64,000 bases of DNA. Source: Minisyncoccota bacterium. GTDB lineage: Bacteria > Patescibacteriota > Minisyncoccia > Phycocordibacterales > UBA9973. The position numbers and the translations under genes were made by a program. The stretch is taken from contig JBAZXO010000001.1 in the NCBI GenBank assembly GCA_041659785.1, positions 19,795 through 83,794 on the forward strand, in the 5' to 3' direction. This document shows, one piece after another, positions 1 through 64,000 of this stretch. How positions within the stretch are numbered: position 1 is the stretch's first letter; each line of letters starts with the position of its first letter. The notes beneath the pieces were generated by a model. It had not been told where the DNA came from and did no database searches. It saw nothing but the letters and a program-made list of their open reading frames with translations.

Positions 1-141
1 CATGCTAGAACCAAAGCGAAAGAAATTTTTACTAATGCCTTACTTGGGCTCATTTATGCCGTAGCCGCTTTTCTTATTATTAGGACGATATTGTCAATCT
101 TAGGTTACAGTGGAAGCTGGATTGGCTTTAATCCTTTATAG
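1..141 (+). CDS. C-terminal fragment of a TrbC/VirB2-like (T4SS-type) pilin paralog; the CDS starts upstream of the window
   Basis: Frame 1 reads ...AKEIFTNALLGLIYAVAAFLIIRTILS...* with stop at 139-141. This matches the C-terminal EAKK-hydrophobic helix pattern of the downstream paralogs. Confidence 0.5.
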   Translation, partial: HARTKAKEIFTNALLGLIYAVAAFLIIRTILSILGYSGSWIGFNPL

Positions 142-143
142 CT

Positions 144-548
144 ATGATTATTCTTAATATAAGATATAATATAATTATGAAATTTATTAATAAAAATTTG
201 CATAGATTAGTTCTATTATTTTATGTTTTTCTTGTGCCTATTGTTTCTTTTGCACAAGGTCAAAATCCTCCTGCCAGCGCAGGGGGAAGAATTGAAAATC
301 CAATACCAAGGATAACTTCAATTCCTGTTCTTATTCATGATATTTTAGTAGGCGCAATTAAAATTGGCATACCTGTTATAGCGCTTGCTGTTGTTTATTC
401 TGGTTTTCTCTTTGTTTTTGCTAGAGGTAATTCAGAAAAGCTCGGAAAGGCCAAAGAAGCACTTATGTATACTTTGATCGGTGCGGCAATATTATTAGGG
501 TCATATGCTATAGCAAATTTGATAAATGCTACTGTGCAAGCACTATAA
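144..548 (+). CDS. TrbC/VirB2-like conjugative-pilin family small membrane protein (alternative start at 177, MKFINK)
   Basis: Sec-type signal peptide (..VSFAQG) followed by two hydrophobic helices separated by a short charged loop (..RGNSEKLGKAKEALMY..). This is the architecture of the T4SS pilin-like family; the gene starts 2 nt after the upstream stop. Confidence 0.6.
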   Translation: MIILNIRYNIIMKFINKNLHRLVLLFYVFLVPIVSFAQGQNPPASAGGRIENPIPRITSIPVLIHDILVGAIKIGIPVIALAVVYSGFLFVFARGNSEKLGKAKEALMYTLIGAAILLGSYAIANLINATVQAL

Positions 549-594
549 GTTTATAAAGTTGAAAGTTATAAAGTTCATAAAGTAAACAAATAAT

Positions 595-1401
595 ATGAAA
601 AAAAAATTACTAAAATCTGTTTATAAGTTTTTATCAATATTTTCTTTTCTAGCTCTAATCCCAATTCTTACTTTTGCTGCAGGACCTTCATGTCCAGCTA
701 GTGGTATAGGTAAATTAATTTGCCAAATACAAAATATTCTTAATTCGATCATACCTGTCCTCGTATCACTTGGTGTAGTTTATTTTATATGGGGGGTGGT
801 TCAATATGTTATCGCTGACGGAGAAGAAGCAAAAAAGAAAGGCAAGGACATAATGATTTATGGAGTCATAGGTTTCACTGTCATTGTGGGCTTGTGGGGA
901 TTTGTGAATATACTTGTTAATACCTTTGGCCTTAGTGGAACAGTCGCTCCATCTCTTTCACCGGTAGCTGGTACGAGTTCTACTTGTACCATGGGAACCA
1001 ATTTTCAAGGTGTTTTGGGTTATGTAACTTGTATTATAAATAATTCTGTAATTCCTCTTATCTTTGCTTTGGCTACCGTGATGTTTATTTGGGGTGCTGT
1101 TAACTTTTTTATAATCAATGCTGACGAAGAAGCAAAGAGAGCTCAGGGCAAGCAGTTCATGATTTGGGGGATTATTGCTCTTGCTGTGATGCTTTCTGTT
1201 TGGGGGCTTGTGGGTATACTTAGTAGTACTTTTGGAGTAAATAGTTCAATTCTACCTCAAGTAAGACCTCCAGGCTCTAGCTCTTCGACGAGTGGAGGTC
1301 CTACAGATACAGGTGGAGGAAATACAGGGGGTGGTAATTTTTGCTATGATGAATTTGGGCAAATCACATCTACTATACCTATAAATGGAACTTGCCCCTA
1401 A
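595..1401 (+). CDS. tandem double-domain TrbC/VirB2-like pilin protein (two pilin modules fused, G/S/T-rich C-terminal tail)
   Basis: Signal peptide, then two internal repeats: IPVLVSLGVVYFIWGVVQYVIADGEEAKKKGKDIMIYGVIGFTVIVGLWGFVNILVNTFG and IPLIFALATVMFIWGAVNFFIINADEEAKRAQGKQFMIWGIIALAVMLSVWGLVGILSSTFG. Confidence 0.6.
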   Translation: MKKKLLKSVYKFLSIFSFLALIPILTFAAGPSCPASGIGKLICQIQNILNSIIPVLVSLGVVYFIWGVVQYVIADGEEAKKKGKDIMIYGVIGFTVIVGLWGFVNILVNTFGLSGTVAPSLSPVAGTSSTCTMGTNFQGVLGYVTCIINNSVIPLIFALATVMFIWGAVNFFIINADEEAKRAQGKQFMIWGIIALAVMLSVWGLVGILSSTFGVNSSILPQVRPPGSSSSTSGGPTDTGGGNTGGGNFCYDEFGQITSTIPINGTCP

Positions 1402-1452
1402 AATTTGTAAGATGTATAATTAAAAGATATTATTAGTATTATAAGGTCGCGT

Positions 1453-1515
1453 TTCCGCCAAAGGCGGATAAAATTATTAGAAGATTATTATTAGCTTGCC
1501 CGTCCTTTGGCGGGG
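1453..1515. repeat. two GC-rich mini-palindromes (ccgccaaaggcgg at 1456-1468; cttgcccgtcctttggcgggg at 1494-1515) immediately upstream of ATG 1523
   Basis: Both are read directly. The second is near-identical to copies in grpE (33126-33147) and pepN (55987-56008). The first resembles 30787-30808. Confidence 0.7.
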
Positions 1516-1522
1516 AAAAAAT

Positions 1523-1912
1523 ATGAAAAAGAAATTAATTGTGTTGTCAGGTTTTGCTTTGAGTTTAGCTCCGGTTGCTGCATTCGCACAAGTTAGTGCT
1601 GTAAGTGGGAACAGTTGCCCTCCTGGTTTAGCAGTTACAGATTTGCCAAGTTTGTTGTGTAAAATTGGCTCACTTCTTAATGCTGTCGTTCCTGTTTTAA
1701 TTGCTTTGGGTGTAGTTTATTTCGTATGGGGAGTTATCACTTATGTTATATCAAGTGATGAGGAAGCAAAGAAAGCTGGTAGAGATAGAATAATCTACGG
1801 TATCATTGGCTTGGCTGTCATTATTGCTATGTGGGGACTTGTAGGTATTTTGACTAAAACATTCAACGTAAGTAACTCTGGTACAATTACTCTACCAACA
1901 TTGAATCAATAG
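1523..1912 (+). CDS. TrbC/VirB2-like pilin paralog (the ORF track starts at TTG 1496; ATG 1523 is the likely true start)
   Basis: MKKKLIVLSGFALSLAPVAAFA signal peptide. Conserved VPVLIALGVVYFVWGVITYVISSDEEAKKAGRDRIIYGIIGLAVIIAMWGLVGIL block. Confidence 0.6.
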   Translation: MKKKLIVLSGFALSLAPVAAFAQVSAVSGNSCPPGLAVTDLPSLLCKIGSLLNAVVPVLIALGVVYFVWGVITYVISSDEEAKKAGRDRIIYGIIGLAVIIAMWGLVGILTKTFNVSNSGTITLPTLNQ

Positions 1913-1929
1913 ACTGTTAATTTTTTAAA

Positions 1930-2253
1930 ATGGATTTATTTTCTACAAAAATAGCTTTTGCTGCTTCGACTACCTTTGATGGATTCATCGGGAATGTTGA
2001 TACGATGATTGTAAATCCTCTTATTGATCTTTTGTTTGCTTTAGCAGTTGTGTATTTTCTTTATGGTGTATTTGAATTTCTTTCAAATCAAGAAAATGAA
2101 GAGAAAAAAACGACTGGTAAGCAACACATGATCTGGGGTATCGTCGGTATTACTATTATGTTAGGAGTCTGGACTATCCTAGGTATTGTTCTAAAAACTC
2201 TCAACATACAAGGTATAGATCCAGAAAATAGTAAAGTTCAACTTACTCCTTAA
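1930..2253 (+). CDS. TrbC/VirB2-like pilin paralog (shorter N-terminus)
   Basis: IDLLFALAVVYFLYGVFEFLSNQENEEKKTTGKQHMIWGIVGITIMLGVWTILGIV block homologous to the neighbours. Confidence 0.55.
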   Translation: MDLFSTKIAFAASTTFDGFIGNVDTMIVNPLIDLLFALAVVYFLYGVFEFLSNQENEEKKTTGKQHMIWGIVGITIMLGVWTILGIVLKTLNIQGIDPENSKVQLTP

Positions 2254-2290
2254 GTTTTATTTTGTAGATAAAAATAAATAGAAATAAAAA

Positions 2291-2336
2291 AGGCGACCCT
2301 GATGGGGTCGCCTTGTGTTTGGTGTGAACCAAACAC
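2291..2336. terminator. bidirectional intrinsic terminator pair between the convergent pilin array (+) and the SPFH operon (-)
   Basis: aggcgaccc-tgat-ggggtcgcct hairpin plus gtgtttgg-tgtgaa-ccaaacac hairpin, flanked by A- and T-runs. Confidence 0.55.
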
Positions 2337-2347
2337 GATTCTGATGT

Positions 2348-2863
2348 TTATTGCCACCAACGGAAATAGATCTTTTCTCCTCCAAGAGGGTAGACGAGAT
2401 AATTTCCCGCTGGCATTTTCCACCACACTTCCTTCTTCGCCCCGATGAAAGGGCCAGTGTCGTCAAAGTAGATTTTCTTGTTTTTAGCAAAAACGTATCG
2501 TGCTGGCTGTGGTGAATCGTTTGGATTTTCACCACTAGTTGGACGAAGGTACGTTTTCATTGGGTCGATCCACGCTTCCAGCCCCTTCTCTTTTGTTGCA
2601 TAGCCTTCTCCTGAGGTTGGGTATTCGGGTGCCACTCTTGCTGGTAGCGGTGGTATTCTGGGCGTCGTGGTCGCCTTATAACTTTTGTAGGCATAAGAGA
2701 CAAAACACGATGTCATTCCCAGAAGTAGTGCTACTACCGCAAGCTTCGTAACGATTTCCATCCAGTTGATGGAAGGGATGTTAGGTCGTGAGGGTCGCCA
2801 TCCAGTTTTCACCATGATGGCGATTCCAACAATAACGATGAAAGCGATTATGCTTAATGTCAT
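2348..2863 (-). CDS. hypothetical two-TM membrane protein with a C-terminal W/Y-rich soluble domain (possible partner of the SPFH protein)
   Basis: ORF with two N-terminal hydrophobic helices. It overlaps the upstream gene by 4 nt (ATGA), which suggests an operon. Local GC is about 48% against about 33% for the flanks. Confidence 0.4.
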   Translation of the reverse strand: MTLSIIAFIVIVGIAIMVKTGWRPSRPNIPSINWMEIVTKLAVVALLLGMTSCFVSYAYKSYKATTTPRIPPLPARVAPEYPTSGEGYATKEKGLEAWIDPMKTYLRPTSGENPNDSPQPARYVFAKNKKIYFDDTGPFIGAKKEVWWKMPAGNYLVYPLGGEKIYFRWWQ

Positions 2864-3912
2864 TTATCACCTCCAGTTTTCAGGCCGAGCATTGTGTTGG
2901 GGTTACCCAAGACTAGGGTGCCCTGTACTTTGGCAAGTTCTTTCACTGCTTCCGTTTGGACGCGAGTATTTGCATCTGGTACGAGCTCAGTAATGTTGCC
3001 TTGTTCATCAGCTTTCGCGAGACCTGTTTTTACTAGACGTTTTCTTTCAGCCTCTGCAGCGAGTTCTGTTACTTTTGCAGCACCTTCTGCGGTGTGTACA
3101 GTTGCCTTAGCTTGCTGTTCTGCCTCTTTGACTGAGGTAACGGCTTTATTAAGCTCATGAGAGAATACAATCTGTTTAATGTATGCTTCACTAAGCTTAA
3201 TACCTCCACCTCCTTCTCTTTTCTCTATCTCTTTCCTGAATTCTGTCTCGAGCGTTGCATTGGTGGTGTTGAGGTTTCGTAAAGCTTTGGCTGGAGTTAC
3301 TTTGGAGAAGTCCTCACTACAGACTCGAATTGCTCGATCGCTCATGACTTGTCTGACTTTATCGGTTGTTCCGAAAACTCTTCGGAATACCATCATGTCT
3401 TCGATTTGCCAGCTTATGACCGGCACAACCTCAGCGACCATTGGGATGTTATAAGGATCCTTCTTCTCTTCATCAGAATCTGAAGAGTCTACCGGTCCGA
3501 ATTTAATTCGAATCGGAGGGAACATGCCGTCTGGCACTTTTTCCTTGTCGTCATTGCGAAAGATTTTTTCAGGGTCGGCGGGAAGCTCGTCCTGAAAGAG
3601 ATTCGCTGTTTCTTTATAAACTTTTGAAATTCCCGCCGGGGCAAAATATAGCCCTGGTTTTAAATTGCTTACGGGTTTACCAAAAATCTCGATCATGGCA
3701 ACTTCATCAGTTTTGATTGTGCCAAAACTGAATACTAGATAGGCCGTAACTAATGCTAACAGAACTGCTCCCGTATTGACACCGTATAGATTTATCCCAC
3801 TGAGCATCAGAACGACGCTAACGATGAATAAAGCAATTAAAAGAGAACCTATAAAGAATCTCATGGTATTTCCTTTCTTGCGCACGACGGCGCGAAAAGT
3901 GCTAAAGAGCAC
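2860..3912 (-). CDS. SPFH/band-7 (stomatin/prohibitin/HflK-like) membrane protein
   Basis: N-terminal TM helix. The C-terminal region (GIKLSEAYIKQIVFSHELNKAVTSVKEAEQQAKATVHTAEGAAKVTELAAEAERKR) is typical of the SPFH domain end. GC-rich relative to the genome. Confidence 0.55.
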   Translation of the reverse strand: MLFSTFRAVVRKKGNTMRFFIGSLLIALFIVSVVLMLSGINLYGVNTGAVLLALVTAYLVFSFGTIKTDEVAMIEIFGKPVSNLKPGLYFAPAGISKVYKETANLFQDELPADPEKIFRNDDKEKVPDGMFPPIRIKFGPVDSSDSDEEKKDPYNIPMVAEVVPVISWQIEDMMVFRRVFGTTDKVRQVMSDRAIRVCSEDFSKVTPAKALRNLNTTNATLETEFRKEIEKREGGGGIKLSEAYIKQIVFSHELNKAVTSVKEAEQQAKATVHTAEGAAKVTELAAEAERKRLVKTGLAKADEQGNITELVPDANTRVQTEAVKELAKVQGTLVLGNPNTMLGLKTGGDK

Positions 3913-4060
3913 ATTTGGTTGGTTTTATTCAATTTGCAAAGAATGGAGTAGAGACTTTTAACCATACGAATTGTATCATAGAATAACAAAAAAGTCAACC
4001 CCGAACCAAAGCACAGCTTGGTACGGGGCAGGCCCCTTATGCGTTTTTAAACAATAAAAA

Positions 4061-4087
4061 ATCCCCTTAAAAGGGGATTTTTTATTT
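4061..4087. terminator. intrinsic terminator downstream of the minus-strand surface-protein gene
   Basis: aatcccctt-aa-aaggggatt hairpin flanked by an A6 run and tttttatt. Confidence 0.6.
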
Positions 4088-4094
4088 ACTTACG

Positions 4095-4865
4095 TTATGC
4101 GTGCTTCATTGGTGACTCGTCGTAGTTTTTCTTTGCACCAAAAAGTTTTCTAACCAAGATAACCAATAGCAAAATGATTATCGCAAACAAGATCCATTGT
4201 ATTAGACCAGAAGGCATAAAGCTGTTTGATCCGAAGATAGCATTGGATGCGAGGTTGCTGTAGTTTGAATTTGCATTAGTAGTTGTCGAATTTGTTGTGT
4301 TGGTTGTGTTCTTGGAAGTAGAGGTATTGGTATTTTTATTCGTATTACTTTTTGTTGCAGAAGAATTAGAGGTATTACTGTTTCCATTGCTATTAACATT
4401 ACCATTAGTGTTGTTGTTTCCTGTATTTGTATTTGCAGTAGCAACGACATTTCTTATAGTAAAGTAGGAAGCGTTAGAATATCCTCCACCTGGAGCCTCG
4501 TTGAAAACATTAACATAGAATCCATTACCATTAGAAAAATCATTTCCGTTTAATTGAACTTGGACATGAGAATAATCTATGAAAGTTGTATAACGATTGG
4601 AACCATTTACTCTAACGACGGAAGTAGGGATAAAACCACTTCCAGTAATAGTAATAGTGTTAGAAGTAATGTTTTCGTTTATAGAACTTGGACTAATTGA
4701 ATTAATTACTGGTGTTGGATTTTCAACAGAACTAGGTGTATACGCAAGCGTAGCAGAAGCCGTAGCTGGTATAACTAGTAAGCTGAATGCCAATATAGAC
4801 AATATTTTCAAGCCGAAAACTATTGAATTGTTGTTTGTTTTATTCATATGGGGATAGTATAGCAC
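4095..4865 (-). CDS. secreted/anchored surface protein with a long N/T/S-rich low-complexity region, a possible IPT/TIG-like segment and a C-terminal TM anchor
   Basis: Signal peptide (..PATASATLA). ITITGSGFIPTSVVRVNGSN motif. About 90 aa of N/T/S repeats. C-terminal IQWILFAIIILLLVILVRKLFG. Confidence 0.45.
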   Translation of the reverse strand: MLYYPHMNKTNNNSIVFGLKILSILAFSLLVIPATASATLAYTPSSVENPTPVINSISPSSINENITSNTITITGSGFIPTSVVRVNGSNRYTTFIDYSHVQVQLNGNDFSNGNGFYVNVFNEAPGGGYSNASYFTIRNVVATANTNTGNNNTNGNVNSNGNSNTSNSSATKSNTNKNTNTSTSKNTTNTTNSTTTNANSNYSNLASNAIFGSNSFMPSGLIQWILFAIIILLLVILVRKLFGAKKNYDESPMKHA

Positions 4866-4898
4866 TTATCCATATAAATGTCAAGTACCCTTATTGTT

Positions 4899-4917
4899 GT
4901 GCTGGAGGAGGGACTCG
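4899..4917. repeat. 19-nt direct repeat of the 3' end (T-arm/acceptor) of the adjacent tRNA-Leu(TAG); the second copy is at 5022-5040
   Basis: gtgctggaggagggactcg occurs at 4899-4917 and again at 5022-5040, inside and at the 3' end of the tRNA. Confidence 0.8.
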
Positions 4918-5022
4918 GTCACAAGTCATTGCTTGCTAGCAATGCTCGCGACCCCGCCTCGGCACGTCTGCCTCCGGCTTTCGAGTCCAAAAAATATACT
5001 TCGTATATTTTTGTATTTTTTG

Positions 5023-5104
5023 TGCTGGAGGAGGGACTCGAACCCTCAAGCCTTGCGGCACTAGTTCCTAAGACTAGCGCGTATACCAATTCCGCCACTC
5101 CAGC
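5023..5104 (-). tRNA. tRNA-Leu (anticodon TAG), long variable arm
   Basis: Reverse complement GCTGGAGTGGCGGAATTGGTATACGCGCTAGTCTTAGGAACTAGTGCCGCAAGGCTTGAGGGTTCGAGTCCCTCCTCCAGCA. Anticodon loop CTTAGGA. T-loop GTTCGAGTC. Confidence 0.85.
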
Positions 5105-5206
5105 AAAAAACGTTTTGTGGTCAGGCATAATTTTCTGCTGAAAATTTGCACGACCCTGGCTCGCGCCGTCGCGCTCCGCCTCGCAAAAAGTACATTAGTA
5201 CTTTTG

Positions 5207-5279
5207 TGCGCCCAGGAGGGATCGAACCTCCGACCTTATCCTTAAGAGGGATCTGCTCTACCAGCTGAGCTATGGGCGC
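5207..5279 (-). tRNA. tRNA-Lys (anticodon CTT)
   Basis: Reverse complement GCGCCCATAGCTCAGCTGGTAGAGCAGATCCCTCTTAAGGATAAGGTCGGAGGTTCGATCCCTCCTGGGCGCA. Anticodon loop CUCUUAA. Confidence 0.8.
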
Positions 5280-5401
5280 ATATATATTTACACTACTTCA
5301 ACATACCTTCATTACTTAATCTAACGACCTACCAAAACAGCTATCGGCGCATGTATATAATCTACAAAACATCTATTTAATTTACAAAAAAGAACTATCT
5401 G

Positions 5402-5483
5402 TGCCCGGAGTGGGAGTCGAACCCACATCCCTTACGAGACACGATTTTAAGTCGTGCGCGTATACCAATTCCGCCATCCGGGC
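5402..5483 (-). tRNA. tRNA-Leu (anticodon TAA), long variable arm
   Basis: Reverse complement GCCCGGATGGCGGAATTGGTATACGCGCACGACTTAAAATCGTGTCTCGTAAGGGATGTGGGTTCGACTCCCACTCCGGGCA. Confidence 0.85.
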
Positions 5484-5514
5484 AATTTCTAAAATATTCT
5501 AACATATTTTAGTG

Positions 5515-5586
5515 AGGCCTGGGGCGGAATCGAACCGCCGTATATTCCTTTTGCAGAGGAATGCCTTACCACTTGGCTACCAGGCC
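5515..5586 (-). tRNA. tRNA-Cys (anticodon GCA)
   Basis: Reverse complement GGCCTGGTAGCCAAGTGGTAAGGCATTCCTCTGCAAAAGGAATATACGGCGGTTCGATTCCGCCCCAGGCCT. Confidence 0.85.
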
Positions 5587-5608
5587 AACTATTGAAAGCA
5601 AAAGCTTT

Positions 5609-5668
5609 CCACCTAACCCTCTCCTTATGAAGGAGAGGGTGGCATCTTTAATAAGATGACGGGTGAGG
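5609..5668. repeat. GC-rich palindromic element, family C copy (ccctctcc-ttatgaa-ggagaggg stem plus gggtgagg tail), downstream of rbfA; possible terminator
   Basis: ccacctaaccctctccttatgaaggagagggtgg ... gacgggtgagg. Same architecture as the copies at 22171-22225, 24626-24664 and 25063-25099. Confidence 0.7.
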
Positions 5669-5678
5669 TGTATTAATC

Positions 5679-6011
5679 CTAACCATTTCGCAGCAGTTCG
5701 TCAATTTTTTGACGATTTTTTTCTCCTTTATCTATTTCTATATCAATAAACGGAATTACTTTTATTGGCATATTCTTTTTTAAGAAATCACGCAACTCAG
5801 CTCTTTTACGTTTTGCGAATTCTAATGCGTCATGTTCTTTTGCGGTAGGTAAGACTGTTATAAATATGGTTGCACGTTTTAGGTCAAGGGAGGCATTGGC
5901 ATACGTGACGGTTATTAGAGAAGTTCTATTGTTCTCACGTCCTAGAAACTGAGCAGAGAGCTCTTTTATTTGATTTGATACTTTTTCAATTCTGTTGCTG
6001 TTTTCAGACAT
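5679..6011 (-). CDS. rbfA: ribosome-binding factor A
   Basis: 110 aa. The ..LITVTYANASLDLKRATIFITVL.. core resembles the RbfA KH-like motif. Sits immediately downstream of infB. Confidence 0.75.
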   Translation of the reverse strand: MSENSNRIEKVSNQIKELSAQFLGRENNRTSLITVTYANASLDLKRATIFITVLPTAKEHDALEFAKRKRAELRDFLKKNMPIKVIPFIDIEIDKGEKNRQKIDELLRNG

Positions 6012-6012
6012 A

Positions 6013-7530
6013 TTACTTTTGTATTATTGAGAATGATTCGAGTACATCTCCAGCGACGACTTCTATTTTTGATTCAATCATCATTCCGAATTCAGATCCT
6101 TCTTCGACGGTGCTTGTTTTTATTTTATTTTTTTCTAAGTTAATGATTTTTGCACGACCAATTTCAAATTCTCTGCGCATTATTCTGACTGTACTGTTTA
6201 AGTTAATTTGTCCAACGGTAACTTTACCTCCCACTATTTGGCGTTCTTTTGTGCGGCTAAAAGCTCGAATAATCTTTGCGCTCCCTGTTGTCTCCATGGT
6301 TTCAATCTTGGGCCTTCTTATTTCCATTTGTTCTTCCAGCCATTCTGTCATTTTATAAATGATTTCAAAGTATGAAATAGTTATTCCTCTTTTTTCTGCT
6401 ATTTCTAGCGCGCTTTTATCTGTCTTTACATTAAATCCGATGACGAGCGCGTCTGCACCAGAAGATACTCCTTTTATATCAGATTCAGAAATGGGTCCGA
6501 TGCCTTTTACCACGATTTTAAATTCAGCATTATCGTTCTGTATTTTAGTGATTTCTTTTTCAATAGCCTCGATAGAACCTGAAACATCTGCTTTTAATAT
6601 TATAGGTATAATTTTTTTTTCTCCCCCTTGAGAAGGGGGAGTGCCCAAAGGGCGAGGGGGTAATTTTTCTTTCCAATTTTTCACACATTTTTCAGCATCG
6701 CTCTTTTTTTGAAAAGTTTTAAATTGTGCTCCAACTCTAGGCATTTTGTCGAAGCCCACAACACGCACCGGGGAAGAGAATGTAGCTTCATCGATTGATT
6801 TCCCCAGGAAATTTTCGATTATTCGAGTAGAGCACATAGTGTCTTCTACAACGACTGTCATACCTTTTTTAATTGAGCCATTTTTAATGACCAAGGTAGC
6901 CATTATTCCACGCCTAGAATCTAAATTTACTTCAATAACAAAACCAGAAGCGTCAGCGCTACTGTCACCGGTTAGATTTTCCATATCAGCTAGAATTAGA
7001 ATGAGTGATAGTAAATCATCCACGCCTGTGCCGACTTTTGCTGAAATTTCTGCAAATGGAACCTTGCCACCATAATTTTCTAGATAAATTTCATTTTCTG
7101 CTAATTCCATTTTTGTCTTTTCGACATTAGCACCTGGTTTATCTATTTTATTTATCGCGACGATATAAGGAATTTTAGATTCTGTAATAGTTTTCCAAGC
7201 TTCAATCGTCTGAGGCTTTACTCCATCTTCGGCTGACACTACTAAGATTGCGATATCAGCTATTTCTGCACCGCGTTCTCGCATTTTCGAGAAAGCTTCA
7301 TGCCCAGGTGTATCTAAGAAAGTTATCTTTCTATTTTGTCCATTTTCATCTTTATGAATAACTTCATAAGCAGAGATTCTCTGAGTTATTCCACCAGTTT
7401 CATTTTCAGTAATGTTTGTTTTTCTAATGTAGTCTAATAACGTAGACTTTCCATGGTCGATATGACCCATGACAGCCACTACTGGCGGATGTGCTATTAT
7501 TTGATTTTCTTTTTGTTTGTTTTTATCCAT
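6013..7530 (-). CDS. infB: translation initiation factor IF-2 (short form lacking N-terminal domains)
   Basis: G-domain [33 protein letters not shown], followed by the C-terminal beta-barrel domains. Confidence 0.9.
6621..6660. repeat. GC-rich palindromic element (family B) inserted in-frame inside infB; it encodes ..[18 protein letters not shown]..
   Basis: ctcccccttgagaagggggag is a perfect 7-bp-arm palindrome, followed by gcccaaagggc and gaggggg. Local GC far exceeds the rest of the gene. The reading frame is uninterrupted. Confidence 0.75.
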
Positions 7531-7534
7531 AAAT

Positions 7535-8011
7535 TTATACCCTTGCTTTCTCCAGAGCTTCTTTTTCTTCAGCGCTTAATTCGTATTCGGATTTTCCATT
7601 TTTGATAGGTTTTGCAAATATGCTCATCCTCTCGCGAGAATATAAACTCGAAATCACTAAACCATTACCTTCTTCATTTAGCATTCCGATAGCGAAGCTC
7701 TGGTTGCTGCCTTGATCTGGAAATGGGTTGAAGCGTATCGTTTCAAGTCCTCTGACACTTTTTCTTAATTTAGAATTTATTGAAACAATATTTTTTTCAA
7801 TTTCTTCTTTTGATTTATTTAATTTATTTATTTCAGTTTCTAGGAGAGCGATAGTTTCCTCTAAATCTTTTGCTTTTTTACCAAGGAAAAATTTTTTTAA
7901 GCGTTTTTCGGTAACGATTATCCAAATAGCACATAAAAGATTGCCAAGAAAAGCAATTCCACTTAAAACAAAAAAAGCCAAGAAAAACATATTGTCGAGC
8001 TTTATATTCAT
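7535..8011 (-). CDS. DUF4446-like membrane-anchored coiled-coil protein
   Basis: N-terminal TM, coiled coil, C-terminal RFNPFPDQGSNQSFAIGMLNEEGNGLVISSLYSRERMSIFAKPI motif typical of the family (recalled from memory). Confidence 0.5.
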   Translation of the reverse strand: MNIKLDNMFFLAFFVLSGIAFLGNLLCAIWIIVTEKRLKKFFLGKKAKDLEETIALLETEINKLNKSKEEIEKNIVSINSKLRKSVRGLETIRFNPFPDQGSNQSFAIGMLNEEGNGLVISSLYSRERMSIFAKPIKNGKSEYELSAEEKEALEKARV

Positions 8012-8035
8012 ATCGTTTCAATATATACTATTTTT

Positions 8036-9334
8036 ATGCTCAAATCAAACTTGTCCCGCCGTGGCGGGGTAAAAGGATCAAATAAAATATATCTAGATTA
8101 TGCTGCGAGTGTAGAAGCGAATCCTAGTTCGATACATTCATTTGGCGTAGATGCAAAAATAAAACTTCAAAATGCGCGAAAAGAAGTAGCGAGTGTTTTA
8201 GGCTCTAGACCTGAAGAAATAATTTTTACGAGCGGTGGCACAGAAAGCAACAACCTTGCGATACAAGGAGTTGTTTGGTCAATTATTGAAATGCACACAT
8301 ATTCGCCTGTTGGCGAATTGCTCTGCTCGGCTCGTCAGCCCGCGCAAGGCATTTCAAAAACTACCAAACAACTCCTTCCACACATTATAACCACAAACAT
8401 AGAACATCCCTCAGTACTTGAGACTTTTAAATTATTAGAAAAAAGAAAACTCGCACAAATTTCTATAGTAGAAGTTGAAGCAAATGGGATAGTGGATCCA
8501 AAGAAAATAAAAAAAGAAATAAAGGAAAACACAATACTTGTTTCGGTTATGTATGCAAATAATGAAATAGGCACGATTCAGCCAATTCGTGAGATAGCAA
8601 AAGAGATTAGGCATTTTAAGAAAATAAAGGAAATCAATTTTTTCTCAGGTCCTCGGAAAAAATCCCCAGACCGTTCAAAAAAATTATTCCCTTCATTTTC
8701 TTTCCCGTTATTCCACACTGATGCAGTGCAAGCAGTTAATTATTTAGACCTTAATGTAGAAAGGCTCGGTGTGGATTTGCTTTCATTATCTGGCTCAAAA
8801 ATTGAGGGAGGAGGCAAAGTAGGAGTTCTTTATAAAAGAAAAATAGTTAAACTTGCAAATGTATATGGTGGAGGGGATCAAGAAATGGGATTACGTCCAG
8901 GGACAGAAAATTTATCAGAAATTTTGAAATTTTCTAGCGCATTAAAATTAGCGCAAGATATTAAAGAAAAAGAAAGTAAACGATTAACAAAACTTCGTGA
9001 TTATTTTTTTAGAGCCGTAGCGGGTAAGGCAATAATTAACGGTGATCTAAAAAATAGATTACCAAATAATGTGAATATAACGTTTCCAAAAATTCCAAGC
9101 GACCTTTTGGTTATTGAACTTTCTGCGAAAGGTATCATGGCATCTTCGAAAAGCGCTTGCAAAAGTTCCAGCTCAGAAGGTTCATATGTCATAAAAGCAA
9201 TACACCCAGAGATAGATAGAGAGATAGGCGGACTTCGTTTTTCGATGGGCAGAAAGACTACAAAGAAAGATATCGACTATACAATTAAAGTTTTATCTCA
9301 TATTTTGACAAAACTAAAAAAATGGTATGATTAG
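8036..9334 (+). CDS. cysteine desulfurase / class-V aminotransferase (IscS/NifS-like) with lineage-specific insertions
   Basis: IYLDYAAS N-terminus, ..TTNIEHPSVLE.., the PLP-lysine motif SLSGSKI, GLRPGTEN. A GC-rich mini-palindrome sits at codons 5-12 (8049-8069). Confidence 0.8.
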   Translation: MLKSNLSRRGGVKGSNKIYLDYAASVEANPSSIHSFGVDAKIKLQNARKEVASVLGSRPEEIIFTSGGTESNNLAIQGVVWSIIEMHTYSPVGELLCSARQPAQGISKTTKQLLPHIITTNIEHPSVLETFKLLEKRKLAQISIVEVEANGIVDPKKIKKEIKENTILVSVMYANNEIGTIQPIREIAKEIRHFKKIKEINFFSGPRKKSPDRSKKLFPSFSFPLFHTDAVQAVNYLDLNVERLGVDLLSLSGSKIEGGGKVGVLYKRKIVKLANVYGGGDQEMGLRPGTENLSEILKFSSALKLAQDIKEKESKRLTKLRDYFFRAVAGKAIINGDLKNRLPNNVNITFPKIPSDLLVIELSAKGIMASSKSACKSSSSEGSYVIKAIHPEIDREIGGLRFSMGRKTTKKDIDYTIKVLSHILTKLKKWYD

Positions 9335-9339
9335 GGTAT

Positions 9340-10122
9340 ATGGATATTAAAGATTTAAATAAATCACAACTTATTCTGCTCGCAGTATTGCTTTCCTTCA
9401 TCACTTCTATTGCGACAGGAATTACGACTGTTACGTTGATGCAACAAGCGCCTGTATCTTTTACTGCGCCAATAAATCGTGTCGTTCAGCAAACAATTGA
9501 GAAAATTCAGCAAGTAGAAGGCAAGACTACGGTGCAGACAGTAGTCGTCAAAGAAGAAGACTTAGTCGTAGATGCAATTGCGAAAAATAAATCTGCTGTA
9601 TTTTCTGTAACAAAAGAAACACAAGACGTAGACGGGAAAACTATTGAAGTTTCTGCAGGACGAGGGTTTGCAGTTTCTACTGATGGAGTAATCGTTGTAG
9701 ACGCCACACTTGTACCAGATAAAGGAGTTTATTATGTAAAAAATGAAAGTGGAAAATTTAAAGCAGACTTTATGTCAGCCGATAAGAATGGATTTTCTTT
9801 TCTTAAAGTAGGAGCCTCTTTGAACGGAACAGACAAGCCAGCCTTTACTGTGCCAACTTTTGGAGATTTAAGTAAAATGAAAATAGGACAACAGGTTTTA
9901 GTTATTGGTAATTCCGTATCTTCTTTTATCTTTGAAGGATTAAATTCAAATAAAAATATAGATGTAAATGTATCAAAATCAAATGTTGGAAGTCTTGTAT
10001 TAAATCTAGACGGTGAAGCCTTAGGCATTGCACTATCTCCAGATACCTCATCATTTGCCTCAATTGAAAGCATCACAAACGCACTTAAGGGTTCTGATGC
10101 GCCAGCTCCTAAAGCTCTCTAA
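9340..10122 (+). CDS. membrane-anchored trypsin-like (HtrA/S1C-like) domain protein with apparently degenerate catalytic residues
   Basis: N-terminal TM. GRGFAVSTDGVIVVDATLV, VIGNSVSS and SNVGSLVLNLDGEALGIAL align to the HtrA TNxHV / GNSGGP regions, but the Ser/His positions are replaced. Confidence 0.4.
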   Translation: MDIKDLNKSQLILLAVLLSFITSIATGITTVTLMQQAPVSFTAPINRVVQQTIEKIQQVEGKTTVQTVVVKEEDLVVDAIAKNKSAVFSVTKETQDVDGKTIEVSAGRGFAVSTDGVIVVDATLVPDKGVYYVKNESGKFKADFMSADKNGFSFLKVGASLNGTDKPAFTVPTFGDLSKMKIGQQVLVIGNSVSSFIFEGLNSNKNIDVNVSKSNVGSLVLNLDGEALGIALSPDTSSFASIESITNALKGSDAPAPKAL

Positions 10123-10166
10123 AATTACTTTTTACTTTATAACTTTAAGAACTTTTAACTTATTTT

Positions 10167-12869
10167 ATGCCACCATTAAATAAATTTACAACTAAAGCTA
10201 AAGATGCCATTAAAAAAGCCCACGAGCTGGCTATTGAACGTGGGGTAAACCATGTTTCTTCACTGCATTTACTCGCAGCTCTTTTGCTTGCTGAAGAATC
10301 AATGGTGAATTCTATTTTAGATAAATTGGAAATCGATACAATGTTATTGACTGATTCTGTTTTAGAATTAATTGAATTACCAGAATCCCACAGTACTATC
10401 TCACCGTCTTATCAGATTTATCTCAATCCTGATTTAGCTCAAATCATCGAACAATCAGCAAAGTTAGCAGAATATATGAAAGATGATTTCGTTTCAACGG
10501 AGCACCTTTTTATTGCAATCCTCGAAGTTACGAGTGAGGCACGTGAATTGTTGGCTAAATTTAGAATTCATAAAGATCAAGTTGTAAAAGTTTTAGAAGA
10601 ACTTCGTAGCCAAAATATTACTGAAAATTCTGAACCAAAGAAATTTAAATTACTAATAAAATACACTCGCAATTTAACTAAATTGGCGAAAGAAGATAAA
10701 TTAGATCCAGTCATTGGACGTGATAATGAAATAACTCGCATCATGCAGATACTCTCACGCCGAACGAAGAACAATCCTATTTTAATAGGAGAAGCAGGCA
10801 CAGGTAAGACAGCTGTGGTGGAAGGACTCGCTCAGATGATTGCTAAAGGAAATGTTCCAGAATCATTAAAAGAAAAAGATCTCGTTTCTCTTGATTTAGG
10901 CATGCTCGTAGCCGGTACAAAGTATCGTGGAGAATTTGAAGAAAGGTTAAAAGGTATTATGAAAGAGATTGAGCGATCAGATGGTAAAATAATTCTTTTC
11001 ATTGATGAGATTCATACTATCGTCGGTGCGGGTGGTGCAGAAGGTACGATGGATGCTTCAAATATGTTGAAGCCAGCGCTTTCTCGTGGAGAATTGCGTG
11101 CTATAGGTGCGACGACTCTTCGAGAATATCAAAAACATATTGAAAAAGATCCAGCCCTTGCTCGTCGTTTCCAGCCAGTTTATATAGATGAACCTAGTAT
11201 TGAGGATGCCTTTGCAATTTTACGCGGACTCAAGGAGAGGTATGAACTTTTCCATGGCGTAAGAATTACTGACGATGCGATAATCGCAGCTGTTAACCTT
11301 TCTTCTCGTTATATCACAAATAGATTTTTGCCGGATAAAGCTGTGGACTTGATAGACGAAGCTTCTTCGTCGTTGAAAATAATGCTTGAAAACAAGCCAC
11401 CAGTTTTGGAAGACGCTCATAGGAAAATAATGCGTTTAGAAATTGAGAAAGAAGCACTCAAGAAAGAGATAACTTTTGCAAGTGGAGAGAAAAAACAAGA
11501 TAAACAAAAAATACAAGAAGATAAAAATAGAATAAAAGAAATTGATAAAGAAATAGGAAATTTGACTGAAAAAACAAAAGAACTTGAATTAAAATGGCAG
11601 AATGAAAAAAATATTGTCCTTGAAATTAGAGGTATTAAGAAAGATATGGAAAGTATCAGGTTGGAGGCAGAAGAAGCAGAGATGAAAGCGGATCTTTCTC
11701 TGGCTGCAGAAATACGTTATGGAAAGTTACCAGCATTAAAGAAAGAACTCGATACAAAACTCGCACGATTAAAGAAGTTACAGAAATCGCGCAGAATTTT
11801 AAAAGAAGAAATTACTGCTGAGGATATAGCAGAAGTAGTGGCTCGTTGGACAGGCATACCTCTCAACAAAATGCTTGAAGAAGAAAGAGAGAAGCTCGAG
11901 AAAATGGAAGATGAGTTGAGTAAGAGAGTAGTCGGTCAAGACGCTGCTATAAAAAGAGTAGCAGATGTCGTTCGTCGTTCTCGTGCAGGCATTGGAGACC
12001 CCAATAGACCCATCGGTTCATTTATTTTCCTTGGTCCGACTGGAGTAGGAAAAACAGAGCTTACTAAAGCCTTGGGCCAATTTATGTTCAATGACGACAA
12101 TGCCATCATCCGTGTAGATATGTCTGAGTACACAGAAAGGCATTCAATGTCTAAGCTTATTGGTTCTCCTCCAGGATATGTCGGCTATGATGAAGCAGGT
12201 CAATTGACTGAAGCTGTGCGTCATCGCCCATACTCAGTAATACTTTTTGATGAGATTGAGAAAGCTCATCCAGAAGTTTTTAATATGCTTCTTCAGCTTA
12301 TTGACGAGGGACGTCTTACTGATGGTAAAGGAAGGGTAGTTAACTTTAAAAATACTATTATTATCTTGACCTCGAATATCGGTTCACAATTTGTAGAAAA
12401 AATGGAATCGATTGGCTTTTCTAACAATTCAGAGAGACAGGATTATGGAAACATGAAAGAAAAAGTTATGAATGCATTGAAGGATAATTTCCGCCCAGAA
12501 TTTTTGAATCGCCTAGATGAGATAATTGTTTTCGATGTCTTGTCAGAAGAGGCCTTAAAAGAGATAGTTAATTTGCGAATAAAGGTTGTCGTTAATCGTT
12601 TAGCAAGTAAAGGAATAAAATTTGAAATTGAAAATGAGGCGCTTTCTTTGCTAGCCAAGGAGGGCTATGATCCGCATTTCGGAGCAAGGCCACTTAATCG
12701 CCTAATCCAGAACAAGATTTTGAATTCAGTTGCTTCTTATATTATTTCGAACAAAGTTTCAAAAGGGGACACAGTTTATGTTTCTGCGAAAAACAATGAA
12801 CTTGTTATCGAAACCAAAAAAGCGAAAATCAAAAGCTCGATTAGAGTAAGAAATCGTTCTTCAGTTTAG
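10167..12869 (+). CDS. clpB: ATP-dependent chaperone ClpB (two AAA+ modules with a coiled-coil middle domain)
   Basis: Clp-N repeats; [15 protein letters not shown] Walker A; long coiled coil; second [18 protein letters not shown]; sensor-2. Confidence 0.9.
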
Positions 12870-12878
12870 ATTTTATGG

Positions 12879-12961
12879 TGCGTCGGGAAGGATTCGAACC
12901 TTCGTAGCCCGAAGGCGACAGATTTACAGTCTGTTGTAATTGACCACTCTACCACCGACGC
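12879..12961 (-). tRNA. tRNA-Tyr (anticodon GTA), long variable arm
   Basis: Reverse complement GCGTCGGTGGTAGAGTGGTCAATTACAACAGACTGTAAATCTGTCGCCTTCGGGCTACGAAGGTTCGAATCCTTCCCGACGCA. Confidence 0.8.
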
Positions 12962-13133
12962 ATATATTTACTTTTCAACGTATTAGAATCTTACATCAAT
13001 ACTATAGTTTTTCCTGCACACCCTATACCGATGCATGCATATAAAATAACATAAAATTATATTTTTTGCATTCTTTTTAAGAAGAGATTTATACTTCATA
13101 AAGATTTCACCTTAAAAGTGGTATCATAAATGT

Positions 13134-13802
13134 ATGAAGATATTAGTCGTTGAGGACAATACAAAATTGGCAGAAAATTTAAAACAAGGCCTGATGCAAG
13201 AAGGTTATGCTGTTGATGTGATCGAAGATGGCTTGGTCGCAGAACGACGTATACTATTTAACCGCGACGAATATGACCTTGTGGTTTTAGATAGAATGCT
13301 CCCTGGGAAAGATGGTATCTTGGTTTGTGATAGCTGGCGAGAAAATGGTGTTATTGTTCCGATATTAATGCTTACGGCTCTTTCTACTACCGACGACAAA
13401 GTTATTGGGCTTGATGCAGGAGCAGACGATTATTTAGCTAAACCATTTGCCTTCAAGGAATTACTTGCTCGTATACATGCACTTTTGAGGCGTCCTAAAC
13501 AATCTTCGCCCGTTGTGCTTACTTCTGGTAATATTAATATGAACACAACGAGCAGGACAGTAAATTACAAGAATAAACCAGTTTCCCTTACTTTAAAAGA
13601 ATTTATGGTGCTTGAGTATTTAATGCGCAATCTAAACAAGGTGATTACCAGAGATGAACTTTATTCGCATGCATGGGATTTTGCAGACTCATCATTTAGT
13701 AATACTGTCGATGTACACATAAAAAATCTAAGAAAAAAAATTCATGATAATGGAAAAATTATACAAACAATTAGAGGAGTTGGTTACAAAATGGAAGGTT
13801 AA
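13134..13802 (+). CDS. OmpR-family response regulator (REC + winged helix)
   Basis: MKILVVEDN..DLVVLDRMLPGKDG..AKPF, and a C-terminal trans_reg_C-like domain. Confidence 0.85.
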   Translation: MKILVVEDNTKLAENLKQGLMQEGYAVDVIEDGLVAERRILFNRDEYDLVVLDRMLPGKDGILVCDSWRENGVIVPILMLTALSTTDDKVIGLDAGADDYLAKPFAFKELLARIHALLRRPKQSSPVVLTSGNINMNTTSRTVNYKNKPVSLTLKEFMVLEYLMRNLNKVITRDELYSHAWDFADSSFSNTVDVHIKNLRKKIHDNGKIIQTIRGVGYKMEG

Positions 13803-14778
13803 TCGTAAGAACGATGAATTTTTTGTAGCGCGACTCAGGCTCACTTTATATTATTCTGTTACAGCAATAGTAATTTTGGGTAGTTCAAGTATTGTGCTTT
13901 ACAACACAATTCTTTCTAATTTTACCCAATCAATTTTGGATAATATTTTTCTGGACCCTAGGACTGCCAGATTAATCATAGACAGAGCCCAAGATATATT
14001 ATTAAATCGTTTTATCACAATAGATTTGATCATAATATTTTTTGTTATTATTTTAGGATTTTTGCTTACTTATAAGACGCTGGAACCAATTAAATTTAAT
14101 ATGCAAAAGCAAAAGAGATTTATTGCTGATGCTTCTCATGAATTGCGTACCCCTATCGCAGTAGTCATCTCTGGGCTTGAGGTTAATCTTAGTAATAAGA
14201 ACTTGGATATTGTAGGAGCTAAAAAAACATTAGAAAATACCCTAGAAGAAATGAGAGAATTTTCTAAACTTAGCAATAATTTACTTGATTTGTCTAAATA
14301 CGATACGCCAAGACAGACGGAATATAAAAATGTGCATATAGATGAGCTAGTGAAATCTATTGTGGAAAAAAATAAAAATTTAGCTAAGATAAAAAATATA
14401 AATATTGAAATAAAAATAGAAATACCTGTAATCGTACGAGGTAGTGAGATCGAATTGAGTCGTGTGTTTTTTAATATCTTGGATAATGCAATCAAACATA
14501 CAAATGACGGGGGAGCCATAACCGTGTCAGAGAAAATTGTTTTAGGTAAATATATTGTAACGATTGGTGATAATGGTGTAGGAATCAGAGAGGATATTTT
14601 AAACAAAATATTCGATCCATTTTTCAGGGGAAATGAAGCACGAAATACAGAAGGTGCAGGCCTCGGGCTCACTTTATCAAAAAAGATTGTTGAGAATCAC
14701 AAAGGAACAATTTCTATAAAAAGCCAAGTAAATAAAGGCACGAACGTTATAATCTCCTTGCCAGTCTCTTCACAGTAA
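13744..14778 (+). CDS. sensor histidine kinase (TM + HisKA + HATPase_c); start uncertain, it overlaps the regulator's 3' end
   Basis: H-box ADASHELRTPI; N/G-boxes NILDNAIKHT..GDNGVGI..GAGLGL. Confidence 0.8.
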   Translation: MIMEKLYKQLEELVTKWKVNRKNDEFFVARLRLTLYYSVTAIVILGSSSIVLYNTILSNFTQSILDNIFLDPRTARLIIDRAQDILLNRFITIDLIIIFFVIILGFLLTYKTLEPIKFNMQKQKRFIADASHELRTPIAVVISGLEVNLSNKNLDIVGAKKTLENTLEEMREFSKLSNNLLDLSKYDTPRQTEYKNVHIDELVKSIVEKNKNLAKIKNINIEIKIEIPVIVRGSEIELSRVFFNILDNAIKHTNDGGAITVSEKIVLGKYIVTIGDNGVGIREDILNKIFDPFFRGNEARNTEGAGLGLTLSKKIVENHKGTISIKSQVNKGTNVIISLPVSSQ

Positions 14779-14859
14779 CTTCATTTAATAAAGATAATAT
14801 AAATATACACTATAGTCGTAGTGTAGACGATTATTAATTTATTCATTTAACTTAAATAC

Positions 14860-15288
14860 ATGAAATACAAAAAACAAATAGCCACAGGTGCACTTGCAAT
14901 ATCATTATTAGTATCAGGTTCTAGCGTTTTTGCTGCGAGCCCTCAAGATCTAGGGATCAAAAATGTACACTCAACTTATCAAAAGCAAAACAAAAATAAT
15001 AAAAATTTAAAAAACAGAAAGATGGGTAAGAATAATATTGTTGGAACCATCGGAGCATTGACTGCTACAGGCTTTACGGTAGATGTAAGGAATATGAAAA
15101 CTAAAATCGCCTCTTCAGTAGATGTTAAAACAGATACTTCTACTATTTATAAGAAAGATGGAATTAGTGCTACATCACTCGATCTTGCCGTAGGACAAAA
15201 GGTAATTGTTGCTGGTACTTTAGATAAAACGATAAATATTTTAACAGCTAAAACAGTAAAGATAGTTACTAACAAGAAAAACTTGTAG
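14860..15288 (+). CDS. hypothetical secreted protein (signal peptide, K/N-rich)
   Basis: ORF with an ..SSVFAASPQ signal peptide; no recognisable domain. Confidence 0.35.
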   Translation: MKYKKQIATGALAISLLVSGSSVFAASPQDLGIKNVHSTYQKQNKNNKNLKNRKMGKNNIVGTIGALTATGFTVDVRNMKTKIASSVDVKTDTSTIYKKDGISATSLDLAVGQKVIVAGTLDKTINILTAKTVKIVTNKKNL

Positions 15289-15346
15289 TTTTTTAAAAAG
15301 AATGTTATTATAAAGAGAAGCTCATATATTTTTTGGGCTTTTTTTT

Positions 15347-17146
15347 ATGGAAATTAGAAATATAGCAATAATAGCTCACGTGGACCACGGCAAGACGACC
15401 TTGACTGATGCTTTAATGAAGCAAAATGGTGGATTGCAAGATGAGGGAGTATCAATGGATTCAAACGATCTTGAAAAAGAGCGTGGTATTACCATTTATT
15501 CTAAAAACACCTCGATTAATTATAAAGATACAAAGATAAACATTGTAGATACTCCTGGTCACGCAGACTTCGGTTCTGAGGTGGAACGTGTTTTGCGCGC
15601 AATTGATTCAGTTCTGTTGCTCGTGGATGCAGCTGAAGGCCCAATGCCACAGACTAGATTCGTTCTAAAGAAATCTCTAGAATTAGGATTGAAGCCAATC
15701 GTGGTTATAAACAAAATAGATAAACCAGCAGCTGATGCACACAGGGTGCATGAAGAAGTTTTAGATTTATTTTTCGAACTAGGCGCTAATGAAGAGCAAG
15801 CAAATTTCGAAACTATTTATGCAATAGGACGTGAAGGTAAAGCATTTAGACATTTAGATGATAAGTCTGAAGACCTTTCTCCTTTACTTGATTTAATATT
15901 AGAAAAAGTTGCACCAGCTTCTCTCGACGAAGAAGGAAAAATGTCTGCACAAGTTTTTAACCTAGGTTATGATAATTTCTTAGGAAGAATGGCTATCGCA
16001 CGTATTTATTCTGGAAAAATGTTATCTGGAAGTCAGGTATTCGTTAAAGGTGAAAATGGAACACGAAAAGGTAAAATCACAAAGCTTTTTTCTTTTGAAG
16101 GGATAAACAGAAAAGAGATAGAGTATGCAACTTCTGGTGACATAGTCTTACTATCTGGAATTCCAGATATTTATATTGGAGAAACATTATGTGAAGATGA
16201 GAGCATCACACCATTACCGCACATCGCTATCGATGAGCCAACCCTTTCCCTTAATTTTTTAGTTAACGATTCTCCTTTTGCTGGGAAAGAAGGTAAATTC
16301 CTTACCTCAAGACAAATTAAAGAAAGACTAGAAAAAGAATTAGAAATAAACGTTGGACTTAAGGTTGATTTTTCTCCGGACCAGGGCGACAAAATGGGTC
16401 CTTCCTTTTTTAAAGTATACGGCCGAGGTGAACTTCATATTGCAATCTTGCTTGAAAATATGCGCAGAGAAGGTTTCGAGATGCAAGTTTCTCAACCAGA
16501 AGTTATTATCAAAGAAGAAAATGGGGTAAAAACAGAGCCATATGAAGAGCTCGTGATTGATGTTCCGATGGAATCAAGCGGATCTGTAATAGAAAAAATT
16601 GGGAAAAGGCGTGGTCTCATGAGAGACATGGTAGAGAAAGAAGGTATAGCTAGAATTATTTTTGATATACCTACACGTGGTCTCTTGGGTTACCGTAGTG
16701 AATTTATTATAGACACAAAAGGAGAGGGAATAATGTCTTCTCGGGTTACTGGCTTCAGAGAATACGCTGGAGAAATCAAAAAAAGGGAGTACGGCTCTAT
16801 GGCTTCTATGGTATCTGGTAAGGCAGTAGCCTTTTCACTTGCAAATTTACAGGAACGTGGTATATTGTATGTAGATCACGGTACTGAGGTTTATGAAGGA
16901 ATGGTTGTCGGTAACGTTTTGAAAGGAGACGACATGTCTGTTAACCCCACAAAAGGTAAACAGCTCACAAACATGCGAGCTTCTGGTACAGACGAAGCTA
17001 TCACCCTTAACCCTGTTTTTACCTTGAGTATCGAACGTGGTCTTGAGGTTATGAATGGAGATGAATATTTAGAAATCACACCAAAATCTGTTCGACTTCG
17101 TAAAAAATATCTTACAGAGATTGACCGAATTAAAGCAAAGAGATAA
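15347..17146 (+). CDS. typA: translational GTPase TypA/BipA
   Basis: IAIIAHVDHGKTTLTDAL..DTPGHADF..NKIDK, then EF-G-like domains and the BipA C-terminal domain. Confidence 0.9.
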   Translation: MEIRNIAIIAHVDHGKTTLTDALMKQNGGLQDEGVSMDSNDLEKERGITIYSKNTSINYKDTKINIVDTPGHADFGSEVERVLRAIDSVLLLVDAAEGPMPQTRFVLKKSLELGLKPIVVINKIDKPAADAHRVHEEVLDLFFELGANEEQANFETIYAIGREGKAFRHLDDKSEDLSPLLDLILEKVAPASLDEEGKMSAQVFNLGYDNFLGRMAIARIYSGKMLSGSQVFVKGENGTRKGKITKLFSFEGINRKEIEYATSGDIVLLSGIPDIYIGETLCEDESITPLPHIAIDEPTLSLNFLVNDSPFAGKEGKFLTSRQIKERLEKELEINVGLKVDFSPDQGDKMGPSFFKVYGRGELHIAILLENMRREGFEMQVSQPEVIIKEENGVKTEPYEELVIDVPMESSGSVIEKIGKRRGLMRDMVEKEGIARIIFDIPTRGLLGYRSEFIIDTKGEGIMSSRVTGFREYAGEIKKREYGSMASMVSGKAVAFSLANLQERGILYVDHGTEVYEGMVVGNVLKGDDMSVNPTKGKQLTNMRASGTDEAITLNPVFTLSIERGLEVMNGDEYLEITPKSVRLRKKYLTEIDRIKAKR

Positions 17147-17167
17147 CCCACGCCACGGCGGGGCAAG
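17147..17167. repeat. family A mini-palindrome (reverse orientation) between the typA stop and the next start codon
   Basis: cccacgccacggcggggcaag, then aaaattt, then ATG at 17175. Confidence 0.7.
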
Positions 17168-17174
17168 AAAATTT

Positions 17175-18206
17175 ATGGCAACAATATCTTTTAAACCACA
17201 AAAAATAACTAAAAAAATAACCTCACATCTTCAAGATCGCGCTCTAGATGTAATCATGAATCGTTTCGGTTTGACAGCCGACGGTAAGAAGAAAACCCTT
17301 GAAGAAATTGGTAAAAAATACAACATTACACGAGAACGTGTTCGTCAGGTTGAAGAGGCAGCTCTTAGTCTTGTAAAAAAGTCCGATGCTTATAAAAACG
17401 AGCAAGCAATTTTTGATGAATTAAAACAAATAGTACATAACCTCGGATCTATCGTCGCTGAACACGAATTCTTACCTTATATTTCTAAAGATAAAAATAC
17501 TCAAAATCATATTAACTTTTTCTTAGTATTAGCTGATGTTTTCAAGAAGCATCGTGAAGATGATCATTTTCATACTCGTTACAGCGTAGATGATTCTATG
17601 GCTGATAAGGTTCATGAAACTCTTCGAAAACTTTATTCTAGTCTAAAAGATGAAGACCTCATTCCTGAGACTGAAATGATTAAAAAGTTTTTTGATCAAA
17701 TGAAAGATGTTGCTGAGGAATACAGAGATGCAGAAATGGCCAAGAGATGGCTCTCTATGTCTAAGACTATTGCAAAAAATGAACTAGGAGAATGGGGTAA
17801 AGCTTCTTCTCCCAATATTCGTACTCGTGGTGTTAAAGATTATGCTTTCCTCGTTATGAGACGTCATGGTTCTCCAATGCATTTCAAGGAAGTGGCAGAT
17901 TCTATTTCTAAAACTTTTGGTAAAAAAATACATTATGCAACATGCCACAATGAACTTATTAAAGACTCTCGTTTCGTCTTAGTGGGCCGTGGAATGTATG
18001 CTCTTGCTGAATGGGGTTATAAAGCAGGTATTGCTCGTGAGGTCATTCAAGATATACTAAAGAGGGAAGGAGCTCCATTATCTAAAGAGGATATTGTCAC
18101 GAAAGTAATGAAAGAAAGATATTTCAAGAAAAATACTATTTTAGTCAATCTTGCTAACTCAAAATATTTCAAGAAAAACTCAAAAGGGCTTTATACCCTA
18201 GCTTAA
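17175..18206 (+). CDS. DNA-binding protein with an N-terminal sigma-70 region-4-like HTH and a C-terminal HARE-HTH-like winged helix
   Basis: TLEEIGKKYNITRERVRQVEEAAL (sigma70_r4-like). ..MHFKEVADSI..DSRFVLVGRGMYALAEWGY resembles the HARE-HTH motif. The true start is probably ATG 17175 rather than 17121. Confidence 0.45.
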   Translation: MATISFKPQKITKKITSHLQDRALDVIMNRFGLTADGKKKTLEEIGKKYNITRERVRQVEEAALSLVKKSDAYKNEQAIFDELKQIVHNLGSIVAEHEFLPYISKDKNTQNHINFFLVLADVFKKHREDDHFHTRYSVDDSMADKVHETLRKLYSSLKDEDLIPETEMIKKFFDQMKDVAEEYRDAEMAKRWLSMSKTIAKNELGEWGKASSPNIRTRGVKDYAFLVMRRHGSPMHFKEVADSISKTFGKKIHYATCHNELIKDSRFVLVGRGMYALAEWGYKAGIAREVIQDILKREGAPLSKEDIVTKVMKERYFKKNTILVNLANSKYFKKNSKGLYTLA

Positions 18207-18221
18207 ACTTAACTCCCTAAA

Positions 18222-18279
18222 TCCCCCTTATCAGGGGGACTTCTAATACCACGTATTTTCTCTCCCCTGACAAGGGGAG
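18222..18279. repeat. two family B GC palindromes (tcccccttatcaggggga; ctcccctgacaaggggag) in the intergenic spacer
   Basis: Read directly; each has 6-7 bp GC arms. Confidence 0.7.
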
Positions 18280-18338
18280 GATCAGGGAGGGGTTGTGTTC
18301 TGCTTTGTTTATTTTGCTTTTTATACTAAAATAAGAGC

Positions 18339-19748
18339 ATGGCTGGTGCAGAAAAAAAATCAGGTGGATTCATAGATTCTATTGAAGAAGGAATAAAAGA
18401 ATATTGGCCTTGGATCTTGGTCATAGTTGTTGTCTATTTTATTTTTCACTTTGATTTTCAATATACTCTAATAAGAAATTTACTGCCTTTAATAGGTACG
18501 ATATTTTTGGGCTGGATAGCTTGGAAAATGTGGGTTCATTATGTACAACAAGATTTTATTTCTGGAATAGATTTTGTTTTGCTTGAGATAGTTCCTCCAC
18601 GTGAAGTGTTACGTAGCCCTAAAGCTATGGAACTTTTTTTTACTAATGCCCTTTATCATTGGAGTCAGAAAGGAGGTCGTGAGGAGTATTGGCAAGGAGC
18701 TGTGTGGTTTTGGTTCTCTTTAGAAATTGCATCTATTGATGGGCAAGTACATTTTTATATACGAACACCGACGCGTGTAAGGGGTCTAATAGAGACACAA
18801 ATATACGCACAATATCCACAAGCACAAGTGAAAGCTGTGGAAGATTATACCCTCGCAGTAGATAAAATTTCTCCTGAGGGTGAATGGAACGCTTGGGGTT
18901 GTGAGTTTGCCCTAAAAAGACCAGAAGCGTTTCCAATTAAGACATATGTGGACTTTGGTTTAGATAAAGATCCTAAAGAAGAATTTAAAGTTGACCCCAT
19001 TTCTCCTGTTATTGAGCTTTTTGGCTCACTTCAGAAAGGAGAACAAATGTGGATGCAGATTGTTGTTAGGCCTTCTAAAAAATCATATCATACTAAGGGT
19101 ACATGGTTTGGACATCATGATTGGGTACAAGAAGCCAAGAATGAATTTTTTGTATTCATGAAGGATTACATGACTATAAAGGGTGAAGGTCATACACTTG
19201 GTAAAGATGCAAGAATTGAAATTCGTTCTCAGCCACACTTAGATACAACAATTAAAGCAATGAATGCAAAAATTACTAAGATTGGCTTTGATACTGGAAT
19301 TCGAGTTTGTTATGTGGCAAAAAAAGAAGTATATGATATGAGTAATAGAAGAAATATTCGTCTTATCTTTCGTCAATATGCAAATCCGGAAAATAATGAA
19401 CTTGAACGCGTAAATTCTACTCAAGCAGATGCTTTCAATACTTCTTTTTTCCCGCTTTCTAACGAAAAAGTTATGATATTAGCTGATAGAATGGTTCACG
19501 AATTTCGTGAACGAGGTTTCTTTCATCTTCCTATGAGGCATAATCTTTTTAATAATCATACGATTACAGGATTTACTTCTTTAGTCGTTAAACAATTTTG
19601 GCTTCCATATTTTCACCCCCCAACATTTGTTTTAAATGTAGAGGAGCTTGCTACATTGTGGCATTTCCCTGGTCAGATATTGAAAGTTCCTACGCTTGAA
19701 CGTATTGAGTCTAAGGAAGCTTCTCCTCCTACAAACTTGCCTATATAA
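18339..19748 (+). CDS. hypothetical membrane protein (two N-terminal TM helices, large W/Y-rich soluble domain)
   Basis: 469-aa ORF; no domain recognised. Confidence 0.4.
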   Translation: MAGAEKKSGGFIDSIEEGIKEYWPWILVIVVVYFIFHFDFQYTLIRNLLPLIGTIFLGWIAWKMWVHYVQQDFISGIDFVLLEIVPPREVLRSPKAMELFFTNALYHWSQKGGREEYWQGAVWFWFSLEIASIDGQVHFYIRTPTRVRGLIETQIYAQYPQAQVKAVEDYTLAVDKISPEGEWNAWGCEFALKRPEAFPIKTYVDFGLDKDPKEEFKVDPISPVIELFGSLQKGEQMWMQIVVRPSKKSYHTKGTWFGHHDWVQEAKNEFFVFMKDYMTIKGEGHTLGKDARIEIRSQPHLDTTIKAMNAKITKIGFDTGIRVCYVAKKEVYDMSNRRNIRLIFRQYANPENNELERVNSTQADAFNTSFFPLSNEKVMILADRMVHEFRERGFFHLPMRHNLFNNHTITGFTSLVVKQFWLPYFHPPTFVLNVEELATLWHFPGQILKVPTLERIESKEASPPTNLPI

Positions 19749-19754
19749 TTTCTT

Positions 19755-20687
19755 ATGGAAAATATCTTAAATGAATCTGAAAAAGAACCCGAGCGTTCAA
19801 TGCTTAAGTTTAATAATAAAAATGTTTGCTTTTTAATTGGTGCAATTATCTTTTTAATTTTTTTATATTTTTTCTTTTTAAGCGCACCAAGAAATTTTCA
19901 ATCTCCCACTACAGTGAGAATAGATGCAGGCATGAGTTTACGTGGGGCATCTCTTAGACTAAAAAATGAACATATCATACGCTCTAGAGTGGCATTTGAA
20001 TCTTTTGTAATAATTCTAGGGGGAGAGAAGCACATAGTATCTGCTGATTATTTATTTGATAAAAAGTTACCGGTTTGGGAAGTTGCTTTCCGTATTGTAG
20101 GAGGTTTGCATCATACGGCACCAGTATCAGTGACGATTCCTGAAGGTTTTGATGTAAATCAAATAGCAGATGTTTTTGATGTAAAACTAAAGAATTTTGA
20201 TAAAGTTCAGTTTTTGTTATCAGCAAAAGATATGGAGGGTTACCTTTTCCCCGATACTTATTTTTTCTTGATTGATGCTAATGAGAAGAATGTATTGAAA
20301 TCAATGAATGATAATTTTGAGAAGAAAATTGCTCCCCTTAATAAAGATATCGTTTCTTCTGGGAAAAGTGAAAAAGACATTATAGTAATGGCATCAATTA
20401 TTGAAAGAGAGTCAAAAGGAGACATAGACAGAGCAATTATTTCTGGAATTTTATGGAAGAGAATTAAAATTGGTATGCCACTTCAGGTGGATGCCGCTCC
20501 AGAAACTTATCAAACAAAAGGTTTACCCAAGAGCCCCATTAGTAATCCTGGCCTTTTGGCAATTACAGCAGCATTGTATCCACAAAGCTCAACATACCTT
20601 TATTATCTTCATGATAAAAATGGAGGTATCCATTATGCAAAGACCTTCGCTGAGCATGTGCAAAATAAATTAAAATATTTAAAATAA
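19755..20687 (+). CDS. mltG: endolytic murein transglycosylase MltG/YceG
   Basis: MASIIERESKGDIDRAIISGILWKRIKIGMPLQVDAA..YQTKGLPKSPISNPG matches the YceG signature. Confidence 0.8.
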   Translation: MENILNESEKEPERSMLKFNNKNVCFLIGAIIFLIFLYFFFLSAPRNFQSPTTVRIDAGMSLRGASLRLKNEHIIRSRVAFESFVIILGGEKHIVSADYLFDKKLPVWEVAFRIVGGLHHTAPVSVTIPEGFDVNQIADVFDVKLKNFDKVQFLLSAKDMEGYLFPDTYFFLIDANEKNVLKSMNDNFEKKIAPLNKDIVSSGKSEKDIIVMASIIERESKGDIDRAIISGILWKRIKIGMPLQVDAAPETYQTKGLPKSPISNPGLLAITAALYPQSSTYLYYLHDKNGGIHYAKTFAEHVQNKLKYLK

Positions 20688-20688
20688 A

Positions 20689-21216
20689 ATGAGAAAACAT
20701 AATTTTGCTTTTATTGATATAGAAACTACGGGACTCAATTTGCTCAAACATGAGATTATTGAGATTGGTTGTGTTTTAACAACTTCAACACTTGAAGTTA
20801 TAGAAGAGTTTGAGTTAAAAATAAAACCAGAACATATAGAAGATGCAGATCCTGTCGCCTTAAAAGTAAATCATTATAATTCTGATGATTGGGAGAAAGC
20901 TTATGATTTAGAAGAAGCCATGAATATATTTTCTTCAAAAGTGACAGATTGTATTATGGTTGGGCACAATGTTGCTTTTGATGCAGGATTTCTAGAACAC
21001 ACTTTAAATAAAATGCAGATAACGAACACTATGCATTATCATAAATTGGACACTATATCTATCGCTTGGGCCAAGCTCCATAATGATCCAAACCTAGAAC
21101 ACTTTTCTTTACGTGAATTATGTATGCGTTTTGATATAAAAAACGAACGAGCACACAGTGCTTTGCCAGATGCACGTGCAACCTTTGAGCTTTACAAAAA
21201 GCTGATGAATCTGTAA
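20689..21216 (+). CDS. DEDDh 3'-5' exonuclease (DnaQ/epsilon-like)
   Basis: FAFIDIETTGL (Exo I), VGHNVAFDAGFL (Exo II), HSALPDARATFELY (Exo III). Confidence 0.8.
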   Translation: MRKHNFAFIDIETTGLNLLKHEIIEIGCVLTTSTLEVIEEFELKIKPEHIEDADPVALKVNHYNSDDWEKAYDLEEAMNIFSSKVTDCIMVGHNVAFDAGFLEHTLNKMQITNTMHYHKLDTISIAWAKLHNDPNLEHFSLRELCMRFDIKNERAHSALPDARATFELYKKLMNL

Positions 21217-21225
21217 GTTTAAATT

Positions 21226-22470
21226 ATGAAGAAGAAAGTTGTTTTTGTCGGTATATCAGGAGGCGTAGATAGCGCTGTTTCAGCCGCAATGCTTAAAAAG
21301 CAGGGTTTTGACGTGGTGGGAGTTTTTATTAAAACTTGGCATCCAGATTTTCTAGAGTGTAATGAAGAAGATGAGCGTCGTGATGCTATGCGTGTGGCAG
21401 CTTTTTTAGATATTCCTTTTCTTACTTTTGATTTTGAAGATGTTTATAAAAAAGAAGTAGCTGACTATATGATAAGTGAATATAAGCTGGGGCGAACACC
21501 AAATCCAGATGTGATGTGCAACAAGGAAGTGAAGTTCGGCGCATTTCTTAAAAAAGCTCTTTCAATGGGTGCAGACTTTGTGGCGACTGGACATTATGCG
21601 GAGAATGGCGAGGTAAAAGTTGATTTTTTGAGTGGTGACGTTGCGAAGCAGGATATTCCTGAAAAAAAACAATTTTTACATCGCCAGCAAGACAAAACAA
21701 ATCATGCTTTTCTCAACCTGCCTGCTAAAGCAACGTCGGTATTCGAAAAACATAATTTGTTTTGTCTTAAAAAAGGTGTAGATTCATCCAAAGATCAAAG
21801 TTATTTTTTATGGACACTTAGACAAGAACAATTGAAGAAAATTTTATTTCCAATAGGGCATCTCAAAAAGACAGAAGTAAGAAAACTTGCTAAGAAATTT
21901 AGTCTTCCTGTAGCAGAGAAAAAGGATAGTCAAGGTATATGTTTTTTAGGAGCAGTAGATTTGAAAGATTTTTTGAAGCACTATATTAAAGTAAAAAAAG
22001 GAAAAGTTGAGAATGAAAAAGGGGAAGTAATTGGGCATCATGATGGGGCAGTTTTTTATACTTTAGGGGAAAGGCATGGTTTTACAATCACACAAAAAAC
22101 ACCGAAAGATGGTGCATATTACATAGTGGGTAAAGATATAAATAAAAATATTTTATATGTGTCACAAAATCCTCTCCCCAACCCCTCTCCATTAGTAACT
22201 AATGGAGAGGGGCGAAGGGGTGAGGCAATTAAAATTATTAATACAAATTGGATTTCAGAAGTTCCAGAAATTCACCCCGCCGATGGCGGGGCAAGTAAAA
22301 ACTATACTGCGCAGATTCGTTACCATAGTGAATTTTTGCCTTGCAAAATTAAAGTTCTTTCTAAGAATAAAGCTGAAATAATTTTTACAAAAACAATCTT
22401 GGTTGCTTCTGGCCAATCCATCGTGGTCTACGATGGTGATATTTGCTTGGGTGGTGGAGTAGTTGTATAA
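21226..22470 (+). CDS. mnmA: tRNA-specific 2-thiouridylase MnmA, carrying lineage-specific in-frame insertions
   Basis: VFVGISGGVDSAVSAAML PP-loop; ..ATGHYA..; KDQSYFLW. 414 aa against a typical ~360. Confidence 0.85.
   Translation: MKKKVVFVGISGGVDSAVSAAMLKKQGFDVVGVFIKTWHPDFLECNEEDERRDAMRVAAFLDIPFLTFDFEDVYKKEVADYMISEYKLGRTPNPDVMCNKEVKFGAFLKKALSMGADFVATGHYAENGEVKVDFLSGDVAKQDIPEKKQFLHRQQDKTNHAFLNLPAKATSVFEKHNLFCLKKGVDSSKDQSYFLWTLRQEQLKKILFPIGHLKKTEVRKLAKKFSLPVAEKKDSQGICFLGAVDLKDFLKHYIKVKKGKVENEKGEVIGHHDGAVFYTLGERHGFTITQKTPKDGAYYIVGKDINKNILYVSQNPLPNPSPLVTNGEGRRGEAIKIINTNWISEVPEIHPADGGASKNYTAQIRYHSEFLPCKIKVLSKNKAEIIFTKTILVASGQSIVVYDGDICLGGGVVV
22171..22295. repeat. two different GC palindromic elements inserted in-frame in mnmA: family C at 22171-22225 and family A at 22275-22295
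   Basis: cccctctccattagt-a-actaatggagagggg is a perfect 15-bp inverted repeat, followed by gaaggggtgagg. Then ccccgccgatggcggggcaag. They encode NPSPLVTNGEGRRGEA and HPADGGASK. Confidence 0.8.
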
Positions 22471-22948
22471 TTATCAAATGCAACAATTTTTAACACAAAA
22501 TAGTGAACTTATTCTAAGATTATCAGTGGCAGTAGTTCTGGGTATGATTATTGGTGCCGAACGTATTTTTGTTCACAAAGAGGCTGGAATGAAGACCCAT
22601 GCACTAGTTGCGATGGGCTCAGCTGTTTTTGTATTAGTATCTGAATCAATGGCAATTAAATATATGAACTATCCAGGCTTTAACCCCACAATGATGGCTT
22701 CTCAAATCATTGTTGGTATTGGATTTTTGGGAGCAGGGTCAATTATGCTTCAAGGTTTCCACACAAGAGGCCTAACGACAGCTAGTGGTCTCTGGGTGAC
22801 AGCTGGCATCGGCATGGCATCTGGTTTTGGGCTTTACTCTTTGGCTATTGTTTCTACTCTTCTTATACTTATTGTTTTTCTTTCAATGAATATTATTGAA
22901 AAACCTATTAGAAAAATTTCTGGTGAAATAGACAATGGAATCAAATGA
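22463..22948 (+). CDS. MgtC/SapB-family membrane protein
   Basis: LRLSVAVVLGMIIGAERIFVHKEAGMKTHALVAMGSAVFVLVSE is the MgtC signature. Start possibly at 22478. Confidence 0.75.
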   Translation: MYNYQMQQFLTQNSELILRLSVAVVLGMIIGAERIFVHKEAGMKTHALVAMGSAVFVLVSESMAIKYMNYPGFNPTMMASQIIVGIGFLGAGSIMLQGFHTRGLTTASGLWVTAGIGMASGFGLYSLAIVSTLLILIVFLSMNIIEKPIRKISGEIDNGIK

Positions 22949-24596
22949 AATTAGATCAAAATTTCTAAAATTTTTTGAAAATCGAGGACATAAAATAATT
23001 CCTTCTTCTTCGTTGATACCCAATGACCCTTCAGTGCTTTTCACAACAGCTGGAATGCAGCAGTTTAAACCTTATTATACCAATCCACAAAATGCTGATA
23101 AAGATTTTGGTAATAGAAATATTACAACAGCTCAGAAATGTATTCGTACCGGTGACATAGAAGAAGTCGGTGATGCTACGCATCTGACTTTTTTTGAAAT
23201 GCTTGGGAACTTTTCTTTTGGTGGCTATGGTAGACGTGAGGCTATTACTTATGCATATGATTTTATTGTTAAAGAATTAGGTTTGGAAATTTCTTATGTA
23301 ACTGTTTATAAAGGTGAGGGGATAGTTCCCAAGGATGATGAATCGCGCGCTGTTTGGGAAGAGTTAGGAGTGAAGGATATTCGTTTAGATGGTCATGATG
23401 TTTTTTGGGGGCCGACAGGAGACTCTGGGCCATGCGGACCAACAACAGAGATTTATTGCAAAAATGCAGATGGGGTTGATGTAGAAATTTGGAATATTGT
23501 TTTTAATGAATATTTTTGTGACAATTCTCGTGAAAAATTAGATAAAGGACAAGCTAATCTAAAAAAATTAGATGTTTTAGGCATAGATACAGGTATGGGG
23601 TTAGAACGCTTGCTTGCAACTGTTCAGAAAAGGAAAAATGTTTACGAAACAGATGTTTTTAATAATGAACAAACAAAAGAAGAAAGAATAGTTGCAGATC
23701 ATATAAAAGCGTCCCTTTTCATGATTTCAGATGGAGTAGTTCCATCAAATACTGGAGCTGGATATGTATTACGAAGATTAATAAGACGAGCAGTTAGATT
23801 TTCTAAACAGCCTCTGTCACAAGAAATAGAAAAAATAAAAAAAATTTACGAAGGAGTTTATGTTCTTGATGATAAGGGAGAAATAGAAAATGAAGAAAAA
23901 AAGTTTAGACATACGCTTGAGCATGGATTAAAAGAATTTGAAAAGGGGATAGATCCATTCGTTTTGGCTACTACTTATGGTTTTCCAATAGAACTTACTC
24001 TTGAGTTAGCAAAAGAAAAAGGACAGACGATTGACCTAGAAGAATTTCATAAAAAGATGGCAGAACATCAGAAATTATCGCAGACTTCATCCGCCGGTAT
24101 GTTTAAGGGTGGGCTTGCAAATCATAATGAAAAAACAATCAGACTTCACACTGCACACCATTTATTGCTTGCTGGACTTCAGGCAGTTGTAGATAAAAAT
24201 ATAAAACAACGAGGAAGTAACATCACCGAAGAGCGTTTACGTATGGATTTCTTGTGTGATCATAAATTAACTGATGAAGAAAAACAAAAAGTGGAAATCT
24301 GGGTCAATGAAAAAATTTCTGAAGGTTTAAATGTTGTTCGCAAAGAGATGCCCTTGGTTGAGGCAGAAAAGCTCGGCGCAGAAATGGAATTTGGTGCTAA
24401 ATATCCAGATATCGTATCTTTATATTTTATAGAAGAACCCGCCAAGGACGGGTCAGGTAAAAATGTTAATGTAATATCTAAAGAATTTTGTGGTGGACCA
24501 CATGTAAATAACACTAAAGAATTGGGTAAATTTAAAATTCAAAAAGAAGAAGCTGTAGCTGCTGGCATTAGACGCATCAAGGCAGTACTGGAATAA
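22935..24596 (+). CDS. alaS: alanyl-tRNA synthetase, compact form (catalytic + editing HxxxH/CxxxH motifs; no long C-terminal extension)
   Basis: FTTAGMQQFKPYY, HLTFFEMLGNFSFGGY, GPCGPTTEIY, editing-site HTAHHLL and CGGPHV. Only 553 aa. Confidence 0.8.
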   Translation: MESNEIRSKFLKFFENRGHKIIPSSSLIPNDPSVLFTTAGMQQFKPYYTNPQNADKDFGNRNITTAQKCIRTGDIEEVGDATHLTFFEMLGNFSFGGYGRREAITYAYDFIVKELGLEISYVTVYKGEGIVPKDDESRAVWEELGVKDIRLDGHDVFWGPTGDSGPCGPTTEIYCKNADGVDVEIWNIVFNEYFCDNSREKLDKGQANLKKLDVLGIDTGMGLERLLATVQKRKNVYETDVFNNEQTKEERIVADHIKASLFMISDGVVPSNTGAGYVLRRLIRRAVRFSKQPLSQEIEKIKKIYEGVYVLDDKGEIENEEKKFRHTLEHGLKEFEKGIDPFVLATTYGFPIELTLELAKEKGQTIDLEEFHKKMAEHQKLSQTSSAGMFKGGLANHNEKTIRLHTAHHLLLAGLQAVVDKNIKQRGSNITEERLRMDFLCDHKLTDEEKQKVEIWVNEKISEGLNVVRKEMPLVEAEKLGAEMEFGAKYPDIVSLYFIEEPAKDGSGKNVNVISKEFCGGPHVNNTKELGKFKIQKEEAVAAGIRRIKAVLE

Positions 24597-24625
24597 ATTT
24601 GGAAGATAAATTATTAAATTAAAAA

Positions 24626-25099
24626 CCTCACCCCTGCCCCCTCTCCAGAATACTGGCGAGGGGTAAATGCAACATACTAAGTGTGCTATATTTTAAGTAA
24701 TGGTTATATTAAAAACAATAATTAAAGCAAGATATTTAAGGAAAGAAGAAACTAAAACAGAACAAATACTTTGGGAGAAACTTAGAAATAATAATCTTGG
24801 TATGAAATGGAGAAGACAGCATCCTTTGGATATGTTTATCCTTGATTTTTACGCACCTAAAATAAAACTCGCGATAGAATTAGACGGTTCTATTCATAAT
24901 ATAAAAGAAAATAAAGAATATGATAAAGATAGAACAGATTATTTGAAATCTAAAGATATACAAGTTCTGAGATTTTGGAATTCTGAAGTAGAAAAAGATT
25001 TAGAAAACGTTTTAAATAAAATAAAAGAAAAAACAAAAGAACTTTTATAAGTTTGTATTTTTCCCCTCTCTGGTACTCCGGAGAGGGGAAGGGGTGAGG
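24626..25099. mobile_element. candidate miniature cassette: a DUF559 gene bracketed by inverted copies of the family C GC palindromic element, with 10-bp terminal inverted repeats CCTCACCCCT / AGGGGTGAGG
   Basis: Left element 24626-24664 (cctcacccctgccccctctcc..gcgaggggt). Right element 25063-25099 (cccctctctggtactccggagaggggaaggggtgagg). The two ends are exact reverse complements. Confidence 0.5.
24700..25050 (+). CDS. DUF559 (Vsr-like PD-(D/E)xK endonuclease-fold) domain protein
   Basis: ARYLRKEETKTEQILWEKLRNNNLGMKWRRQHPLDMFILDFYAPKIKLAIELDGSIH..VLRFWNSEV matches the DUF559 consensus. Confidence 0.7.
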   Translation: MVILKTIIKARYLRKEETKTEQILWEKLRNNNLGMKWRRQHPLDMFILDFYAPKIKLAIELDGSIHNIKENKEYDKDRTDYLKSKDIQVLRFWNSEVEKDLENVLNKIKEKTKELL

Positions 25100-25145
25100 A
25101 GTATTTGGCTCAAATAGTTATCCCCATTTCACTTTCCAAAACTTC

Positions 25146-25161
25146 TGGGGGGGGGTTATAA
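25146..25161. promoter_or_regulatory. G9 homopolymer abutting a TATAAT -10 box upstream of a surface-protein gene (candidate slipped-strand phase-variation site)
   Basis: ctggggggggg ttataat at 25146-25161; ATG at 25197. Confidence 0.5.
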
Positions 25162-25196
25162 TTAAAAGAGTAATTTATTAATTTAATTTTTTACAT

Positions 25197-26282
25197 ATGA
25201 ATAAAAAAATATTAAGTGTTTTAGTTTTTTCTTTGTTCGTTTTAGGTGCCACAAAAGCTTTCGCTTCTTTAACCTTCAGCTCAGCTGCTATTACAGGAGA
25301 TGCTGCTTCTACGATAGATGTAGGTGCAGGGAATGCTTTGTCATTACAGACTACGAACAACGGAGCGATAACCACAGGAACAGGTTTAGTTACATTAGGA
25401 GGAAGTTTAAATGCTGCAGGTATTATTACTTTACCCATGACTACAAGTTCAACGACTGGTGTCATCTATAAAGGAGCAACACCTTTTATTCATAATTTTA
25501 ATTTTGGAAATAATGGAACAGTTACAACTGATGGTAAAAATACCTTCGTTGGAATAAATGCTGGTAATTTTACAATGGGGAGTACTGCGACATTAACATA
25601 TGAAAGCAGTAGTAATGTTGGTATAGGTCAAGATGTCTTAACAATTAATACTAAGGGATATGGTAATACTGCAACAGGTTGGTCTGATTTAAAACTTAAC
25701 ACTACTGGTAGTTGGAACACTGCATATGGGGTAACGGCACTTTATAATAATACAACGGGTAGTAATAATGTAGCAATTGGTGGAGAGGCATTAGGTTTTA
25801 ACACCATAGGTGGAGAAAACACTGCAGTTGGTGTTTATGCTCTTGATTTCAATACTACAGGAAGTCTTAATACCGCTAATGGTATGTACTCTCTTAGCTC
25901 TAATAGCACTGGTTCTCGCAACGTTGCATTGGGATACGCCGCGGGAGCGTACGAATTAGGGTCTAGTTCATTTTACGTAGATGCTTATGACCGAGCAAAC
26001 ACTGCAGGGGATAAAGCAGGGGCTTTGCTATACGGAACATTTAATGCGACGCCAAGTCTTCAGACTTTAACTATCAATGGAAAGATTACTGCAAGTAATG
26101 CTATGAATAAAGGCACAGTAGCTCTCTCTGCTGGCACAGCCACAGTCACAGTTGTCTCTGGTGCTGTCTGCGTAGTTAGCGAAACGACAACTGCTACAAA
26201 TGGAGTTAAGGGTGCAGTCGTCGGCACAACGCTTACAATCACGGGTACTGGTACAGATACTATTGCTTATATTTGTTTGTAA
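25197..26282 (+). CDS. secreted G/T/N-rich repeat surface protein (paralog A)
   Basis: Signal peptide MNKKILSVLVFSLFVLGATKAFA. Degenerate NTxxG..AL repeats. The N-terminal 55 aa and the promoter are duplicated at 36875. Confidence 0.5.
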   Translation: MNKKILSVLVFSLFVLGATKAFASLTFSSAAITGDAASTIDVGAGNALSLQTTNNGAITTGTGLVTLGGSLNAAGIITLPMTTSSTTGVIYKGATPFIHNFNFGNNGTVTTDGKNTFVGINAGNFTMGSTATLTYESSSNVGIGQDVLTINTKGYGNTATGWSDLKLNTTGSWNTAYGVTALYNNTTGSNNVAIGGEALGFNTIGGENTAVGVYALDFNTTGSLNTANGMYSLSSNSTGSRNVALGYAAGAYELGSSSFYVDAYDRANTAGDKAGALLYGTFNATPSLQTLTINGKITASNAMNKGTVALSAGTATVTVVSGAVCVVSETTTATNGVKGAVVGTTLTITGTGTDTIAYICL

Positions 26283-26330
26283 ATTTTTCCTTCAATTTAT
26301 TTGCGTTCATGTTTATGTTATAATTAATGC

Positions 26331-27530
26331 ATGGGTATTTTTTCTGGACACAAAAAAGAGAATGAATTGATATTAGTTTTTAATATTGGCTCGTCTTCTG
26401 TGGGCGGAGCACTTTTTGAAACACAAAGCTCCGGTATCCCTAAGATAATCTTATCTGTTCGTGAACCGATACAGCTCGAGAAGACTATAGATGTAGATCA
26501 TTTTTTACTGTTAACGATAAAATCTTTAGAAATTGTTTCTAAAAAAATTTTTAAGAAGGGGCTAGGTGCTCCAGAGCAAGTATTCTGTGTTCTTTCTTCG
26601 GCTTGGTATGCTTCACAAACAAGGATAATTAATTTTAAAAAAAATACCCCTTTTGTTTTTACTGAAAAATTAGCTGATGAGTTAGTAAAAAAAGAAATAA
26701 AAATATTTGAAGAAGAACATTTGTTGAAATATAACACCGTTGACAATAGGGTCCGCACTATCGAACTTAAAAATATCAAAACGATGTTGAATGGTTATGA
26801 GACATCCAAGCCATTAAACCAAAAGACAAAAGAATTAGAAATGACTATTTTTGTATCTATCAGTGGAGAACAAATATTAAAAAAAATAGAAGATACGATA
26901 GGGAAATATTTTCATTTCAAACAAATAAAGTTCTCTTCTTTCGTATTGTCTTTTTTTACAGTGGTACGAGACATGTTCGTAAAACAAGAGAATTTCCTTT
27001 TATTAGATATTGGAGGGGAAGTAACAGATATATCTATGATAAAGAAGAATACTCTACGAAATTCAATATCTTTTCCTCTTGGTCGTAATTTCTTAATACG
27101 AGGAGTTGCAGAAGATCTAGATTGTACTTTAGATGAAGCTTATTCCTTCATTTCTCTTTTTAAAGATGGGCACGCAGAAGAATCTATTGCAAAAAAACTT
27201 TCATTAATCCTAAATAAATTAAGAGCACAATGGCTAAAAGAGTTTCAGGATTCTTTAGCAAATTTATCAAATGATATTTCTATACCCTCGACTATTTATA
27301 TAGCTATCGACAAAGACTTGGTGGACTTTTTTACTGAAACAATTAAAACTGAACAGTTTAGTCAGTACACATTAACAGAATCAAAATTCGAAGTTATCTT
27401 TTTAAGCACTGAGTTGCTTCATGGTACTGCAGTATTTAAAGAAGATGTAATACGCGAGCAGTTTCTGATTATTGACTCTATTTATATTAATCGTTTTCTT
27501 TCTAATCCCGCTATAGCGGAGCGAGCATAA
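26331..27530 (+). CDS. actin-fold ATPase of the FtsA/PilM family
   Basis: LVFNIGSSSVGGALFE (phosphate-1-like) and LLDIGGEVTDISMI (phosphate-2-like). Confidence 0.45.
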   Translation: MGIFSGHKKENELILVFNIGSSSVGGALFETQSSGIPKIILSVREPIQLEKTIDVDHFLLLTIKSLEIVSKKIFKKGLGAPEQVFCVLSSAWYASQTRIINFKKNTPFVFTEKLADELVKKEIKIFEEEHLLKYNTVDNRVRTIELKNIKTMLNGYETSKPLNQKTKELEMTIFVSISGEQILKKIEDTIGKYFHFKQIKFSSFVLSFFTVVRDMFVKQENFLLLDIGGEVTDISMIKKNTLRNSISFPLGRNFLIRGVAEDLDCTLDEAYSFISLFKDGHAEESIAKKLSLILNKLRAQWLKEFQDSLANLSNDISIPSTIYIAIDKDLVDFFTETIKTEQFSQYTLTESKFEVIFLSTELLHGTAVFKEDVIREQFLIIDSIYINRFLSNPAIAERA

Positions 27531-27531
27531 T

Positions 27532-28782
27532 ATGGCAAAACACTTATTAGAAGACATGGTGAGGGTAAAAAATATCAAAAAAACTCCCATCAAAATAGAA
27601 CCCCCAAAGATAGAGCCTTTTAAAAATGAGCGTATACCTGAGATAGAAGTAAAATATTCTAAAAATAAATCCAGATACATGCTTTGGTTCGTAGCATTAA
27701 TTTCTGTCGTATTTTGTTTTTTTGCCATTTCTTTTTTATTTGCAAAAGCAGAAATCTCGGTAAATCTAAAAACAAAAGATGTTGTTTTAAATGAAAACTT
27801 ATCTGCTCTTATAAATTCTAATACAGACGTATTGCCTTTCGAGCTCACTCATCTTTCAGGTGATACATCGAAGACAATCGTTTTGGAAGAGAGGGATTTA
27901 AAAGAAAATGCTAAAGGCAAGATTGTTGTTTATAATAAATTTAGTTCTAGTCCTCAAACTCTCGCTATTGATACACGCTTAGAAGGATCCAATAATAAAA
28001 TTTATAAAACAAAAACAAAGGTAATCATTCCAGGAATGAGTAAAGCTGGAATTCCGGGTCAAATTGGCGTGGACATATATGCCTTAGAACAAGGAGCAGC
28101 GTATAATAGTGCTCCACTTGATTTTAAGATAGCAGCCTTTAAGGGAACGAGTAAATATGCAAAATTTTATGGCAGATCAGTGGGGGATATTACAGGTGGT
28201 ATTGTTGGTAAATCTCGCCAAATTAGTGATTTACAAAAAACTCAAACAACAGATGAGCTCAAGCCAATTTTACAAGACAAGCTTTACAATAAAATTGCGA
28301 GTCAGATTCCAGGATTTTTGTTATATAAGGATGCTATGTTTTTAAATGTTGAAGATATTACCACTGGGGCCGTAGCTCCCGATGGTTCAGCTGTTCTAAC
28401 TTTAAAAGGCACTCTTTACGGTATCATTTTTAATGAAAAAAAATTAACTGATAAAATAGCTAAAGACAATATTGAAAAATATGATAATAGTGAAGTTTAT
28501 ATACCAAACATTAAGAGTTTAAACTTTTCTCTTTCCGACAAAGGAAATATCGTATTTGATAGTGTAAAAAATATAAATTTCACTTTGTCGGGCCCTACGA
28601 AGATTGTCTGGAAACTTGATATAAATAAATTTACTACAGATTTACTTGGTAAACCTAAAAAAGACTTTAATCAACTTCTTTCAGAATATCCCAGTATTAG
28701 TTCTGCTCTTGTGAAGTTGAGCCCACCCTGGATACAATCTATTCCCAATAAAGCTAAAGATATAAAAATAACAGTAAATTAG
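27532..28782 (+). CDS. hypothetical bitopic membrane protein (cytoplasmic K/P-rich N-terminus, one TM, large extracytoplasmic domain)
   Basis: ORF directly downstream of the PilM/FtsA-like gene (1-nt gap); no domain recognised. Confidence 0.35.
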   Translation: MAKHLLEDMVRVKNIKKTPIKIEPPKIEPFKNERIPEIEVKYSKNKSRYMLWFVALISVVFCFFAISFLFAKAEISVNLKTKDVVLNENLSALINSNTDVLPFELTHLSGDTSKTIVLEERDLKENAKGKIVVYNKFSSSPQTLAIDTRLEGSNNKIYKTKTKVIIPGMSKAGIPGQIGVDIYALEQGAAYNSAPLDFKIAAFKGTSKYAKFYGRSVGDITGGIVGKSRQISDLQKTQTTDELKPILQDKLYNKIASQIPGFLLYKDAMFLNVEDITTGAVAPDGSAVLTLKGTLYGIIFNEKKLTDKIAKDNIEKYDNSEVYIPNIKSLNFSLSDKGNIVFDSVKNINFTLSGPTKIVWKLDINKFTTDLLGKPKKDFNQLLSEYPSISSALVKLSPPWIQSIPNKAKDIKITVN

Positions 28783-28793
28783 ATAATGTTTAT

Positions 28794-28822
28794 TTGACTT
28801 AATTTACTAATTTTACTATAAT
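28794..28822 (+). promoter_or_regulatory. consensus sigma-70-type promoter (TTGACT-17 nt-TATAAT) for the infA-rpmJ-rpsM-rpsK-rpsD-rpoA-rplQ cluster
   Basis: ttgact (28794-28799), 17-nt spacer, tataat (28817-28822). ATG at 28836 implies a very short leader. Confidence 0.6.
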
Positions 28823-28835
28823 ATACAATATATTC

Positions 28836-29069
28836 ATGAGTGACCTAAGAAAAGAAAAAATAGTAACAGCGAGGGGAGTTGTCACTGAGGCACTACCTTC
28901 TACTTTATTTAGAGTCAAAATGGAAGATAAGGAAGACGAAGGAAAAGAAATTCTTGCATACTTGGGAGGAAAAATGCGGATGCACAGAATTAAAGTTTTG
29001 ATAGGTGATTCAGTCGAAATAGTGCTCGATCCTTATGGCGGAAAGGGAAGAATCGTTAAAAGGTTGTAA
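28836..29069 (+). CDS. infA: translation initiation factor IF-1
   Basis: S1-like 77-aa protein ..ALPSTLFRVKMEDKEDEGKEILAYLGGKMRMHRIKVLIGDSVEIVLDPYGGKGRIVKRL. Confidence 0.9.
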   Translation: MSDLRKEKIVTARGVVTEALPSTLFRVKMEDKEDEGKEILAYLGGKMRMHRIKVLIGDSVEIVLDPYGGKGRIVKRL

Positions 29070-29180
29070 TTTTTTTAATAATAGTGTATTATACTAATTA
29101 CGGTTTTTAAAAAGTTAGAGCATTGAAAAATAAGGGTCTTTTCCTTGTTTTTCTCTTGTTTTGTTTTGAAAAAAATTTTT

Positions 29181-29291
29181 ATGAAAATAAAATCAGCAGT
29201 AAAAAAAATTTGTGATAATTGTAAAATGGTTAAAAGAGCCAGGCATTTAAGAATAATTTGTACTAACCCTAAACACAAACAAAAACAATAA
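29181..29291 (+). CDS. rpmJ: 50S ribosomal protein L36 (not in the supplied ORF track)
   Basis: Translation [36 protein letters not shown] with the CxxC..C..H zinc ribbon. Confidence 0.9.
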
Positions 29292-29294
29292 TTT

Positions 29295-29675
29295 ATGAGA
29301 ATTTTAGGAATTACAGTACCAAATGAAAAAAGACTCGAAATTGGCTTAACCTGCCTATATGGTATTGGTGTTTCATCTGCTCGTAAAATTCTAAAGCAAG
29401 TTAATATTGACTATGGTAAAAAAGCTAAAGATTTAACCCTGGACGAAGAAAATAGCATCCGTGCTATTGTCGAGAAAATATCAATTGAAGGAAACCTAAA
29501 AAGGGAAGTGGCTGCAAATATAAAGAGATTGAAAGATATAAAAAGTTACCGAGGTGTTCGCCACATGAAGAGATTACCAGTTCGCGGACAACGCACTAAA
29601 ACAAATTCCCGAACAGTTCGAGGCAACGTCAGAAAGACAATGGCTTCAGGTAAGAGAAAAGAAAGTAAAACATAG
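29295..29675 (+). CDS. rpsM: 30S ribosomal protein S13
   Basis: MRILGITVPNEKRLEIGLTCLYGIGVSSARKIL.. Confidence 0.9.
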   Translation: MRILGITVPNEKRLEIGLTCLYGIGVSSARKILKQVNIDYGKKAKDLTLDEENSIRAIVEKISIEGNLKREVAANIKRLKDIKSYRGVRHMKRLPVRGQRTKTNSRTVRGNVRKTMASGKRKESKT

Positions 29676-29693
29676 TATTAAATAAAATTTTAA

Positions 29694-30128
29694 ATGCCAA
29701 AGACAAAAACAACAACAGAAGAAGAAATAAAGCCTGAAGGAGAAGAAGTAAAAAAAGCTCCATCAAAAACAGCAAAGAAGAAAGTTAATTCTGGTGTTTT
29801 GCATGTTGAGGCCACCTTCAACAATACGAAAGTTCTTTTTTCAGATAAATTAGGCAATACATTATTTTGGTCAAGTGCTGGAAGCTTAGGCTTCAGAGGA
29901 GCAAAGAAGGGAACTCCCTTCGCAGCTTCCAAGGTTGGAGATATTATCGGTGGTAAGGCAGAAATCCTTGGAGTAAAGGATGCTGATGTTGTTATCTTGG
30001 GGGTTGGATCCGGACGTGAACCAGCAGTGAGAGCATTTATGGCTCATGGTATAGAGATCACTTCTATTCTAGACGCTACACCAGTACCTCACAATGGACC
30101 AAAAGCTAAGAAGCCCAGAAGAGTATAA
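29694..30128 (+). CDS. rpsK: 30S ribosomal protein S11
   Basis: GVLHVEATFNNTKVLFSDKLGNTLFWSSAGSLGFRGAKKGTPFAA. Confidence 0.9.
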   Translation: MPKTKTTTEEEIKPEGEEVKKAPSKTAKKKVNSGVLHVEATFNNTKVLFSDKLGNTLFWSSAGSLGFRGAKKGTPFAASKVGDIIGGKAEILGVKDADVVILGVGSGREPAVRAFMAHGIEITSILDATPVPHNGPKAKKPRRV

Positions 30129-30153
30129 GAGAGTTTAATTTTTAAAAAGATTT

Positions 30154-30756
30154 ATGATATCAAAACCAAAATTTAAAATTTGTAGAAGACTTGGTCCAGG
30201 AGTTTATGACAAATGTCAGACTGCTAAATTTTCTGCGTCTTCTACTAAAACTTTACCAGGAGGTAAACGACCCAAGGCTCCCACTGAATATGGAGTACAG
30301 CTTATCGAAAAGCAAAAAATTCGTTTTTCATATGGAATCTCAGAACGTCAGCTTTCTAATTATGTTAAAAAAGTTTCTGCCGTTAAGGGTGCTGGAACAG
30401 CAGAGAAGCTTTATGAAGGACTTGAATCTCGCCTCGATAATGTAATTTACAGAATGGGACTCGGAGCATCACGCCGTGCCACTAGACAAATGGTTTCCCA
30501 TGGACATTTCATTGTAAATAATCATAGAGTTACCATTCCGTCATATGAAGTAAAAGTTGGAGATGTAATAAAGATTCGTGAGGGAAGTAAGGTTAAGAAA
30601 ATTTTTGCAAACCTTGCAGACAGACTAAAAGATTATACCGCACCCACTTGGGTTAGTTTTGATATAAATAGTATGGAGGGACGTATTTTAGCTAAACCTA
30701 AAAATATCGAAACCTTCCTTGATATTAATGCCGTCCTTGAGTTCTATAGTCGTTAA
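30154..30756 (+). CDS. rpsD: 30S ribosomal protein S4
   Basis: N-terminal CRRLG.., S4 domain ..RLDNVIYRMGLGASRRATRQMVSHGHFIVNNHRV. Confidence 0.9.
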   Translation: MISKPKFKICRRLGPGVYDKCQTAKFSASSTKTLPGGKRPKAPTEYGVQLIEKQKIRFSYGISERQLSNYVKKVSAVKGAGTAEKLYEGLESRLDNVIYRMGLGASRRATRQMVSHGHFIVNNHRVTIPSYEVKVGDVIKIREGSKVKKIFANLADRLKDYTAPTWVSFDINSMEGRILAKPKNIETFLDINAVLEFYSR

Positions 30757-30786
30757 ATTTTTTAAATATTATTAGAGTTTAATTAA

Positions 30787-30808
30787 CTTTTCCCGCCAGG
30801 GGCGGATA
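30787..30808. repeat. GC mini-palindrome (tcccgcc-aggg-gcgga, then taaata) 13 nt upstream of the rpoA ATG
   Basis: cttttcccgccaggggcggata resembles 1453-1470 (tttccgccaaaggcggata). Confidence 0.65.
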
Positions 30809-30820
30809 AATATAAAAATT

Positions 30821-31792
30821 ATGCCTGAATATAAAATAATTATGCCTTCAAAGCCTCGTGTTGTCCTAGAAGAAGGTAATAAAGGAGTATTTGAAATAGA
30901 TGGTTTATATCCTGGATACGGCCATACATTAGGTAATAGCTTAAGAAGGATAATCCTTTCTTCTCTTCCTGGCGCCAGTGTTACTTCTGTGAAGATTGAT
31001 GGTGTTAGTCATGAATTTCAGACAATGGATGGAATCAAAGAAGATGTCATTGTGATGATTTTGAACTTAAAGAAGACTCGTTTCAAAATGCTTTCTGATG
31101 AGCCTCAGACAGTAACACTATCTATAAAAGGACCTAAAGAAGTTTTAGCTTCTGACATTAAAACTGGCGGACAAGTAGAAATATTAAATCCTGATCTACA
31201 CATCGTGGAAGTTACTGGTAAAGTAAATTTAAATATAGAAATGAAAATTGAAAAAGGCTTAGGCTTTATTTCAAAAGAAACTTTCCAAAAAGAAAAAGTT
31301 GATGTCGGTACTATTGCCGTAGATGCTATATTCTCTCCTATTCGTAGAGTTGCTTATGAAGTTGAAAACATGCGTGTCGGCGACAAGACGAACCACAATC
31401 GTCTAAGAATCTCCATCGAGACAGATGGAACCTTGACTCCTCGTGAAGCCCTATCTCGTTCTATTGAGATTATGATAAATCAATTGAAAGCCATTATTGA
31501 TTTCAAGGAGCCTGAGGAAGAAGTAAAAGTCAGTAAGAAGGCTTCAAAAGAAGAAGAAGCTGAAGGAGAAGATAAAAAAGGTGATTTTGCTGATGTTCTA
31601 AAGACTCGTACAGACAGTCTCGACCTTTCTACCAGAACATTAAATGCTCTTACTTCTGCAAATATCCGAACTCTCGGTGGTCTCGCTCGAAAGAAAAGAG
31701 AAGATTTACTTGAGATCGAAGGTATTGGAGAAAAAGGTATTACCGAGATTAAAAAGGTTTTAAACAAATTTGGCCTTAATTTAAAAGAATAA
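30821..31792 (+). CDS. rpoA: DNA-directed RNA polymerase alpha subunit
   Basis: N-terminal dimerisation domain and a C-terminal alpha-CTD HhH (..LNALTSANIRTLGGL..). Confidence 0.9.
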   Translation: MPEYKIIMPSKPRVVLEEGNKGVFEIDGLYPGYGHTLGNSLRRIILSSLPGASVTSVKIDGVSHEFQTMDGIKEDVIVMILNLKKTRFKMLSDEPQTVTLSIKGPKEVLASDIKTGGQVEILNPDLHIVEVTGKVNLNIEMKIEKGLGFISKETFQKEKVDVGTIAVDAIFSPIRRVAYEVENMRVGDKTNHNRLRISIETDGTLTPREALSRSIEIMINQLKAIIDFKEPEEEVKVSKKASKEEEAEGEDKKGDFADVLKTRTDSLDLSTRTLNALTSANIRTLGGLARKKREDLLEIEGIGEKGITEIKKVLNKFGLNLKE

Positions 31793-31817
31793 CTACGAGC
31801 TTAACGCCACTAATTAT

Positions 31818-32174
31818 ATGAGACATGGAAATAATGTAAGAAAATTTGGGAGAGATAAAACACAAAAGAGAGCGCTTTTGAATTCTTTAGCACTCAATTT
31901 AATCGTACGTGAAAAAATAAAAACGACTGAACCTAAAGCAAAAGAACTTCGACCATTTATCGAGAAGCTTGTAACTCGTGCCAAGGGAGGAAGTTTAGCA
32001 ACACGCAGACTCATCATCGCGAAGCTTTCAAACCGCAGTGCTGAAGTTAAAAAGCTTTTTGATGTAATTGCACCAAGATATACAGATAAAAAAGGTGGGT
32101 ATACGAGAGTATTAAAATTAGGAGCCCGAAAATCAGATGGTGCCAAGATGGCGATTATAGAGTTTGTAAAATAA
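31818..32174 (+). CDS. rplQ: 50S ribosomal protein L17
   Basis: MRHGNNVRKFGRDKTQKRALLNSLALNLIVREKIKTTEPKAKELRPFIEKLVT.. Confidence 0.9.
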   Translation: MRHGNNVRKFGRDKTQKRALLNSLALNLIVREKIKTTEPKAKELRPFIEKLVTRAKGGSLATRRLIIAKLSNRSAEVKKLFDVIAPRYTDKKGGYTRVLKLGARKSDGAKMAIIEFVK

Positions 32175-32208
32175 AGTTTTCTTGTGTTATTGATAAAAAT
32201 AAATTAGT

Positions 32209-32586
32209 ATGAAAAATGTAATGAAAAAAACAGACAATAGAGAAATAAAGACCATAGATGCATCAGGTAGAACACTTGGCAGAGTAGCTAGTGAAGTGGC
32301 GATGTCTTTGATGGGTAAGACCAAGGCGACTTTCGAACGCAATGTTTATTCTGGTTTTCCCGTAAAAGTAATTAATGCAAGTAAGCTACGCATTACACCA
32401 AAGAAATTAGATGAAATTTATCATACTAGATATTCAGGTATTCCAGGTGGACTACGTATTTTAAAAGGTAGTTATACTGCTTCCAATCAGGGGTTAAAGG
32501 AATTAATCAAGCTCGCAACATTTCAAATGCTTCCAGGAAATAAATTACGCCGAATTATGATGAAACATTTAACAATTGTAGATTAA
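32209..32586 (+). CDS. rplM: 50S ribosomal protein L13
   Basis: IDASGRTLGRVASEVAMSLMGK.. Confidence 0.85.
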   Translation: MKNVMKKTDNREIKTIDASGRTLGRVASEVAMSLMGKTKATFERNVYSGFPVKVINASKLRITPKKLDEIYHTRYSGIPGGLRILKGSYTASNQGLKELIKLATFQMLPGNKLRRIMMKHLTIVD

Positions 32587-32625
32587 TAATACTTGCCCCG
32601 CCATGGCGGAGTGAAGATAAAGAAA

Positions 32626-33051
32626 ATGACAACAGAAACAAAAGGAAAATACATCGAAGCCATCGGAAGAAGAAAAACTTCTACTGCTAGAGTACGTATC
32701 ACCGAAGGCTCAAAAGCTCATTTTACTGTAAATGGTATTGATGCTAAGGATTATTTTAAGACAGAAGAAGAGCGACGTTTGATATTAGATCCTATAATCA
32801 AAGGTATACCAACGGGTGGAGCTAAGTCTGATGTTAAGTGGGTTGTAGATGTTCATGTATCAGGTGGTGGAACTCATTCTCAATCAGAAGCTATTCGTCA
32901 TGGTCTTGCACGAGCTCTTACTGAATCAGATGTAACCTTACGTGGAGGTTTGAAAACATTAGGCTTCTTAAAGCGTGATCCTAGAGCAAAAGAACGCAGA
33001 AAATTCGGTCTCAAGAAAGCTCGCAAAGCTCCTCAGTGGTCCAAACGTTAA
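32626..33051 (+). CDS. rpsI: 30S ribosomal protein S9 (the ORF track's alternative start 32593 would translate the upstream palindrome)
   Basis: ..GGGTHSQSEAIRHGLARAL..LKRDPRAKERRKFGLKKARKAPQWSKR. The family A palindrome cttgccccgccatggcgg lies at 32592-32609. Confidence 0.85.
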   Translation: MTTETKGKYIEAIGRRKTSTARVRITEGSKAHFTVNGIDAKDYFKTEEERRLILDPIIKGIPTGGAKSDVKWVVDVHVSGGGTHSQSEAIRHGLARALTESDVTLRGGLKTLGFLKRDPRAKERRKFGLKKARKAPQWSKR

Positions 33052-33101
33052 TTCTAAAATACCCCTTTCTTATAGGGGTATTTTTATGTTAAGATAAATA
33101 T

Positions 33102-33740
33102 ATGGTAGATAAAGAAGAAAAGAAACTTGCCCCGTCCAAAGGCGGGGATAATGAAATTCCTACAGAGGGAGATACTTCCGAGGTTCTTGAATTTGAGTTC
33201 AACGAAGACGGGGAAGAAGATTTAAAGAAAACTCTAAAGAAATTTAGAGCGGACATAAAAGAACTCAAGAAAGAAAACTACGAGCTTAACGCCACAAGTA
33301 TTGAGTATCTTACTGGCTGGCAGAAAGAGCGAGCAGAATTCGCAAATTATAGAAAACAAGAAGATGAAAGAAAAGCAATCTTTTCCGAAGCGATGCGTGA
33401 GAGAATACTTACTCGTTTTTTGACCGTCTCTGATAGCTTCAACATGGCTTTCGCAAACAAAGAGGCTTGGGAAAAAGTCGATGATAATTGGCGTAAAGGT
33501 GTGGAATATATTTATGCTCAGATGAATGGAATATTTGAAGAATATGGAGTGAAACCCGTAGGTGAAGTAGGTGAGAGTTTTGACCCCAATATTCATCAAT
33601 CTGTCGATGTTGTAGAAACAGACAAAAAAGAACTAGAACACAAGGTGGCAACTGTGATACAAAAAGGCTATAAATTAGGCGAGCGCGTCATGCGTCCAGC
33701 TAGGGTAAATGTGTACGAGTTCAAAGAAAAAGTAGTATAA
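33102..33740 (+). CDS. grpE: nucleotide exchange factor GrpE (the N-terminal tail contains an in-frame family A palindrome)
   Basis: C-terminal ..KVATVIQKGYKLGERVMRPARVNV..; the element at 33126-33147 encodes KKLAPSKGGDNE. Confidence 0.85.
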   Translation: MVDKEEKKLAPSKGGDNEIPTEGDTSEVLEFEFNEDGEEDLKKTLKKFRADIKELKKENYELNATSIEYLTGWQKERAEFANYRKQEDERKAIFSEAMRERILTRFLTVSDSFNMAFANKEAWEKVDDNWRKGVEYIYAQMNGIFEEYGVKPVGEVGESFDPNIHQSVDVVETDKKELEHKVATVIQKGYKLGERVMRPARVNVYEFKEKVV

Positions 33741-33749
33741 TAAGATAAA

Positions 33750-33818
33750 CCCCCACACCTATTTCAAGTGCACATCAAATATATACTAAGCTTAATATTT
33801 TAAAAATAGGTGTGGGGG
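33750..33818. repeat. perfect 15-bp inverted repeat (cccccacacctattt / aaataggtgtggggg) with a 39-nt AT-rich loop downstream of grpE
   Basis: Read directly. Candidate terminator or small structured RNA. Confidence 0.6.
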
Positions 33819-33853
33819 TAAAGGTCGTTTGTTGGTTATAATATCTTATTTTT

Positions 33854-34159
33854 ATGGTATTTATTTACACAACTTGCGCGGATTCTATTGAGGCACAACT
33901 TTTAGGTAAATTAATTATCGAAAAAAAGCTCGGTGTCTCTATAGACTATTGGCCAATAGACTCTATCTATAATTGGGAGGGTAATATAAAAGAAGTGTCA
34001 CAAATGATGCTAATGATTACTACTCTTGAATCTAAGCTCGAAGAAGTGAATGATTTAGTTTCTAAACATCACAGCTACTCCACACCAATAATTGCTGGTG
34101 TCGATGTTCGTAGAATTAACAGAGCTTATAAAGAGTGGATGACCAAAAATATTACCTAA
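33854..34159 (+). CDS. cutA: CutA1-like divalent-cation tolerance protein
   Basis: About 100 aa. ..IDSIYNWEGNIKEVSQMMLMITTLE..HSYSTPIIAGVDV resembles the CutA1 family. Confidence 0.55.
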   Translation: MVFIYTTCADSIEAQLLGKLIIEKKLGVSIDYWPIDSIYNWEGNIKEVSQMMLMITTLESKLEEVNDLVSKHHSYSTPIIAGVDVRRINRAYKEWMTKNIT

Positions 34160-34236
34160 ATGCATATTTACGCCATGGCGTATATATAAAATATTTCTTA
34201 AACTATCATATATGATATATTAAGAAATTAAATGTT

Positions 34237-34770
34237 TTATTTTCCGAAAGTTTTAAATAAAACTTTCTTACTCTCTTCGTCTATAAATTCGGTGACAATG
34301 ATCATCATTTCTGTAGTTAGTCCTAAATCTTTTTTAATATTCGTAAATAAATGTTCGTATGGGAAAGGGGAGATCCATGCAGAATTTTTTAAACATATGA
34401 AGCCCGCTTTTTTTAAAAGGTAGCGCAAGCTCTCGCGTTCAGATTTTCTATCTTCAGGAAGATCTAGGAGAATAATTCTCCATAAACCATCCCAAGAAGT
34501 ATTTACCAGAGTCGTATCATTGTCTAACTTTAAGCTATTCATTTTCTTTCTTCCTTCTTTTGTCAGCCTAGCATATTCGTTTTGTGGGGATGGTATTTGC
34601 TCTATGAGTCCAGCTTCCTTTAAGCCCTTTAAAGAGCGTGTAAGGGCATATTTGTCCGCCTGAGAGCAGTCCTTTTGGTTTATCCTTTCTGTTAGTTCTG
34701 ATAGTGAAATAGCTGATTTTTCCCCTAAAATCTTGAGTATTTTCTTGGAATATTTTGATTTGCTTGACAT
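34237..34770 (-). CDS. PaaX-family-like winged-helix transcriptional regulator, divergently transcribed from dnaK
   Basis: N-terminal wHTH (..SLSELTERINQ..ALTRSLKGLKEAGLIEQ). C-terminal DGLWRIILLDLPE..RESLRYLLKKAGFICLKNSAWISP resembles the PaaX C-terminal domain. Confidence 0.4.
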   Translation of the reverse strand: MSSKSKYSKKILKILGEKSAISLSELTERINQKDCSQADKYALTRSLKGLKEAGLIEQIPSPQNEYARLTKEGRKKMNSLKLDNDTTLVNTSWDGLWRIILLDLPEDRKSERESLRYLLKKAGFICLKNSAWISPFPYEHLFTNIKKDLGLTTEMMIIVTEFIDEESKKVLFKTFGK

Positions 34771-34857
34771 AGATATATACTATCATATATACTACTTTTA
34801 TACAAATAATTAGTGGTCGCGAAATATAAGTTAAATTATAAAATAATCATATAACAT

Positions 34858-36750
34858 ATGAGTAAAATAATAGGTATAGATTTGGGTACAACAAATTCGG
34901 CTGTCGCTATCATTGAAGGAGGCGCACCAAAGATTATTGAAAATGTCGAAGGAAACAGAACGACACCTTCTGTGGTTGCCACAGCAAAAAATGGTGACCG
35001 CATCGTCGGCTTACTTGCTAAGAGGCAAGCAGTTACAAATCCAGAAAATACAATTGCTGAAATCAAGCGCTTCATGGGGCATCGTTTTGATGATCCAGAA
35101 GTTCAGAAAGATCATCAGACTGCAGCATTTAAAATTGAAGCCGGAGATGGTGGTGGAGTAAAAGTAAAAATGACAGATAAGTTTTACCGACCAGAAGAAA
35201 TTTCTGCGATGATCTTACAGAAAATTAAAGCAGATGTGGAAGCAAAGTTGGGTGAAAAGATTACTGAAGCTGTCATCACTGTGCCAGCATATTTCAACGA
35301 TGCTCAAAGAAAGGCTACCAAGGATGCAGGAGCTATCGCAGGACTTGATGTGAAGCGTATCATCAATGAACCTACAGCTGCAGCACTTGCTTATGGTTTC
35401 GATAAAAAGAAAAATGAAAAAGTTGTCGTCTACGATTTCGGTGGAGGAACTTTCGATGTGTCCGTCCTTGAAATAGGTGATGATGTCATAGAAGTAAAAT
35501 CAACCGATGGAGACAGTCACATGGGTGGAGGTGATATTGATAGAAAAATAATTGCATGGATTGCTGACGAATATAAAAAGGAATCAGGTATTGATGTAAC
35601 GAAAGATCCACTTGCACACCAGAGACTAAAAGAAGCAGCAGAAAAAGCTAAACATGAACTTTCTACAACAATAGAAACTGAAATAAATATCCCATTTATA
35701 ACTTCCGATGCATCTGGACCAAAACACTTACTCTTGAAGATGACTCGTGCCATGCTCGAATCTCTTGCGAAAGAATACATTGATCGCTCTATCGAAATCA
35801 CGAAGAGAGCCCTCGCTGCTTCTCCATTTAAAATGAATGAGATAAATGAAATCATCATGGTGGGTGGTCAGACCAGAATGCCAGCTATCGTCTCTGCTGT
35901 TAAAAATCTCTTCGGCAAAGAGCCAAATATGTCTATAAATCCTGACGAAGTCGTAGCCCTCGGTGCTGCAGTGCAGGCTGGAGTCCTAGCCGGTGATGTG
36001 CGAGACGTGCTTCTTCTTGATGTTATACCTCTATCTTTAGGTATTGAGACATTGGGTGGAGTGTCTACAAAGTTAATTGAAAGAAATACAACTATTCCAT
36101 CTTCTAAATCTCAAGTATTCTCTACCGCTGCTGACAATCAGACTTCTGTAGAAATACATATCGTTCAAGGTGAACGTCCAATGGCTTCCGACAACAAATC
36201 TCTCGGACGATTTATCTTGGACGGAGTTCCACCAGCACCTCGTGGCATGCCACAAATCGAAGTCGCTTTCGACGTCGATGCGAACGGAATCTTGAATGTC
36301 ACCGCGAAGGATAAAGCTTCAGGAAAGAGCCAATCAATAAAAATTGAAGCAAGTTCTGGACTTAAAGACGAAGATATTAAAAAGATGCAAGCCGATGCTG
36401 AGCTTCATGCCGAAGAAGATAAAAAGAAGAAAGAAAATGCAGAAGTGAAAAATACTGCAGAGATGATTATCTACACTGCAGAGAAAGCATTGAAAGATAA
36501 TGAAGCAAAAATTCCTGCAGAATTAAAGGATGAAGTAAATGCTAAAATTACTGCACTCCGTGGAGTAAAAGATGGCACTGATGGTGAAGCGATAAAGAAA
36601 GCTACTGAAGAACTTTCAACAGAGATGTCTAAAATCGGTGAAGCTGTATCTAAGGCCGGCGCCGAGACTCCGGGAGCAAGTGCTCCAGAAGAGCAACCCG
36701 CAGAAGTAAAAGAAAAGACAGAAGGTGAAGAAGAAACACCAAAAGCGTAA
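34858..36750 (+). CDS. dnaK: molecular chaperone DnaK (Hsp70)
   Basis: [23 protein letters not shown], and the full Hsp70 architecture with an acidic C-terminal tail. Confidence 0.95.
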
Positions 36751-36782
36751 TTGTTCAACACTCGGTGTTAAACATTCAAAAA

Positions 36783-36809
36783 CCGCTAGGTAAGACCTAG
36801 CGGTTTTTG
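36783..36809 (+). terminator. intrinsic terminator downstream of dnaK
   Basis: ccgctagg-taaga-cctagcgg hairpin followed by ttttt. Confidence 0.65.
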
Positions 36810-36874
36810 TTGCTTTTGTCTACGGGGAGGGGTTATAATTAAAAGGTTAATTTATCAGTTTAATTTTTTAATGT

Positions 36875-37861
36875 ATGAATAAAAAAATATTAAGTTTGTT
36901 TGTTTTATTGGTATTGGTTTCGGGGGCAACTAAAACTTTTGCATCTTTAACATTTAGCTCTGCTGCCATTACAGGAGACACAGCTTCTACGATAGACGTA
37001 GGTGCAGGAAATGCGTTATCGTTACAGACTACAAATAATGGGAATATTATTACAGGAAGTGGAAATTTTGGAGTTGGTATTGGTATACCTACACAAAAAC
37101 TTGATGTTGTCGGTTTTGTTAATACTGATCTTGGTTATAAACAAGCAGGAAATACAATTCTTTTTACCAAAACTTCTAATCATTCTACTGCTGTGGGTGC
37201 TTCTTCTGCAGCTTCATGGATGGCTACTACGCCTCTTGATTATTCTGCAACTGCTGTAGGCTATGGCGCTCTTGCAACAACTCCTGTAGATGTTGGAGGT
37301 TTAGCATGGGATAATTCTGCTTTCGGAGTTAATTCTCTTGCAAGTACTACAACAGGTGGATATAACGTTGCAGTTGGTGGTTATTCTCTTTTTTCTAACA
37401 CTACAGGTTGGTTTAACACTACAATAGGTGATTCATCTCTTGGTTCAACCACTACAGGATGGGGTAATAGTGCTAATGGGAATGGGGCTCTTTTATCTAA
37501 CACCACAGGCTCATACAATACAGCACTCGGCATGAGTGCTCTTTATTATAATTCAGTGGGTTCCAATAATATTGCCTTGGGGCATAATGCTGGTAGTTAC
37601 GAAACAGGTTCAAATTCTTTTTATGTAGACAATCAAGATCGTTTAAATACTGCAGGAGATAAAGCGAATGCTATTCTTTATGGAATAATGGCACCAGCGG
37701 CAGTTAATCAGACATTGCATATCAATGCAGTAGTGATGCCAATCCAGGCTACGACAGCTGCTGCACCAGCTTATGTAAAGGGAGGAATGTATTTTGATAC
37801 AACTTTAAATAAGTTAAGAGTAGGGGGAGCGACTGGTTGGGAAACAGTTACTTCATCATAA
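36875..37861 (+). CDS. secreted G/T/N-rich repeat surface protein (paralog B of 25197)
   Basis: Upstream region plus the first ~55 aa are about 80% identical at nucleotide level to 25120-25370; the remainder is divergent. The -10 TATAAT lies at 36834-36839, preceded by GGGGAGGGG. Confidence 0.5.
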   Translation: MNKKILSLFVLLVLVSGATKTFASLTFSSAAITGDTASTIDVGAGNALSLQTTNNGNIITGSGNFGVGIGIPTQKLDVVGFVNTDLGYKQAGNTILFTKTSNHSTAVGASSAASWMATTPLDYSATAVGYGALATTPVDVGGLAWDNSAFGVNSLASTTTGGYNVAVGGYSLFSNTTGWFNTTIGDSSLGSTTTGWGNSANGNGALLSNTTGSYNTALGMSALYYNSVGSNNIALGHNAGSYETGSNSFYVDNQDRLNTAGDKANAILYGIMAPAAVNQTLHINAVVMPIQATTAAAPAYVKGGMYFDTTLNKLRVGGATGWETVTSS

Positions 37862-37930
37862 AAAGTAATTTATAAAAAGCCCCCATTGGGGGCTTTTGGT
37901 TTTAGAAGATAAATTGTATAATAGTATTAT

Positions 37931-40072
37931 ATGGACTTGCCAGAAATACCTATAAATAAAGATGTTACCTATCTGGGTCTTACTACTTTTCGTGACAAAA
38001 ATCAGCTCTTCGGCATAAAGCGCAAGGACAGACGCCAGCATGTTTATATTCTCGGAAAGTCAGGTACGGGTAAATCTGTGCTCATGTTCAACATGATTAT
38101 TCAGAACATCCAGAATGGCGAAGGTGTCTGCGTAGTTGACCCGCACGGAGAGCTCGTAGAAGGAGTCTTGTCGGCTATTCCACCGGAACGTATTAAAGAT
38201 GTAGTTTATTTCAACCCTGCTGATGCCGATCACCATATTGGTTTCAACGTTTTAGAATTAATTGATCCTCAATACAAACATCTCGTGGCTTCAGGGCTCA
38301 TGGGTATTTTCACTAAAATTTGGGCGAATGCATGGAGTGCCCGAATGGAATATATTTTAAACAATTGTATTTTAGCTTTGCTCGATACTCCAGGTACGAC
38401 ACTGCTCGGCATTCCTAGAATGCTCGTCGATAAAGATTATCGCCAGAAAATAATTGCGAATTTAAAAGACCCAGTTATTAAGGCTTTCTGGATTCACGAG
38501 TATGAAGCTTGGCAAGATAAATTTAGAAATGAAGCGATCGCTCCGATTCAAAACAAAGTCGGGCAATTTCTCTCTACATCCATCATCCGCAATGTCGTCG
38601 GTCAATCTTTAAGTACTATAAATATTTTCGACATCATGAATGATGGGAAGATTTTCCTCGTAAACGTTTCGAAAGGGCGCATCGGTGAAGATAACTCTGG
38701 CCTCCTAGGAGGAATGATCATTACCAAAATTCAGCTCGCTGCGATGGAGCGTGTTCGTATTCCGGAAGATCATCGTAAAGACTTTTACCTATATGTCGAC
38801 GAATTCCAGAATTTCGTGACGGACGCTTTTGCAGGTATTTTGTCTGAGGCTAGAAAATACAGATTGAACCTTACTGTTGCCCACCAATACACTGCCCAGC
38901 TCGTCGTGGACAAGAGTTCTGCCGTGCGAGATGCTGTCTTTGGAAACGTGGGTACGATGATTGTCTTTCGTGTTGGCTCTGATGATGCAGACTTCTTGGA
39001 AAAAGAATTTGATCCAGAATTTACTCCTTCGGACATTGTTAATTTGCCGAATTATAAAATTTATTTGAAATTAATGATAGATGGAGTTACGTCTAGACCT
39101 TTTTCTGCGAAGACACTTCCACCTATGGTTAAGTCCGGTGATAAAAAAGTAGAAGAAGCAGTTATCAAATCTTCTCGTGAACTTTATTGTAGACCCAAGG
39201 AATTAGTAGAAAGAGAAATTAATGACTGGAGCGGAATGTCACTTGGGAATTATAGTGAATCAGGAGGGGGAGCGGGTATGGAGAAATTCCCAGTTATCTG
39301 TTCACTTTGTAAACTAGAAAAGACTGTACCTTTCAAGCCAGAGCCAGGCAGAGCTGTTTATTGTAAGGAATGTATTGCAAAAATAAAATCCGGAGAGGTA
39401 AAGGTAGAGAAAAAAGGACAAGATCAAATAAATTACGATGAATCTAAATTTTTTAAACCGTTAGCTGATTTAGGTATAGAATTTCAACCAAAGAATGTAA
39501 AAGTTGAAGAAGAAAACAGATATCCTGAGAGAGTAGAGAAACATACTTCAGCACCAACAAAACCTTCTTCTGTGCCAAAACCATATATTTCTGCAAATAA
39601 ACCCTCCTCTTCGGCGGGCAGGCCAGGAATTATGGGGGCAATTAAAAAAGTTTTTGTTCCCACTCCAAAGGTAAACCAAAATAAAGCTGAGGCTCCTAAA
39701 AAAATAGATAATTCAGCACTTAGGGAAGTTTTAAATAAAACTTTACATAGTGAACAGGCGAGCCCGGTGATTCCAACTCCAGCACCAGTCAAGACTCCTG
39801 TGCCAGAGCCTGTTTCTCTTGATTCCTTAAAAGATAAAATAAAAGAAGAAGATAAAAAACTTGCCCGTCCATCTGGTGGAAATTTTTCATCATACAATGA
39901 TCGTTCTGCTGGCGCAGATGAGATGAATAAATTGAAAAATTTGATTTCAGAAAAAATTGAAACTAAAAAAGAAGAAGTAGCTCCAGCTCCAGCTCCAACA
40001 CCAATTCCGATACCTCAAAAACCAGCAACAAAAGAAGTACCTGAAGATGTTTTAAGAAAAGTTTTAGAATAA
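37931..40072 (+). CDS. VirD4/TraD/TraG-family type IV coupling-protein-like P-loop ATPase with a C-terminal CxxC..CxxC zinc ribbon and a P/K/A-rich low-complexity tail
   Basis: Walker A YILGKSGTGKS, VVDPHGE, Walker B FYLYVDEFQNF, ARKYRLNLTVAHQYTAQL and FGNVGTMIVFRVG (TraG-D_C-like). CSLCKLEK...CKECI ribbon. Confidence 0.6.
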   Translation: MDLPEIPINKDVTYLGLTTFRDKNQLFGIKRKDRRQHVYILGKSGTGKSVLMFNMIIQNIQNGEGVCVVDPHGELVEGVLSAIPPERIKDVVYFNPADADHHIGFNVLELIDPQYKHLVASGLMGIFTKIWANAWSARMEYILNNCILALLDTPGTTLLGIPRMLVDKDYRQKIIANLKDPVIKAFWIHEYEAWQDKFRNEAIAPIQNKVGQFLSTSIIRNVVGQSLSTINIFDIMNDGKIFLVNVSKGRIGEDNSGLLGGMIITKIQLAAMERVRIPEDHRKDFYLYVDEFQNFVTDAFAGILSEARKYRLNLTVAHQYTAQLVVDKSSAVRDAVFGNVGTMIVFRVGSDDADFLEKEFDPEFTPSDIVNLPNYKIYLKLMIDGVTSRPFSAKTLPPMVKSGDKKVEEAVIKSSRELYCRPKELVEREINDWSGMSLGNYSESGGGAGMEKFPVICSLCKLEKTVPFKPEPGRAVYCKECIAKIKSGEVKVEKKGQDQINYDESKFFKPLADLGIEFQPKNVKVEEENRYPERVEKHTSAPTKPSSVPKPYISANKPSSSAGRPGIMGAIKKVFVPTPKVNQNKAEAPKKIDNSALREVLNKTLHSEQASPVIPTPAPVKTPVPEPVSLDSLKDKIKEEDKKLARPSGGNFSSYNDRSAGADEMNKLKNLISEKIETKKEEVAPAPAPTPIPIPQKPATKEVPEDVLRKVLE

Positions 40073-40075
40073 TAT

Positions 40076-41539
40076 ATGGCAAAGTCTAATAGAGTACAGA
40101 TAATAAAATATGCTCCGCCACCACCAGAATTACCAGTCTTCGGAAAGGTAAAGCCAGAAGATGTGTCTTTTATTGGGCGGACAAATTATGTAGCTTCTCT
40201 AGAAGAAAAGAAGTTTGTTTTCGGCATCAAGAGAGTAGACCGCCGAAGACATCTTTATATTATCGGAAAGTCCGGAGTCGGTAAGACGAAATTGCTCGAG
40301 CTTTTTATACGTCAAGATGTTTCTTATAATCATGGATTGTGTTTGATCGATCCACACGGAGACGTCATAGATTCCATGCTTGATTATATTCCTAAAGATC
40401 GTATCGAAGATGTTTGCATTATAGATCCTTCTGATATTGATTTTCCGGCTTCTTTCAACCCACTAGCGAACGTGGACCCAATGTTTAAGTTTCAGCTCAC
40501 TCAAGGCCTCATTGAAGTTTTCCAGAAACAATTCGGAGCAAATTGGACGCCTCGTCTAGAACACGTTTTTCGTTTTACTTGTTTAGCACTCCTAGATTAT
40601 CCTCATGCCACGATGCGTGGAATGATTTCAATGCTTACTGACAGAAATTACAGACAGAAAGTCGTGGAATACATTACAGACGACATGGTGAAGAGATTCT
40701 TCGCTATTGAGTTCGCAGACTGGTCTGAGAAATTCGATACAGACGCTATCATTCCACTTGTAAACAAACTCGGTCAATTCCTCTCAGACCCACTTCTCCG
40801 AAATATTTTCGGACAGAAGCAAAACAAAATAGATATCACTAAATTAATGAATGAAGGGAAAATAATCCTTATCAATCTTTCTAAAGGGCGCCTTGGTGAA
40901 GAAAATTCTTCTTTTCTTGGTTCTATATTTTTAACAAAAATAAAACAAGCTGGTATGGAGCGTGCTGCTATTCCTGAACAAGATCGTAACGACTTTTATC
41001 TCTATGTGGATGAGTTCCAAAACGTCGTGACACAGACCTTCGAAAATATTTTATCAGAAGCTAGAAAATATGGCTTGAATTTAACAATTGCCCATCAGTA
41101 TGTGGGACAGATTTTACCTAAAGTGCATCAGGCCGTGCTCGGAAATGTCGGAAGTGTAATTTGTTTCCGTGTCGGCGGTGAAGATGCTGTAAAACTAAAG
41201 CCAGAATTCGCACCCGTTTTCGACGTAAAGGATATGATCAACCTTGCTGTAGCAGAATTTTATATAAAAATGACGATTGATGGGGAGTCTTATGACCCAT
41301 TTTCTGCAGAGACTCTACGTGTATTACCACCAACTCATCCTTCATACAGGCAAGAGATTATAGACGCATCTCGCAGAAAATATTCGATACCCAAGGATGA
41401 TGCAGCGACGCTTATAGCTGAAGAAGAAGCTACAATTATTCGAAGTGTAGAAGAAAAAGCGATAATTGAAGGTAAGACAAAAAGAAAAGATAGAGAAGAT
41501 AATTCAGAAACTTCCCAAGAAGGGGAGCCTATGATATAG
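40076..41539 (+). CDS. second VirD4/TraD-family coupling-protein-like ATPase (shorter tandem paralog)
   Basis: YIIGKSGVGKT, LIDPHGD, FYLYVDEFQNV, ARKYGLNLTIAHQYVGQI. Roughly 40% identical to the upstream paralog. Confidence 0.6.
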   Translation: MAKSNRVQIIKYAPPPPELPVFGKVKPEDVSFIGRTNYVASLEEKKFVFGIKRVDRRRHLYIIGKSGVGKTKLLELFIRQDVSYNHGLCLIDPHGDVIDSMLDYIPKDRIEDVCIIDPSDIDFPASFNPLANVDPMFKFQLTQGLIEVFQKQFGANWTPRLEHVFRFTCLALLDYPHATMRGMISMLTDRNYRQKVVEYITDDMVKRFFAIEFADWSEKFDTDAIIPLVNKLGQFLSDPLLRNIFGQKQNKIDITKLMNEGKIILINLSKGRLGEENSSFLGSIFLTKIKQAGMERAAIPEQDRNDFYLYVDEFQNVVTQTFENILSEARKYGLNLTIAHQYVGQILPKVHQAVLGNVGSVICFRVGGEDAVKLKPEFAPVFDVKDMINLAVAEFYIKMTIDGESYDPFSAETLRVLPPTHPSYRQEIIDASRRKYSIPKDDAATLIAEEEATIIRSVEEKAIIEGKTKRKDREDNSETSQEGEPMI

Positions 41540-41554
41540 TTTTCAAACGTAATT

Positions 41555-42424
41555 ATGTCAAAAGATTATTATGAAATTTTAGGCGTTAATAAAGGTGCGT
41601 CAAAGGACGAAATTAAAAAGGCTTTTTATAAGTTGGCGCACAAATATCATCCTGATAAAAAGGGTGGGAATGAAGAGCAGTTTAAAAAGGTAAACGAAGC
41701 CTATCAAGTTCTCTCTGATGATGCGAAACGCGCAAAATATGATCAATATGGCTCAGGCTTTGAGAGTGCGGGAGCGGGAGGGTATGGAGGAGGTCAGGGC
41801 TTTGGAGGGTTTGATTTCAATGGAGGTTTTCAAGGAAGTGGTGCCGATTTTGATTTCGGAAACCTAAATGACATATTTAGTGATTTTTTTGGTGGCGGGG
41901 GTGGAATGGGTGGAGGTAGACCTCAGTCTCGTCGTGGACGCGATATTTCTACTGAGATACAGATTTCTCTCACTGACTCTATGTTGGGTTTAAATAAAAA
42001 GATTTTACTCACAAAGATGTCGACTTGTCTTACTTGTAATGGTTCTGGCGCGAAGGCTGGATCAAAGATGGAAACCTGTAAGCATTGTAATGGCCAAGGT
42101 AAAATTCACGAACAAAAGAGAACAATCTTTGGGAACATTGGGAGCACAAGAGCTTGTGAAGTTTGTTTCGGTACAGGAGAAGTTCCAAAAGAAAAATGCG
42201 AAACATGTAAAGGTAAAGGTGTACTCCGTCGTGAAGAAGAAGTCTCAATCAATATTCCTGTCGGCATACGTGATGGGCAGACATTAAAAATGTCAGGTTA
42301 TGGAGAAGCAGTTTCGAGAGGTACTACAGGAGATCTCCTCATACAAATAAAAGTAAAAATACCTAATAAAATTTCTAAAAAAGCCCGTGAGCTTTTAGAA
42401 GAGCTTAAAAAAGAAGGAATTTAG
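41555..42424 (+). CDS. dnaJ: chaperone DnaJ, short form (J domain, G/F region, four CxxCxGxG zinc-finger repeats, truncated C-terminal domain)
   Basis: [13 protein letters not shown] domain; G/F-rich linker; [32 protein letters not shown]. Confidence 0.85.
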
Positions 42425-42429
42425 TGTTT

Positions 42430-42450
42430 CCCGGACACCAGGTGTCCGGG
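42430..42450. repeat. perfect palindrome cccggacacc-a-ggtgtccggg, followed by tggggaaaaattt and ATG 42464
   Basis: Read directly. Same layout (GC hairpin, then G-run, A-run, ATG) as 1494-1522. Confidence 0.7.
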
Positions 42451-42463
42451 TGGGGAAAAATTT

Positions 42464-43054
42464 ATGATTCCAGAAAATATAATTTATATTACGATTCTTA
42501 TAAGCCTACTCGGATACTTTTTTTATTTAAAGGATATGCTTTTTGGGCAGACTAGACCTAATTTAGTCTCCTGGTTTATTTGGATGCTGGCTCCATTTAT
42601 TGGAGTTTTCTTTCAGTTAAAAGCTGGGGCAGGACTTTCGGTGTTACCTATATTTATGGCAGGGTTTGGCCCTCTTGTGGTAATAATCGTTTCCTTTTGG
42701 AAAAAAAATGCTTATTTTAAAATTAATAACTTAGATATAGTTTGTGGAATATTTGCGTTGCTAGCTTTAGTACTTTATGTACTCACTCACAATTTAGGTA
42801 TATCTATTCTTTTTGCGATTTTGAGTGATGGTTTAGCAGCAATACCAACAATTATAAAATCTTGGAAGTTTCCAGAGACCGAAACAGTGTCGGTTTATTT
42901 ACCGGGTGTTATAAATAATGTTTTAGCCTTGTTTATAATTAAAGATTGGAGTTTTACTATTTATAGTTTTAGTCTTTATTTGGTTATAGTAAATGTAATT
43001 ATAATTTTTATCTTATATCGTAAAAAGATTTTTAGAACACAGACTATTTCTTAA
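42464..43054 (+). CDS. hypothetical polytopic membrane protein (about 6 TM)
   Basis: Hydrophobic 196-aa ORF; no domain recognised. Confidence 0.4.
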   Translation: MIPENIIYITILISLLGYFFYLKDMLFGQTRPNLVSWFIWMLAPFIGVFFQLKAGAGLSVLPIFMAGFGPLVVIIVSFWKKNAYFKINNLDIVCGIFALLALVLYVLTHNLGISILFAILSDGLAAIPTIIKSWKFPETETVSVYLPGVINNVLALFIIKDWSFTIYSFSLYLVIVNVIIIFILYRKKIFRTQTIS

Positions 43055-43934
43055 ATCTCTTTTGAAATTTATTTGCGATGATAGTGTAGGCTAGTTGCGC
43101 TGCTCCATATTCAGTGAGTACAGAATCAGGTATGGGGGAGACTTCTACGATGTCTGCGCCAATTAGCTCGGATTTCTTTATAGCTTTTTCAATAAGATCT
43201 ATTCCATACCACCACTCGAGTCCTCCTTGGACAGACGTACCAGTACCTGGCATATGTGCAGGGTCGAAACCATCTACGTCTATAGTGATATAAAGATATT
43301 TTGTTTTTATTGCTTTTAGGATTTCAGCTACGGTCGGAATTTTTTTATTTCCCCATTCGAAAACAGTAACTTTATTTTTTTTATTACTGAAATATTCGTA
43401 TTCATCTTTTGAATAAGTTCTTATCCCGACTTGTACGAGGGGGTAGCCGAGGGAGCTCGCATGGCGCATAACAGTAGAGTGTGCGAGAGGTGAAGGGTTA
43501 TCACTATAATCACTATCATCTTTCCTTAAATCACAATGCGCATCTATTTGCATAATTGTGACATCCTTGGGATTATATTTTTTAGCTAAAGCTTGGAATA
43601 CACCAATAGAGACAGAGTGTTCACCACCTAAAAGGAAAATAAATTTATTCTTTTCTACGAGTTTCTGAGCATTACTTCTTATCTTCTCTAATGTTTGAGT
43701 GGGGGATAGATTTTCCAAGTTGTCGAGATATAAATGTGAGATTTTTACAAAATCCCGTACTTCTACCTTAAATTTTCTATCAAAAAATTCAATTTGAGAA
43801 TCCAAGCATTCGATTACCTTTTCTGGACCGTAGACAGTTCCCTTGTGTGATGAAGCTGTTTTTTCATATCCTGCAGACATTAATACTACATCTGCTTTAT
43901 CTAAATTTTTCTCATTTATTATTGTTTTTACCAT
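43044..43934 (-). CDS. arginase/agmatinase/formiminoglutamase-family ureohydrolase
   Basis: LGGEHSVSIG, DAHCDL, ITIDVDGFDPAHMPGTGT metal-binding motifs. Confidence 0.75.
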   Translation of the reverse strand: MVKTIINEKNLDKADVVLMSAGYEKTASSHKGTVYGPEKVIECLDSQIEFFDRKFKVEVRDFVKISHLYLDNLENLSPTQTLEKIRSNAQKLVEKNKFIFLLGGEHSVSIGVFQALAKKYNPKDVTIMQIDAHCDLRKDDSDYSDNPSPLAHSTVMRHASSLGYPLVQVGIRTYSKDEYEYFSNKKNKVTVFEWGNKKIPTVAEILKAIKTKYLYITIDVDGFDPAHMPGTGTSVQGGLEWWYGIDLIEKAIKKSELIGADIVEVSPIPDSVLTEYGAAQLAYTIIANKFQKRFKK

Positions 43935-43972
43935 ATATATTTAACCTAACATTCTATACTTATAATGCAAAT

Positions 43973-45409
43973 TTAAATCTTAGAAATCTTTTGCCCCATG
44001 TTTGTATCCTTAACTTCATAACCCAGAGAATTTATTTTTTCTCGAAGCTCATCGGACTTTTTAAAATCTTTATCCTTGCGAGCTTGTTCGCGTTCTTCGG
44101 CTAGCTTTTTTACTTCTTCAGGAATTACGTCTTCCTTTAAGTGTTCGAAGCCTAACCCTAACACTTTATCGAAGTCTAAAATTGTAGCTTTCTTGTCGGC
44201 GTCTGACATGTTTTCATCTTTAAAAACATCCCACAATAATGCTAAAGCCCTAGGGGTGTCTAGGTCGTCTTCTATGTATTCTTTAAACTTATTTTGGTAT
44301 TCCTTATGTACATGGCCCACTTGCCCCGTCCTTGGCGGGGACTCATTTGCCCCCGCCTCAGGCGGGACAAGAAGCCCTAAATAAAGGCCATAAAGGCGTT
44401 TTAAGGCTGTTTCAGCGCCCTCGAGTGCTTCCCATACAAAGTTGACTTTAGTACGATAGCTAGCCATTAAAAGCCAAAAACGATAGGTTATAGGGTTTAT
44501 GTTTTTTTCAATTAAACTTTCCAATCTTAAAAAATTATTTGCTGATTTAGACATTTTCTCGTTACCTGTATCAACAAATTCACTATGCATCCAGAATTTA
44601 ACAAAAGGCTTTTTACCAGTAGCGCATTCTGATTGAGCTATTTCATTTGTGTGATGTGTAGGTATAAGATCAATGCCCCCTGTGTGAATATCAAATTGTT
44701 CACCAAGAAATTTTAGACCCATAGCAGAACATTCAATGTGCCATCCCGGAAAACCAATTCCGAAAGGGGATTCAAAACCAATTTTATTATCAGTCTTCCA
44801 CAATGCGAAATCTTCAGGATTTATTTTTTCAGAATTTTCTGTTACCCTAGCTCCTTCTTTGTTCCAGTCCCTTTTACCACTCCAAAGTGCTCCATAGTCA
44901 GGCATTTTAGAAACATTGAAATATATTCCATCACTTGTTTTATATGTGTATCCTTTTTCTGTTAGTTTTTGGATTAATTCAATGTCTTCTTTAACATAAT
45001 CGCTTGCAAAATATAAACCTGAAGGCATTTCGATATTAAGGGCTTGTAAATCTTTTTTAAAACTTTCAGTATAAAATTCTGCAAGCTCACGCATGTTTTT
45101 TAGCGTTAATTCTTTTCCTTCTCGCAAAAGTCCCTTGGTCATTTTATCTTCACCAGAATCAGCATCACTTGAAAGATGCCCGATGTCAGTGATGTTCATG
45201 ACTTGCTTTACTATAAATCCTTCATATTGAAGAGTGCGATGTACCAAGTCGGCAAAAAAGAAAGAACGCAAATTACCTATATGGGTATAGTTATAAACTG
45301 TTGGGCCACAGGTATACATTCGTACCTCCTTCGGATCTATGGGGGTAAAAATGTCTTTTTCTTTAGTTAGAGTGTTGTAAAATTTTAAAGCCATTTTATT
45401 TAAATTCAC
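43973..45409 (-). CDS. cysS: cysteinyl-tRNA synthetase carrying an in-frame double GC-palindrome insertion
   Basis: MYTCGPTVYNYTHIGNLR (HIGH), KMSKS, zinc-binding Cys/His residues. The insertion encodes ..VPPEAGANESPPRTGQVGH. Confidence 0.9.
   Translation of the reverse strand: MNLNKMALKFYNTLTKEKDIFTPIDPKEVRMYTCGPTVYNYTHIGNLRSFFFADLVHRTLQYEGFIVKQVMNITDIGHLSSDADSGEDKMTKGLLREGKELTLKNMRELAEFYTESFKKDLQALNIEMPSGLYFASDYVKEDIELIQKLTEKGYTYKTSDGIYFNVSKMPDYGALWSGKRDWNKEGARVTENSEKINPEDFALWKTDNKIGFESPFGIGFPGWHIECSAMGLKFLGEQFDIHTGGIDLIPTHHTNEIAQSECATGKKPFVKFWMHSEFVDTGNEKMSKSANNFLRLESLIEKNINPITYRFWLLMASYRTKVNFVWEALEGAETALKRLYGLYLGLLVPPEAGANESPPRTGQVGHVHKEYQNKFKEYIEDDLDTPRALALLWDVFKDENMSDADKKATILDFDKVLGLGFEHLKEDVIPEEVKKLAEEREQARKDKDFKKSDELREKINSLGYEVKDTNMGQKISKI
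44320..44371. repeat. composite of two adjacent family A palindromes inside cysS
   Basis: cttgccccgtccttggcgggg + actcatttg + cccccgcctcaggcgggacaag. The outer ends cttgcccc.../...gggacaag are themselves inverted. Confidence 0.75.
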
Positions 45410-46403
45410 TCTGGTATATATCAGTAAGGGTGTAGAGCAAAGAGACTGTTAGGGGACCAATTAAAATACCGACAGGGCCAAGTAGAGCGATACCTCCTAA
45501 TACAGAAAAGAGAATCAAGAATGGAGGGATGTTTATTTTATGTCCCACGATATACGGATTTAATAGATTGTCACCCATTCCTACGATAAGTATTGCCCAT
45601 GTAAGGAGACCTACAGCGAAACCCGTGTGTCCAGTAGCAAAAAGGAAAATAACTGCAGGTACGGATACGACGGCTGTGCCAAGTGGCGGCACGATAGAAG
45701 CAAGACCTGCAATCACTGCCCAGATGGCAGGATTTGGAACATGAAAGATAGTAAGACCGATGCCCATAAGTGTACCTTGAATTAAAGCAATTAAAAGATA
45801 ACCCTTTATCACACCATTTATCGTTTGGCTAAATCTATTGATTATTTTTTCGTCAGCAGTTTTTGAGAGAGGGCTCAATTGAAGAATAGTTTCTCTCCAT
45901 TTTTCTCCATCTTTTAAGAAATAGAAAATAGTTAAAAGTAATAATATGAATGAGAACAGTGTGGTGACAGTACTACTAAATATGTCTGCGATATTGTTTG
46001 TCAAAAAAGAAATGAGGATAGAAACCTTTTCATTTATGTCGAAAGATACACCATTTGGTAATATTTGAGTGATTTTATTTCCGATAGAGTCAATAAAAGG
46101 GATAGCATTTCCACTGCTAACGACAGAATGATAAAGATTTTGAGATTGATTGAAAACGATAGATCCAATCCCTAAAAGGGGGATACACAATACAATAATA
46201 AAGAAAAATAAAGTTAAAAATGAAGCAAACCAATTTGGCAGGCCTTTTTTATTGAGCCATGTATATACCGGGTAGAGTATTACAGAGATAGAAATCCCGA
46301 GCACGAGTACAATCCAAAAAGGACGAAAAATCAAAAAAGCGAAGATAAAAGTGGCAAATAAGAGCCCAAAGAAAAAGTACTTTTCTATAATTTTTGGTTG
46401 CAT
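45396..46403 (-). CDS. AI-2E family (PerM/YhhT, UPF0118) transporter; start taken at ATG 46403 rather than the longer ORF
   Basis: Eight TM helices. ..FYFLKDGEKWRE.. and the C-terminal ..LLGPVGILIGPLTVSLL motif. Confidence 0.7.
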   Translation of the reverse strand: MQPKIIEKYFFFGLLFATFIFAFLIFRPFWIVLVLGISISVILYPVYTWLNKKGLPNWFASFLTLFFFIIVLCIPLLGIGSIVFNQSQNLYHSVVSSGNAIPFIDSIGNKITQILPNGVSFDINEKVSILISFLTNNIADIFSSTVTTLFSFILLLLTIFYFLKDGEKWRETILQLSPLSKTADEKIINRFSQTINGVIKGYLLIALIQGTLMGIGLTIFHVPNPAIWAVIAGLASIVPPLGTAVVSVPAVIFLFATGHTGFAVGLLTWAILIVGMGDNLLNPYIVGHKINIPPFLILFSVLGGIALLGPVGILIGPLTVSLLYTLTDIYQSEFK

Positions 46404-46417
46404 CTGTATATTATAGC

Positions 46418-46495
46418 TTGCCCGCACACTTACATGCAAGATATTGAGTACAATGCGCAAGGCGCGTCTTACAAGTAAGTGTGCGGACTTGCCTT
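46418..46495 (+). promoter_or_regulatory. inverted repeat (cttgcccgcacacttac ... gtaagtgtgcggacttgcc) in the rplU leader; candidate ribosomal-protein leader structure
   Basis: Arms of about 17 bp enclose about 35 nt. A TATAAT-like hexamer lies at 46509-46514, just upstream of the ATG. Confidence 0.4.
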
Positions 46496-46515
46496 TTTGT
46501 GAAATATCGTATAAT

Positions 46516-46842
46516 ATGAAACTTATGGAATTCGCAGTTATAACAACAGGTGGTAAGCAATATAAAGTCTCTGAAGGAGGCCTTGTTTCTATCGAAAAAA
46601 TAAAGGGAGAGTACAAGAAAGGGGACAAGTTGTCTTTCGATAAAGTCATGCTTGTAGATGATGGTAAAGATACCACTATCGGTACGCCTTATATTAAGGG
46701 TGCGAAAGTTGATGCTGAAATCGTAGAAATCGGCCGTTCTCGAAAAGTTATGGTTATAAAATATAAACAAAAGTCTCGTTATTTAAAGAGAAACGGTCAT
46801 CGTCAGCCATTCTTTAAAGTAAAGATTACCTCAATAAAATAA
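46516..46842 (+). CDS. rplU: 50S ribosomal protein L21
   Basis: MKLMEFAVITTGGKQYKVSEGGLVSIEKI...; the ORF track's longer N-terminus is unlikely. Confidence 0.85.
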   Translation: MKLMEFAVITTGGKQYKVSEGGLVSIEKIKGEYKKGDKLSFDKVMLVDDGKDTTIGTPYIKGAKVDAEIVEIGRSRKVMVIKYKQKSRYLKRNGHRQPFFKVKITSIK

Positions 46843-46846
46843 AAAA

Positions 46847-46871
46847 ACGAAGGACAGACCTTCGTTTTTTT
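46847..46871. terminator. bidirectional intrinsic terminator between rplU (+) and recR (-)
   Basis: A7, then cgaagg-acaga-ccttcg, then T8. Confidence 0.7.
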
Positions 46872-47478
46872 ATTGTCTATTTTTTAGGGCGTTTTTGAGT
46901 GTGTCGTTGTCAGAATATTCTAGTTCTGTGCCAGTAGAGAGGCCTTTGCCTAGAGAGGATATTTTTATATTATTTTTTTCAGCTATGTCTTTAATTTGTT
47001 CGCGGACATATTGATCAGTGTGGTCACCCTGGGGGCTTATTGAAAATGCTAAAATTATTTCTTTTATATCATTACTGGATGAAATTTTCTTTTTTAATTC
47101 TTCAATGCGAACGCGGCTCTTGGTAGTTTTCTCGACGATAGGCACGAGTCCACCTAGGATAAAATATTTTCCATGATAGATGCCACTTTTCCTAATGCTT
47201 TCAAAATCAGAATCTTTTTCTACGATCATGAGGGTGGACGGGTCAGTATTTACCCCAGAACAAATCTCACAAATCTTCTCATCCTTTTTCAATATGAAAA
47301 ATCTAAAGCATTCTTTACATTGAGCCACATCCTTTTTTAATTCTAAAATAAATTTAGATAAATTTTCACTATAAGCAGGATTTCGAGACATTAAGAAATA
47401 AACAAAGCGCCTTGCTTGGCGTTCACCAATACCAGGGAATTCTTTAAAAACTTCAGTTAATTTTTCTATGATGTCCAT
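46870..47478 (-). CDS. recR: recombination protein RecR
   Basis: HhH N-terminus, CxxC...CxxC zinc finger, Toprim domain. Confidence 0.85.
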   Translation of the reverse strand: MDIIEKLTEVFKEFPGIGERQARRFVYFLMSRNPAYSENLSKFILELKKDVAQCKECFRFFILKKDEKICEICSGVNTDPSTLMIVEKDSDFESIRKSGIYHGKYFILGGLVPIVEKTTKSRVRIEELKKKISSSNDIKEIILAFSISPQGDHTDQYVREQIKDIAEKNNIKISSLGKGLSTGTELEYSDNDTLKNALKNRQ

Positions 47479-47495
47479 GTTTGGTTATTATATAC

Positions 47496-47545
47496 CCCCT
47501 CCGCCTTTGGCACCTCCCCCTTATTAAGGGGGAGGAAGGGTGGGG
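47496..47545. repeat. perfect 23-nt palindrome cctcccccttattaagggggagg (family B), flanked by ccgcctttgg and an aagggtgggggtga tail, between recR and dnaB
   Basis: Read directly. Confidence 0.75.
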
Positions 47546-47550
47546 GTGAC

Positions 47551-48945
47551 TTAGAACTCATCTAAGTCACCACTAATCTTCGAAGGGGCAAATTCACTCA
47601 AGCTGCTCTTTTCGAGGTTTAAGAAGGTTGTAGTTTTTTCATCGAAGTAGAGGTCTACTTTTCCAGTTGGTCCATTTCTATGTTTCTCGATTAATATTTC
47701 TGCAATGTTTGTCTTTTCGGATTCATCTTTTCCTTTATCTTCTCGGTGAATAAACATCACGACGTCCGCGTCTTGTTCGATAGATCCTGAATCTCGAAGG
47801 TCGGAGAGTCTAGGTTTGCCACCACGAGACTCCACAGCACGAGAGAGCTGAGAAAGCGCAAGGACGGGGACATCTAATTCTTTTGCTAAAGACTTAAGAG
47901 ATCTAGAAATTTCTGTGACTTGGTTTACCATTGAGTCATAATTTTTCGAAGTAGTCATGAGCTGTAAGTAGTCGACGACGATAAGATCAAGCCCTTTTTC
48001 AGCCTTTAGTCTGCGAGAGAGAGCTTTCATTTTAACGATTGAGTTTCCAGGTTGATCGTCGATAAAGATTTGAGCTTTTGCGAGTTTGTCCAATGAATCT
48101 CGAAGTTGTGAAAATTCATGGTCTGATGATAAGCGTCCGGTACGTAAGTTCCATGCATTCACGCGTGACTCAGCAGAGAGCATTCTGTCTACGAGTTGCT
48201 GTGAAGACATTTCTAGAGAAAATATTAATATGGATTTCTCATGAAGTACTCCAGACATGCGGGCGATGTCTAGGGCGAGAGTAGTCTTACCCATACTTGG
48301 CCTTGCCGCTAAGATAATTAAGTCGGACTTTTGCAGACCAGAGAGCATCGTGTCTAATTCTTTGAAGCCAGTAGCGAGTCCGCGAAGCATGCCTTTCGTC
48401 TCGTGTAATTTTTCTAGACGTTCATAGGCTTCAGGCAGAGCATCTTTCAAGTTTACGTATTTTTGATTTTTAGGACTGGAGACCACACTAAAAATTTTCT
48501 TTTCTGCCATGTCTAAAATATCGTCCATGTGATCATCACCTTCTTCGAAAGCGAGTTCTGAGACATAGTCCGCTGCTTCGATCAAACTTCTGAGGACATA
48601 TTTTTTCTGTACTATATCTGCATAGTGTTTTATGTTTGTGGAAGAGGGGACGACGTTTACAATCTCCGCCAAATATTGATTCCCACCGACAGCTTCGAGG
48701 AGCTTCTGTTCACTTAATTTTGTAGAGAGTGAAAGCATATCTATCGGTTCATTCTTTACGGAGAGGTCAAGCATCGCTTGGAAAATTTTCTTGTGTTTTT
48801 CTACATAGAAAGAGTCTGAAGTTATCATGTCTTCAACTTCATGCATTGCATCTTTACGAAGCATGATAGAACCTAGGACAGCTTGTTCGGAGGGAATACT
48901 TTGTGGAGGGATACGTAAATTACTATTTTTTATAACTTTTACCAT
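47551..48945 (-). CDS. dnaB: replicative DNA helicase DnaB
   Basis: N-terminal DnaB domain; Walker A ARPSMGKTTLALD; H2-H4 motifs; no intein. Confidence 0.9.
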   Translation of the reverse strand: MVKVIKNSNLRIPPQSIPSEQAVLGSIMLRKDAMHEVEDMITSDSFYVEKHKKIFQAMLDLSVKNEPIDMLSLSTKLSEQKLLEAVGGNQYLAEIVNVVPSSTNIKHYADIVQKKYVLRSLIEAADYVSELAFEEGDDHMDDILDMAEKKIFSVVSSPKNQKYVNLKDALPEAYERLEKLHETKGMLRGLATGFKELDTMLSGLQKSDLIILAARPSMGKTTLALDIARMSGVLHEKSILIFSLEMSSQQLVDRMLSAESRVNAWNLRTGRLSSDHEFSQLRDSLDKLAKAQIFIDDQPGNSIVKMKALSRRLKAEKGLDLIVVDYLQLMTTSKNYDSMVNQVTEISRSLKSLAKELDVPVLALSQLSRAVESRGGKPRLSDLRDSGSIEQDADVVMFIHREDKGKDESEKTNIAEILIEKHRNGPTGKVDLYFDEKTTTFLNLEKSSLSEFAPSKISGDLDEF

Positions 48946-49036
48946 GAAGCCATTCTAGCACGGCAGAATAATTGTCAAAGTCGAAAAGTGGGCAAAGATG
49001 TTACTAAAATGTGGACAATTATGATAATATATAAAT

Positions 49037-49987
49037 ATGTCTAAAAAAGTCTTTTTGTCGGGTGTTCAGCCATCTGGAAAACCCCATATTGGTAATTATT
49101 TTGGAGCAATGAAGCAGTTTGTCGATTTGCAAAATGAGCATGAAGGTTATGTTTTTATTGCAGATTATCATGCTATGCATTCGTTGCGGAATCCAAAGGA
49201 GATGAATGAAAATATAAAAAGCGTTTTGCTTGATTATTTAGCTATTGGACTCGATCCTGAAAAAGTAACATTTTTTAAACAAAGTGATATTTCTGAACAC
49301 ACTGAACTCGCTTGGATTTTCGATACTATTACAACTATGCCATTTTTAATGCGAGCTCACGCTTTCAAAGATGCGCAAGCAAAAAATAAAGAAATTGATG
49401 TGGGTACTTTCAATTATCCAGTATTAATGGCTGCGGATATTTTGATGTATGGTCCAGACATGGTGCCAGTAGGAGCCGATCAAAAACAACACGTAGAAAT
49501 TGCTCGTGACATAGCAGAAAAATTTAACAATGTTTATGGAGATACCTTCAAGCTTCCTGAGCCAATGATATTGAAAGATGTCGCAATTGTGCCAGGTACT
49601 GATGGACGAAAGATGAGTAAGAGCTACAACAACACTATTCCACTCTTTGCAGAATATGAAGAAATAAAAAAGTGTGTGATGAGTATTGTCACAGACTCTA
49701 GTGGGGAGCTTCCAGTGAATGTATATGCTATCCACAAGCTTGTCCGTCCTGAAAGTGAATTAAAGAAAATTTATGAAGAGAAGGCTGGTAAGTACAAAGA
49801 GCTTAAAGAAATTTTAATAGAAGATTTAGAGAAATTTATCGCACCACTCCGCGAAAAAAGAAAAGAATTTGAAAAAGATATTCCTAAAGCACTTGCAATC
49901 CTAAAAGCTGGTGGTGAAAAAGCAAAAAAAGTCGCCTCCACAAAGATGGAAGAAGTCCGTGAAAAGGTTGGAGTAAACGTTTACTAA
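49037..49987 (+). CDS. trpS: tryptophanyl-tRNA synthetase
   Basis: GVQPSGKPHIGNYFGA (HIGH-like), KMSKS, 316 aa. Confidence 0.9.
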   Translation: MSKKVFLSGVQPSGKPHIGNYFGAMKQFVDLQNEHEGYVFIADYHAMHSLRNPKEMNENIKSVLLDYLAIGLDPEKVTFFKQSDISEHTELAWIFDTITTMPFLMRAHAFKDAQAKNKEIDVGTFNYPVLMAADILMYGPDMVPVGADQKQHVEIARDIAEKFNNVYGDTFKLPEPMILKDVAIVPGTDGRKMSKSYNNTIPLFAEYEEIKKCVMSIVTDSSGELPVNVYAIHKLVRPESELKKIYEEKAGKYKELKEILIEDLEKFIAPLREKRKEFEKDIPKALAILKAGGEKAKKVASTKMEEVREKVGVNVY

Positions 49988-50111
49988 GGCTTGTTTTTTC
50001 TTGAATATATGACATAATAATGTATTCCTAGATGGAATGATTTTTGCCCTTCGTCAACTAAATATTAACTGATCCGGCAGCCCCGGAAACACATAAAAAA
50101 GGAGAAGTCCT

Positions 50112-50300
50112 ATGAATCAGCAACCTTGGCAAACCTGTAAAGTTTTAATAGTGCCCTCTGGAATGGCCTTATTTGATCTTCCTTTGTGTATCATTGAGCC
50201 TTTCGGTCACGAAGAACTTAATGATAAAGGACCCCCTATTCTTATTAAAGAAAGTTGTGATGGGTTGTGGCATTATTATCCACCCCCAAATTTCGTTTAA
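50112..50300 (+). CDS. small hypothetical protein (62 aa) in a GC-richer islet, preceded by an SD and a conserved leader motif
   Basis: aaggag, 7 nt, ATG. The upstream tccggcagccccggaaacac motif is repeated before the next ORF. Confidence 0.4.
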   Translation: MNQQPWQTCKVLIVPSGMALFDLPLCIIEPFGHEELNDKGPPILIKESCDGLWHYYPPPNFV

Positions 50301-50345
50301 TAAAACTGCTCCGGCAGTCCCCGGACACAAGAAAGAAGGTGTGTC

Positions 50346-50693
50346 ATGAAGGTAAATCCAAAGAAAAGACAAAAAAATATATTGGATTTTTGGTGGTGGA
50401 TAAGCATGTGGTTAAATACGGCAGATTGTGTACCCAACATGGGTGAGCTAACTGTACCCTCTCGTATTTTTTATCTCCCATGCGGATGCATGAGGAGGTA
50501 CAGGAGCGATCCAAGCTTCCGCCTTTTCTACCAGAATGGGCAATGGGTACATTATTGCCCTCACAATAATGAGATTCCCAACAAGGGTCGCGGAACTCCA
50601 ATGATTCCACCAGAGAAGGCTCCTCAAGCAGAGATCAGGAATCCCTATCCTCGTATCCTTGATCATCTCGATCTTCCCATCGATGACATCTAA
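50346..50693 (+). CDS. small hypothetical Cys/His-containing protein (115 aa)
   Basis: gaaggtg SD, then ATG. Upstream motif tccggcagtccccggacacaag. Cys residues in CVP, CGC and HYCPH contexts. Confidence 0.4.
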   Translation: MKVNPKKRQKNILDFWWWISMWLNTADCVPNMGELTVPSRIFYLPCGCMRRYRSDPSFRLFYQNGQWVHYCPHNNEIPNKGRGTPMIPPEKAPQAEIRNPYPRILDHLDLPIDDI

Positions 50694-50695
50694 AC

Positions 50696-51088
50696 GTGTT
50701 CGGCGTTTTCCGAATAATGGGAAGAGAGCCCAGCAACTCTCACGAACAAGAGGTTCCAATGCAAGAGAAACCTTTTACTCCTTTAACCCCAGTTGAATCC
50801 GAGAATTGGCTCAAAGAACATGCCGGTTCATGGAGGAGATTCCTGACAGTACCGCGAGGATTCGTTTTCTCGTGTTGTGGAGAGGTAAAGGGGGTTGGCA
50901 ACAACCACGAAGAGGACATCATCAAAGCCAAAGATGGATGGGTTCACAAAACTTCCAAATGTCGGGAAATTATCCTAATGGGATATCCGGCAGTGATGGA
51001 CAAAGAGTCCAATTTCCGTCGTTGGCAGATTGAAGAAGTAAGAAAAAAAATTCGTCGAGAAGAAAGGCGCCCTTATTTTGGCGGATAA
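50696..51088 (+). CDS. small hypothetical protein (130 aa), basic C-terminus; the start could be GTG 50696 or ATG 50717
   Basis: Directly follows the previous stop and is followed by a strong terminator; about 47% GC. Confidence 0.35.
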   Translation: MFGVFRIMGREPSNSHEQEVPMQEKPFTPLTPVESENWLKEHAGSWRRFLTVPRGFVFSCCGEVKGVGNNHEEDIIKAKDGWVHKTSKCREIILMGYPAVMDKESNFRRWQIEEVRKKIRREERRPYFGG

Positions 51089-51108
51089 CCTTCTAGAAAT
51101 TGATCACA

Positions 51109-51143
51109 AGCGGACGTTCCCAGGAACGCCCGCTTATTTTTTT
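51109..51143 (+). terminator. strong rho-independent terminator closing the three-ORF islet
   Basis: aagcggacgttcc-cagg-aacgcccgctt hairpin, then a T7 run. Confidence 0.75.
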
Positions 51144-51186
51144 CTCTATTTTTATTTTTTGTTTTATGTTAAAATATTTCAGTACT

Positions 51187-51252
51187 TGTCCCGTTAGAAA
51201 TTCAACGGACATGTCATAATAAATGGGTTTATTAGTTTAAATTTCTAATGGG
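51187..51252 (+). promoter_or_regulatory. structured leader: cccgttagaaatt (51190-51202) pairs with aatttctaatggg (51240-51252) right up to the aspS ATG; a competing local hairpin is gtcccgtt/aacggac
   Basis: Read directly. The same cccgttagaa / ttctaacggg-ATG arrangement occurs before murG (63558-63672). Confidence 0.55.
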
Positions 51253-52593
51253 ATGAAAAATCGTATTTATATTAAGGACTTGAAGGACAATGTCGGCAAG
51301 GAAATCATCATAGCTGGATGGGTAGACGTCAGGCGTGATCAGGGTAAAATGGTATTTTTTGATATGCGAGACATGACGGGTAGGGTTCAGTGTGTTGTAT
51401 TACCTAGCCATATAGAAGCTATTGAAAAAGCAAAAGAAGTAAGGCTCGAATGGGTTCTCAAAATGACAGGAGTAGTAAACAAACGCCCAGAGAAAAATAT
51501 TAAACAAGGTGTATTAAATGGCGACATTGAACTCGAAGTTTTAAATATAGAAATTCTAGGAGAAGCTGCACCACTTCCTTTTGATATGTCTTTAGATGGA
51601 TACAATCTGGACTTGGTCACAGAGTTAGATAATCGCGCGCTCGTTTTACGTCATCCGAAAGTTCAAGCAGTTTTCAAGGTTCAAGAAACGATTATAGATT
51701 CTTTTAGAGAATTTATGAAACAAAATTTATTTTTTGAATTTCAAGCTCCATCCATTACGCCCGCAGTGGCCGAAGGTGGAAGTGAAGTTTTCCAAATTGA
51801 TTATTTTGATAAAAAGGCATATTTGACTCAATCTCCTCAGCTTTACAAGCAAATCGTGATGACTGCTTTTGAGAGAGTTTTTTCTGTTAATAAAATTTTC
51901 CGCGCTGAACCAAGCGCTACTACGAGACATTTGACGGAAGTTGTCTCTCTAGATGCCGAGATGGCATTTATCGATGGATGGGAAGATGTTCGCGATATGG
52001 CAGAAGGAACTGTGAGGTTTATTTTAGAAAAAGTAAAAGAGAAAAATTCTGAACACTTAAAACTCTTAAAAGCAGAACTTCCAGTGATGATAGAAAAGAC
52101 ACCGACACTTTCTTTAGTGGAGGCACAACAAAAAATATTTGAGAACTTTAATCGTGATGTAAGGGGAGAAAAAGACCTAAATGCACAAGATGAGAGGGAA
52201 ATCTGTGAAATTATAAAAAAAGAAACAGGTTCTGATTTTGTTTTCGTTTACGGTTATCCAACAATGAAAAAGCCTTTTTATGTTTATCCAAATCCAGAAA
52301 ATCCAGAATTCAACGAAGGAGTGGACTTACTCTGTCGTGGACTAGAATGGCTCTCTGGTGGACGCAGAATAAATAAATATGATCAGCTGATGGAACATGT
52401 GAAGTTATGGAAGATGGATCCAAATAAAATTAAAATGTTTTTAGAAGCATTTAAATACGGTGTTCCACCTGAAGGTGGTTTTGCTTTTGGATCTGAGCGT
52501 ATTACTATGCAGCTTTTAGGACTTAAAAACGTTCGCGAAGCTTCAATGTTCCCCAGAGACATGGAGAGAATAGATGAAAGATTTTCAATTTAA
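51253..52593 (+). CDS. aspS: class IIb aspartyl-tRNA synthetase (archaeal/eukaryal-type; possibly non-discriminating)
   Basis: N-terminal OB fold; motif-2 FRAEPSATTRHLTEVVSLDAEMAF; QSPQLYKQ; motif-3 GFAFGSERITMQLLGL..FPRD; 446 aa. Confidence 0.75.
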   Translation: MKNRIYIKDLKDNVGKEIIIAGWVDVRRDQGKMVFFDMRDMTGRVQCVVLPSHIEAIEKAKEVRLEWVLKMTGVVNKRPEKNIKQGVLNGDIELEVLNIEILGEAAPLPFDMSLDGYNLDLVTELDNRALVLRHPKVQAVFKVQETIIDSFREFMKQNLFFEFQAPSITPAVAEGGSEVFQIDYFDKKAYLTQSPQLYKQIVMTAFERVFSVNKIFRAEPSATTRHLTEVVSLDAEMAFIDGWEDVRDMAEGTVRFILEKVKEKNSEHLKLLKAELPVMIEKTPTLSLVEAQQKIFENFNRDVRGEKDLNAQDEREICEIIKKETGSDFVFVYGYPTMKKPFYVYPNPENPEFNEGVDLLCRGLEWLSGGRRINKYDQLMEHVKLWKMDPNKIKMFLEAFKYGVPPEGGFAFGSERITMQLLGLKNVREASMFPRDMERIDERFSI

Positions 52594-52923
52594 ATGAACT
52601 ATATAATTAGGGGTATCGTTGTGCACGGAGATGGATATGGTAAAAAGATTGGTTTTCCAACGACGAATTTAGAAGTAAAAGATCAAGTAATTCCTAAGTC
52701 TGGAGTGTACGCAGGCGAGGCCATTTTAGAGGATAAGAAATATCGAGCTGGGATTGTAATAGGACCAGGAGATAAAGTTGAAGCTCATTTGATAGGTTAT
52801 GCTGGGGATGCATATGGAAAATCTGTAACTCTAGAGATTGAAAAATTTATTAGAGAATTCAAAAAGTTTGAAACAGAAGAGGAGTTAATATTACAAATTA
52901 AAAAAGATATAGATTTATGTTAA
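52594..52923 (+). CDS. stand-alone riboflavin kinase (flavokinase) domain protein
   Basis: GIVVHGDGYGKKIGFPTTNLE matches the RFK signature G.V..G.g.Gr.lGfPTaN. Confidence 0.65.
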   Translation: MNYIIRGIVVHGDGYGKKIGFPTTNLEVKDQVIPKSGVYAGEAILEDKKYRAGIVIGPGDKVEAHLIGYAGDAYGKSVTLEIEKFIREFKKFETEEELILQIKKDIDLC

Positions 52924-53837
52924 AAAATTATTCAGGACCAATGTTTATTATTATCGCAGCGTTACTCTGGGCCTTCGATGGGCTTATACGCCAGCATTTG
53001 TACACACTTCCACCAATTACCATAATTTTCTTTGAGCATTTGATTGGTTTGATTGTTTTGTCTCCATTTGTTTTTAAATATGTTTTAAGTACAAAGCTTA
53101 CCAAGAGAGATTGGTGGCTCGCTATACTCATAGCTATCTTGAGTGGGCTTTTCGGGACATTATGGTTTACAACGGCGCTTGGCAAGGTTCATTTTATTTC
53201 TATATCAGTAGTATTTCTCTTACAAAAACTTCAGCCAATATTTGCCATAACTACTGCCAGAATATTTTTGAAAGAAAAGTTCGACAAGAGATATATCAAA
53301 TGGGCGCTCCTCGCAATACTCTCAGCATATTTCGTAACTTTTCCAAATGGTGTAGTAAATTTAAAAACAGGTGAGGGGACTATCGTGGCAGCATTGTATG
53401 CTCTCGGTGCAGCATTTGCTTGGGGATCTTCGACTACATTTTCTAAAATGCTTCTAGGGAAAGTAGATTTTAAAGTCGGTACTTTTTATAGATTCTTGTT
53501 TACCGTAATCATCGCTTTACCTCTTTTACTTTTATTCGGGGGCTCTGTCGGAGCAGGTGTAGCAATGCCCTCCATGTCTCAATTTGGCTTCTTGTTACTT
53601 ATTGCTGTTTCTACTGGTATGCTGGCGCTTCTTATTTATTACAAAGGTCTTTCAAAAACACCCGTACATATCTCAACCATCTTGGAGCTCACATTTCCTT
53701 TCGTAGCTATTTTGTTAGACTTCATTGTAAACCATACAATACTTTCGACTTCTCAATGGATAGCTGCCTTAGTTCTCGTATTTAGTATTTACAAGATTGC
53801 ACAGTTACGAGAAGACCAAAATAATTTAGTAGATTAA
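52917..53837 (+). CDS. EamA/DMT-family transporter (10 TM)
   Basis: Two internally repeated 5-TM halves, and hydrophobicity. Confidence 0.65.
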   Translation: MLKNYSGPMFIIIAALLWAFDGLIRQHLYTLPPITIIFFEHLIGLIVLSPFVFKYVLSTKLTKRDWWLAILIAILSGLFGTLWFTTALGKVHFISISVVFLLQKLQPIFAITTARIFLKEKFDKRYIKWALLAILSAYFVTFPNGVVNLKTGEGTIVAALYALGAAFAWGSSTTFSKMLLGKVDFKVGTFYRFLFTVIIALPLLLLFGGSVGAGVAMPSMSQFGFLLLIAVSTGMLALLIYYKGLSKTPVHISTILELTFPFVAILLDFIVNHTILSTSQWIAALVLVFSIYKIAQLREDQNNLVD

Positions 53838-53839
53838 TT

Positions 53840-54169
53840 ATGTCAGATTTATTAAAGAAAAAATGTGTACCATGCGAAGGAGGAATGATGCCTTTAAGTC
53901 GTGCTGATATGCAAGATTACTTAGATGAAGTTTCTGGATGGACCTTGGACGGTGATGCTAAAAAAATTTTTAAAGAATTTAAATTTCAGGACTTTATTGG
54001 AGCAATAAATTTTGTAGAGCGCGTGGCTGATGTGGCAGAAATGGAAGAACACCATCCAGATATACAAATACACTACAATAAAGTATTACTTGAGCTCACT
54101 ACCCATGCGATAGGTGGTCTTTCTGAGAATGACTTTATCCTCGCAGCTAAAATCGACGCACATAATTAA
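53840..54169 (+). CDS. pterin-4a-carbinolamine dehydratase (PCD/DCoH)
   Basis: ..CVPCEGG..GW.. and EEHHPDIQIHYNKVLLELTTHAIGGLSENDFILAAKID. Confidence 0.75.
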   Translation: MSDLLKKKCVPCEGGMMPLSRADMQDYLDEVSGWTLDGDAKKIFKEFKFQDFIGAINFVERVADVAEMEEHHPDIQIHYNKVLLELTTHAIGGLSENDFILAAKIDAHN

Positions 54170-54253
54170 AATAAAAATGGCGAGCCGTATAACGACCCAC
54201 CATTTTTTTTGCGCTTACTAGACGCGATGTTAGTAACCGTACTCTAGGTATCT

Positions 54254-54574
54254 TTAGTGTTCGTAAGGAATCCCAATAACAAACCATGCTACTCCCTCAG
54301 ATAAAAATTGGAGTTGGCATTTTGTTCGGTCTTCCTCATCAAACCATGAAGAATTACATTGCTGGATTTGGTTGATGTTGGTGAAAATCCATAATTCTTC
54401 ATAATCAGCTAGCCATTGAATATATTCTTCGAAGCGAGAGAAAACTTCATTTCCAAGTATTTCTCTTAAATCATTGAATATCTGCATGTTGACAATTTCT
54501 CCCGTTTTTTTCCACATACTTAGTGTTTGTTCTTTTGTGAGTTCCATCGAACTTCTCCCATTTTTAAAAAACAA
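54254..54574 (-). CDS. hypothetical protein
   Basis: ORF only. Confidence 0.3.
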   Translation of the reverse strand: MFFKNGRSSMELTKEQTLSMWKKTGEIVNMQIFNDLREILGNEVFSRFEEYIQWLADYEELWIFTNINQIQQCNSSWFDEEDRTKCQLQFLSEGVAWFVIGIPYEH

Positions 54575-54660
54575 TTAAACACTACATTAAAATGGTAAGT
54601 GTATTACCATAGCGTTTCAAAGGTAGAACGCAAAACCTTTATTTATCCCACAGATGTATT

Positions 54661-54861
54661 TTAGTGTCCATCGACTGGCCAATCACCATACGGTCCCAGT
54701 TTTTTATTTTCTTTTATTAGAGCCCTTCTTGATATTTCGTCCATGATAATTTTTTGAATGATTGCTCTCCAATAGTGTTCCCAACCATTAATTAGTTTAA
54801 AAAGTTCTGCAACTTTTTCTTTCGTTAGACACACATCATTATTTTTTGGATTTAGCATCAT
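54661..54861 (-). CDS. hypothetical small protein
   Basis: ORF only. Confidence 0.25.
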   Translation of the reverse strand: MMLNPKNNDVCLTKEKVAELFKLINGWEHYWRAIIQKIIMDEISRRALIKENKKLGPYGDWPVDGH

Positions 54862-54990
54862 GGACTCCTTTTTTAAAGAACAATTTTACTCTGATGACGA
54901 GTAGTCATGTGTTGTGGGGGACAACACAAAACCCCTTCCAGCTTAGGAAGGGGTTAGTTTCAAAAAATAATTTTCAAAATAATTATCGAC

Positions 54991-55317
54991 TCAAAGTAAC
55001 CCTTTCCTAAGTTGGGAAGAGCTATGGTGCTTTGATAATTTATTTAAGATTAAACGATATCCGCCGATTGGACCTTTTAGCCATTTTGCTATACGAGCAA
55101 TCGTAGTAGAAGATAATCCAGTTTTCTCAATAATTGCATTATATTGCACATCTTTGGAAAGAAGTGTTGCCGCTTCTAGCCTGTTAGAAAGTTCCTTGAT
55201 TTCTTTTTCAGTCATAATATCACGAAGAAATCGTTTAGTTTCATCGATGTTTTCTAGGATCAAAAATGCTTGAATTAGTCTTTTGTTTTCATTTGTACCC
55301 CAATCAATTTCTTTCAT
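54991..55317 (-). CDS. TrpR-family (YerC/YecD-like) DNA-binding protein
   Basis: ..EIKELSNRLEAATLLSKDVQYNAIIEKTGLSSTTIARIAKWLKGPIGGY resembles Trp_repressor-family YerC. Confidence 0.55.
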   Translation of the reverse strand: MKEIDWGTNENKRLIQAFLILENIDETKRFLRDIMTEKEIKELSNRLEAATLLSKDVQYNAIIEKTGLSSTTIARIAKWLKGPIGGYRLILNKLSKHHSSSQLRKGLL

Positions 55318-55344
55318 ATATCAACTTTAGCAAAGTAAAGTTCT

Positions 55345-57867
55345 TTAGTCAAGTAAAGTGGAAAGGAAACTGTGGATAACTTTTTTATCTCTTTTGAGCC
55401 AAGCGATATTGCCCTCTAGTCGTTCAATAATTTGTTCAATTGCGCGCTTGGCACCTGGGGCTTCGTGGTTGGCGAAGAATTTCTTGAAATTTTTTAGATG
55501 TTTTTCCTCGCTACTGCCAGAAATTGCTTTTACGGCTCTACCCAATGTGAGCCCTCCTTCACCATATCGTGATACAAGAGTCTTCCAATTCTTTTGAATA
55601 AAATTCCACCATATATCACGGCCATGTGGGTTAGCTCCGACACCTGAAAGAATGCCCACAGTGTCTTGGATGCGGACATTTTTAGACAATGCAAATTCAC
55701 AAGCCATTTTTAGAATCTTTGGATTAGAAAAATCTCCCAGGGCATTGCCTATGCGATTTTTCTCTTCATGCAGTGTTTCTTTTTTGTATTGTTTTATTAA
55801 TATGTTGTATTCTTTTATTCCACCATGAGTGGCTACTATCGAATATACAGCACCACGGATATCTGGAGATACTTGGTGGTTTTTTTGTATTTGTGAGAAT
55901 TTCTTTCTAGCTTCAGAAATTATTTTCTTGTCTCCAGAGACACCAGCGCGAGAAAGTGCAAGTGAACGAAGAAGTGTGTCTGCATGGGTTTCATTTTCCC
56001 CGCCTTTGGACGGGGCAAGCTTTTTATCCCAGCCGAGACGCAGAGCAACAGGGGAGAATAAATCTAATACAAGTTTATCCAAATTTTCTTTTGCGGGAGT
56101 TTTTGCTATAATCTGTCCTAGTCTAGAGAGGCCTGAAGCAATTTCAACCCAGACGGTATAATTATCTTCATTTTTAAAAGCCTTTAAAAATTCTAATGCA
56201 TCTGTGGTAGGTATTGTACCAGCTTCCGCTAAAGCGAAAAGATCTCGAACGATACCAAGCCTATCTCGAGGGGAGAGTAATTTTTTAGATACTGGTTCTA
56301 TGAGTTTTTCTAAAAGCTCTTTACTATATGCTGTTCTATAAAATCCTGTTTCACAAAAATTAATTTTTAGGTAGGCTTCGCTTGAAACTACTTTTATTGG
56401 CACCTGCCAAATAGTTTTATCTTTTGCTAGAGCTTTAGACTTTGGACTTGCAAAAAACCTTTCTTGAGTTAAGGAAAGTTTATTTTTTACCATACTTGCT
56501 TTGATAACAGGGTAGCCTGGTTTAGATGTCCAATTATGCATCATTTTGGCGACTGATTTTTTAGAAACTTTTTCAAAAGCTCTCCAGAGGTCTAGTGTCT
56601 CTGTATTTTTATAGCTGTGTTTTTTTAAATAATAACGAAGTCCATCACGAAAATCTTTTTCTCCTAGGTAGTCTGCGAGCATTCGGATTATCGATGCTCC
56701 TTTTGAATAAGATACTTCGTCGAATATTTCTCCTATCTCATCTGGATGATGAACTTCCACTTCTATTGGGTGAGTACTCTTGAGTGCGTCGAGCCGCAGA
56801 GCTACACCAAGATCGCTCGTAGAGAATTGTGTCCAAATATCCCATTTTGGGAAAAGTTTATCTACTGCTAGATATTCTATATATGAAGCAAAACCTTCGT
56901 TCAGCCATAAATGTGTCCACCATTCCATCGTTACTAAATTACCGAACCATTGATGCGCTAGTTCATGTGCTACGACGAGTGCTACCCATTGTTTATTTGA
57001 TGAAGAAGAATAATTTTCATCTACCAAGAGTGCACTTTCTCTATAAGTTACGGCACCCCAATTCTCCATTGCACCTGAGGCAAAGTCTGGAATAGCTATC
57101 ATGTCTAGTCCTGGTAATGGGTAAACAATATCAAAATATTTTTCATAAAATTCGAGAGTTTTAACTGCGCATTCGAGAGCAAATTTTGCTTGATGTTTTT
57201 TACCAGGAGTTGTATACACCCGAACTTGTACACCTCTTTTTGTTTTAGATTCTAGGTATTCAAAATCACCAATAATGAATGCTAAAAGGTAAGTGGACAT
57301 TTTAGGCGTAGGGGAAAATTTAACAATTTCATATTGAGCTTCATGTTCCAATACAGATATGGGCAATGTGTTAGAAATAGCAGTTTTTCCTTTTGGAATG
57401 ACGAGAGACACATGGAAAACTGCTTTGTGTGCAGGCTCGTCGAAGCAGGGGAAAGCACGTCGTGCGTCCGTAGCTTCGAATTGTGTTGTCGCCATATGAT
57501 GCGTCTTACCATTTACTTGATATTGACTGCGATAAAAACCACGCATTTTATCATTTAATATTCCCTTAAAAACAAGGTTTAACCTTGTTTTTCTTACAGT
57601 GATTAATTGGGGAAATAAAAAAGTAGCTGTTTCTTGTTTTTTATTGTAAGTAATTTTTGCAAAAATTTTCTCTCCTCCCATCAATACATCTGCCGTATCT
57701 ATCTCAATTTCCTTTGAGTGTAGAGTTAGTGTTTTTGTATTTTTTAAAATTAAGAGATTTATTGTTTCAACACCACTAAAAGTAAAGTTCTCTAAATCTG
57801 GTTTCAGTTGGATATCATATTTTATGGGAGTAACATTTTTTGAAAGACGAACCTCTTTTTTTATCAT
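55345..57867 (-). CDS. pepN: M1-family aminopeptidase N carrying an in-frame family A palindrome
   Basis: GAMENWG; HELAHQWFGNLVTMEWWTHLWLNEGFASY (HExxH...E). The insertion encodes KKLAPSKGGENE. Confidence 0.9.
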   Translation of the reverse strand: MIKKEVRLSKNVTPIKYDIQLKPDLENFTFSGVETINLLILKNTKTLTLHSKEIEIDTADVLMGGEKIFAKITYNKKQETATFLFPQLITVRKTRLNLVFKGILNDKMRGFYRSQYQVNGKTHHMATTQFEATDARRAFPCFDEPAHKAVFHVSLVIPKGKTAISNTLPISVLEHEAQYEIVKFSPTPKMSTYLLAFIIGDFEYLESKTKRGVQVRVYTTPGKKHQAKFALECAVKTLEFYEKYFDIVYPLPGLDMIAIPDFASGAMENWGAVTYRESALLVDENYSSSSNKQWVALVVAHELAHQWFGNLVTMEWWTHLWLNEGFASYIEYLAVDKLFPKWDIWTQFSTSDLGVALRLDALKSTHPIEVEVHHPDEIGEIFDEVSYSKGASIIRMLADYLGEKDFRDGLRYYLKKHSYKNTETLDLWRAFEKVSKKSVAKMMHNWTSKPGYPVIKASMVKNKLSLTQERFFASPKSKALAKDKTIWQVPIKVVSSEAYLKINFCETGFYRTAYSKELLEKLIEPVSKKLLSPRDRLGIVRDLFALAEAGTIPTTDALEFLKAFKNEDNYTVWVEIASGLSRLGQIIAKTPAKENLDKLVLDLFSPVALRLGWDKKLAPSKGGENETHADTLLRSLALSRAGVSGDKKIISEARKKFSQIQKNHQVSPDIRGAVYSIVATHGGIKEYNILIKQYKKETLHEEKNRIGNALGDFSNPKILKMACEFALSKNVRIQDTVGILSGVGANPHGRDIWWNFIQKNWKTLVSRYGEGGLTLGRAVKAISGSSEEKHLKNFKKFFANHEAPGAKRAIEQIIERLEGNIAWLKRDKKVIHSFLSTLLD
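55987..56008. repeat. family A palindrome (reverse orientation) inside pepN, near-identical (with flanks, about 33 nt) to the grpE copy
   Basis: Reverse complement aagcttgccccgtccaaaggcggggaaaatgaa, against grpE aaacttgccccgtccaaaggcggggataatgaa. Confidence 0.8.
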
Positions 57868-57886
57868 TTTAATTAATTAAATTTTA

Positions 57887-59107
57887 TTAAACTACTTCTA
57901 CAGGTTCAATGTCTATATGCTCTTTTGGTTTTATATGTTTGTAAGTATTAAATATAAAAATGAAAGTAATAAATAAAATTATTCCCGCTAGTAGAAAAGG
58001 AAAATTATTGCCAATAACATAAACAGTACCTCCTATAATTGGCCCTAGAATCATAGAGAGAGACATCAATGAAGATAGAATACCCATCATTTCGCCTTGC
58101 TCTTTTTTATCTGAGAATCCAATTATTTGGCTATTCATAATAACTCTGAGTGTAGATTGACCAAAGGCAGTGATAATTAATCCAAATAGGAAAGCAAGCT
58201 TAAATGGTATAGCCATTATAAAATAACCCAGAGCAAAAGGAATTAACATCCAGATCATCAAATATGATTCTTTGAAATAATGTAGCCAGACTTTTCGGAT
58301 CATAAAAGCTTGGTTGAATGAAATGATTATCCCAACCAATGCCATGACGAATCCAGAGGCTACTACTGTCCAAGAGAATACCTTCGCGATATATAAAGCA
58401 AAGATTGATTGATTGAGTGATATTGCTATGCCGAAGAATAACCAAGCGAGATAAAGTGGTAGAATATTTTTATTTTTATAAGCTTTGATTATTGGAGAAA
58501 AAGGGTTTAAAGAAATTTTATTTGGGTTTCTGTCATGATGCGTCTCTGGTAAAAAGTAAAAAGCTAATATTGTATTTATCGTAGCCATAACTCCAACAAC
58601 AATGAAAGGCAATTTCATGCTAACACTCGATAGAACTCCTCCGACTAGGGGGCCGATGATGAAAGCTATACCAAAGATTGCACCGATTAATCCTAGATTT
58701 TTTGTTCGTTCTTTTTGATCCTTCGCTATGTCTATAAGATAATTTTGAGCAGTTGAAATATTTCCTGCAGCTGAACCGTCTATTATTCTTCCTAAAAATA
58801 GACCGAAAAGTGTTTTTGAAAAAGTAAAAATTAACCAACCAACAGCTGATGATGCCAAACTTAAGAGCAATACTGGCCTTCTACCTTTTCGGTCAGAAAT
58901 TGCTCCGAGTATTGGTGCACTAAAAAAAGCGCAAAGAGAAAAAACAGCAAAAAGCAGAGTCACTACAATATCTGGAACATTGAATGATTCTACGTAATAC
59001 GGAAGAATAGGCACGATAAGCCCTATCCCTAGTACATCTAAAAATACAGTAGAGAGTATTATGATTTTGGGTGAGAATTTAAACTTATTTTGGATTTTTT
59101 CTTGCAT
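57887..59107 (-). CDS. MFS transporter
   Basis: 12 TM; GAISDRKGRRPVLL signature loop. Confidence 0.8.
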   Translation of the reverse strand: MQEKIQNKFKFSPKIIILSTVFLDVLGIGLIVPILPYYVESFNVPDIVVTLLFAVFSLCAFFSAPILGAISDRKGRRPVLLLSLASSAVGWLIFTFSKTLFGLFLGRIIDGSAAGNISTAQNYLIDIAKDQKERTKNLGLIGAIFGIAFIIGPLVGGVLSSVSMKLPFIVVGVMATINTILAFYFLPETHHDRNPNKISLNPFSPIIKAYKNKNILPLYLAWLFFGIAISLNQSIFALYIAKVFSWTVVASGFVMALVGIIISFNQAFMIRKVWLHYFKESYLMIWMLIPFALGYFIMAIPFKLAFLFGLIITAFGQSTLRVIMNSQIIGFSDKKEQGEMMGILSSLMSLSMILGPIIGGTVYVIGNNFPFLLAGIILFITFIFIFNTYKHIKPKEHIDIEPVEVV

Positions 59108-59149
59108 CTATTCAATCTATCATAAAATATCAAAAAGGTATATAATCCA

Positions 59150-59938
59150 ATGATGGAAAGAGATATTTTCCAAATAAAGACTGCTAGTTTCGAAGGGCCC
59201 TTTGGGCTACTTCTTAGTTTAGTGGAAAAAAGAAAGCTTTTTATAAATGATGTATCTCTCGCTCAGGTTACAGAGGATTATTTAGCATACATAAATAAAT
59301 TAGGCGGGCTACCTCCAGCTGAAATTTCTAGCTTTATCCTAGTAGCCTCTACATTACTTCTCATTAAATCGAAATCATTACTACCCAACCTAGACCTTAC
59401 AAATGAAGAAGAAGGAGATATTCGTAATCTGGAAGAAAGGTTACGTCTATATGAGATGTTTACAAAATTATCTGTAAATATTAAAAGTAATTTTGGAAAG
59501 AAAATAATCTTTGCACCTTTGGAGCGTAAGGGTAGTGTTTTAGTATTTTTGCCAGACGATCAGATTACAAAAGAATCCATGATGACTTTTGCGCAGAATG
59601 TCCTCGGAGCGATGCCGAAAAAAGTATTTTTACCTAAAGTAGAGGTGAAAGTCGTCATCAGTATCGAGGAAATGATAGACAAGTTAACTGAGAGGATAAA
59701 AAATTCACTCAAAATAAATTTTAAAGATTTTCATGGACAAGGTGGTACGACCGCCACACGCGAAGAAAAGATAGTTGTAATTGTGGGATTTCTTGCTATG
59801 CTAGAGCTTGTCAGACAAGGAATGATTGATGCTACGCAGGAGGCTGATTCTGCTGATATTTTTATTGAAAAGACTGAAATTCTAGACGTCGGACATCAAG
59901 ATTCCCAGATGTCCGACGTCTCAGAGATTATAAATTAA
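59150..59938 (+). CDS. scpA: segregation and condensation protein A
   Basis: ..FEGPFGLLLSLVEKRKLFINDVSLAQVTEDYLAYI.. Confidence 0.8.
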   Translation: MMERDIFQIKTASFEGPFGLLLSLVEKRKLFINDVSLAQVTEDYLAYINKLGGLPPAEISSFILVASTLLLIKSKSLLPNLDLTNEEEGDIRNLEERLRLYEMFTKLSVNIKSNFGKKIIFAPLERKGSVLVFLPDDQITKESMMTFAQNVLGAMPKKVFLPKVEVKVVISIEEMIDKLTERIKNSLKINFKDFHGQGGTTATREEKIVVIVGFLAMLELVRQGMIDATQEADSADIFIEKTEILDVGHQDSQMSDVSEIIN

Positions 59939-59944
59939 AAAATT

Positions 59945-60502
59945 ATGAATTTAGAAAATAAAATTGAAGCGATACTTTTCTTTAAAGGTGAACCAGTTTC
60001 TTTCAAAAAATTGGAAGATGTTTTAAAAGTTTCAAAAGATGAAATAGTAGAAGCAGTTTCAAGTTTGAAAAATAATCTTGCAAATAGGGGAGTAGTGCTA
60101 CTCCAAAATAATAACGAGCTTACACTCGGCACTGCCCCAGAATTAAGTAAACTCATTGAAGATTTACAAAAAGAAGAATTAAATAAAGACCTCTCAAAAG
60201 CAGCCCTCGAGACACTATCTATCGTACTTTATAAAAATGGTGTGAGCCGTGCAGAGATTGATTATATTCGTGGAGTTAACTCCAGCTTTACCTTGAGAGC
60301 CTTATCTATCCGCGGACTCGTAGAAAAGACTGTGGACCCCAAGGACAATAGACGTTTTATCTATAAACCAAGTTTTGACATGATGTCTTATCTAGGAATA
60401 TCTTCGATAGAAGAATTGCCAGAATATAATGAAATAAATAATTCTATTCAAGTCGCAGCACAGAATCTAGTAGATGAAAATAAAGAGACAGAAGAAAATT
60501 AA
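59945..60502 (+). CDS. scpB: segregation and condensation protein B
   Basis: IEAILFFKGEPVSFKKL..; winged-helix pair ..VSRAEIDYIRGVNSSFTLRALSIRGLVEK. Confidence 0.8.
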   Translation: MNLENKIEAILFFKGEPVSFKKLEDVLKVSKDEIVEAVSSLKNNLANRGVVLLQNNNELTLGTAPELSKLIEDLQKEELNKDLSKAALETLSIVLYKNGVSRAEIDYIRGVNSSFTLRALSIRGLVEKTVDPKDNRRFIYKPSFDMMSYLGISSIEELPEYNEINNSIQVAAQNLVDENKETEEN

Positions 60503-61344
60503 ATACAATCTGGATTTATGCCGAGCACGTAGTCGTTGATTAAATCTTCGCCAGATACATTTTCATCTCCTAGAAAATTATTTATATCTTTTTCTACAAT
60601 TAAATCTTTATATTGTTCAGTAAAAGTTTTTGCAAGTGGCAAATAAGACCAGTGCCATTTTTCTTCATTGTAACCTTTTGGTCGTGCTGTACCCCTTAGG
60701 GTGTAAGGCTGGCAAAATCCGTATGATGGAGCATTTTTATTTAACCACTCATACACATCTTTACCTTTTGGAGTTTTGAAATATTCTGGAGTTGAGTCAT
60801 TTATATCTATATCTCCGCCCCAATGGTGCCTAGACGTTCCAGGCACAGCGCTGTATTCTAATATTTTCTTAAATCTTTCTAACTCGTCGGGAGTATTTTT
60901 AAATAAACTTTTTCCATCAACAAATGTAACTCCAGACCATTTGTTGTTCCAAATGTCTTTTTGATATTCAAAATTTCTAGTTGCTGAAGCTATTTTTAAA
61001 TTTATTTTATCTTTATTTGCGGCTTCTGCCATCTTGATAAAAGCAGAGAGGGCTTCTTTCCTTAAATACATATCACTCAGAGGAACAGTGGAGTATTGTT
61101 TAGGAATTAAGACGAAATCTGCTCTTTGTGTTTGATCAAACTTACCCATTAAGTAATCCTTTTCTTTCTGTATGCCGAGTTCTTTTATCCTTTTAAGTAT
61201 CAAATCTTTTTGTAGTAATCCCTGTGAGCTTGCGTCATAATAAATCGTCTCTTCGAAGTTCAAGATAAATGATGCTATTATTAATATTAATGCAAAAAAG
61301 ATTACGAATATAGGGAATTTATATTTAGAGATTGTCCTATTCAT
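60499..61344 (-). CDS. membrane-anchored D-Ala-D-Ala carboxypeptidase (VanY / peptidase M15B-like)
   Basis: SATRNFEYQ, GTSRHHWGGDIDIND metal-binding motifs; N-terminal TM. Confidence 0.65.
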   Translation of the reverse strand: MNRTISKYKFPIFVIFFALILIIASFILNFEETIYYDASSQGLLQKDLILKRIKELGIQKEKDYLMGKFDQTQRADFVLIPKQYSTVPLSDMYLRKEALSAFIKMAEAANKDKINLKIASATRNFEYQKDIWNNKWSGVTFVDGKSLFKNTPDELERFKKILEYSAVPGTSRHHWGGDIDINDSTPEYFKTPKGKDVYEWLNKNAPSYGFCQPYTLRGTARPKGYNEEKWHWSYLPLAKTFTEQYKDLIVEKDINNFLGDENVSGEDLINDYVLGINPDCI

Positions 61345-61403
61345 ATATAAATAATAACATTTTGGGGTGTTTTAATCAAAAAAATTAAGTGCTATAATCT
61401 AGT

Positions 61404-62456
61404 ATGCTTTTAAATTTAGTTAAAATTTCTATACCGACAGCATTTGCCTTTTTTTTGGCTCTTTTGCTCACTCCAGTCGCTACACATTTCTTTTATAAAT
61501 ATAAAATGTGGAAAAAATACTCCAGAAATGAAGATAAAATTACTGAATTTAAAAAGATTCATAATGAACAAGAAGAATTAAGGACTCCGCGCGTGGGAGG
61601 GATAATAGTTTGGTTTTCAATTCTTTTAACGACTTTAATTTTTTATTTAGTTGCAATATTGTTTCCTTCTATCAACACAGAAAAAATAAATTTTTTAAGT
61701 CATAACCAAACTTTGATTCCATTACTGACTCTTCTCCTTGGTTCACTTATTGGGCTCTCGGATGACCTTATTCAAATTTATGGTACCGGTAAAATTGCAC
61801 GCGATGATAAATCTTGGCGTAAGTGGAAAGCATTGCTAGTTACTCTGGTCGCTTTTTTGATTGGTCTTTGGTTTTTCTATAAATTAGGAATGACCGGAAT
61901 TCATATTCCGTTTGGAGGAGAAATCTATGTAGGGATTTTTATTATCCCTATTTTCATGATAGTGGCCTTGGCGACATTTTCTGGGGGAGTAATAGATGGC
62001 ATTGATGGTCTTTCTGGGGGAGTTCTCGCTTCAATATTTGCAGCATATTCTGTCATAGCTCTTGCAAATAATCAGATAGACATAGCTACTTTTTGTGGAG
62101 TTACGACTGGTGCAATTCTTGCTTTTCTCTGGTTCAATATTCCGCCTGCTAGATTTTATATGGGAGAGACTGGCATCATGGGCCTTACTATTATGCTCGC
62201 GACGATTGCTTTCTTAACGGATTCTGTTTTTATTCTGCCAATCGTTGCATTTCCACTCGTCATTTCTTCAGGTTCAGTTATTTTACAACTTCTTTCTAAA
62301 AAGTTTAGAAATGGTAAAAGATTGTTTAAGCTCGCACCTATACATCATCACTTCGAAGCCATAGGTTGGTCATCTTATAAAGTCACGATGCGTTACTGGG
62401 TTCTTTCAATTATCTTTGCAATTATTGGTATTATTTTAGCAATCATTAGTCGGTAA
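61404..62456 (+). CDS. mraY: phospho-N-acetylmuramoyl-pentapeptide transferase
   Basis: ..GLSDDLIQI.., PARFYMGETGIMGL, APIHHHFE. Confidence 0.85.
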   Translation: MLLNLVKISIPTAFAFFLALLLTPVATHFFYKYKMWKKYSRNEDKITEFKKIHNEQEELRTPRVGGIIVWFSILLTTLIFYLVAILFPSINTEKINFLSHNQTLIPLLTLLLGSLIGLSDDLIQIYGTGKIARDDKSWRKWKALLVTLVAFLIGLWFFYKLGMTGIHIPFGGEIYVGIFIIPIFMIVALATFSGGVIDGIDGLSGGVLASIFAAYSVIALANNQIDIATFCGVTTGAILAFLWFNIPPARFYMGETGIMGLTIMLATIAFLTDSVFILPIVAFPLVISSGSVILQLLSKKFRNGKRLFKLAPIHHHFEAIGWSSYKVTMRYWVLSIIFAIIGIILAIISR

Positions 62457-62457
62457 T

Positions 62458-63555
62458 ATGAAGGAAAAAAAAGTAGATAGATTTTTTCTAATAATTGTAC
62501 TTATATTACTTTTTTTTGGTGTTGCTATGTTTGTCTCAGCATCACTTGGGGTCTTGGCGAAGAATCCAGCCATTTTTTATCAAGTGATTTTTAGCCAGTT
62601 AGTCCTCGGCCTCGGCCTCGGCCTCGTTGGTATGTATTTTTGTTTTAAAATTGATTACAAACTTTTACGTAATTATTCCTTTTTAATTTTTGTGGGTTCG
62701 ATACTTTTGACTGCGGCAGTTTTCATACCATTTTTAGGATGGAGTCATGGGGGAGCGGAGAGATGGATACAAATAGGGAGATTCAATTTTCAGCCGGTAG
62801 AATTTTTAAAATTTGGTTTTGTTATTTATTTTGCAGCATGGCTGTCTTGGACAAGAAATAAAGTGCAAGATTTTAGATTTAAAATTTTGCCATTTATGGT
62901 GATGATTGTGGTCATCGCTGTTGTCTTACTCAAACAGCCAGACACAAAAAGTTTTATTTTAATTACAGTCACTGGTGTATCGATGCTTTTTTTATCGAGT
63001 GTTCCTGTTAAATATATTCTAGGCACACTATTGGGAGTGATAATATTACTCGGAACTCTCGTATTTGTTACTCCTTATTTACAACAACGTGTGAAAACTT
63101 TTATTAATCCGAGCGGGGATGCACAAGGCTCTTCTTATCAAATTCAGCAATCACTCATCGCTCTCGGATCTGGCGGAATGTTTGGTAGAGGTTTCGGCCA
63201 AAGTGTACAGAAATTTAGTTATTTGCCAGAACCACAAGGCGACTCTATTTTCGCTGTTTTAGGTGAAGAATTAGGTTTTATCGGTTCAACATTAACGATA
63301 TTTCTTTATATTCTTTTTATCTTACGCGGGTTTCGTATTGCTAGTCGTTCACCGGATTCTTTTAGTGGACTTTTGGTATATGGAATTGTTATACTTATTA
63401 CAGCACAGTCTTTTATGCACATTGCTTCTGTTACTGGAGTCTTTCCGTTGACCGGAGTTCCGCTTGTTTTTATGAGTCAGGGAGGTACTTCACTTATGGT
63501 GTATCTTATGGCAATAGGTATTGTGCTTAATATATCGAGATTTCAGCGGATATGA
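62458..63555 (+). CDS. ftsW: SEDS-family peptidoglycan glycosyltransferase FtsW/RodA
   Basis: ..GGAERWIQIGRFNFQPVEFLKFG.., 10 TM; gene order mraY-ftsW-murG. Confidence 0.8.
   Translation: MKEKKVDRFFLIIVLILLFFGVAMFVSASLGVLAKNPAIFYQVIFSQLVLGLGLGLVGMYFCFKIDYKLLRNYSFLIFVGSILLTAAVFIPFLGWSHGGAERWIQIGRFNFQPVEFLKFGFVIYFAAWLSWTRNKVQDFRFKILPFMVMIVVIAVVLLKQPDTKSFILITVTGVSMLFLSSVPVKYILGTLLGVIILLGTLVFVTPYLQQRVKTFINPSGDAQGSSYQIQQSLIALGSGGMFGRGFGQSVQKFSYLPEPQGDSIFAVLGEELGFIGSTLTIFLYILFILRGFRIASRSPDSFSGLLVYGIVILITAQSFMHIASVTGVFPLTGVPLVFMSQGGTSLMVYLMAIGIVLNISRFQRI
62604..62626. repeat. hexanucleotide SSR (cctcgg) x about 3.8 inside ftsW (encodes GLGLGLG)
   Basis: gtcctcggcctcggcctcggcctcg read directly. Confidence 0.8.
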
Positions 63556-63557
63556 AT

Positions 63558-63672
63558 CCCGTTAGAAGCCGCGGTCGCAAAATTACATTTTTATATAATA
63601 TAAATATGCAAAAAATAAATTATAAAATAATTTTAAGTAGTAACGGTCTGACCGCGACCTGCTTCTAACGGG
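63558..63672 (+). promoter_or_regulatory. long-range inverted repeat between ftsW and murG: cccgttagaagc-cgcggtcgc ... gaccgcg-acct-gcttctaacggg, with its 3' arm abutting the murG ATG
   Basis: Perfect 12-bp outer and 7-bp inner arms around a 70-nt AT-rich loop. Outer arm identical to the aspS leader (51190/51240). Confidence 0.6.
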
Positions 63673-64000
63673 ATGAAAATAGTCTTTACAGGTGGTGGAA
63701 CAGGGGGGCATTTTTATCCAATCATAGCTGTCGCCCAAAAAGTTAATCAAATAATAGATCATGAGCACATAATAGGAGCGCAACTCTATTATCTTTCTGA
63801 TAGTCCTTATGATAAAGAATTGCTCGTAGAAAATGGGCTTTTGTATGAGGAGATAGGCGCTGGGAAAATGCGCACACATTTTTCTGTAAATAGTTTTTTC
63901 TTAAATTTTTTAGATATCTTTAAAATTTTTTTTGGTACGATAAATGCAATTTACAAATTGTTTTCAATTTATCCAGATGTTGTTTTTGGTAAAGGAGGCT
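63673..64000 (+). CDS. murG: MurG (N-terminal part; the gene continues past the window end; not in the ORF track)
   Basis: MKIVFTGGGTGGHFYPIIAVAQKV.. is the MurG G-loop N-terminus. Confidence 0.8.
   Translation, partial: MKIVFTGGGTGGHFYPIIAVAQKVNQIIDHEHIIGAQLYYLSDSPYDKELLVENGLLYEEIGAGKMRTHFSVNSFFLNFLDIFKIFFGTINAIYKLFSIYPDVVFGKGG

Follow-up and report, generated by a model that had tools for sequence, protein, structure and literature searches.

Small palindromic elements lie in frame in the loops of the tRNA 2-thiouridine synthase gene mnmA of a Patescibacterium

The mnmA gene of an uncultured, ultra-small member of the Patescibacteria (CPR; Candidatus Paceibacterota) of 36% GC, which encodes a tRNA 2-thiouridine synthase (21226-22470, + strand; a single ORF of 414 aa), is the host of four in-frame palindromic inserts. 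The explanation favoured here, to which a probability of roughly 0.75 is given, is that four small elements, palindromic and non-autonomous, have colonised mnmA, where they are inserted in frame in loops and linkers of the protein, and that these loops serve as landing pads across the clade. Two of the inserts, named elements 1 and 2, had been recognised in the preliminary description of this DNA as members of different palindromic families lying in frame in mnmA; both their coordinates and their sequences proved accurate, and the gap between them is 49 nt. At least four unrelated families of elements share the same loops of MnmA.

The protein holds the three Pfam domains HUP (residues 6-242), PRC barrel (247-314), and C-terminal barrel (334-413), and its ORF can be aligned to solved MnmA structures as far as the C-terminus (PDB matches, E = 1e-83), with no stop and no frameshift across elements 1 and 2. 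The 120 MnmA orthologues compared are 349 to 431 aa long, with a median of 389, so that the contrast drawn previously between 414 aa and a typical length of ~360 is about right. This variation is found only at residues 130-179 (0-51 aa), at residues 322-334 (2-33 aa), and in minor loops. Pfam boundaries, gaps in the PDB alignment, and coil with low pLDDT in an AF2 model all identify the inserts as loops. In this model, built with 120 sequences (a run with 25 sequences was set aside, pLDDT 59), residues 132-176 form a coil at the tip of a beta-hairpin (strands E126-131 and E177-182), and pLDDT falls below 50 at residues 319-332, the region of element 1.

As the reading frame is kept, the inserts are presumably translated. 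The alternative, in which they would be cut from the mRNA or bypassed, like the yeast mitochondrial byp elements or the T4 gene 60 gap, is very improbable, even though G+C-rich hairpins with very stable stems in an A+T-rich genome are what it would predict. All inserts in the 120 orthologues keep the frame, lack stops, and have lengths that are multiples of three, and element 1 has stops in four of its six frames, yet the frame that is used is open. Unless the inserts are read, no such filter on frame and stops is expected. Scarcely credible is an artefact of assembly or sequencing, for instance an inverted repeat created by chimerism or a frameshift left uncorrected. The DNA comes from a metagenome-assembled genome and element 2 is present in this assembly only, but the ORF continues unbroken to the conserved C-terminus, an identical element 1 is found in L234, from an independent ENA assembly, and near-identical ones in six further assemblies from different projects, and the core of the family to which element 2 belongs occurs five times elsewhere in the window (the whole 64-kb stretch of DNA analysed here) as well as in three relatives. 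The frameshift against which the preliminary description had cautioned is thus not borne out.

Element 1 (22171-22225, both strands; residues 316-333) is a palindromic G/C-rich intrastrand triplex motif located between the PRC-barrel and the C-terminal barrel domains, where it is read in the mnmA frame as PLPNPSPLVTNGEGRRGE. Its core, CCCCTCTCCATTAGT, occurs exactly at 22182-22196 (+) and 22198-22212 (-), confirming the perfect 15-bp inverted repeat previously described (15+1+15 around one base, 22182-22212). The element is composed of four blocks, CCTCTCCCC (22171-22179), CCCCTCTCC (22182-22190), GGAGAGGGG (22204-22212), and GGGGTGAGG (22217-22225), with a self-complementary spacer, ATTAGTAACTAAT (22191-22203), between the two inner ones. 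Its GC3 is 0.44, compared to 0.25 in the remainder of mnmA. Folded as RNA, the region (67 nt) reaches -39.4 kcal/mol (z = -7.6), and none of 200 shuffles folds equally well. Membership in the triplex class was defined by three consecutive blocks, the first C-rich, the second G-rich and Watson-Crick complementary to the first, and the third G-rich and mirroring the second, with at most one mismatch, and the purine-motif triads scored were G*G:C, A*A:T, and T*A:T. The blocks at 22182-22190, 22204-22212, and 22217-22225 give 9/9 Watson-Crick pairs and 9/9 triads; the same is true for the minus strand, where the third block is 22171-22179.

Judged by this layout, the family that the preliminary description called C is a motif already known in the literature, the G/C-rich intrastrand triplex motif named TM_ECO, BoxC, or PIT (Holder et al., Nucleic Acids Res 2015; PMC4666352). 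Element 1 itself is placed by its sequence in the wider G/C-rich class II triplex class rather than strictly in TM_ECO, because its register is shifted by one base and its loops are of 13 and 4 nt. It consequently fails the published pattern, CCCTCNCCC-N3-6-GGGNGAGGG-N3-GGGNGAGGG, in which loop 1 has 3-6 nt and loop 2 has 3 nt (PMC4666352). The core of the triplex motif is cosmopolitan, being found in contigs of 31-72% GC. An Rfam scan at gathering thresholds returned only tRNAs; matches to Pab91 and mir-4433 over element 1 (E = 0.1-1, far below gathering) were dismissed as chance matches to a hairpin.

Element 1 is not private to the source genome. The preliminary description had set the sharing of identical inserts by orthologues against its reading of mnmA as a hotspot, and this is partly the case, in that a near-identical element 1 occupies the same site in 8 of the 120 orthologues; the pattern is, however, patchy and not universal. 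The second- and third-closest relatives (P0004 and P0002, the latter being locus L001) carry a different element at this site. Among the carriers, pairwise diversity at codon positions 1, 2, and 3 is 0.08, 0.13, and 0.095 in element 1, versus 0.19, 0.10, and about 0.50-0.52 in its flank (third positions, element 1 versus flank: MWU p = 4e-7), and the identity peak (0.90) is restricted to the blocks of the element. The examination of codon positions proposed previously thus reveals no codon periodicity in element 1. Since all three positions are equally conserved, the constraint would act on the DNA of element 1 and not on its peptide, and the element, as judged from these sequences, is held constant as DNA. 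Any such constraint is not absolute, given that the copies in L236-L238 carry stem-breaking substitutions or a 3-nt deletion.

Conservation at all codon positions, above that of any flanking coding window, would also be expected if selection maintained the hairpins for a role as mRNA or DNA structures, such as translational pausing at domain boundaries in aid of co-translational folding, RNase processing, or protein binding, in which case they would not be passive selfish insertions. A hairpin is found in the linker of nearly every orthologue, whatever its sequence, and even in 19-aa linkers of 'empty' length (-38.8 kcal/mol in L024), and one G:C to A:T change in the stem of element 1 is compensatory between the window and L002. 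Nevertheless, this interpretation is quite unlikely: the same element sequences occur in either orientation as well as in other genes and spacers, the linkers of many orthologues fold weakly (-1 to -7 kcal/mol), some copies of element 1 are decaying, element 2 is present in one genome only, and the PIT/TM motifs of E. coli exhibit neither promoter nor terminator activity (PMC4666352). An argument from covariation in the stem of element 1 was dropped, as there is a single compensatory change and several copies are stem-breaking.

The distribution of element 1 can also be read as a variant of the colonisation model, in which the element is not inherited but has been inserted repeatedly and independently at the same nucleotide by a site-specific, homing-like process. 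The eight carriers fall into five separate groups of the NJ tree and were monophyletic in none of 100 bootstraps, the element is 84-100% identical among them versus 62-80% for the flanks, triplex motifs are concentrated in mnmA, and in L044 and L051 this site holds a triplex motif of opposite orientation. However, the tree is star-like, with all orthologues beyond the three closest neighbours being ~80% identical, the carriers share both the junctions and the following IKIIN codons, as expected of common descent, and decayed copies exist. This variant is therefore considered somewhat unlikely, and with a star-like tree a single old insertion followed by many losses cannot be separated from recurrent site-specific insertion.

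Further upstream, the preliminary description had proposed an additional insertion of ~35 aa. Its existence was confirmed, but not its size, which is about 48 aa between residues 130 and 179, and the insertion is itself made up of two further palindromic elements, forming two adjoining long hairpins (21606-21686 and 21689-21768; z = -5.3, DNA fold). The first, U1 (21606-21686, +), is an 81-nt palindrome in the DNA fold, with the arms TGGCGAGGTAAAAGTTG and CAATTTTTACATCGCCA, and encodes a ..FLSGDVAKQDIPEKK.. module that recurs in the orthologues P0002, P0013, P0015, and P0090. The second, U2 (21689-21768, +), is an 80-nt MITE-like palindrome bounded by 14-nt terminal inverted repeats, AAGACAAAACAAAT and ATTTGTTTTGTCTT. 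Its end type, CAAGAYAAAA, is that of a 111-nt MITE with 17-nt terminal inverted repeats which is present twice in the mnmA gene of each of the relatives L070, L023, and L004, and the similarity between copies of the 111-nt element stops exactly at these repeats.

Element 2 (22270-22296, -) is a family A hairpin oriented in reverse to mnmA, with ACTTGCCCCGCCATCGGCGGGGTGAAT on the minus strand and a stem at 22275-22291, the position of the core CCCCGCCGATGGCGGGG, for which 0 matches are expected by chance. This 7-bp G+C hairpin folds with -14.7 kcal/mol (z = -3.1) and is read in the mnmA frame as (I)HPADGGAS. These nine codons (IHPADGGAS) replace two in the relatives, a net gain of 21 nt, and the element is absent from 119 of the 120 MnmA orthologues. 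From its sequence and distribution, element 2 is taken to be a G+C hairpin of ~21-27 nt from a REP-like family, probably gained recently in the source lineage.

The consensus of family A is CTTGCCCCGYC-loop-GRCGGGG, that is, CTTG followed by a 7-bp stem with a 3-5-nt loop. As previously suggested, the family is multi-copy: besides element 2, the window holds five more copies, and the family is found at another site of mnmA in relatives. All six copies lie inside genes. That in grpE (33120-33155, +) is in frame near the N-terminus as KKLAPSKGGDNE and is identical at 33 of 36 positions to that in the gene of a pepN-like M1-family aminopeptidase (gene 55345-57867, -; copy 55990-56025, -), which is read in frame as KKLAPSKGGENE. 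In cysS (43973-45409, -), two inverted copies 5 nt apart form an in-frame, REPIN-like doublet (44320-44371, no single strand) between the catalytic and the anticodon-binding domains, with a fold of -41 kcal/mol. The fact that all six copies are intragenic was rejected as significant, since its probability is ~0.5 at a coding density of ~90%. A total of 33 family A matches in viral contigs, mostly of 55-69% GC, were also discarded, as they look like unrelated G+C hairpins.

The multi-copy nature of family C holds as well, as additional copies are located at 24626-24663 and 25063-25099 and in relatives. An intergenic triplex motif at 18260-18292 (+) has the layout CTCCCC-loop-GGGGAG-N5-GGGAGGGG. 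Another triplex-type palindrome lies in frame in infB (6621-6660, -) and is homologous to an intergenic palindromic motif between recR and dnaB (47495-47546), which is triplex-capable on both strands. Altogether, in-frame palindromic elements are found in mnmA, infB, cysS, grpE, the M1 peptidase gene, and an Aminotran_5 ORF. The window holds 17 G+C-rich perfect hairpins versus 0-4 in Markov shuffles, and a strict triplex scan of it returned four loci with six strand hits versus none in 20 shuffles; relaxed rules yield more copies.

The designation of mnmA as a hotspot is upheld by the confinement of its length variation to a few loops and by the enrichment of the motif: across 80 related loci, 25 of 33 triplex-type motifs lie inside mnmA, which represents 17.7% of the DNA (p = 5e-13). 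The two loop hotspots also gather other MITE-like elements, and the same families of elements occur at both of them and upstream of mnmA. Neither the junctions of the 111-nt element in its two L070 copies nor elements 1 and 2 show a target-site duplication, no transposase or excision footprint was found for either element 1 or element 2, and no parent insertion sequence was seen for the MITE-like ones. It is thus their distribution only that suggests that the elements move.

According to the colonisation model, elements would be retained only where the frame is preserved and the site is a loop or an inter-domain linker, so that the product of mnmA would still function as an enzyme, with additional Pro/Gly-rich loops that are probably disordered. 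The constancy of element 1 as DNA could be due to continuing gene conversion or re-insertion from other copies, or to a constraint at the nucleic-acid level. Throughout the clade, the two main loops of MnmA would be landing pads on which elements accumulate again and again, probably because these loops tolerate insertions and because palindromes already present attract further ones.

A candidate trans-acting partner of family C is encoded 2.4 kb downstream of mnmA, where a gene for a 116-aa protein with a DUF559/Vsr-like endonuclease fold (24700-25050, +; Pfam PF04480, E = 1.9e-31) is bracketed by inverted triplex motifs. One of them lies 37 nt upstream of the gene (24626-24663, -; CCTCACCCC-TGC-CCCCTCTCC-loop-GGCGAGGGG) and the other 13 nt past its stop codon (25063-25099, +; CCCCTCTC-loop-GAGAGGGG-AA-GGGGTGAGG). 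Both are nearer to the published TM pattern, with loops of 8-10 and 2-3 nt. Another DUF559 paralogue (P0230) encoded on the same contig was not located. The same bracketing is observed in L240-L244 and in L118, L130, and L183. It is found in CPR loci of three different genomic contexts, with L052 representing the empty site, and it recurs at ycjD of E. coli and in cyanobacteria, Deinococcus, and Neisseria. Among eight diverse loci picked by the DUF559 protein alone, seven have motifs, at 2.5 motifs/kb versus 0.025/kb in controls, the exception being a Sinorhizobium locus. The link is also found in metagenome loci picked by the motif alone, ~5% of which carry DUF559, a proportion expected of one nuclease gene per many repeats.

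This association is correlative. By analogy with the spread of REPs by RAYT, the Vsr-like nuclease may spread or homogenise triplex motifs, and it is tentatively proposed, as a possibility short of an even chance, that small DUF559 proteins spread and homogenise their own species-specific triplex motifs across Bacteria, including into the loops of essential genes of Patescibacteria such as mnmA. If so, this would constitute a second, non-homologous system of the REP-RAYT type, with BoxC/TM motifs as the cargo of a nuclease, and motifs written into the loops of essential genes would be translated and yet remain constant as DNA. The bracketing provides a testable partner for two orphans, a widespread domain and a repeat of unknown origin. 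An incomplete literature search on DUF559 together with BoxC or triplex motifs found nothing relevant, and neither did one on CPR together with palindromic or in-frame repeats.

BoxC/TM repeats have been known as orphans in E. coli since the 1990s. Element 1 and the copies at 24626, 25063, 18260, and 47495 share with them the three-block layout, with blocks that are nearly the published CCCTCTCCC, GGGAGAGGG, and GGGGTGAGGG, as well as the multi-copy nature, the inverted ('palindromic') pairs, and the link to locally unstable DNA. Apart from the longer loops and the shifted register of element 1, the main differences are the 36% GC Patescibacterium host, the DUF559 gene bracketed by the motif, and the in-frame location inside mnmA and infB, whereas the motif of E. 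coli is 'always located intergenically' (Holder et al. 2015, PMC4666352). That study counted TM_ECO in 262 proteobacterial genomes with no associated protein reported, and described neither a stable triplex in vivo nor a link to mobile elements in E. coli. Its counts differ among strains of E. coli, where 1 and 29 copies of TM_ECO are recorded, and Salmonella has none. As far as could be found, element 1 may be the first BoxC/TM repeat placed within a coding sequence, and it offers a natural test bed for what maintains triplex motifs.

REPs are extragenic by definition, and RAYT is an HUH/Y1 transposase. Family A resembles REPs and REPINs in its short imperfect palindromes, its asymmetric 5' CTTG, its inverted doublet in cysS, and its many copies, but differs in that all of these lie inside ORFs. 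The DUF559 gene bracketed by inverted triplex motifs likewise recalls a RAYT gene, as a single nuclease gene flanked by inverted repeat copies. However, DUF559 has a Vsr-like PD-(D/E)XK fold, and the relation with RAYT is one of analogy, not homology; no RAYT was seen among the selected ORFs of the window scanned against Pfam. On the other hand, U2 and the 111-nt element of the relatives are MITE-like in their 14-17-nt terminal inverted repeats, lack of own coding capacity, and several copies, unlike elements 1 and 2, which are palindromic throughout rather than bounded by such repeats and do not reach the usual length of MITEs.

Mitochondrial GC clusters and byp elements are G+C-rich, and byps, which disrupt the frame, are bypassed. 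The inserts in mnmA share with these organellar elements the presence of G+C-rich or perfect palindromes in protein-coding genes of A+T-rich reduced genomes, but always keep the frame. Perfect palindromes inside protein-coding genes have also been reported for the mtDNA of Nematomorpha (PMC6649704).

The closest likeness in kind is to the RPEs, palindromic repeats found in frame in Rickettsia genes (Ogata et al. 2000, as recounted in PMC10969869), of which the mnmA inserts represent a variant: both are in-frame selfish DNA. As far as that account describes them, RPEs are likewise palindromes of a bacterium with a small genome, located in housekeeping genes that are unrelated to each other and at sites that the fold of the protein can accommodate. 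They are set apart by length and conservation pattern, being of ~100-150 bp with a conserved peptide per family, whereas the inserts described here have 21-81 nt and element 1 is conserved at the DNA level; the phylum is another one, and the hotspots are shared by several families unrelated to one another. In practice, inserts of this type make proteins longer, give rise to false 'novel' loops in CPR proteomes, and cause short-read assemblies to break. The colonisation of essential genes by in-frame palindromes, best known from Rickettsia, would thereby extend to the Candidate Phyla Radiation.

The mnmA gene (21226..22470, + strand) of this Candidatus Paceibacterota/Nomurabacteria-type MAG (CPR, 36% GC) is an ORF of 414 aa that matches solved MnmA structures (E = 1e-83) as far as the C-terminus and holds three Pfam domains (aa 6-242, 247-314, and 334-413). 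Element 1, a palindromic triplex motif, comprises a perfect 15+1+15 palindrome as its core (22182-22212) and two side blocks, CCTCTCCCC (22171-79) and GGGGTGAGG (22217-25), while element 2 is a hairpin with a 7-bp G+C stem and a 3-nt loop (22275-22291), followed by CAAGT. Since both are far more stably folded than their shuffles (z = -7.6 and -3.1, respectively) and continue the reading frame of mnmA, giving PLPNPSPLVTNGEGRRGE and IHPADGGAS, the two different in-frame palindromes reported in the preliminary description are confirmed in coordinates, stems, folding, and frame. The further insertion that it placed upstream also exists, but measures ~48 aa instead of ~35 aa and is made up of a further pair of long palindromes, at 21606-21686 and 21689-21768 (z = -5.3), mnmA thus holding four palindromic inserts in total. 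An identical MnmA protein is carried by a contig of 318 kb. It is exceedingly improbable that the inserts are an assembly artefact, and non-translated inserts are very unlikely too.

We consider it about 75% probable that these inserts are selfish in-frame repeats. Small palindromic repeats would be copied into mnmA, the survivors being those copies that fall in loops, keep the frame, and read through it without a stop (of the six frames of element 1, four contain stops), and these would be translated as disordered Pro/Gly-rich loops. In an AlphaFold model built from 120 sequences (pLDDT 74.6), every insert is predicted as coil: the upstream insert caps the tip of a beta-hairpin (E126-131/E177-182), element 1 separates the PRC barrel from the C-terminal barrel (pLDDT <50 at aa 319-332), and element 2 falls within the loop at aa 343-359.

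Among 120 orthologous MnmA proteins (349-431 aa), length variation is limited to a few sites, namely aa 130-179 (0-51 residues) and aa 322-334 (2-33 residues), together with minor variable-length loops after aa 262, 348, and 359. With regard to inserts common to the orthologues, both elements differ. Element 2 is absent from all the others, having nine codons versus two in relatives (net +21 nt), and is a recent gain, whereas element 1 occupies the identical site in 8 of the 120, in a patchy distribution. The nearest relative (P0003, 90%) is the only one of the three closest that holds element 1, and the second and third (P0004, 89%, and P0002, 86%, the latter encoded in locus L001; both identities computed over conserved columns) bear a different 41-aa palindromic element at that site. 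The small loop at the element 2 site is a minor hotspot too, because the mnmA of another genome (L002, ~4000-4040) has a different 39-nt palindrome (SPARNAFSIADAGG) three codons past it.

The linker inserts of relatives belong to at least eight recurrent families, which also fill the upstream hotspot, often within one genome. A 111-nt MITE with 17-nt terminal inverted repeats (ends CGCAAGATAAAAAGATG / CATCTTTTTATCTTGCG) is found twice per mnmA in L070, L023, and L004. The two copies, which lie at 3367-3471 and 3889-3993 in L070, occupy both hotspots in the same frame, and similarity between the MITE copies ends exactly at the terminal repeats; at the sequence level, these double occurrences are direct evidence that such elements get copied to new sites. 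Because the MITE end encodes QDKN, which is also the start of many short mnmA linkers, these linkers may be element remnants. In L024, L033, and L052, the entire 19-aa linker, of 'empty' length yet palindromic, is the AGACGTCCAACGTC palindrome, to which a stem of 14 perfectly paired bp (AGACGTCGGACATC...) at the scpA 3' end (59884-59921) is similar. In relatives, the linker element 'SPDIFLLKNSS' has a core that matches 5160-5178, in a region between tRNA genes with very G+C-rich stretches (4939-5187; 0.79-0.83). This core also resembles (BLAST match from L071) the G+C-rich core of a ~109-nt palindrome at 8267-8375 (-50 kcal/mol, 13-nt inverted ends), in frame in a class-V aminotransferase (cysteine-desulfurase-like) ORF (8036..9334).

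Element 2 is a member of family A (consensus CTTGCCCCGYC-N3-5-GRCGGGG), of which five further copies lie in the 64-kb window, every one intragenic. An inverted doublet in cysS (44320-44371), between the catalytic and anticodon-binding domains, is REPIN-like (copies 5 nt apart; -41 kcal/mol), and the copies near the grpE N-terminus (33120-33155) and in the M1 aminopeptidase gene (55990-56025) are identical at 33/36 positions, flanks included, and share their reading frame, KKLAPSKGG(D/E)NE. Family A is also found at another mnmA loop in three relatives (..KGKV-LLAPSEAG-NEKGE..). Family C, that of element 1, has copies at 24626-24663 and 25063-25099 and related forms at 18260, 47495, and 5616, as well as in frame in infB (6621-6660, - strand), where the triplex-type palindrome has a clear homologue in the intergenic 47495-47546, between recR and dnaB. 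Another kind of repeat, the hexamer CCTCGG/GCCTCG, occurs four times in tandem at 62600-62631, in the ORF 62458..63555, and is read LGLGLGL.

The proposal that mnmA is a hotspot holds in 80 related loci of ~7 kb each, selected for mnmA alone, where 25 of the 33 triplex-type motifs lie within the mnmA ORF, at aa ~132-154 and ~287-329, the ORF making up 17.7% of the sequence (p = 5e-13). Their concentration exceeds simple tolerance and suggests targeting, perhaps of resident palindromes, since nested and tandem elements are present in L032, L034, L051, and at 5616 of the window. In this last motif (5616-5670), adjoining tRNA-Cys, an insert of 20 nt that is a small hairpin itself stands between the motif's own hairpin and the third block, giving the appearance of one element nested in another.

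The codon-position periodicity that the preliminary description proposed to examine was analyzed in seven element 1 copies from different assemblies, with an eighth (L238, bearing a 3-nt deletion inside the element) used in the flank figures only. Diversity at codon positions 1/2/3 is 0.19/0.10/0.50 in the flanking coding sequence, an ordinary periodicity that is absent from element 1 (0.08/0.13/0.095; third positions, MWU p = 4e-7). Among 15-nt windows of the region, conservation is highest at the four element 1 blocks (0.90 versus 0.6-0.83), the identity peak stops short of the flanks, and GC3 is 0.44 versus 0.25 in the rest of mnmA. Owing to the lack of periodicity, the block-confined peak, and the high GC3, the DNA sequence of element 1, and not its peptide, is maintained against the A+T pressure of the genome, possibly by gene conversion, by re-insertion from other copies, or by a nucleic-acid-level function. 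A selected RNA or DNA structure would agree with this uniformity and with the folding of the inserts; stem-breaking changes are found in some copies (L236-L238), and we regard this explanation as improbable. Homing-like recurrent insertion of element 1 is less remote, although still doubtful: its carriers are non-monophyletic in an NJ tree, whose star-like shape is compatible with both one ancient and several independent insertions.

On both strands, the blocks of element 1 match in 9/9 Watson-Crick pairs and 9/9 purine-motif triads, the structure that defines the G/C-rich intrastrand triplex motif named TM_ECO, BoxC, or PIT (Holder et al. 2015, PMC4666352). This motif, for which neither a function nor a mobilising enzyme is known, folds into a triplex in vitro when single-stranded, marks unstable loci, and is present in 23 copies in E. 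coli K-12, 'always located intergenically' (PMC4666352). Element 1, however, breaks the intergenic rule, a coding location that is new relative to that description (PMC4666352), and neither its loop lengths nor the register of its blocks follow the strict E. coli TM_ECO pattern; it belongs to the broader class of G/C-rich triplex motifs, not strictly to TM_ECO. Its core (CCCTCTC..GAGAGGG..GGGGTGAGG) was found by a metagenome scan in contigs of 31-72% GC, among the matches listed, and is therefore cosmopolitan.

The window also holds a DUF559 (Vsr-like endonuclease fold) gene (24700..25050), bracketed by inverted triplex motifs (24626-25099) whose blocks are those of element 1; L052 has 66 nt in place of this ~600-nt cassette. 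Bracketing recurs in two further genomic contexts among CPR DUF559 loci picked by protein alone (L240-L244), and metagenome loci picked by motif alone have the DUF559 arrangement in 6/120, with the gene flanked by motifs on either side in three cases (L118, L130, and L183). Diverse DUF559 loci from a plasmid collection hold motifs in seven of eight cases, each with its own species-specific motif (L245-L251), at a density of 2.5 per kb, ~100-fold that of unrelated control loci (0.025 per kb), and shuffles contain at most one motif in total. In ycjD, the single E. coli K-12 DUF559 gene examined (L239), the stop codon is overlapped by a motif-like hairpin, with TM_ECO no. 9 a further 167 nt along. 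The arrangement thereby spans CPR, E. coli, cyanobacteria, Deinococcus, Neisseria, and Photobacterium. Between ycjD and TM_ECO no. 9 there is also a 25-nt duplicate of the ycjD 3' end (L239 1037-1061 versus 1136-1164), which looks like a relic of an additional or rearranged DUF559 copy.

From these associations we infer that DUF559 may mobilise or homogenise triplex motifs, a connection for which no paper was found in the literature searched. The DNA uniformity of element 1 would most likely come about through repeated conversion, with the motif copies of the genome as donors, by a DUF559-dependent nick-and-repair route, this DUF559 step being tentative.

The literature searched contained no description of palindromic repeats lying in frame in CPR genes. 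Among known systems, the bracketing of DUF559 by triplex motifs parallels REP repeats and their transposase RAYT, and family A behaves like REP/REPIN, except for its intragenic location. The Rickettsia palindromic elements are functionally alike to the mnmA inserts, which, however, fall outside that family, differing in size and in the type of conservation.

Follow-up and report, generated by a model that had tools for sequence, protein, structure and literature searches.

The window analysed here, the whole of a 64,000-nucleotide stretch of a 318-kb contig from a Minisyncoccota bacterium, carries a free-standing gene of the DUF559 family between alaS and a surface-protein gene. The gene sits in a 474-bp unit (window 24626-25099) composed of a 38-nt end, a spacer, an open reading frame of 116 amino acids and an inverted 37-nt end. 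Either end is a GC hairpin with a tail pointing outward. Four copies of the repeat that forms these ends were found in the 64-kb window, two of them solo. The features are as follows.

24626..24663, minus strand: left end of the cassette, 38 nt; in plus-strand reading, C-tail CCTCACCCC (24626-24634), TGC, hairpin (24638-24663)
24664..24699, plus strand: spacer from the left end to the start codon, 36 nt, AT-rich
24700..25050, plus strand: DUF559/YcjD-like nuclease gene, 116 aa, Pfam PF04480
25063..25099, plus strand: right end of the cassette, 37 nt; hairpin (25063-25088), AA, G-tail GGGGTGAGG (25091-25099)
22171..22225, no strand assigned: solo double-tailed copy in mnmA; C-tail, C-arm, loop, G-arm, G-tail
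5609..5668, no strand assigned: solo variant copy in the rbfA/tRNA-Cys spacer; hairpin CCCTCTCC-TTATGAA-GGAGAGGG, 21-nt second loop, then GGGTGAGG

The two tips had been read from the sequence as perfect 10-bp terminal inverted repeats (TIRs), and they are exact reverse complements (CCTCACCCCT at 24626-24635, AGGGGTGAGG at 25090-25099). This exact 10-mer occurs three times in the 64-kb window against 0.02 occurrences expected, a count reached in none of 100 shuffles, and the composite pattern of hairpin plus tail has two exact matches in the window against 0.00 expected. Arm complementarity was 93% over 15 nt at the tips (24626-24640 and 25085-25099) and 80% over 30 nt at 24638-24667 and 25059-25088. 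With arms of 37-38 nt that are about 80% complementary and have a 10-nt perfect tip, the unit possesses the TIRs looked for in an insertion sequence or MITE. The internal palindrome proposed for each flank was recovered as a hairpin in both arms, CCCCTCTCCAG-AATA-CTGGCGAGGGG on the left (DNA dG -9.7 kcal/mol, z -3.6) and CCCCTCTCTGG-TACT-CCGGAGAGGGG on the right (DNA dG -11.1, z -3.8); these energies are for Watson-Crick hairpins, and 'triplex motif' describes the layout of the window repeats. Read on the minus strand, the left end is a mismatch-type triplex-motif repeat (CCCCTCGCC...GGAGAGGGG-GCA-GGGGTGAGG), and the right end is such a repeat on the plus strand, inverted relative to the left.

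The left spacer contains ATGCAA...TATATT, which could be the cassette's own promoter. A sigma-70 consensus scan gave no passing match in 24664-24699, and in homologous cassettes this spacer is 16-70 nt long and poorly conserved (identity 0.47). The stop codon lies 12 nt from the right end. The DUF559 nuclease gene is the only ORF of the unit, and no transposase or strand-transfer recombinase was found in it. Several other identities were discarded: an integron attC cassette (the window has no integrase and no array), a restriction-modification remnant (no adjacent methylase in the window), a simple terminator (neither end gave a terminator-like site in a consensus scan), and an Rfam ylbH match in 24400-25300 that, at 20 versus 50 bits, is sub-threshold noise.

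Both solo copies were found where the sequence-only reading had placed them, and its proposal that such mini-elements have a protein-coding relative is borne out by the repeat that cassette ends and solo copies share. The copy within mnmA is a complete double-tailed palindrome (dG -21.1, z -7.4), translated in frame as ...PLPNPSPLVTNGEGRRGEA..., and it sits in a part of MnmA that is hypervariable and prone to insertions, different in each of the 12 relatives aligned. The copy downstream of rbfA lies between an rbfA-like ORF (5679-6011, minus strand) and tRNA-Cys (5514-5586), and its 21-nt second loop folds into a small hairpin of its own. The same long-second-loop variant (GGAGAGGGG-TGGATGCGAAGCAGAC-GGGGTGAGG) also occurs in L007, L008, L017, L018, L021 and L030, loci from the comparison set described below. 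A different palindrome is carried in frame by infB. Palindromes tolerated in frame in essential genes (mnmA and infB here) recall the Rickettsia palindromic elements (RPEs). RPEs are longer (about 100-150 bp) and AT-rich, and we know of no nuclease associated with them.

The DUF559 protein and its relatives

The gene product matched PF04480 with an E value of 1.9e-31 and 108.6 bits, against a gathering threshold of 20.6, over residues 9-111 (profile positions 6-107 of 109). An AF2 model (pLDDT 80, pTM 0.69) predicts a Vsr-like PD-(D/E)XK fold. Foldseek matched the model to 3HRL (E 1e-5, TM 0.66/0.80), 3R3P (E 6e-5) and 1CW0 (E 0.02), and a profile search against the PDB returned 3HRL with E 1e-22 and 3R3P with E 0.002 (hmmsearch E 0.0024, residues 32-110). 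Eight residues (D49, E60, H66, D75, R78, R91, N94, E96) do not vary among 26 homologues, and D62 hardly does. The earlier description as a Vsr-like nuclease thus stands for the fold, given the Foldseek matches and the conserved acidic and histidine residues, and falls for Vsr proper, for which TIGR00632 gave 19.3 bits against a cut-off of 97.85. Since that threshold was missed, the JGI label 'very-short-patch-repair endonuclease' is unjustified. The YcjD equivalog profile (NCBIfam PRK09767) scored 77.6 bits against 218, which makes the protein a relative and no equivalog. Identity is 42% to E. coli YcjD over the full length and 32% to 3HRL; both YcjD and NGO0050 (PDB 3HRL, N. gonorrhoeae) are of the same length and family as the window protein.

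Among relatives that are both characterised and solved, the nearest is the catalytic domain of the EDxHD homing endonuclease I-Bth0305I (PDB 3R3P), whose catalytic fold is shared (Foldseek TM 0.59-0.69). Unlike the I-Bth0305I type, which has an additional N-terminal DNA-binding region, the window protein has only two short helices ahead of its core and no separate DNA-binding domains. Its gene differs as well, lying outside any intron or intein, framed by repeats and splitting no host gene. A likeness to the I-Bth0305I type lies in the selfish-element context, since relatives that share 41-50% identity with the window protein lie within probable inteins of a DNA methylase. The copies L037, L039, L041 and L042 sit in probable inteins whose Hint scores are below the Pfam thresholds, and the intein-borne DUF559 copies are without the repeats. 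Work on EDxHD, or Vsr-like, homing endonucleases is said to include that of Dassa in 2009 and Taylor in 2011.

A dN/dS of 0.06-0.20 shows the DUF559 gene to be under purifying selection. Genomes hold one to three gene copies; a second copy on the same 318-kb contig (P0110) is 72% identical, and paralogues inside one genome are generally 72-76% identical. Only eight homologues were found in viral contigs, all of them distant (29-43% identity), and for this reason the clade of the window protein is regarded as not typically phage-borne. Filing the gene with defence systems was dropped, PADLOC having given weak domain-level matches only (methyl-directed REase and DpdF, E about 1e-5).

Recurrence of the cassette and its insertion sites

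Other DUF559 copies were checked for comparable flanks, as had been suggested, and many genomes, in many contexts, proved to hold the cassette with these same ends. Among 33 close homologues (58-83% identity), a left end was present upstream of 28 and a right end downstream of 23, in the same orientation and with the same spacing relative to the gene. Both ends were present at 21 loci of this set, the window included, with 432-560 bp from TIR to TIR. At DUF559-bearing CPR loci, canonical hairpins numbered 6.6 per kb up to 150 nt from the gene and 0.14 per kb at 400-3000 nt, and the background in 458 kb of alaS-centred related CPR DNA was 0.011 per kb; for generic GC hairpins the values were 5.7 versus 0.2 per kb. 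DUF559-bearing DNA held repeats at more than 10 times the density of unbiased related DNA. A hairpin with a mirroring third block lay at most 160 nt from the gene at 52 of 80 loci, and this block accompanied 74 of 139 nearby hairpins versus 19 of 150 distant ones. By the strict repeat criterion, about one third of the 80 loci show no repeat.

Flanked distant homologues were found in Anaerolineae, Bacteroidia, Ignavibacteriae, Omnitrophota, Margulisiibacteriota, Proteobacteria, Methylomirabilota, Desulfobacterota and Balneolaceae. Arm and tail sequences co-vary with the protein clade, with lineage-specific repeat variants across phyla. At loci that come mostly from MAGs and were chosen through the gene, the association holds, with differing repeat sequences, across at least 10 phyla and in complete genomes. 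Cultured organisms whose complete genomes show the same pattern include Synechocystis (B12 plasmid), Deinococcus proteolyticus, Pseudanabaena, Picosynechococcus, N. gonorrhoeae, Azospirillum, Klebsiella and E. coli K-12. Mean pairwise identity across species was 0.83 for the left end and 0.78 for the right, versus 0.47-0.50 for the spacer and outside flank, and synonymous sites of the gene differ by 29-80%; on these figures the cassette ends are more conserved than neutral DNA. A literature search, covering papers other than subscription-only ones, found none linking DUF559 to these repeats. DUF559 has been reported as enriched among genes struck by predicted inverted-repeat inversions, with an odds ratio of 14.3 (PMC9881135).

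An empty site was sought downstream of alaS in relatives. In 15 of them (AlaS 69-87% identical) the next gene directly follows alaS, with no cassette, and palindromes standing in this spacer without the gene, an arrangement that had been named as telling against insertion, were found in none. Insertion of the cassette downstream of alaS in this lineage is the best explanation; divergence of the short spacer among relatives leaves the boundaries of the insertion imprecise at the level of single bases. In the recA-efp spacer, the cassette is present in 12 species, in either orientation and with identical boundaries. The same spacer is empty in six of nine relatives examined (EF-P 85-91% identical), two others hold a different gene, and no palindromes were seen at the empty recA-efp sites. 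This spacer also hosts a GIY-YIG gene, a D12 methyltransferase and a hairpin MITE-like element; a long hairpin that L178, L180 and L183 carry there drew only spurious miRNA-precursor matches from Rfam. A site between MBL hydrolase and rpsA holds the gene in about nine species. The proteins of the window and of loci L001 and L002 are 81-82% identical, yet their genes lie in three different contexts. Target-site duplications (TSDs), which the sequence-only reading had suggested looking for around 24626 and 25099, are absent from the window and from 20 of 21 complete cassettes, the single TSD-like case (1 of 21) being a 9-11-bp direct repeat at L035.

The proposal of a minimal mobile cassette with a nuclease as cargo is supported as to a discrete, recurring cassette and unsupported as to the cargo of a transposon. 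Cargo is an unfitting term because DUF559 is enclosed in 29 of the 32 head-to-head pairs of tailed repeats in the fetched DNA, none of the 32 holds an identified cargo gene of another kind, and the repeat type tracks the protein clade. From these sequence comparisons, the nuclease looks like the specific partner of the repeats.

Kinship with the BoxC/PIT/TMECO repeats

It is about 30 years since BoxC/PIT/TMECO ('triplex motif') repeats, which other bacteria also have, became known in E. coli, and earlier descriptions reportedly include those of Bachellier in the 1990s and of Hoyne and Maher in 2000. Like the window ends, they consist of a C-rich arm, a short loop, a G-rich arm, a short second loop and a mirroring G-rich block. 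Three such blocks are found in the right end (CCCCTCTCT / GGAGAGGGG / GGGGTGAGG) and, on the minus strand, in the left end (CCCCTCGC(C) / GGAGAGGGG / GGGGTGAGG), and the cassette ends belong to this described class as a variant of it. The palindromes that had been set apart as a family C are real; the private family dissolves, since their layout is that of BoxC/PIT/TMECO.

The E. coli TMECO consensus is CCCTCNCCC-N3-6-GGGNGAGGG-N3-GGGNGAGGG, beside which the window right end reads CCCCTCTCT-GGTACTCC-GGAGAGGGG-AA-GGGGTGAGG. A recurrent stem mismatch is common to both (CCCTCGCCC / GGGAGAGGG in E. coli, CCCCTCGCC / GGAGAGGGG in the window), and both are dispersed, multi-copy and present solo or as inverted pairs of two subtypes. 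Among the solo forms of E. coli, the mismatch type is the most frequent (13 of 23). The window repeats differ in a slightly shifted register (4+5, not 3+1+... blocks), in a longer stem and loop, and in a second loop of 2 nt or up to 21 nt where TMECO has N3. Because register, stem and loop do not match the published consensus literally, they were not equated with TMECO itself. One window copy lies inside a coding sequence (mnmA), whereas TMECO has been reported as always intergenic (PMC4666352). An intrastrand triplex has been demonstrated for the E. coli sequences in vitro by CD and NMR (PMC4666352). The published account left the origin of TMECO unanswered, described its loci as unusually unstable and found no mobility gene near them (Holder et al. 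2015, PMC4666352).

A DUF559 gene is framed by the repeats in the window and, in the case of ycjD, by TMECO no. 9; the published TMECO work found no associated gene and no mobility function. The ycjD and NGO0050 genes are, like the window gene, flanked by repeats of the same class. In E. coli K-12 the 3' end of ycjD overlaps a hairpin and TMECO no. 9 lies about 170 nt downstream; unlike the window gene, ycjD keeps only downstream repeats, plus a different upstream palindrome. TMECO copies numbered 12-30 (median 19) in 37 sampled E. coli genomes with ycjD and 1-18 (median 5) in 22 without it (Mann-Whitney p = 6e-9), where ycjD calls denote near-identical ycjD DNA only and not other DUF559 paralogues, and where the correlation is confounded by phylogroup, ycjD occurring only in A/B1/C plus ST69 and ST182. 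O157:H7 has 14 TMECO copies and no ycjD.

A nuclease gene and its repeats

The reading we favour, with slightly more confidence than doubt, takes the locus as one case of a gene-repeat partnership that is widespread, either RAYT-REPIN-like or a free-standing homing cassette. Work on the REP/REPIN-RAYT systems is reportedly that of Nunvar (2010), Bertels and Rainey (2011) and Ton-Hoang (2012). In these systems a low-copy nuclease gene lies between inverted copies of a genome-dispersed palindromic repeat, and the window gene is likewise flanked by an inverted, genome-dispersed repeat. Further likenesses are the long persistence at syntenic sites, the repeat subtype that tracks the protein clade, and the repeats that appear depleted where the gene is lacking (E. 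coli sample). RAYT is an HUH Y1 transposase, whereas the window enzyme is a 116-aa Vsr-like PD-(D/E)XK nuclease with no Y1_Tnp match, so the single-strand cut-and-join chemistry is not available to it. The window repeats carry a third mirror block where REP carries a GTAG or CGTC tag, and the cassette, unlike REPIN-RAYT, is polymorphic among close relatives and spread over many phyla.

We infer that the nuclease acts on the repeats, in a manner that can be outlined. It would recognise the cognate repeat in one of two states, as a duplex palindrome to which a dimer binds or as a hairpin or triplex that is extruded and carries the conserved stem mismatch, and would nick or cleave it. Host break repair templated by another copy would then maintain and spread the repeats, and with a gene-bearing copy as the template, repair would write the gene into the repeat site (homing). 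The 37-38-nt inverted ends would also let the gene segment invert. At the level of populations the unit would behave as a RAYT-REPIN system or a free-standing homing cassette, with a different class of enzyme. A lone PD-(D/E)XK nuclease cannot join DNA, and the partnership therefore does not explain how solo copies came to lie at new sites, the inside of mnmA being one. A further point against the partnership is that homing would have to rely on homology arms of no more than about 20-38 nt. As gene copies are few and diverged and many sites are syntenic, a domesticated or regulatory role fits as well as mobility. A broader proposal, which we advance tentatively as possible rather than probable, is that YcjD-like DUF559 is the missing enzymatic partner of the BoxC/PIT/triplex-motif repeats in organisms as far apart as E. 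coli, cyanobacteria and CPR bacteria, gene and repeats together forming a new class of minimal replicator (selfish or domesticated, about 0.45-0.55 kb). In such a replicator the nuclease would recognise the folded, mismatch-bearing hairpin or triplex, and repair of the break would propagate repeats and gene alike.

A homing endonuclease gene could instead parasitise pre-existing repeats that spread otherwise and gain nothing from it, the DUF559 gene entering solo double-tailed elements through cleavage and recombinational repair. The cassette can indeed be described as a double-tailed solo element, as in mnmA, with 'G-arm, gene, C-arm' in its loop, and the gene-side arms have a conserved mismatch (GGCGAGGGG / CCCCTCGCC) where the mnmA solo copy is perfect, a difference that could shield the donor. 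The mismatch is, however, not specific to gene-flanking copies, as the solo copies of E. coli show, and no case was found of orthologous sites where one genome has a solo element and another the cassette. The sequence-only reading had offered homing into a pre-existing palindromic site as its second option. Homing itself gains support from the structural kinship with I-Bth0305I, the intein-nested relatives and the absence of TSDs, but a pre-existing palindrome was seen neither in the alaS spacer of relatives nor at empty recA-efp sites. Subtype tracking of clade and the more than 10-fold difference in repeat density suggest that the repeats depend on the protein, and parasitism of independent repeats is considered unlikely.

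Distinctly less probable again is a resident housekeeping or repair nuclease, vertically inherited and immobile, with hairpins that serve as operators, insulators or mRNA-stabilising or terminating structures. In its favour, the gene persists in synteny (recA-efp in 12 species, MBL hydrolase-rpsA in about nine), under strong purifying selection and at one to three copies, and a dimeric autoregulator could bind palindromic flanks. Against it, close relatives show presence/absence polymorphism at two loci, the closest proteins lie in different contexts, and identical repeats occur solo, far from the gene and within coding sequence. The hairpins have no T-run terminators, a simple operator leaves the conservation of the third block unaccounted for, and the published tests of PIT elements that are cited in PMC4666352 saw no promoter or terminator activity.

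The partnership also has to be set against an autonomous miniature transposon, in which the nuclease would act as transposase on the 37-38-nt TIRs and the solo elements would be MITEs. Although long TIRs with subterminal hairpins, a compact and constant length, several genomic contexts, solo derivatives and the direct repeat at L035 are features of that kind, we judge it very improbable: nearly all cassettes lack a TSD, there is no DDE, HUH, serine or tyrosine recombinase, and a Vsr-like nuclease of this size has no known strand-transfer chemistry, TnsA, the PD-(D/E)XK nuclease of transposons, needing TnsB. Near-identical multi-copy bursts were not seen, and a classical TIR transposon is made unlikely by copies that are this few and, within one genome, this diverged. 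Least credible of all is a passive association, in which an unrelated mobiliser or replication errors make the repeats and permissive hotspots or composite capture pair them with DUF559, for although recA-efp is a general hotspot and L184 has a left-type end ahead of a methyltransferase rather than DUF559, the ends are fixed in orientation and spacing, almost all pairs enclose DUF559, the pairing recurs across phyla with different repeats, and intein-borne DUF559, which has another way to move, is without them.

DUF559 is a large, cross-phylum family that includes E. coli YcjD, with a solved structure and no assigned function. To our knowledge, the GC-rich palindromes of CPR genomes, which occur even within essential genes, have been explained by nobody. 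Should the link between gene and repeats turn out to be no more than regulatory or passive, the locus would rank as a curiosity of genome architecture. If the broader partnership is true, it would explain the genomic instability at TMECO loci and provide a function for the very large DUF559 family. As a PD-(D/E)XK analogue of REPIN-RAYT, it would also be the second known replicator of that persistent kind, one that works by a different mechanism. A 116-aa nuclease with a putative structured recognition element of roughly 40 nt may also be of practical interest. The partnership would join three loose ends, namely the origin of TMECO, the function of DUF559 and the palindromes of CPR genomes, and it is a hypothesis directly testable in E. 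coli.

Anatomy of the cassette and its repeat class

The sequence-only reading had described a DUF559 gene framed by terminal inverted repeats, and the two termini are exact reverse complements. The exact terminal 10-mer was found three times in the 64-kb window (AT-rich, ~36% GC) against 0.02 occurrences expected from shuffles. Complementarity extends beyond the 10-mer to the whole arms of both ends, with one stem mismatch in the hairpin of each arm. The 474-bp cassette contains, between its arms, a 36-nt spacer, a 116-codon ORF and a 12-nt spacer. A second DUF559 paralogue, 72% identical, is located on the same 318-kb Candidatus Paceibacterota MAG contig. Both solo copies named earlier, repeats of the same class with no adjoining DUF559 gene, were recovered as well.

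Features of the cassette and its solo copies in the window
24626-24635: left terminus, CCTCACCCCT
25090-25099: right terminus, AGGGGTGAGG
Left hairpin: CCCCTCTCCAG/CTGGCGAGGGG, dG -9.7 kcal/mol
Right hairpin: CCCCTCTCTGG/CCGGAGAGGGG, dG -11.1 kcal/mol
24700-25050: ORF encoding a full-length DUF559 domain (PF04480, E 1.9e-31)
22171-22225: solo copy translated in frame within mnmA, a complete double-tailed palindrome (dG -21.1, z -7.4)
5609-5668: solo copy in the rbfA/tRNA-Cys spacer, a variant whose second loop is long

In each end a C-rich arm and the complementary G-rich arm enclose a loop, and a linker of 2-3 nt joins the G-arm to a third block, also G-rich, whose sequence mirrors that of the G-arm (GGAGAGGGG-AA-GGGGTGAGG). 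This block layout is shared with E. coli repeats first named BoxC, then PIT (potential intrastrand triplex) and then TMECO, with the consensus CCCTCNCCC-N3-6-GGGNGAGGG-N3-GGGNGAGGG (Holder et al. 2015, PMC4666352). MG1655 carries 23 TMECO copies, of which five occur as inverted pairs of two subtypes and 13 have the stem mismatch CCCTCGCCC/GGGAGAGGG (PMC4666352); the same type of mismatch is present in the minus strand of the window left end (CCCCTCGC.../GGAGAGGGG). None of the window copies is a literal match to the published TMECO regular expression, since their register and loop lengths differ, and they are therefore considered a variant of the BoxC/PIT/TMECO class. In that study transposases or integrases were never found near the motifs, flanking genes had no common function, origin and mechanism were called unanswered, and neither DUF559 nor ycjD was mentioned (PMC4666352).

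Further GC-rich palindromes are translated in frame in housekeeping genes, reminiscent of Rickettsia palindromic elements: in window mnmA (22275-22292) and infB (6630-6661, so that InfB carries the derived peptide), in the trigger-factor ORF of the fetched locus L001, and in mnmA of loci L081, L084 and L098. CCCCGCCGATGGCGGGG in mnmA adds about seven residues (HPADGGA) to MnmA and is absent from 12 relatives; the same variable MnmA loops of relatives hold different palindrome-derived peptides (SPCEGGVPEGRGG, SPSPLIRGRLGGGG). Palindromes of other families, unrelated to the DUF559-flanking type, lie at 44310-44379 and 42426-42455 (GCCCCGTCCTTGGCGGGGAC then GCCCCCGCCTCAGGCGGGAC; and CCCGGACACCAGGTGTCCGGG).

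Recurrence of the gene-repeat pairing

Homologues were encoded at 80 fetched genomic loci, the 33 closest of which (58-83% identity) were all from Patescibacteria. Other DUF559 copies do carry such flanks: a left-type end was present upstream in 28 of the 33 and a right-type end downstream in 23, with the tails pointing outward at all of these ends. Both ends were found at 21 loci, window included, and the span from TIR to TIR there is 432-560 bp. Within 150 nt of the gene canonical hairpins occurred at 6.6 per kb, compared with 0.14 per kb at distances of 400-3000 nt in these loci, a contrast that also holds for generic GC-rich hairpins. In 458 kb of DNA from related CPR bacteria, centred on alaS and retrieved independently of the DUF559 gene, the density of canonical hairpins was 0.011 per kb. 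Among adjacent head-to-head tailed pairs 60-3000 nt apart, 29 of 32 enclosed a DUF559 gene (counting two that had failed scoring solely by coordinate tolerance); no recognisable cargo gene was seen inside the remaining three. Across species the two ends were 0.83 and 0.78 identical, the inner spacer 0.47 and the outer 36 nt 0.50, and synonymous sites of the gene differed by 29-80%. The ends are thus better conserved than their surroundings and must be either constrained or continually homogenised.

Homologues at 39-58% identity are also framed by hairpin-plus-tail repeats, in Anaerolineae, Bacteroidia, Ignavibacteriae, Omnitrophota, Margulisiibacteriota, Chthonomonadales and Balneolaceae, and in Alpha-, Beta- and Gammaproteobacteria, Desulfobacterota, Methylomirabilota and Leptospiraceae. 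Arm sequence shifts with protein clade, and the tail shifts along with it, mirroring the arm each time.

Repeat variants by protein clade
CCCCCCTTT..AAAGGGGGG..GGGGGAT: a clade across three phyla
CCTCCCCC..GGGGGAGG-AA-GGAGGGGG: another clade
CCTCCTC..: Balneolaceae

By a strict test, 52 of the 80 loci had, within 160 nt, a hairpin accompanied by a mirror third block; such a block was present at 74/139 nearby versus 19/150 distant hairpins. The arrangement varies, some clades having inward tails or complete double-tailed elements on both sides. A Synechocystis B12 plasmid carries CCTCACCCCTAGCCCCCTCTCC-TAAA-GGCGAGGGGG upstream and CCCCTCTCC-GGT-GGGAGAGGGG-CCG-GGAGTGAGA downstream, and Deinococcus proteolyticus, Pseudanabaena, Picosynechococcus PCC 7002, N. 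gonorrhoeae, Azospirillum and Klebsiella have variants of their own. All of these are complete replicons of cultured organisms, so the pairing is not a MAG artefact.

YcjD of E. coli K-12 and the window protein share 42% identity over the full length. At its 3' end, ycjD runs into a CCCTCTCCC..GCGAGGGG hairpin, and the element listed in the published table as TMECO no. 9 (1,351,239-1,351,204) lies ~170 nt downstream in the expected orientation. In this region (L169, NC_000913.3 1351200-1351830) the last ~50 nt of ycjD are duplicated between the gene-end hairpin and TMECO no. 9 (GGAGACGGTGCTGGAGAATATTC...CTGAACCG twice), and an unrelated perfect 16-bp inverted repeat, CACCTCATTCTGACAA-N11-TTGTCAGAATGAGGTG, lies upstream of the gene. 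Of 5426 complete E. coli genomes, 3378 have the gene, which occurs only in phylogroups A, B1 and C and in ST69 and ST182, taking the place of the eefRABCD operon there (PMC12817139). Each genome had 1-32 matches to the 36-nt TMECO consensus (median 19). In an evenly spaced sample drawn with a chimeric query, 37 genomes with ycjD held 12-30 copies (median 19) versus 1-18 (median 5; eleven with three or fewer) in 22 chromosomes lacking it (Mann-Whitney p = 6e-9, a comparison confounded by phylogeny). A repeat population dependent on ycjD would predict such a difference, subject to that confounding; O157:H7 strains retain 14 copies without ycjD.

Insertion sites

Fifteen metagenomic relatives (AlaS 69-87% identical) share the gene order mnmA - orf161 - alaS - ftsA-like gene, except that L081, the closest relative, has a surface-protein gene homologue after alaS in place of the ftsA-like gene. 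The proposed empty site was borne out: the alaS-downstream spacer of the 15 relatives is AT-rich, 20-70 nt long and without DUF559, and palindromes without the gene were not observed there. The cassette is therefore an insertion in the window's lineage. The window and L081 share the promoter-proximal GGGGGTTATAATTAA of the next gene, but divergence elsewhere in the spacer prevents base-level placement of the junctions. The sole exception among the relatives is a 16-nt GC-rich tail-like remnant in L101 (~2570-2600; GGGCGGCCGGGTGAGG, G-arm/CCG/tail-like), which may record an independent visit by a repeat of this class. A G9 homopolymer (window 25147-25162; G5 in L081) directly precedes the TATAAT box of the surface-protein gene (25197-26282) and could act as a switch for slipped-strand phase variation of the surface protein.

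The window, L001 and L002 proteins are mutual closest relatives (81-82%), yet their genes occupy three contexts: after alaS, clpP-tig and recA-efp, respectively. At recA-efp, a second site that likewise points to insertion, the cassette was found in 12 species, in either orientation, with identical outer boundaries (...GGTGAGG then TTGATT... beside the efp promoter); recombination between inverted ends would produce both orientations. A survey of inverted-repeat-mediated inversions lists 'DUF559 domain-containing protein' among its most enriched targets (odds ratio 14.3), uncommented (PMC9881135). Nine relatives (EF-P 85-91% identical) were examined. Six lack a protein-coding gene between recA and efp, three having short spacers (8, 18 and 75 nt) and three 132-142 nt with a hairpin element; a seventh has a 41-nt gap, read solely from gene calls, and the remaining two carry a GIY-YIG gene and a D12 methyltransferase after a left-type end. 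This Nomurabacteria spacer is a hotspot occupied by the cassette, either of those genes, or nothing.

The recA-efp hotspot
Loci: L002, L004-L006, L008, L010, L012-L014, L016, L026, L029; L178-L185
Other occupants: 74-aa GIY-YIG gene in L182; D12 DNA methyltransferase plus left-type end in L184; empty (8-18 nt) in L179 and L185
Conserved ~130-nt element: L178 1598-1737, L180 2369-2500, L183 2359-2500

Long terminal inverted repeats (AAAAACAGCTGAAACAT...ATGTTTCAGCTGTTTTT in L180) bound the ~130-nt element, whose core, GGGGTTTCGAGGCTGACGAGC..GAGAACTTC.GGATTTTT, is conserved; Rfam returned only spurious miRNA-precursor matches for it. Downstream of efp, a tailed solo repeat, CCTCACCCC..CCCTCTCCTT.TTAAG.AGAGGG, is found at 3143-3176 in both L184 and L185, two different Nomurabacteria contigs, and is an orthologous copy kept from one species to another.

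The nuclease and the meaning of the association

A profile of 26 homologues matched PDB 3HRL (N. gonorrhoeae DUF559, E 1e-22) and 3R3P, the catalytic domain of the group-I-intron homing endonuclease I-Bth0305I (E 0.002); the AlphaFold model (pLDDT 80) retrieved both, then PvuRts1I and Vsr. The window protein fell below the NCBIfam cut-offs for Vsr and for the YcjD equivalog. D49, E60, H66, D75, R78, R91, N94 and E96 are invariant and D62 nearly so, and a dN/dS of 0.06-0.20 shows that an active enzyme is maintained. Four of the 80 homologues (L037, L039, L041 and L042; 41-50% identical) are not free-standing, and their host is a probable intein in an N6/N4 DNA methylase, judged from the motifs TPxHPV ... 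VYNLRVAEDNSY ... VHNC (TPHHPV in L041, 2087-4105) and weak Pfam Hint and Intein_splicing matches. The N-terminal parts of these ORFs translate GC-rich repeats (SPSPNLGKGLGDG). No flanking hairpin was found at L037, L041 or L042, L039 has one 52 nt downstream, and none of the four passed the strict mirror-block criterion. This nesting suggests that DUF559 proteins of the clade can act as homing endonuclease modules.

YcjD-like DUF559 genes and triplex-motif repeats are associated in a way that is specific, oriented, ancient and cross-phylum, which we regard as established. As to the meaning of the association, we infer a functional partnership, the best-supported reading and a moderately probable one. 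The nuclease would act on its cognate repeats, and break repair would copy the repeats, sometimes with the gene, from site to site, a population behaviour analogous to RAYT-REPIN with a chemistry analogous to free-standing homing endonuclease genes. More speculatively, the recognised form may be a folded single strand and not just a duplex palindrome, as the conserved stem mismatch and co-varying third block suggest. The partnership leaves the arrival of solo copies at new sites, including the in-frame one in mnmA, without explanation.

Pure homing into pre-existing repeats, which the sequence-only reading had also offered, is rather unlikely, and a resident nuclease with regulatory flanks more doubtful still; a partnership accounts better than either for the cross-phylum specificity and co-variation, and better too than the rivals that follow. 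An autonomous mini-transposon is very improbable, as 20 of the 21 complete cassettes lack a target-site duplication and within-genome paralogues are merely 72-76% identical. The one cassette with a 9-11-bp direct repeat is that of L035 (Margulisiibacteriota MAG, ~905-1350), where (GG)AAGTGGTAA stands on both sides and includes the upstream gene's stop codon. Passive accumulation in hotspots has the slightest chance of all.

Both the gene family and the repeat class were known, and their linkage is the new point; no paper linking DUF559 to these repeats was found in a literature search that extended to works outside subscription. At this locus a family of palindromic repeats flanks a nuclease gene dedicated to it; the enzyme is of the PD-(D/E)XK kind and the repeats are of the triplex type, and the proposed partnership is directly testable in E. 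coli.

What the first reader, a model, noticed from the sequence alone, without database searches (positions are those of the whole stretch)
25120..25370. Paralogous surface-protein pair with duplicated promoter and N-terminus, divergent bodies and a G9 tract at the -10 box
25120-25370 and 36800-37050 are about 80% identical (promoter, signal peptide and the first ~55 aa). After that the two proteins diverge while keeping G/T/N-rich NTxxG repeats. The first copy has nine consecutive G immediately upstream of TATAAT (25146-25161). The paralog has GGGGAGGGG there. Homopolymer slippage could switch expression, in the manner of phase-variable contingency loci. The proteins sit next to the DUF559 cassette and the T4SS-like ATPases respectively.
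Basis: partly seen in the sequence, partly recalled or inferred. Interest (0 to 1): 0.65.

Follow-up and report, generated by a model that had tools for sequence, protein, structure and literature searches.

The report
Paceibacterota secreted fibre genes, G9 promoter
Two chromosomal genes of an uncultured Paceibacterota (CPR) bacterium encode secreted, phage-fibre-like proteins that share an old, selectively maintained promoter, leader and N-terminus but carry different C-terminal tips; the run of nine G in one promoter is real but nothing here shows that it acts as an on/off switch.

Summary
There is a G9 at 25147-25155, then T, then TATAAT, 34 nt before gene A (25197-26282). The paralog B (36875-37861) has GGGGAGGGG at the same place. 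DNA homology (82% over 218 nt) starts exactly at the G tract.

The interpretation needs correcting in three ways.

- **Divergence.** The proteins are 49% identical over about 300 aa. They differ mainly in the last 45-65 aa.
- **Age.** The pair is old: 46% of fourfold sites differ. The promoter, leader and N-terminus are therefore conserved, not freshly duplicated.
- **Family.** Both genes belong to a narrow Paceibacterota/Nomurabacteria family of about 120 clusters among 1.8 billion. The proteins are Sec-secreted beta-solenoid fibres built from a common 5' cassette, NTxxG repeats and at least 5 interchangeable tip types.

A third paralog lies on the same contig, outside the window.

The family promoter is an extended -10 type. 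Relatives carry ATATG, TGTGTG, (TG)4G5 or AGAGAGGGG where A has G9. The pure homopolymer is therefore unique to A and is one transition away from B's tract.

No read or population data for A's promoter could be obtained. Phase variation is mechanistically possible (TTTCCA-18 nt-TATAAT) but unsupported; I put it at about 15-20%.

There are side signs of recombination at the conserved 5' cassette between strains.

The parts
25117..25129 (+). Upstream box GTTATCCCCATTT. It is shared by the promoters of A and of family genes in L093/L115, L098 and L114, but not by B.
   Evidence: It is the only exact copy in the window. Its distance to the -10 varies from 39 to 41 nt, and its function is unknown.
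25133..25138 (+). -35-like hexamer TTTCCA, 18 nt from the -10.
   Evidence: TTTCCA-18-TATAAT, 10 of 12 matches, the best site in 24600-26400.
25147..25155 (+). G9 homopolymer in the promoter spacer. Its 3' G residues occupy the -15/-14 positions of an extended -10.
   Evidence: the only G/C run of 7 or more in 64 kb.
25157..25162 (+). -10 hexamer TATAAT, within the family core GTTATAATTAAAAG.
25163..25196 (+). AT-rich leader without a Shine-Dalgarno sequence, conserved with B and with relatives.
   Evidence: (43/51 identical from the G tract to the ATG). The genome rarely uses SD (5 of 55 genes).
25197..25265 (+). Gene A signal peptide, aa 1-23 (MNKKILSVLVFSLFVLGATKAFA, AFA|S site).
   Evidence: helix 3-15 in the model. 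The cleavage site is inferred from the AxA motif.
25266..25364 (+). Gene A conserved N-terminal module, aa 24-56 (SLTFSSAAITGDAASTIDVGAGNALSLQTTNNG).
   Evidence: the profile finds only 123 cluster representatives.
25539..25946 (+). Gene A NTxxG repeats of 14-15 residues (beta-solenoid rungs), about aa 115-250.
   Evidence: (PHROG virion and tail-spike repeats).
25950..26081 (+). Gene A neck motif (YELGSSSFYVDAYDRANTAGDKAGALLYGTF..QTLTING), shared with B.
26082..26282 (+). Gene A C-terminal tip, type i (..GAVCVVSETTTATNGVKG..TLTITGTGTDTIAYICL), and stop codon.
   Evidence: class of 7 representatives; tip nearly identical in the syntenic P0003.
36777..36809 (+). dnaK terminator hairpin that abuts promoter B. 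No recognisable -35 follows it.
36824..36832 (+). Interrupted G tract GGGGAGGGG of promoter B.
   Evidence: It is identical in L001 and L002, which come from other samples.
36834..36839 (+). -10 hexamer TATAAT of promoter B.
36840..36874 (+). Leader of gene B.
36875..37861 (+). Gene B (328 aa). It has the same signal peptide and N-module (aa 1-56), repeats, a neck (aa 242-285) and a type iv tip (..PAYVKGGMYFDTTLNKLRVGGATGWETVTSS).
24700..25050 (+). DUF559 (Vsr-like endonuclease fold) gene between alaS and gene A. It is absent from the syntenic loci L100 and L112, so it is context and not part of the system.
37931..41539 (+). Two TrwB/VirD4-like ATPase genes downstream of B. Together with B they lie between dnaK and dnaJ. 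They are context; no link to B is shown.

Best explanation
Genes A and B are two of at least three members, in this Candidatus Paceibacterota MAG, of a lineage-restricted multigene family of Sec-secreted, beta-solenoid fibre proteins.

**Build of a family member.**
1. A cis-regulatory cassette: an extended -10-type promoter with core (T/G)GTTATAAT(T/A)AA and an AT-rich leader of about 30 nt without a Shine-Dalgarno sequence.
2. A signal peptide plus a 33-aa N-terminal module.
3. A variable number of NTxxG rungs, of the kind found in phage and giant-virus fibres and in YadA-type adhesin heads.
4. Often a neck motif.
5. One of at least five unrelated C-terminal tip domains.

**Why the 5' ends are alike.** The A/B similarity reflects long-term conservation of the expression, export and base module in old paralogs, with occasional recombination within that module. 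The tips are the variable, presumably ligand-binding, ends.

**The G9 tract.** It is a lineage-specific variant of the G/purine-rich stretch that supplies the -15/-14 positions of the extended -10. It is one transition away from B's GGGGAGGGG. It is an intrinsic slippage hotspot, but it is most likely incidental rather than an evolved switch.

**Shown versus inferred.** Shown: anatomy, family membership, fold class, age of the paralogs, promoter comparison. Inferred: surface or host-attachment role, trimeric fibre state, cleavage site, effect of tract length.
For: **Source and paralogs.** The source is a Paceibacterota MAG. A is WC793_00250, B is WC793_00330 and a third paralog is WC793_01185.

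**Chromosomal setting.** The genes lie among housekeeping genes: alaS, rpsM, rpsK, rpsD, rpoA, grpE, dnaK and dnaJ. No relative was found in viral contigs.

**Similarity and age.** The proteins are 49% identical. 12 of 26 fourfold sites differ in codons 1-60, against 43/51 identity in the promoter and leader.

**Family size and tips.** The N-module profile hits only 123 of 1.84e9 representatives. There are five main tip classes and 12 singletons among 63 full-length members.

**Family promoters.**
- L112, which is syntenic with A: ATATGTTATAAT.
- P0049, in 10 assemblies: TGTGTGTTATAAT.
- L113: TGTGTTATAAT.
- L100, same alaS slot, AlaRS 87% identical: (TG)4G5TTATAAT.
- L093/L115: AGAGAGGGGTTATAAT.
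- L114: GAGTGGTATAAT.

**Genome-wide promoter style.** TGnTATAAT promoters and leaderless starts are common, and only 5 of 55 genes have an SD.
Against: - G9 is a strong statistical outlier.
- It lies in an 18-nt spacer of the best sigma-70-like promoter in the region, in front of exactly the kind of gene that is phase-variable elsewhere.
- No expression, localisation or read-level data exist.
- The structure models are of only moderate confidence and are monomeric.
- The host-attachment role is an inference from fold and architecture.
- Conservation of the promoter could partly be due to gene conversion rather than purifying selection.
Confidence: 0.6

Rival explanations
1. Promoter phase variation. 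Slipped-strand mispairing in G9 changes the spacing between the upstream elements (TTTCCA, the GTTATCCCCATTT box) and the -10. This would switch or tune expression of fibre A. B would be a locked (interrupted) copy. The result would be a contingency locus of the Mycoplasma vlp or Neisseria opc/porA promoter type.
For: - G9 is the only long G/C run in 64 kb.
- It lies in the spacer of TTTCCA-18-TATAAT, so -1 G gives the optimal 17 nt and +1 gives 19.
- The gene is a secreted, adhesin-like member of a multigene family with a conserved 5' cassette.
- The promoter in the same alaS slot in Nomurabacteria already has a simple-sequence stretch, (TG)4G5.
- G9 tracts are hypermutable in other bacteria (established knowledge; e.g. 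PMC8355987, PMC5084427).
Against: - Only one of the family promoters examined has an uninterrupted tract longer than 5. The closest ones have AGAGAGGGG, GGGGAGGGG or no G run.
- The tract is one transition from B's.
- B has the same core without any recognisable -35.
- This genome favours extended -10 and leaderless promoters, in which the -35 spacing is less critical. Slippage cannot remove the G at -14.
- There are no other SSR-associated genes in the window.
- No length variant of A's promoter exists in the metagenome collection: a scan for G>=4+TTATAATTAAAAG found only B and L093.
- No length polymorphism was observed anywhere.
Confidence: 0.17
2. Concerted evolution. The shared promoter, leader and N-terminus are kept alike mainly by repeated gene conversion or allelic exchange among family genes, not by purifying selection. 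The 5' cassette would then be chiefly a recombination handle for swapping bodies and tips.
For: - L093 and L115 are 100% identical for 827 nt upstream and through roughly the first 25-30 nt of the coding sequence, then 57-93% per 30-nt block through the N-module region, then unrelated.
- The N-termini are mosaic. P0008 has a B-like signal peptide and an A-like module. P0123 has an A-like signal peptide, a B-like module end and an A-type tip.
- L001 has a 2.1-kb core identical to the window around B, with flanks 12-17% divergent.
Against: - In this genome A and B differ at 46% of fourfold sites in the shared region, and the longest exact match is about 21 nt. There has been no recent conversion between them.
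- The promoter core is conserved across distant relatives whose coding DNA is much less conserved (for example L112 vs the window, 72% nucleotide identity). That argues for selection.
- The L093/L115 junction could be an assembly chimera at a repeat, since both are short contigs (Logan and JGI).
Confidence: 0.15
3. Artefact. The G9 length, or the tract itself, is a sequencing or assembly error in a low-coverage MAG.
For: The sister MAG from what appears, from the record names, to be the same study has about 3x coverage in its contig name. Homopolymer length is error-prone.
Against: - The tract is internal to a 318-kb contig.
- It lies in a conserved context and aligns base for base with a 9-nt purine tract in B and L093.
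- Poly-G artefacts sit at read or contig ends (general knowledge).
Confidence: 0.04
4. Prophage remnant. A and B are degraded phage tail-fibre genes.
For: PHROG and BFVD matches to virion, tail-spike and fibre proteins. Many homologues are annotated as 'tail fiber domain-containing' and carry Peptidase_S74.
Against: - The proteins have Sec signal peptides and their own promoters.
- Synteny between housekeeping genes is conserved in several genomes.
- There are no phage genes nearby.
- The N-module is absent from 2.9 million viral contigs.
- There is no S74 domain.
Confidence: 0.03

Closest known systems
Mycoplasma hyorhinis Vlp variable lipoprotein family (promoter poly(A) phase variation; Citti and Wise 1995, as summarised in PMC10502178)
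   Same: A small-genome, host-dependent bacterium. A multigene family of surface proteins, each gene with its own transcript. The promoter, leader and signal peptide are highly conserved and the repetitive external regions diverge. A homopolymer lies just upstream of the -10.
   Different: In Vlp every gene carries a long poly(A) tract, and its length changes have been shown to switch transcription. Here only one gene has an uninterrupted tract (G9), relatives lack it, and no length variation is known. The proteins here are Sec/SPase I type, not lipoproteins, and the repeats are solenoid rungs.
Neisseria and Haemophilus promoter-spacer SSR loci (e.g. poly-G/poly-C in opc and porA promoters, TA repeats in hif; my own knowledge; nspA poly-A in PMC6389960)
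   Same: A G/C or A/T tract between the -35 and the -10 of an outer-surface protein gene. A change of 1 nt alters the spacer length.
   Different: Those tracts are maintained across strains and vary within them. Here the tract is not conserved, and the promoter type (extended -10) may not depend on a -35.
Bacterial 'tail fiber domain-containing' proteins and phage or giant-virus fibres with NTxxG repeats and a C-terminal Peptidase_S74 intramolecular chaperone (PF13884)
   Same: The same repeat type (up to about 63% identity in the best local alignment for the listed homologues; 38-43% to viral fibre repeats). A beta-solenoid stalk and a modular architecture with exchangeable distal domains.
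   Different: A and B lack the S74 chaperone domain. They have a signal peptide and a family-specific N-module. They are cellular and chromosomal, and the module is absent from viral contigs.
Trimeric autotransporter adhesin heads (YadA, UspA1, EibD)
   Different: There is no coiled-coil stalk and no C-terminal beta-barrel anchor. The host lineage is monoderm-like (general knowledge about CPR). No Pfam YadA-type head or anchor hit was found (no Pfam family at all).

Membership tests
SSR-mediated phase-variable (contingency) promoter | A hypermutable simple repeat, long enough to slip, located within or next to the promoter core | tested here: met
   G9 at 25147-25155, between TTTCCA and TATAAT. 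It is the only G/C run of 7 or more in 64 kb.
SSR-mediated phase-variable (contingency) promoter | Repeat length varies within and between populations of the same strain or species | not testable with these tools
   No reads are available. Protein A and its neighbours are not on record in other assemblies. The metagenome scan found no other copy of promoter A.
SSR-mediated phase-variable (contingency) promoter | The repeat is maintained as a repeat in orthologues and paralogs (selection for mutability) | tested here: not met
   B has GGGGAGGGG, L093/L115 AGAGAGGGG, L100 (TG)4G5, L112 ATATG, the P0049 loci TGTGTG, L114 GAGTGG and L098 AATAAGAG.
SSR-mediated phase-variable (contingency) promoter | Length change alters expression | not testable with these tools
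   This needs reporter or transcript data. Sequence-based expectation only: an 18-nt spacer becomes 17 or 19. However, extended -10 promoters dominate this genome.
Paceibacterota N-module fibre family (defined here) | N-terminal signal peptide followed by the module SLTF(S/T)(S/T)xAITGxxASxIDxGxGNxLSLQT | tested here: met
   A and B match over residues 1-69. In the profile search B (P0021) scores 1.1e-29. A itself is not among the representatives listed.
Paceibacterota N-module fibre family (defined here) | NTxxG solenoid repeats followed by one of several alternative C-terminal tips | tested here: met
   A has a type i tip and B a type iv tip. Solenoid models.
Tail fiber / Peptidase_S74 (PF13884) proteins | C-terminal intramolecular chaperone (S74) domain | tested here: not met
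   No Pfam family hits for A or B at E<=0.01, although many repeat-region homologues carry PF13884.
Trimeric autotransporter adhesins | C-terminal YadA-type membrane anchor and coiled-coil stalk | tested here: not met
   No Pfam or NCBIfam hit. The models show no long helices and beta-rich C-termini.
Trimeric autotransporter adhesins | YadA-like head repeat fold | tested here: inconclusive

The most novel reading that the evidence does not exclude
Paceibacterota (CPR) cells display a repertoire of secreted fibres whose host-binding tips are exchanged by recombination at a conserved promoter, leader and signal-peptide cassette. In this genome one fibre is additionally switched by slippage of a promoter G9 tract. 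That would be the first contingency locus, and the first antigenic or adhesin-variation system, described in the Candidate Phyla Radiation.
Probability: 0.1. Interest if true: 0.7.

Novelty: new member of a known kind. Interest (0 to 1): 0.38.

Why it matters
How ultrasmall CPR bacteria recognise and hold on to their hosts is largely unknown outside type IV pili of Saccharibacteria (10.1101/2024.11.25.624915).

A narrow, uncharacterised family of secreted, tail-fibre-like proteins is a concrete set of candidates for host attachment in Paceibacterota. The family has a conserved base and swappable tips, occurs in several copies per genome, and sits in conserved slots next to housekeeping operons.

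If the G9 tract really varied, it would extend simple-repeat phase variation to a major uncultured radiation. No paper in the searched library links the two.

As it stands the finding is a useful annotation and a testable lead. It is not a demonstrated mechanism.

Tried and rejected
1. **Exact-protein look-ups.** Protein A, the DUF559 protein and the downstream FtsA-like protein were looked up to find other assemblies of promoter A. None is on record. P0008 is likewise absent, so the third paralog's promoter could not be read.
2. **Metagenome scan for GGGGTTATAATTAAAAG.** It returned 95 loci. Only B (L002=L020) and L093 are related and the rest are chance matches.
3. **Genome scan with the N-module.** It found only two MAGs, four loci in all. 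The source species itself is not among the representatives.
4. **Viral contigs.** No relative was found, so a prophage origin was rejected.
5. **Family libraries.** Pfam and NCBIfam gave no hit for A, B or P0008. The PDB sequence profile gave no hit.
6. **A possible third copy in the window.** The match at 4626-4808 (-) is only a signal peptide plus low-complexity similarity to an unrelated N/T-rich membrane protein.
7. **Spacing of the upstream box.** I considered whether the GTTATCCCCATTT-to--10 distance (40 nt in A, 39 in L093 and L098) shows a +1 slip in G9. MAFFT places the indel upstream of the tract, and L114 has 41 nt, so it is not informative.
8. **G-rich stretch as a general promoter feature.** It is not: among 38 TATAAT sites only A and B have it.
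9. **Literature.** Searches for SSR phase variation in CPR/Patescibacteria found nothing relevant.

Full report
**1. Observation**

The sequence is as described.
- Window 25147-25155 is G9, followed by T and TATAAT (25157-25162). The ATG of a 361-aa ORF (gene A, 25197-26282) lies 34 nt further on.
- At 36824-36832 the second copy has GGGGAGGGG, then T and TATAAT (36834-36839). The ATG of a 328-aa ORF (gene B, 36875-37861) follows.
- The DNA similarity is 81.7% over 218 nt (25147-25363 vs 36824-37041). It begins exactly at the G tract.
- G9 is the only G or C run of 7 or more in the 64 kb. A first-order Markov model expects about 0.06 runs of 9 or more per window.
- The stated neighbours are correct: DUF559 at 24700-25050 and two TrwB/VirD4-like ATPases at 37931-41539.

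**2. Organism and setting**

Protein A is identical to MFA5931797.1 (WC793_00250) and B to MFA5931813.1 (WC793_00330). Both come from a 318-kb contig of a Candidatus Paceibacterota MAG.

The window is ordinary chromosome.
- alaS lies upstream of A.
- The FtsA-like gene, a bitopic 416-aa protein, rpsM, rpsK, rpsD, rpoA, rplQ, rplM and rpsI lie after A.
- grpE and dnaK lie before B, and dnaJ follows the two ATPases.

The genome hardly uses Shine-Dalgarno sequences (5 of 55 genes). Many genes have TGnTATAAT 5-8 nt before the ATG, which indicates extended -10 promoters and leaderless mRNAs.

**3. The proteins**

A and B are 49% identical over 306 aa, so the 'divergent bodies' are not very divergent. 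They share the following parts.
- A signal peptide (AFA|S).
- A 33-aa module, SLTFSSAAITGDxASTIDVGAGNALSLQTTNNG.
- 14-15-residue NTxxG rungs.
- A neck motif, SFYVDxxDRxNTAGDKAxAxLYG...QTLxIN.

Only the last 45-65 residues are unrelated.

Family and fold evidence is as follows.
- Pfam and NCBIfam give nothing.
- PHROGs match the repeats to virion-structural and tail-spike families.
- The AF2 models (pLDDT 71 and 68) show a solenoid of regular short strands plus a small beta-rich C-terminal domain.
- BFVD gives 38-43% identity to fibre proteins of giant viruses and phages.

Many of the more than 1400 repeat-region homologues are annotated as 'tail fiber domain-containing' and carry Peptidase_S74. 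A and B lack that domain.

**4. A narrow family with swappable tips**

A profile of the first 69 residues finds only 123 cluster representatives (81 at E<=1e-10) among 1.84 billion. It finds no relative in 2.9 million viral contigs.

Among 63 full-length members the last 42 residues fall into five main classes (14, 13, 10, 8 and 7 members) and 12 singletons. A has type i and B has type iv. The third paralog of the same MAG (P0008, WC793_01185, outside the window) has type iii.

Genomes carry several members, sometimes in tandem (L100, L101/L102).

The slot alaS-[family gene(s)]-ftsA-like-416-aa protein is conserved in three other contigs.
- L100 is from Nomurabacteria RIFOXYB1_FULL_39_16. Its AlaRS is 87% identical, and the slot holds type v plus type i genes.
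- L112 holds a type i gene only.
- L113 holds a type i gene and an additional 347-aa gene.

The DUF559 gene is present only in the window.

**5. Why the 5' ends are alike**

In codons 1-60, 49 amino acids are identical but 20 of those codons differ, and 12 of 26 fourfold sites differ. The paralogs are therefore old and the N-terminus is held by selection on the protein.

The non-coding stretch from the G tract to the ATG is 43/51 identical, well above the identity at fourfold sites (14 of 26, 54%). Its core, GTTATAAT(T/A)AA.A plus an AT-rich leader, recurs in relatives whose coding DNA is much less conserved (for example L112 vs the window, 72% nucleotide identity). It is a conserved cis-regulatory cassette.

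**6. The G tract in context**

| Promoter | Sequence at the position of G9 |
|---|---|
| B | GGGGAGGGG |
| L093/L115 | AGAGAGGGG |
| L100 | (TG)4G5 |
| L099 | GGGGGAGAG |
| L112 | ATATG |
| P0049 (10 assemblies) | TGTGTG |
| L113 | TGTG |
| L114 | GAGTGG |
| L098 | AATAAGAG |

The common denominator is the TRTGn/TGn extended -10 region, or a G-rich version of it that keeps G at -14. A pure run longer than 5 occurs only in A, and it is one A-to-G transition from B's tract. That ancestry explains the statistical outlier without selection for mutability.

B's interrupted tract is identical in two other samples (L001, L002), as expected for a stable sequence.

**7. Could G9 still be a switch?**

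Mechanistically it could. The best sigma-70-like site in the region is TTTCCA-18 nt-TATAAT with G9 inside the spacer, so a change of 1 G gives 17 or 19 nt. G9 tracts are hypermutable in other bacteria (PMC8355987, PMC5084427).

The overall layout recalls the M. hyorhinis vlp system: a surface-protein family with a conserved promoter, leader and signal peptide and a homopolymer in the promoter (PMC10502178).

Several points count against it.
- B works from the same core with no recognisable -35.
- The genome's promoter style makes the -35 spacing less critical.
- Slippage cannot remove the -14 G.
- The tract is not maintained in relatives.
- There is no second SSR-associated gene in the window.
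- No length variant could be found.

I put a functional switch at about 0.15-0.2.

**8. Signs of recombination at the cassette**

L093 (JGI Ga0172379) and L115 (Logan SRR18595301) are 100% identical for 827 nt upstream (map, promoter, leader) and through roughly the first 25-30 nt of the coding sequence. They then drop to 57-93% identity per 30-nt block through the N-module region and become unrelated after about nt 190. Different family genes therefore sit behind the same flank. This is either allelic replacement or gene conversion, or an assembly chimera at the shared module.

The N-termini are mosaic.
- P0008 has a B-like signal peptide and an A-like module.
- P0123 has an A-like signal peptide, a B-like module end and an A-type tip.

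L001 shares a 2.1-kb core with the window around B (36412-38535, 100% identical), while both flanks are 12-17% divergent.

These observations fit tip and body shuffling by homologous recombination. They rest on short metagenomic contigs.

**9. Verdict**

What is there is a pair, in fact at least a trio, of old paralogs. They belong to a lineage-restricted family of secreted fibre-like proteins with a conserved expression, export and base cassette and exchangeable tips. The G9 is a real but probably incidental homopolymer in the extended -10 region of one of them.

The family is an uncharacterised member of a known kind: solenoid fibres and adhesins, and multigene surface families. Interest is moderate. 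It would rise sharply if reads showed tract-length heterogeneity linked to expression.

Noticed in passing
L093 (reverse strand) vs L115, junction at about nt 25-30 of the family gene: Two contigs from different samples are 100% identical for 827 nt upstream (map gene, promoter, leader) and through roughly the first 25-30 nt of the coding sequence. They then diverge into different family genes, one P0008-like and the other P0123. This is either allele swapping or gene conversion at the conserved 5' cassette, or an assembly chimera.
   Followed up: partly
window 36412-38535 vs L001 (ENA ERZ27249449): A 2.1-kb core is 100% identical to L001. It covers the 3' end of dnaK, promoter B, gene B and the 5' part of the first VirD4-like gene. 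Both contig flanks are 12-17% divergent, mostly at third codon positions. This suggests a recent exchange of the segment between diverged lineages.
   Followed up: partly
window 33102-42424: The grpE-dnaK...dnaJ chaperone cluster is interrupted. Gene B and two TrwB/VirD4-like ATPase genes (the first with a treble-clef zinc finger) lie between dnaK and dnaJ.
   Followed up: no
window 144-2253 (+): Four consecutive small membrane proteins match TrbC/VirB2 or T4SS_pilin (PF04956, PF18895). This is a cluster of T4SS pilin paralogs about 36 kb from the VirD4-like ATPases.
   Followed up: no
whole window: Only 5 of 55 genes have a Shine-Dalgarno-like motif. Many have TGnTATAAT 5-8 nt before the ATG (for example at 26331, 37931, 61404, 9340, 13134). 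Extended -10 promoters with leaderless mRNAs therefore seem to be the norm in this genome.
   Followed up: partly
window 24700-25050 and hairpin 25063-25090: The DUF559 (Vsr-like endonuclease fold) gene between alaS and gene A is absent from the syntenic loci L100 and L112, so it looks like an insertion. It is followed by an 8-bp GC hairpin without a T tail.
   Followed up: partly
window 26331-28782 (+): An FtsA/PilM-like actin-fold protein (weak Pfam hit) and a 416-aa bitopic membrane protein with no family hit always follow the family gene slot in L100, L112 and L113. No functional link is shown.
   Followed up: partly
L102-L111, 2548-3096 (-): In the Nomurabacteria relatives an ECF-type sigma factor gene (Sigma70_r2/r4_2) lies immediately downstream of, and convergent with, the family gene P0049. 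It is followed by a very large surface protein.
   Followed up: no
window 4095-4865 (-): An N/T-rich low-complexity protein with a signal peptide and a C-terminal membrane anchor. It has weak spurious similarity to the family N-terminus and is not a paralog.
   Followed up: yes
window 5022-5586 (-) and 12876-12961 (-): A tRNA cluster of Leu(tag), Lys(ctt), Leu(taa) and Cys(gca), plus Tyr(gta). The two tRNA-Leu genes account for the 86-nt direct repeat D2.
   Followed up: yes
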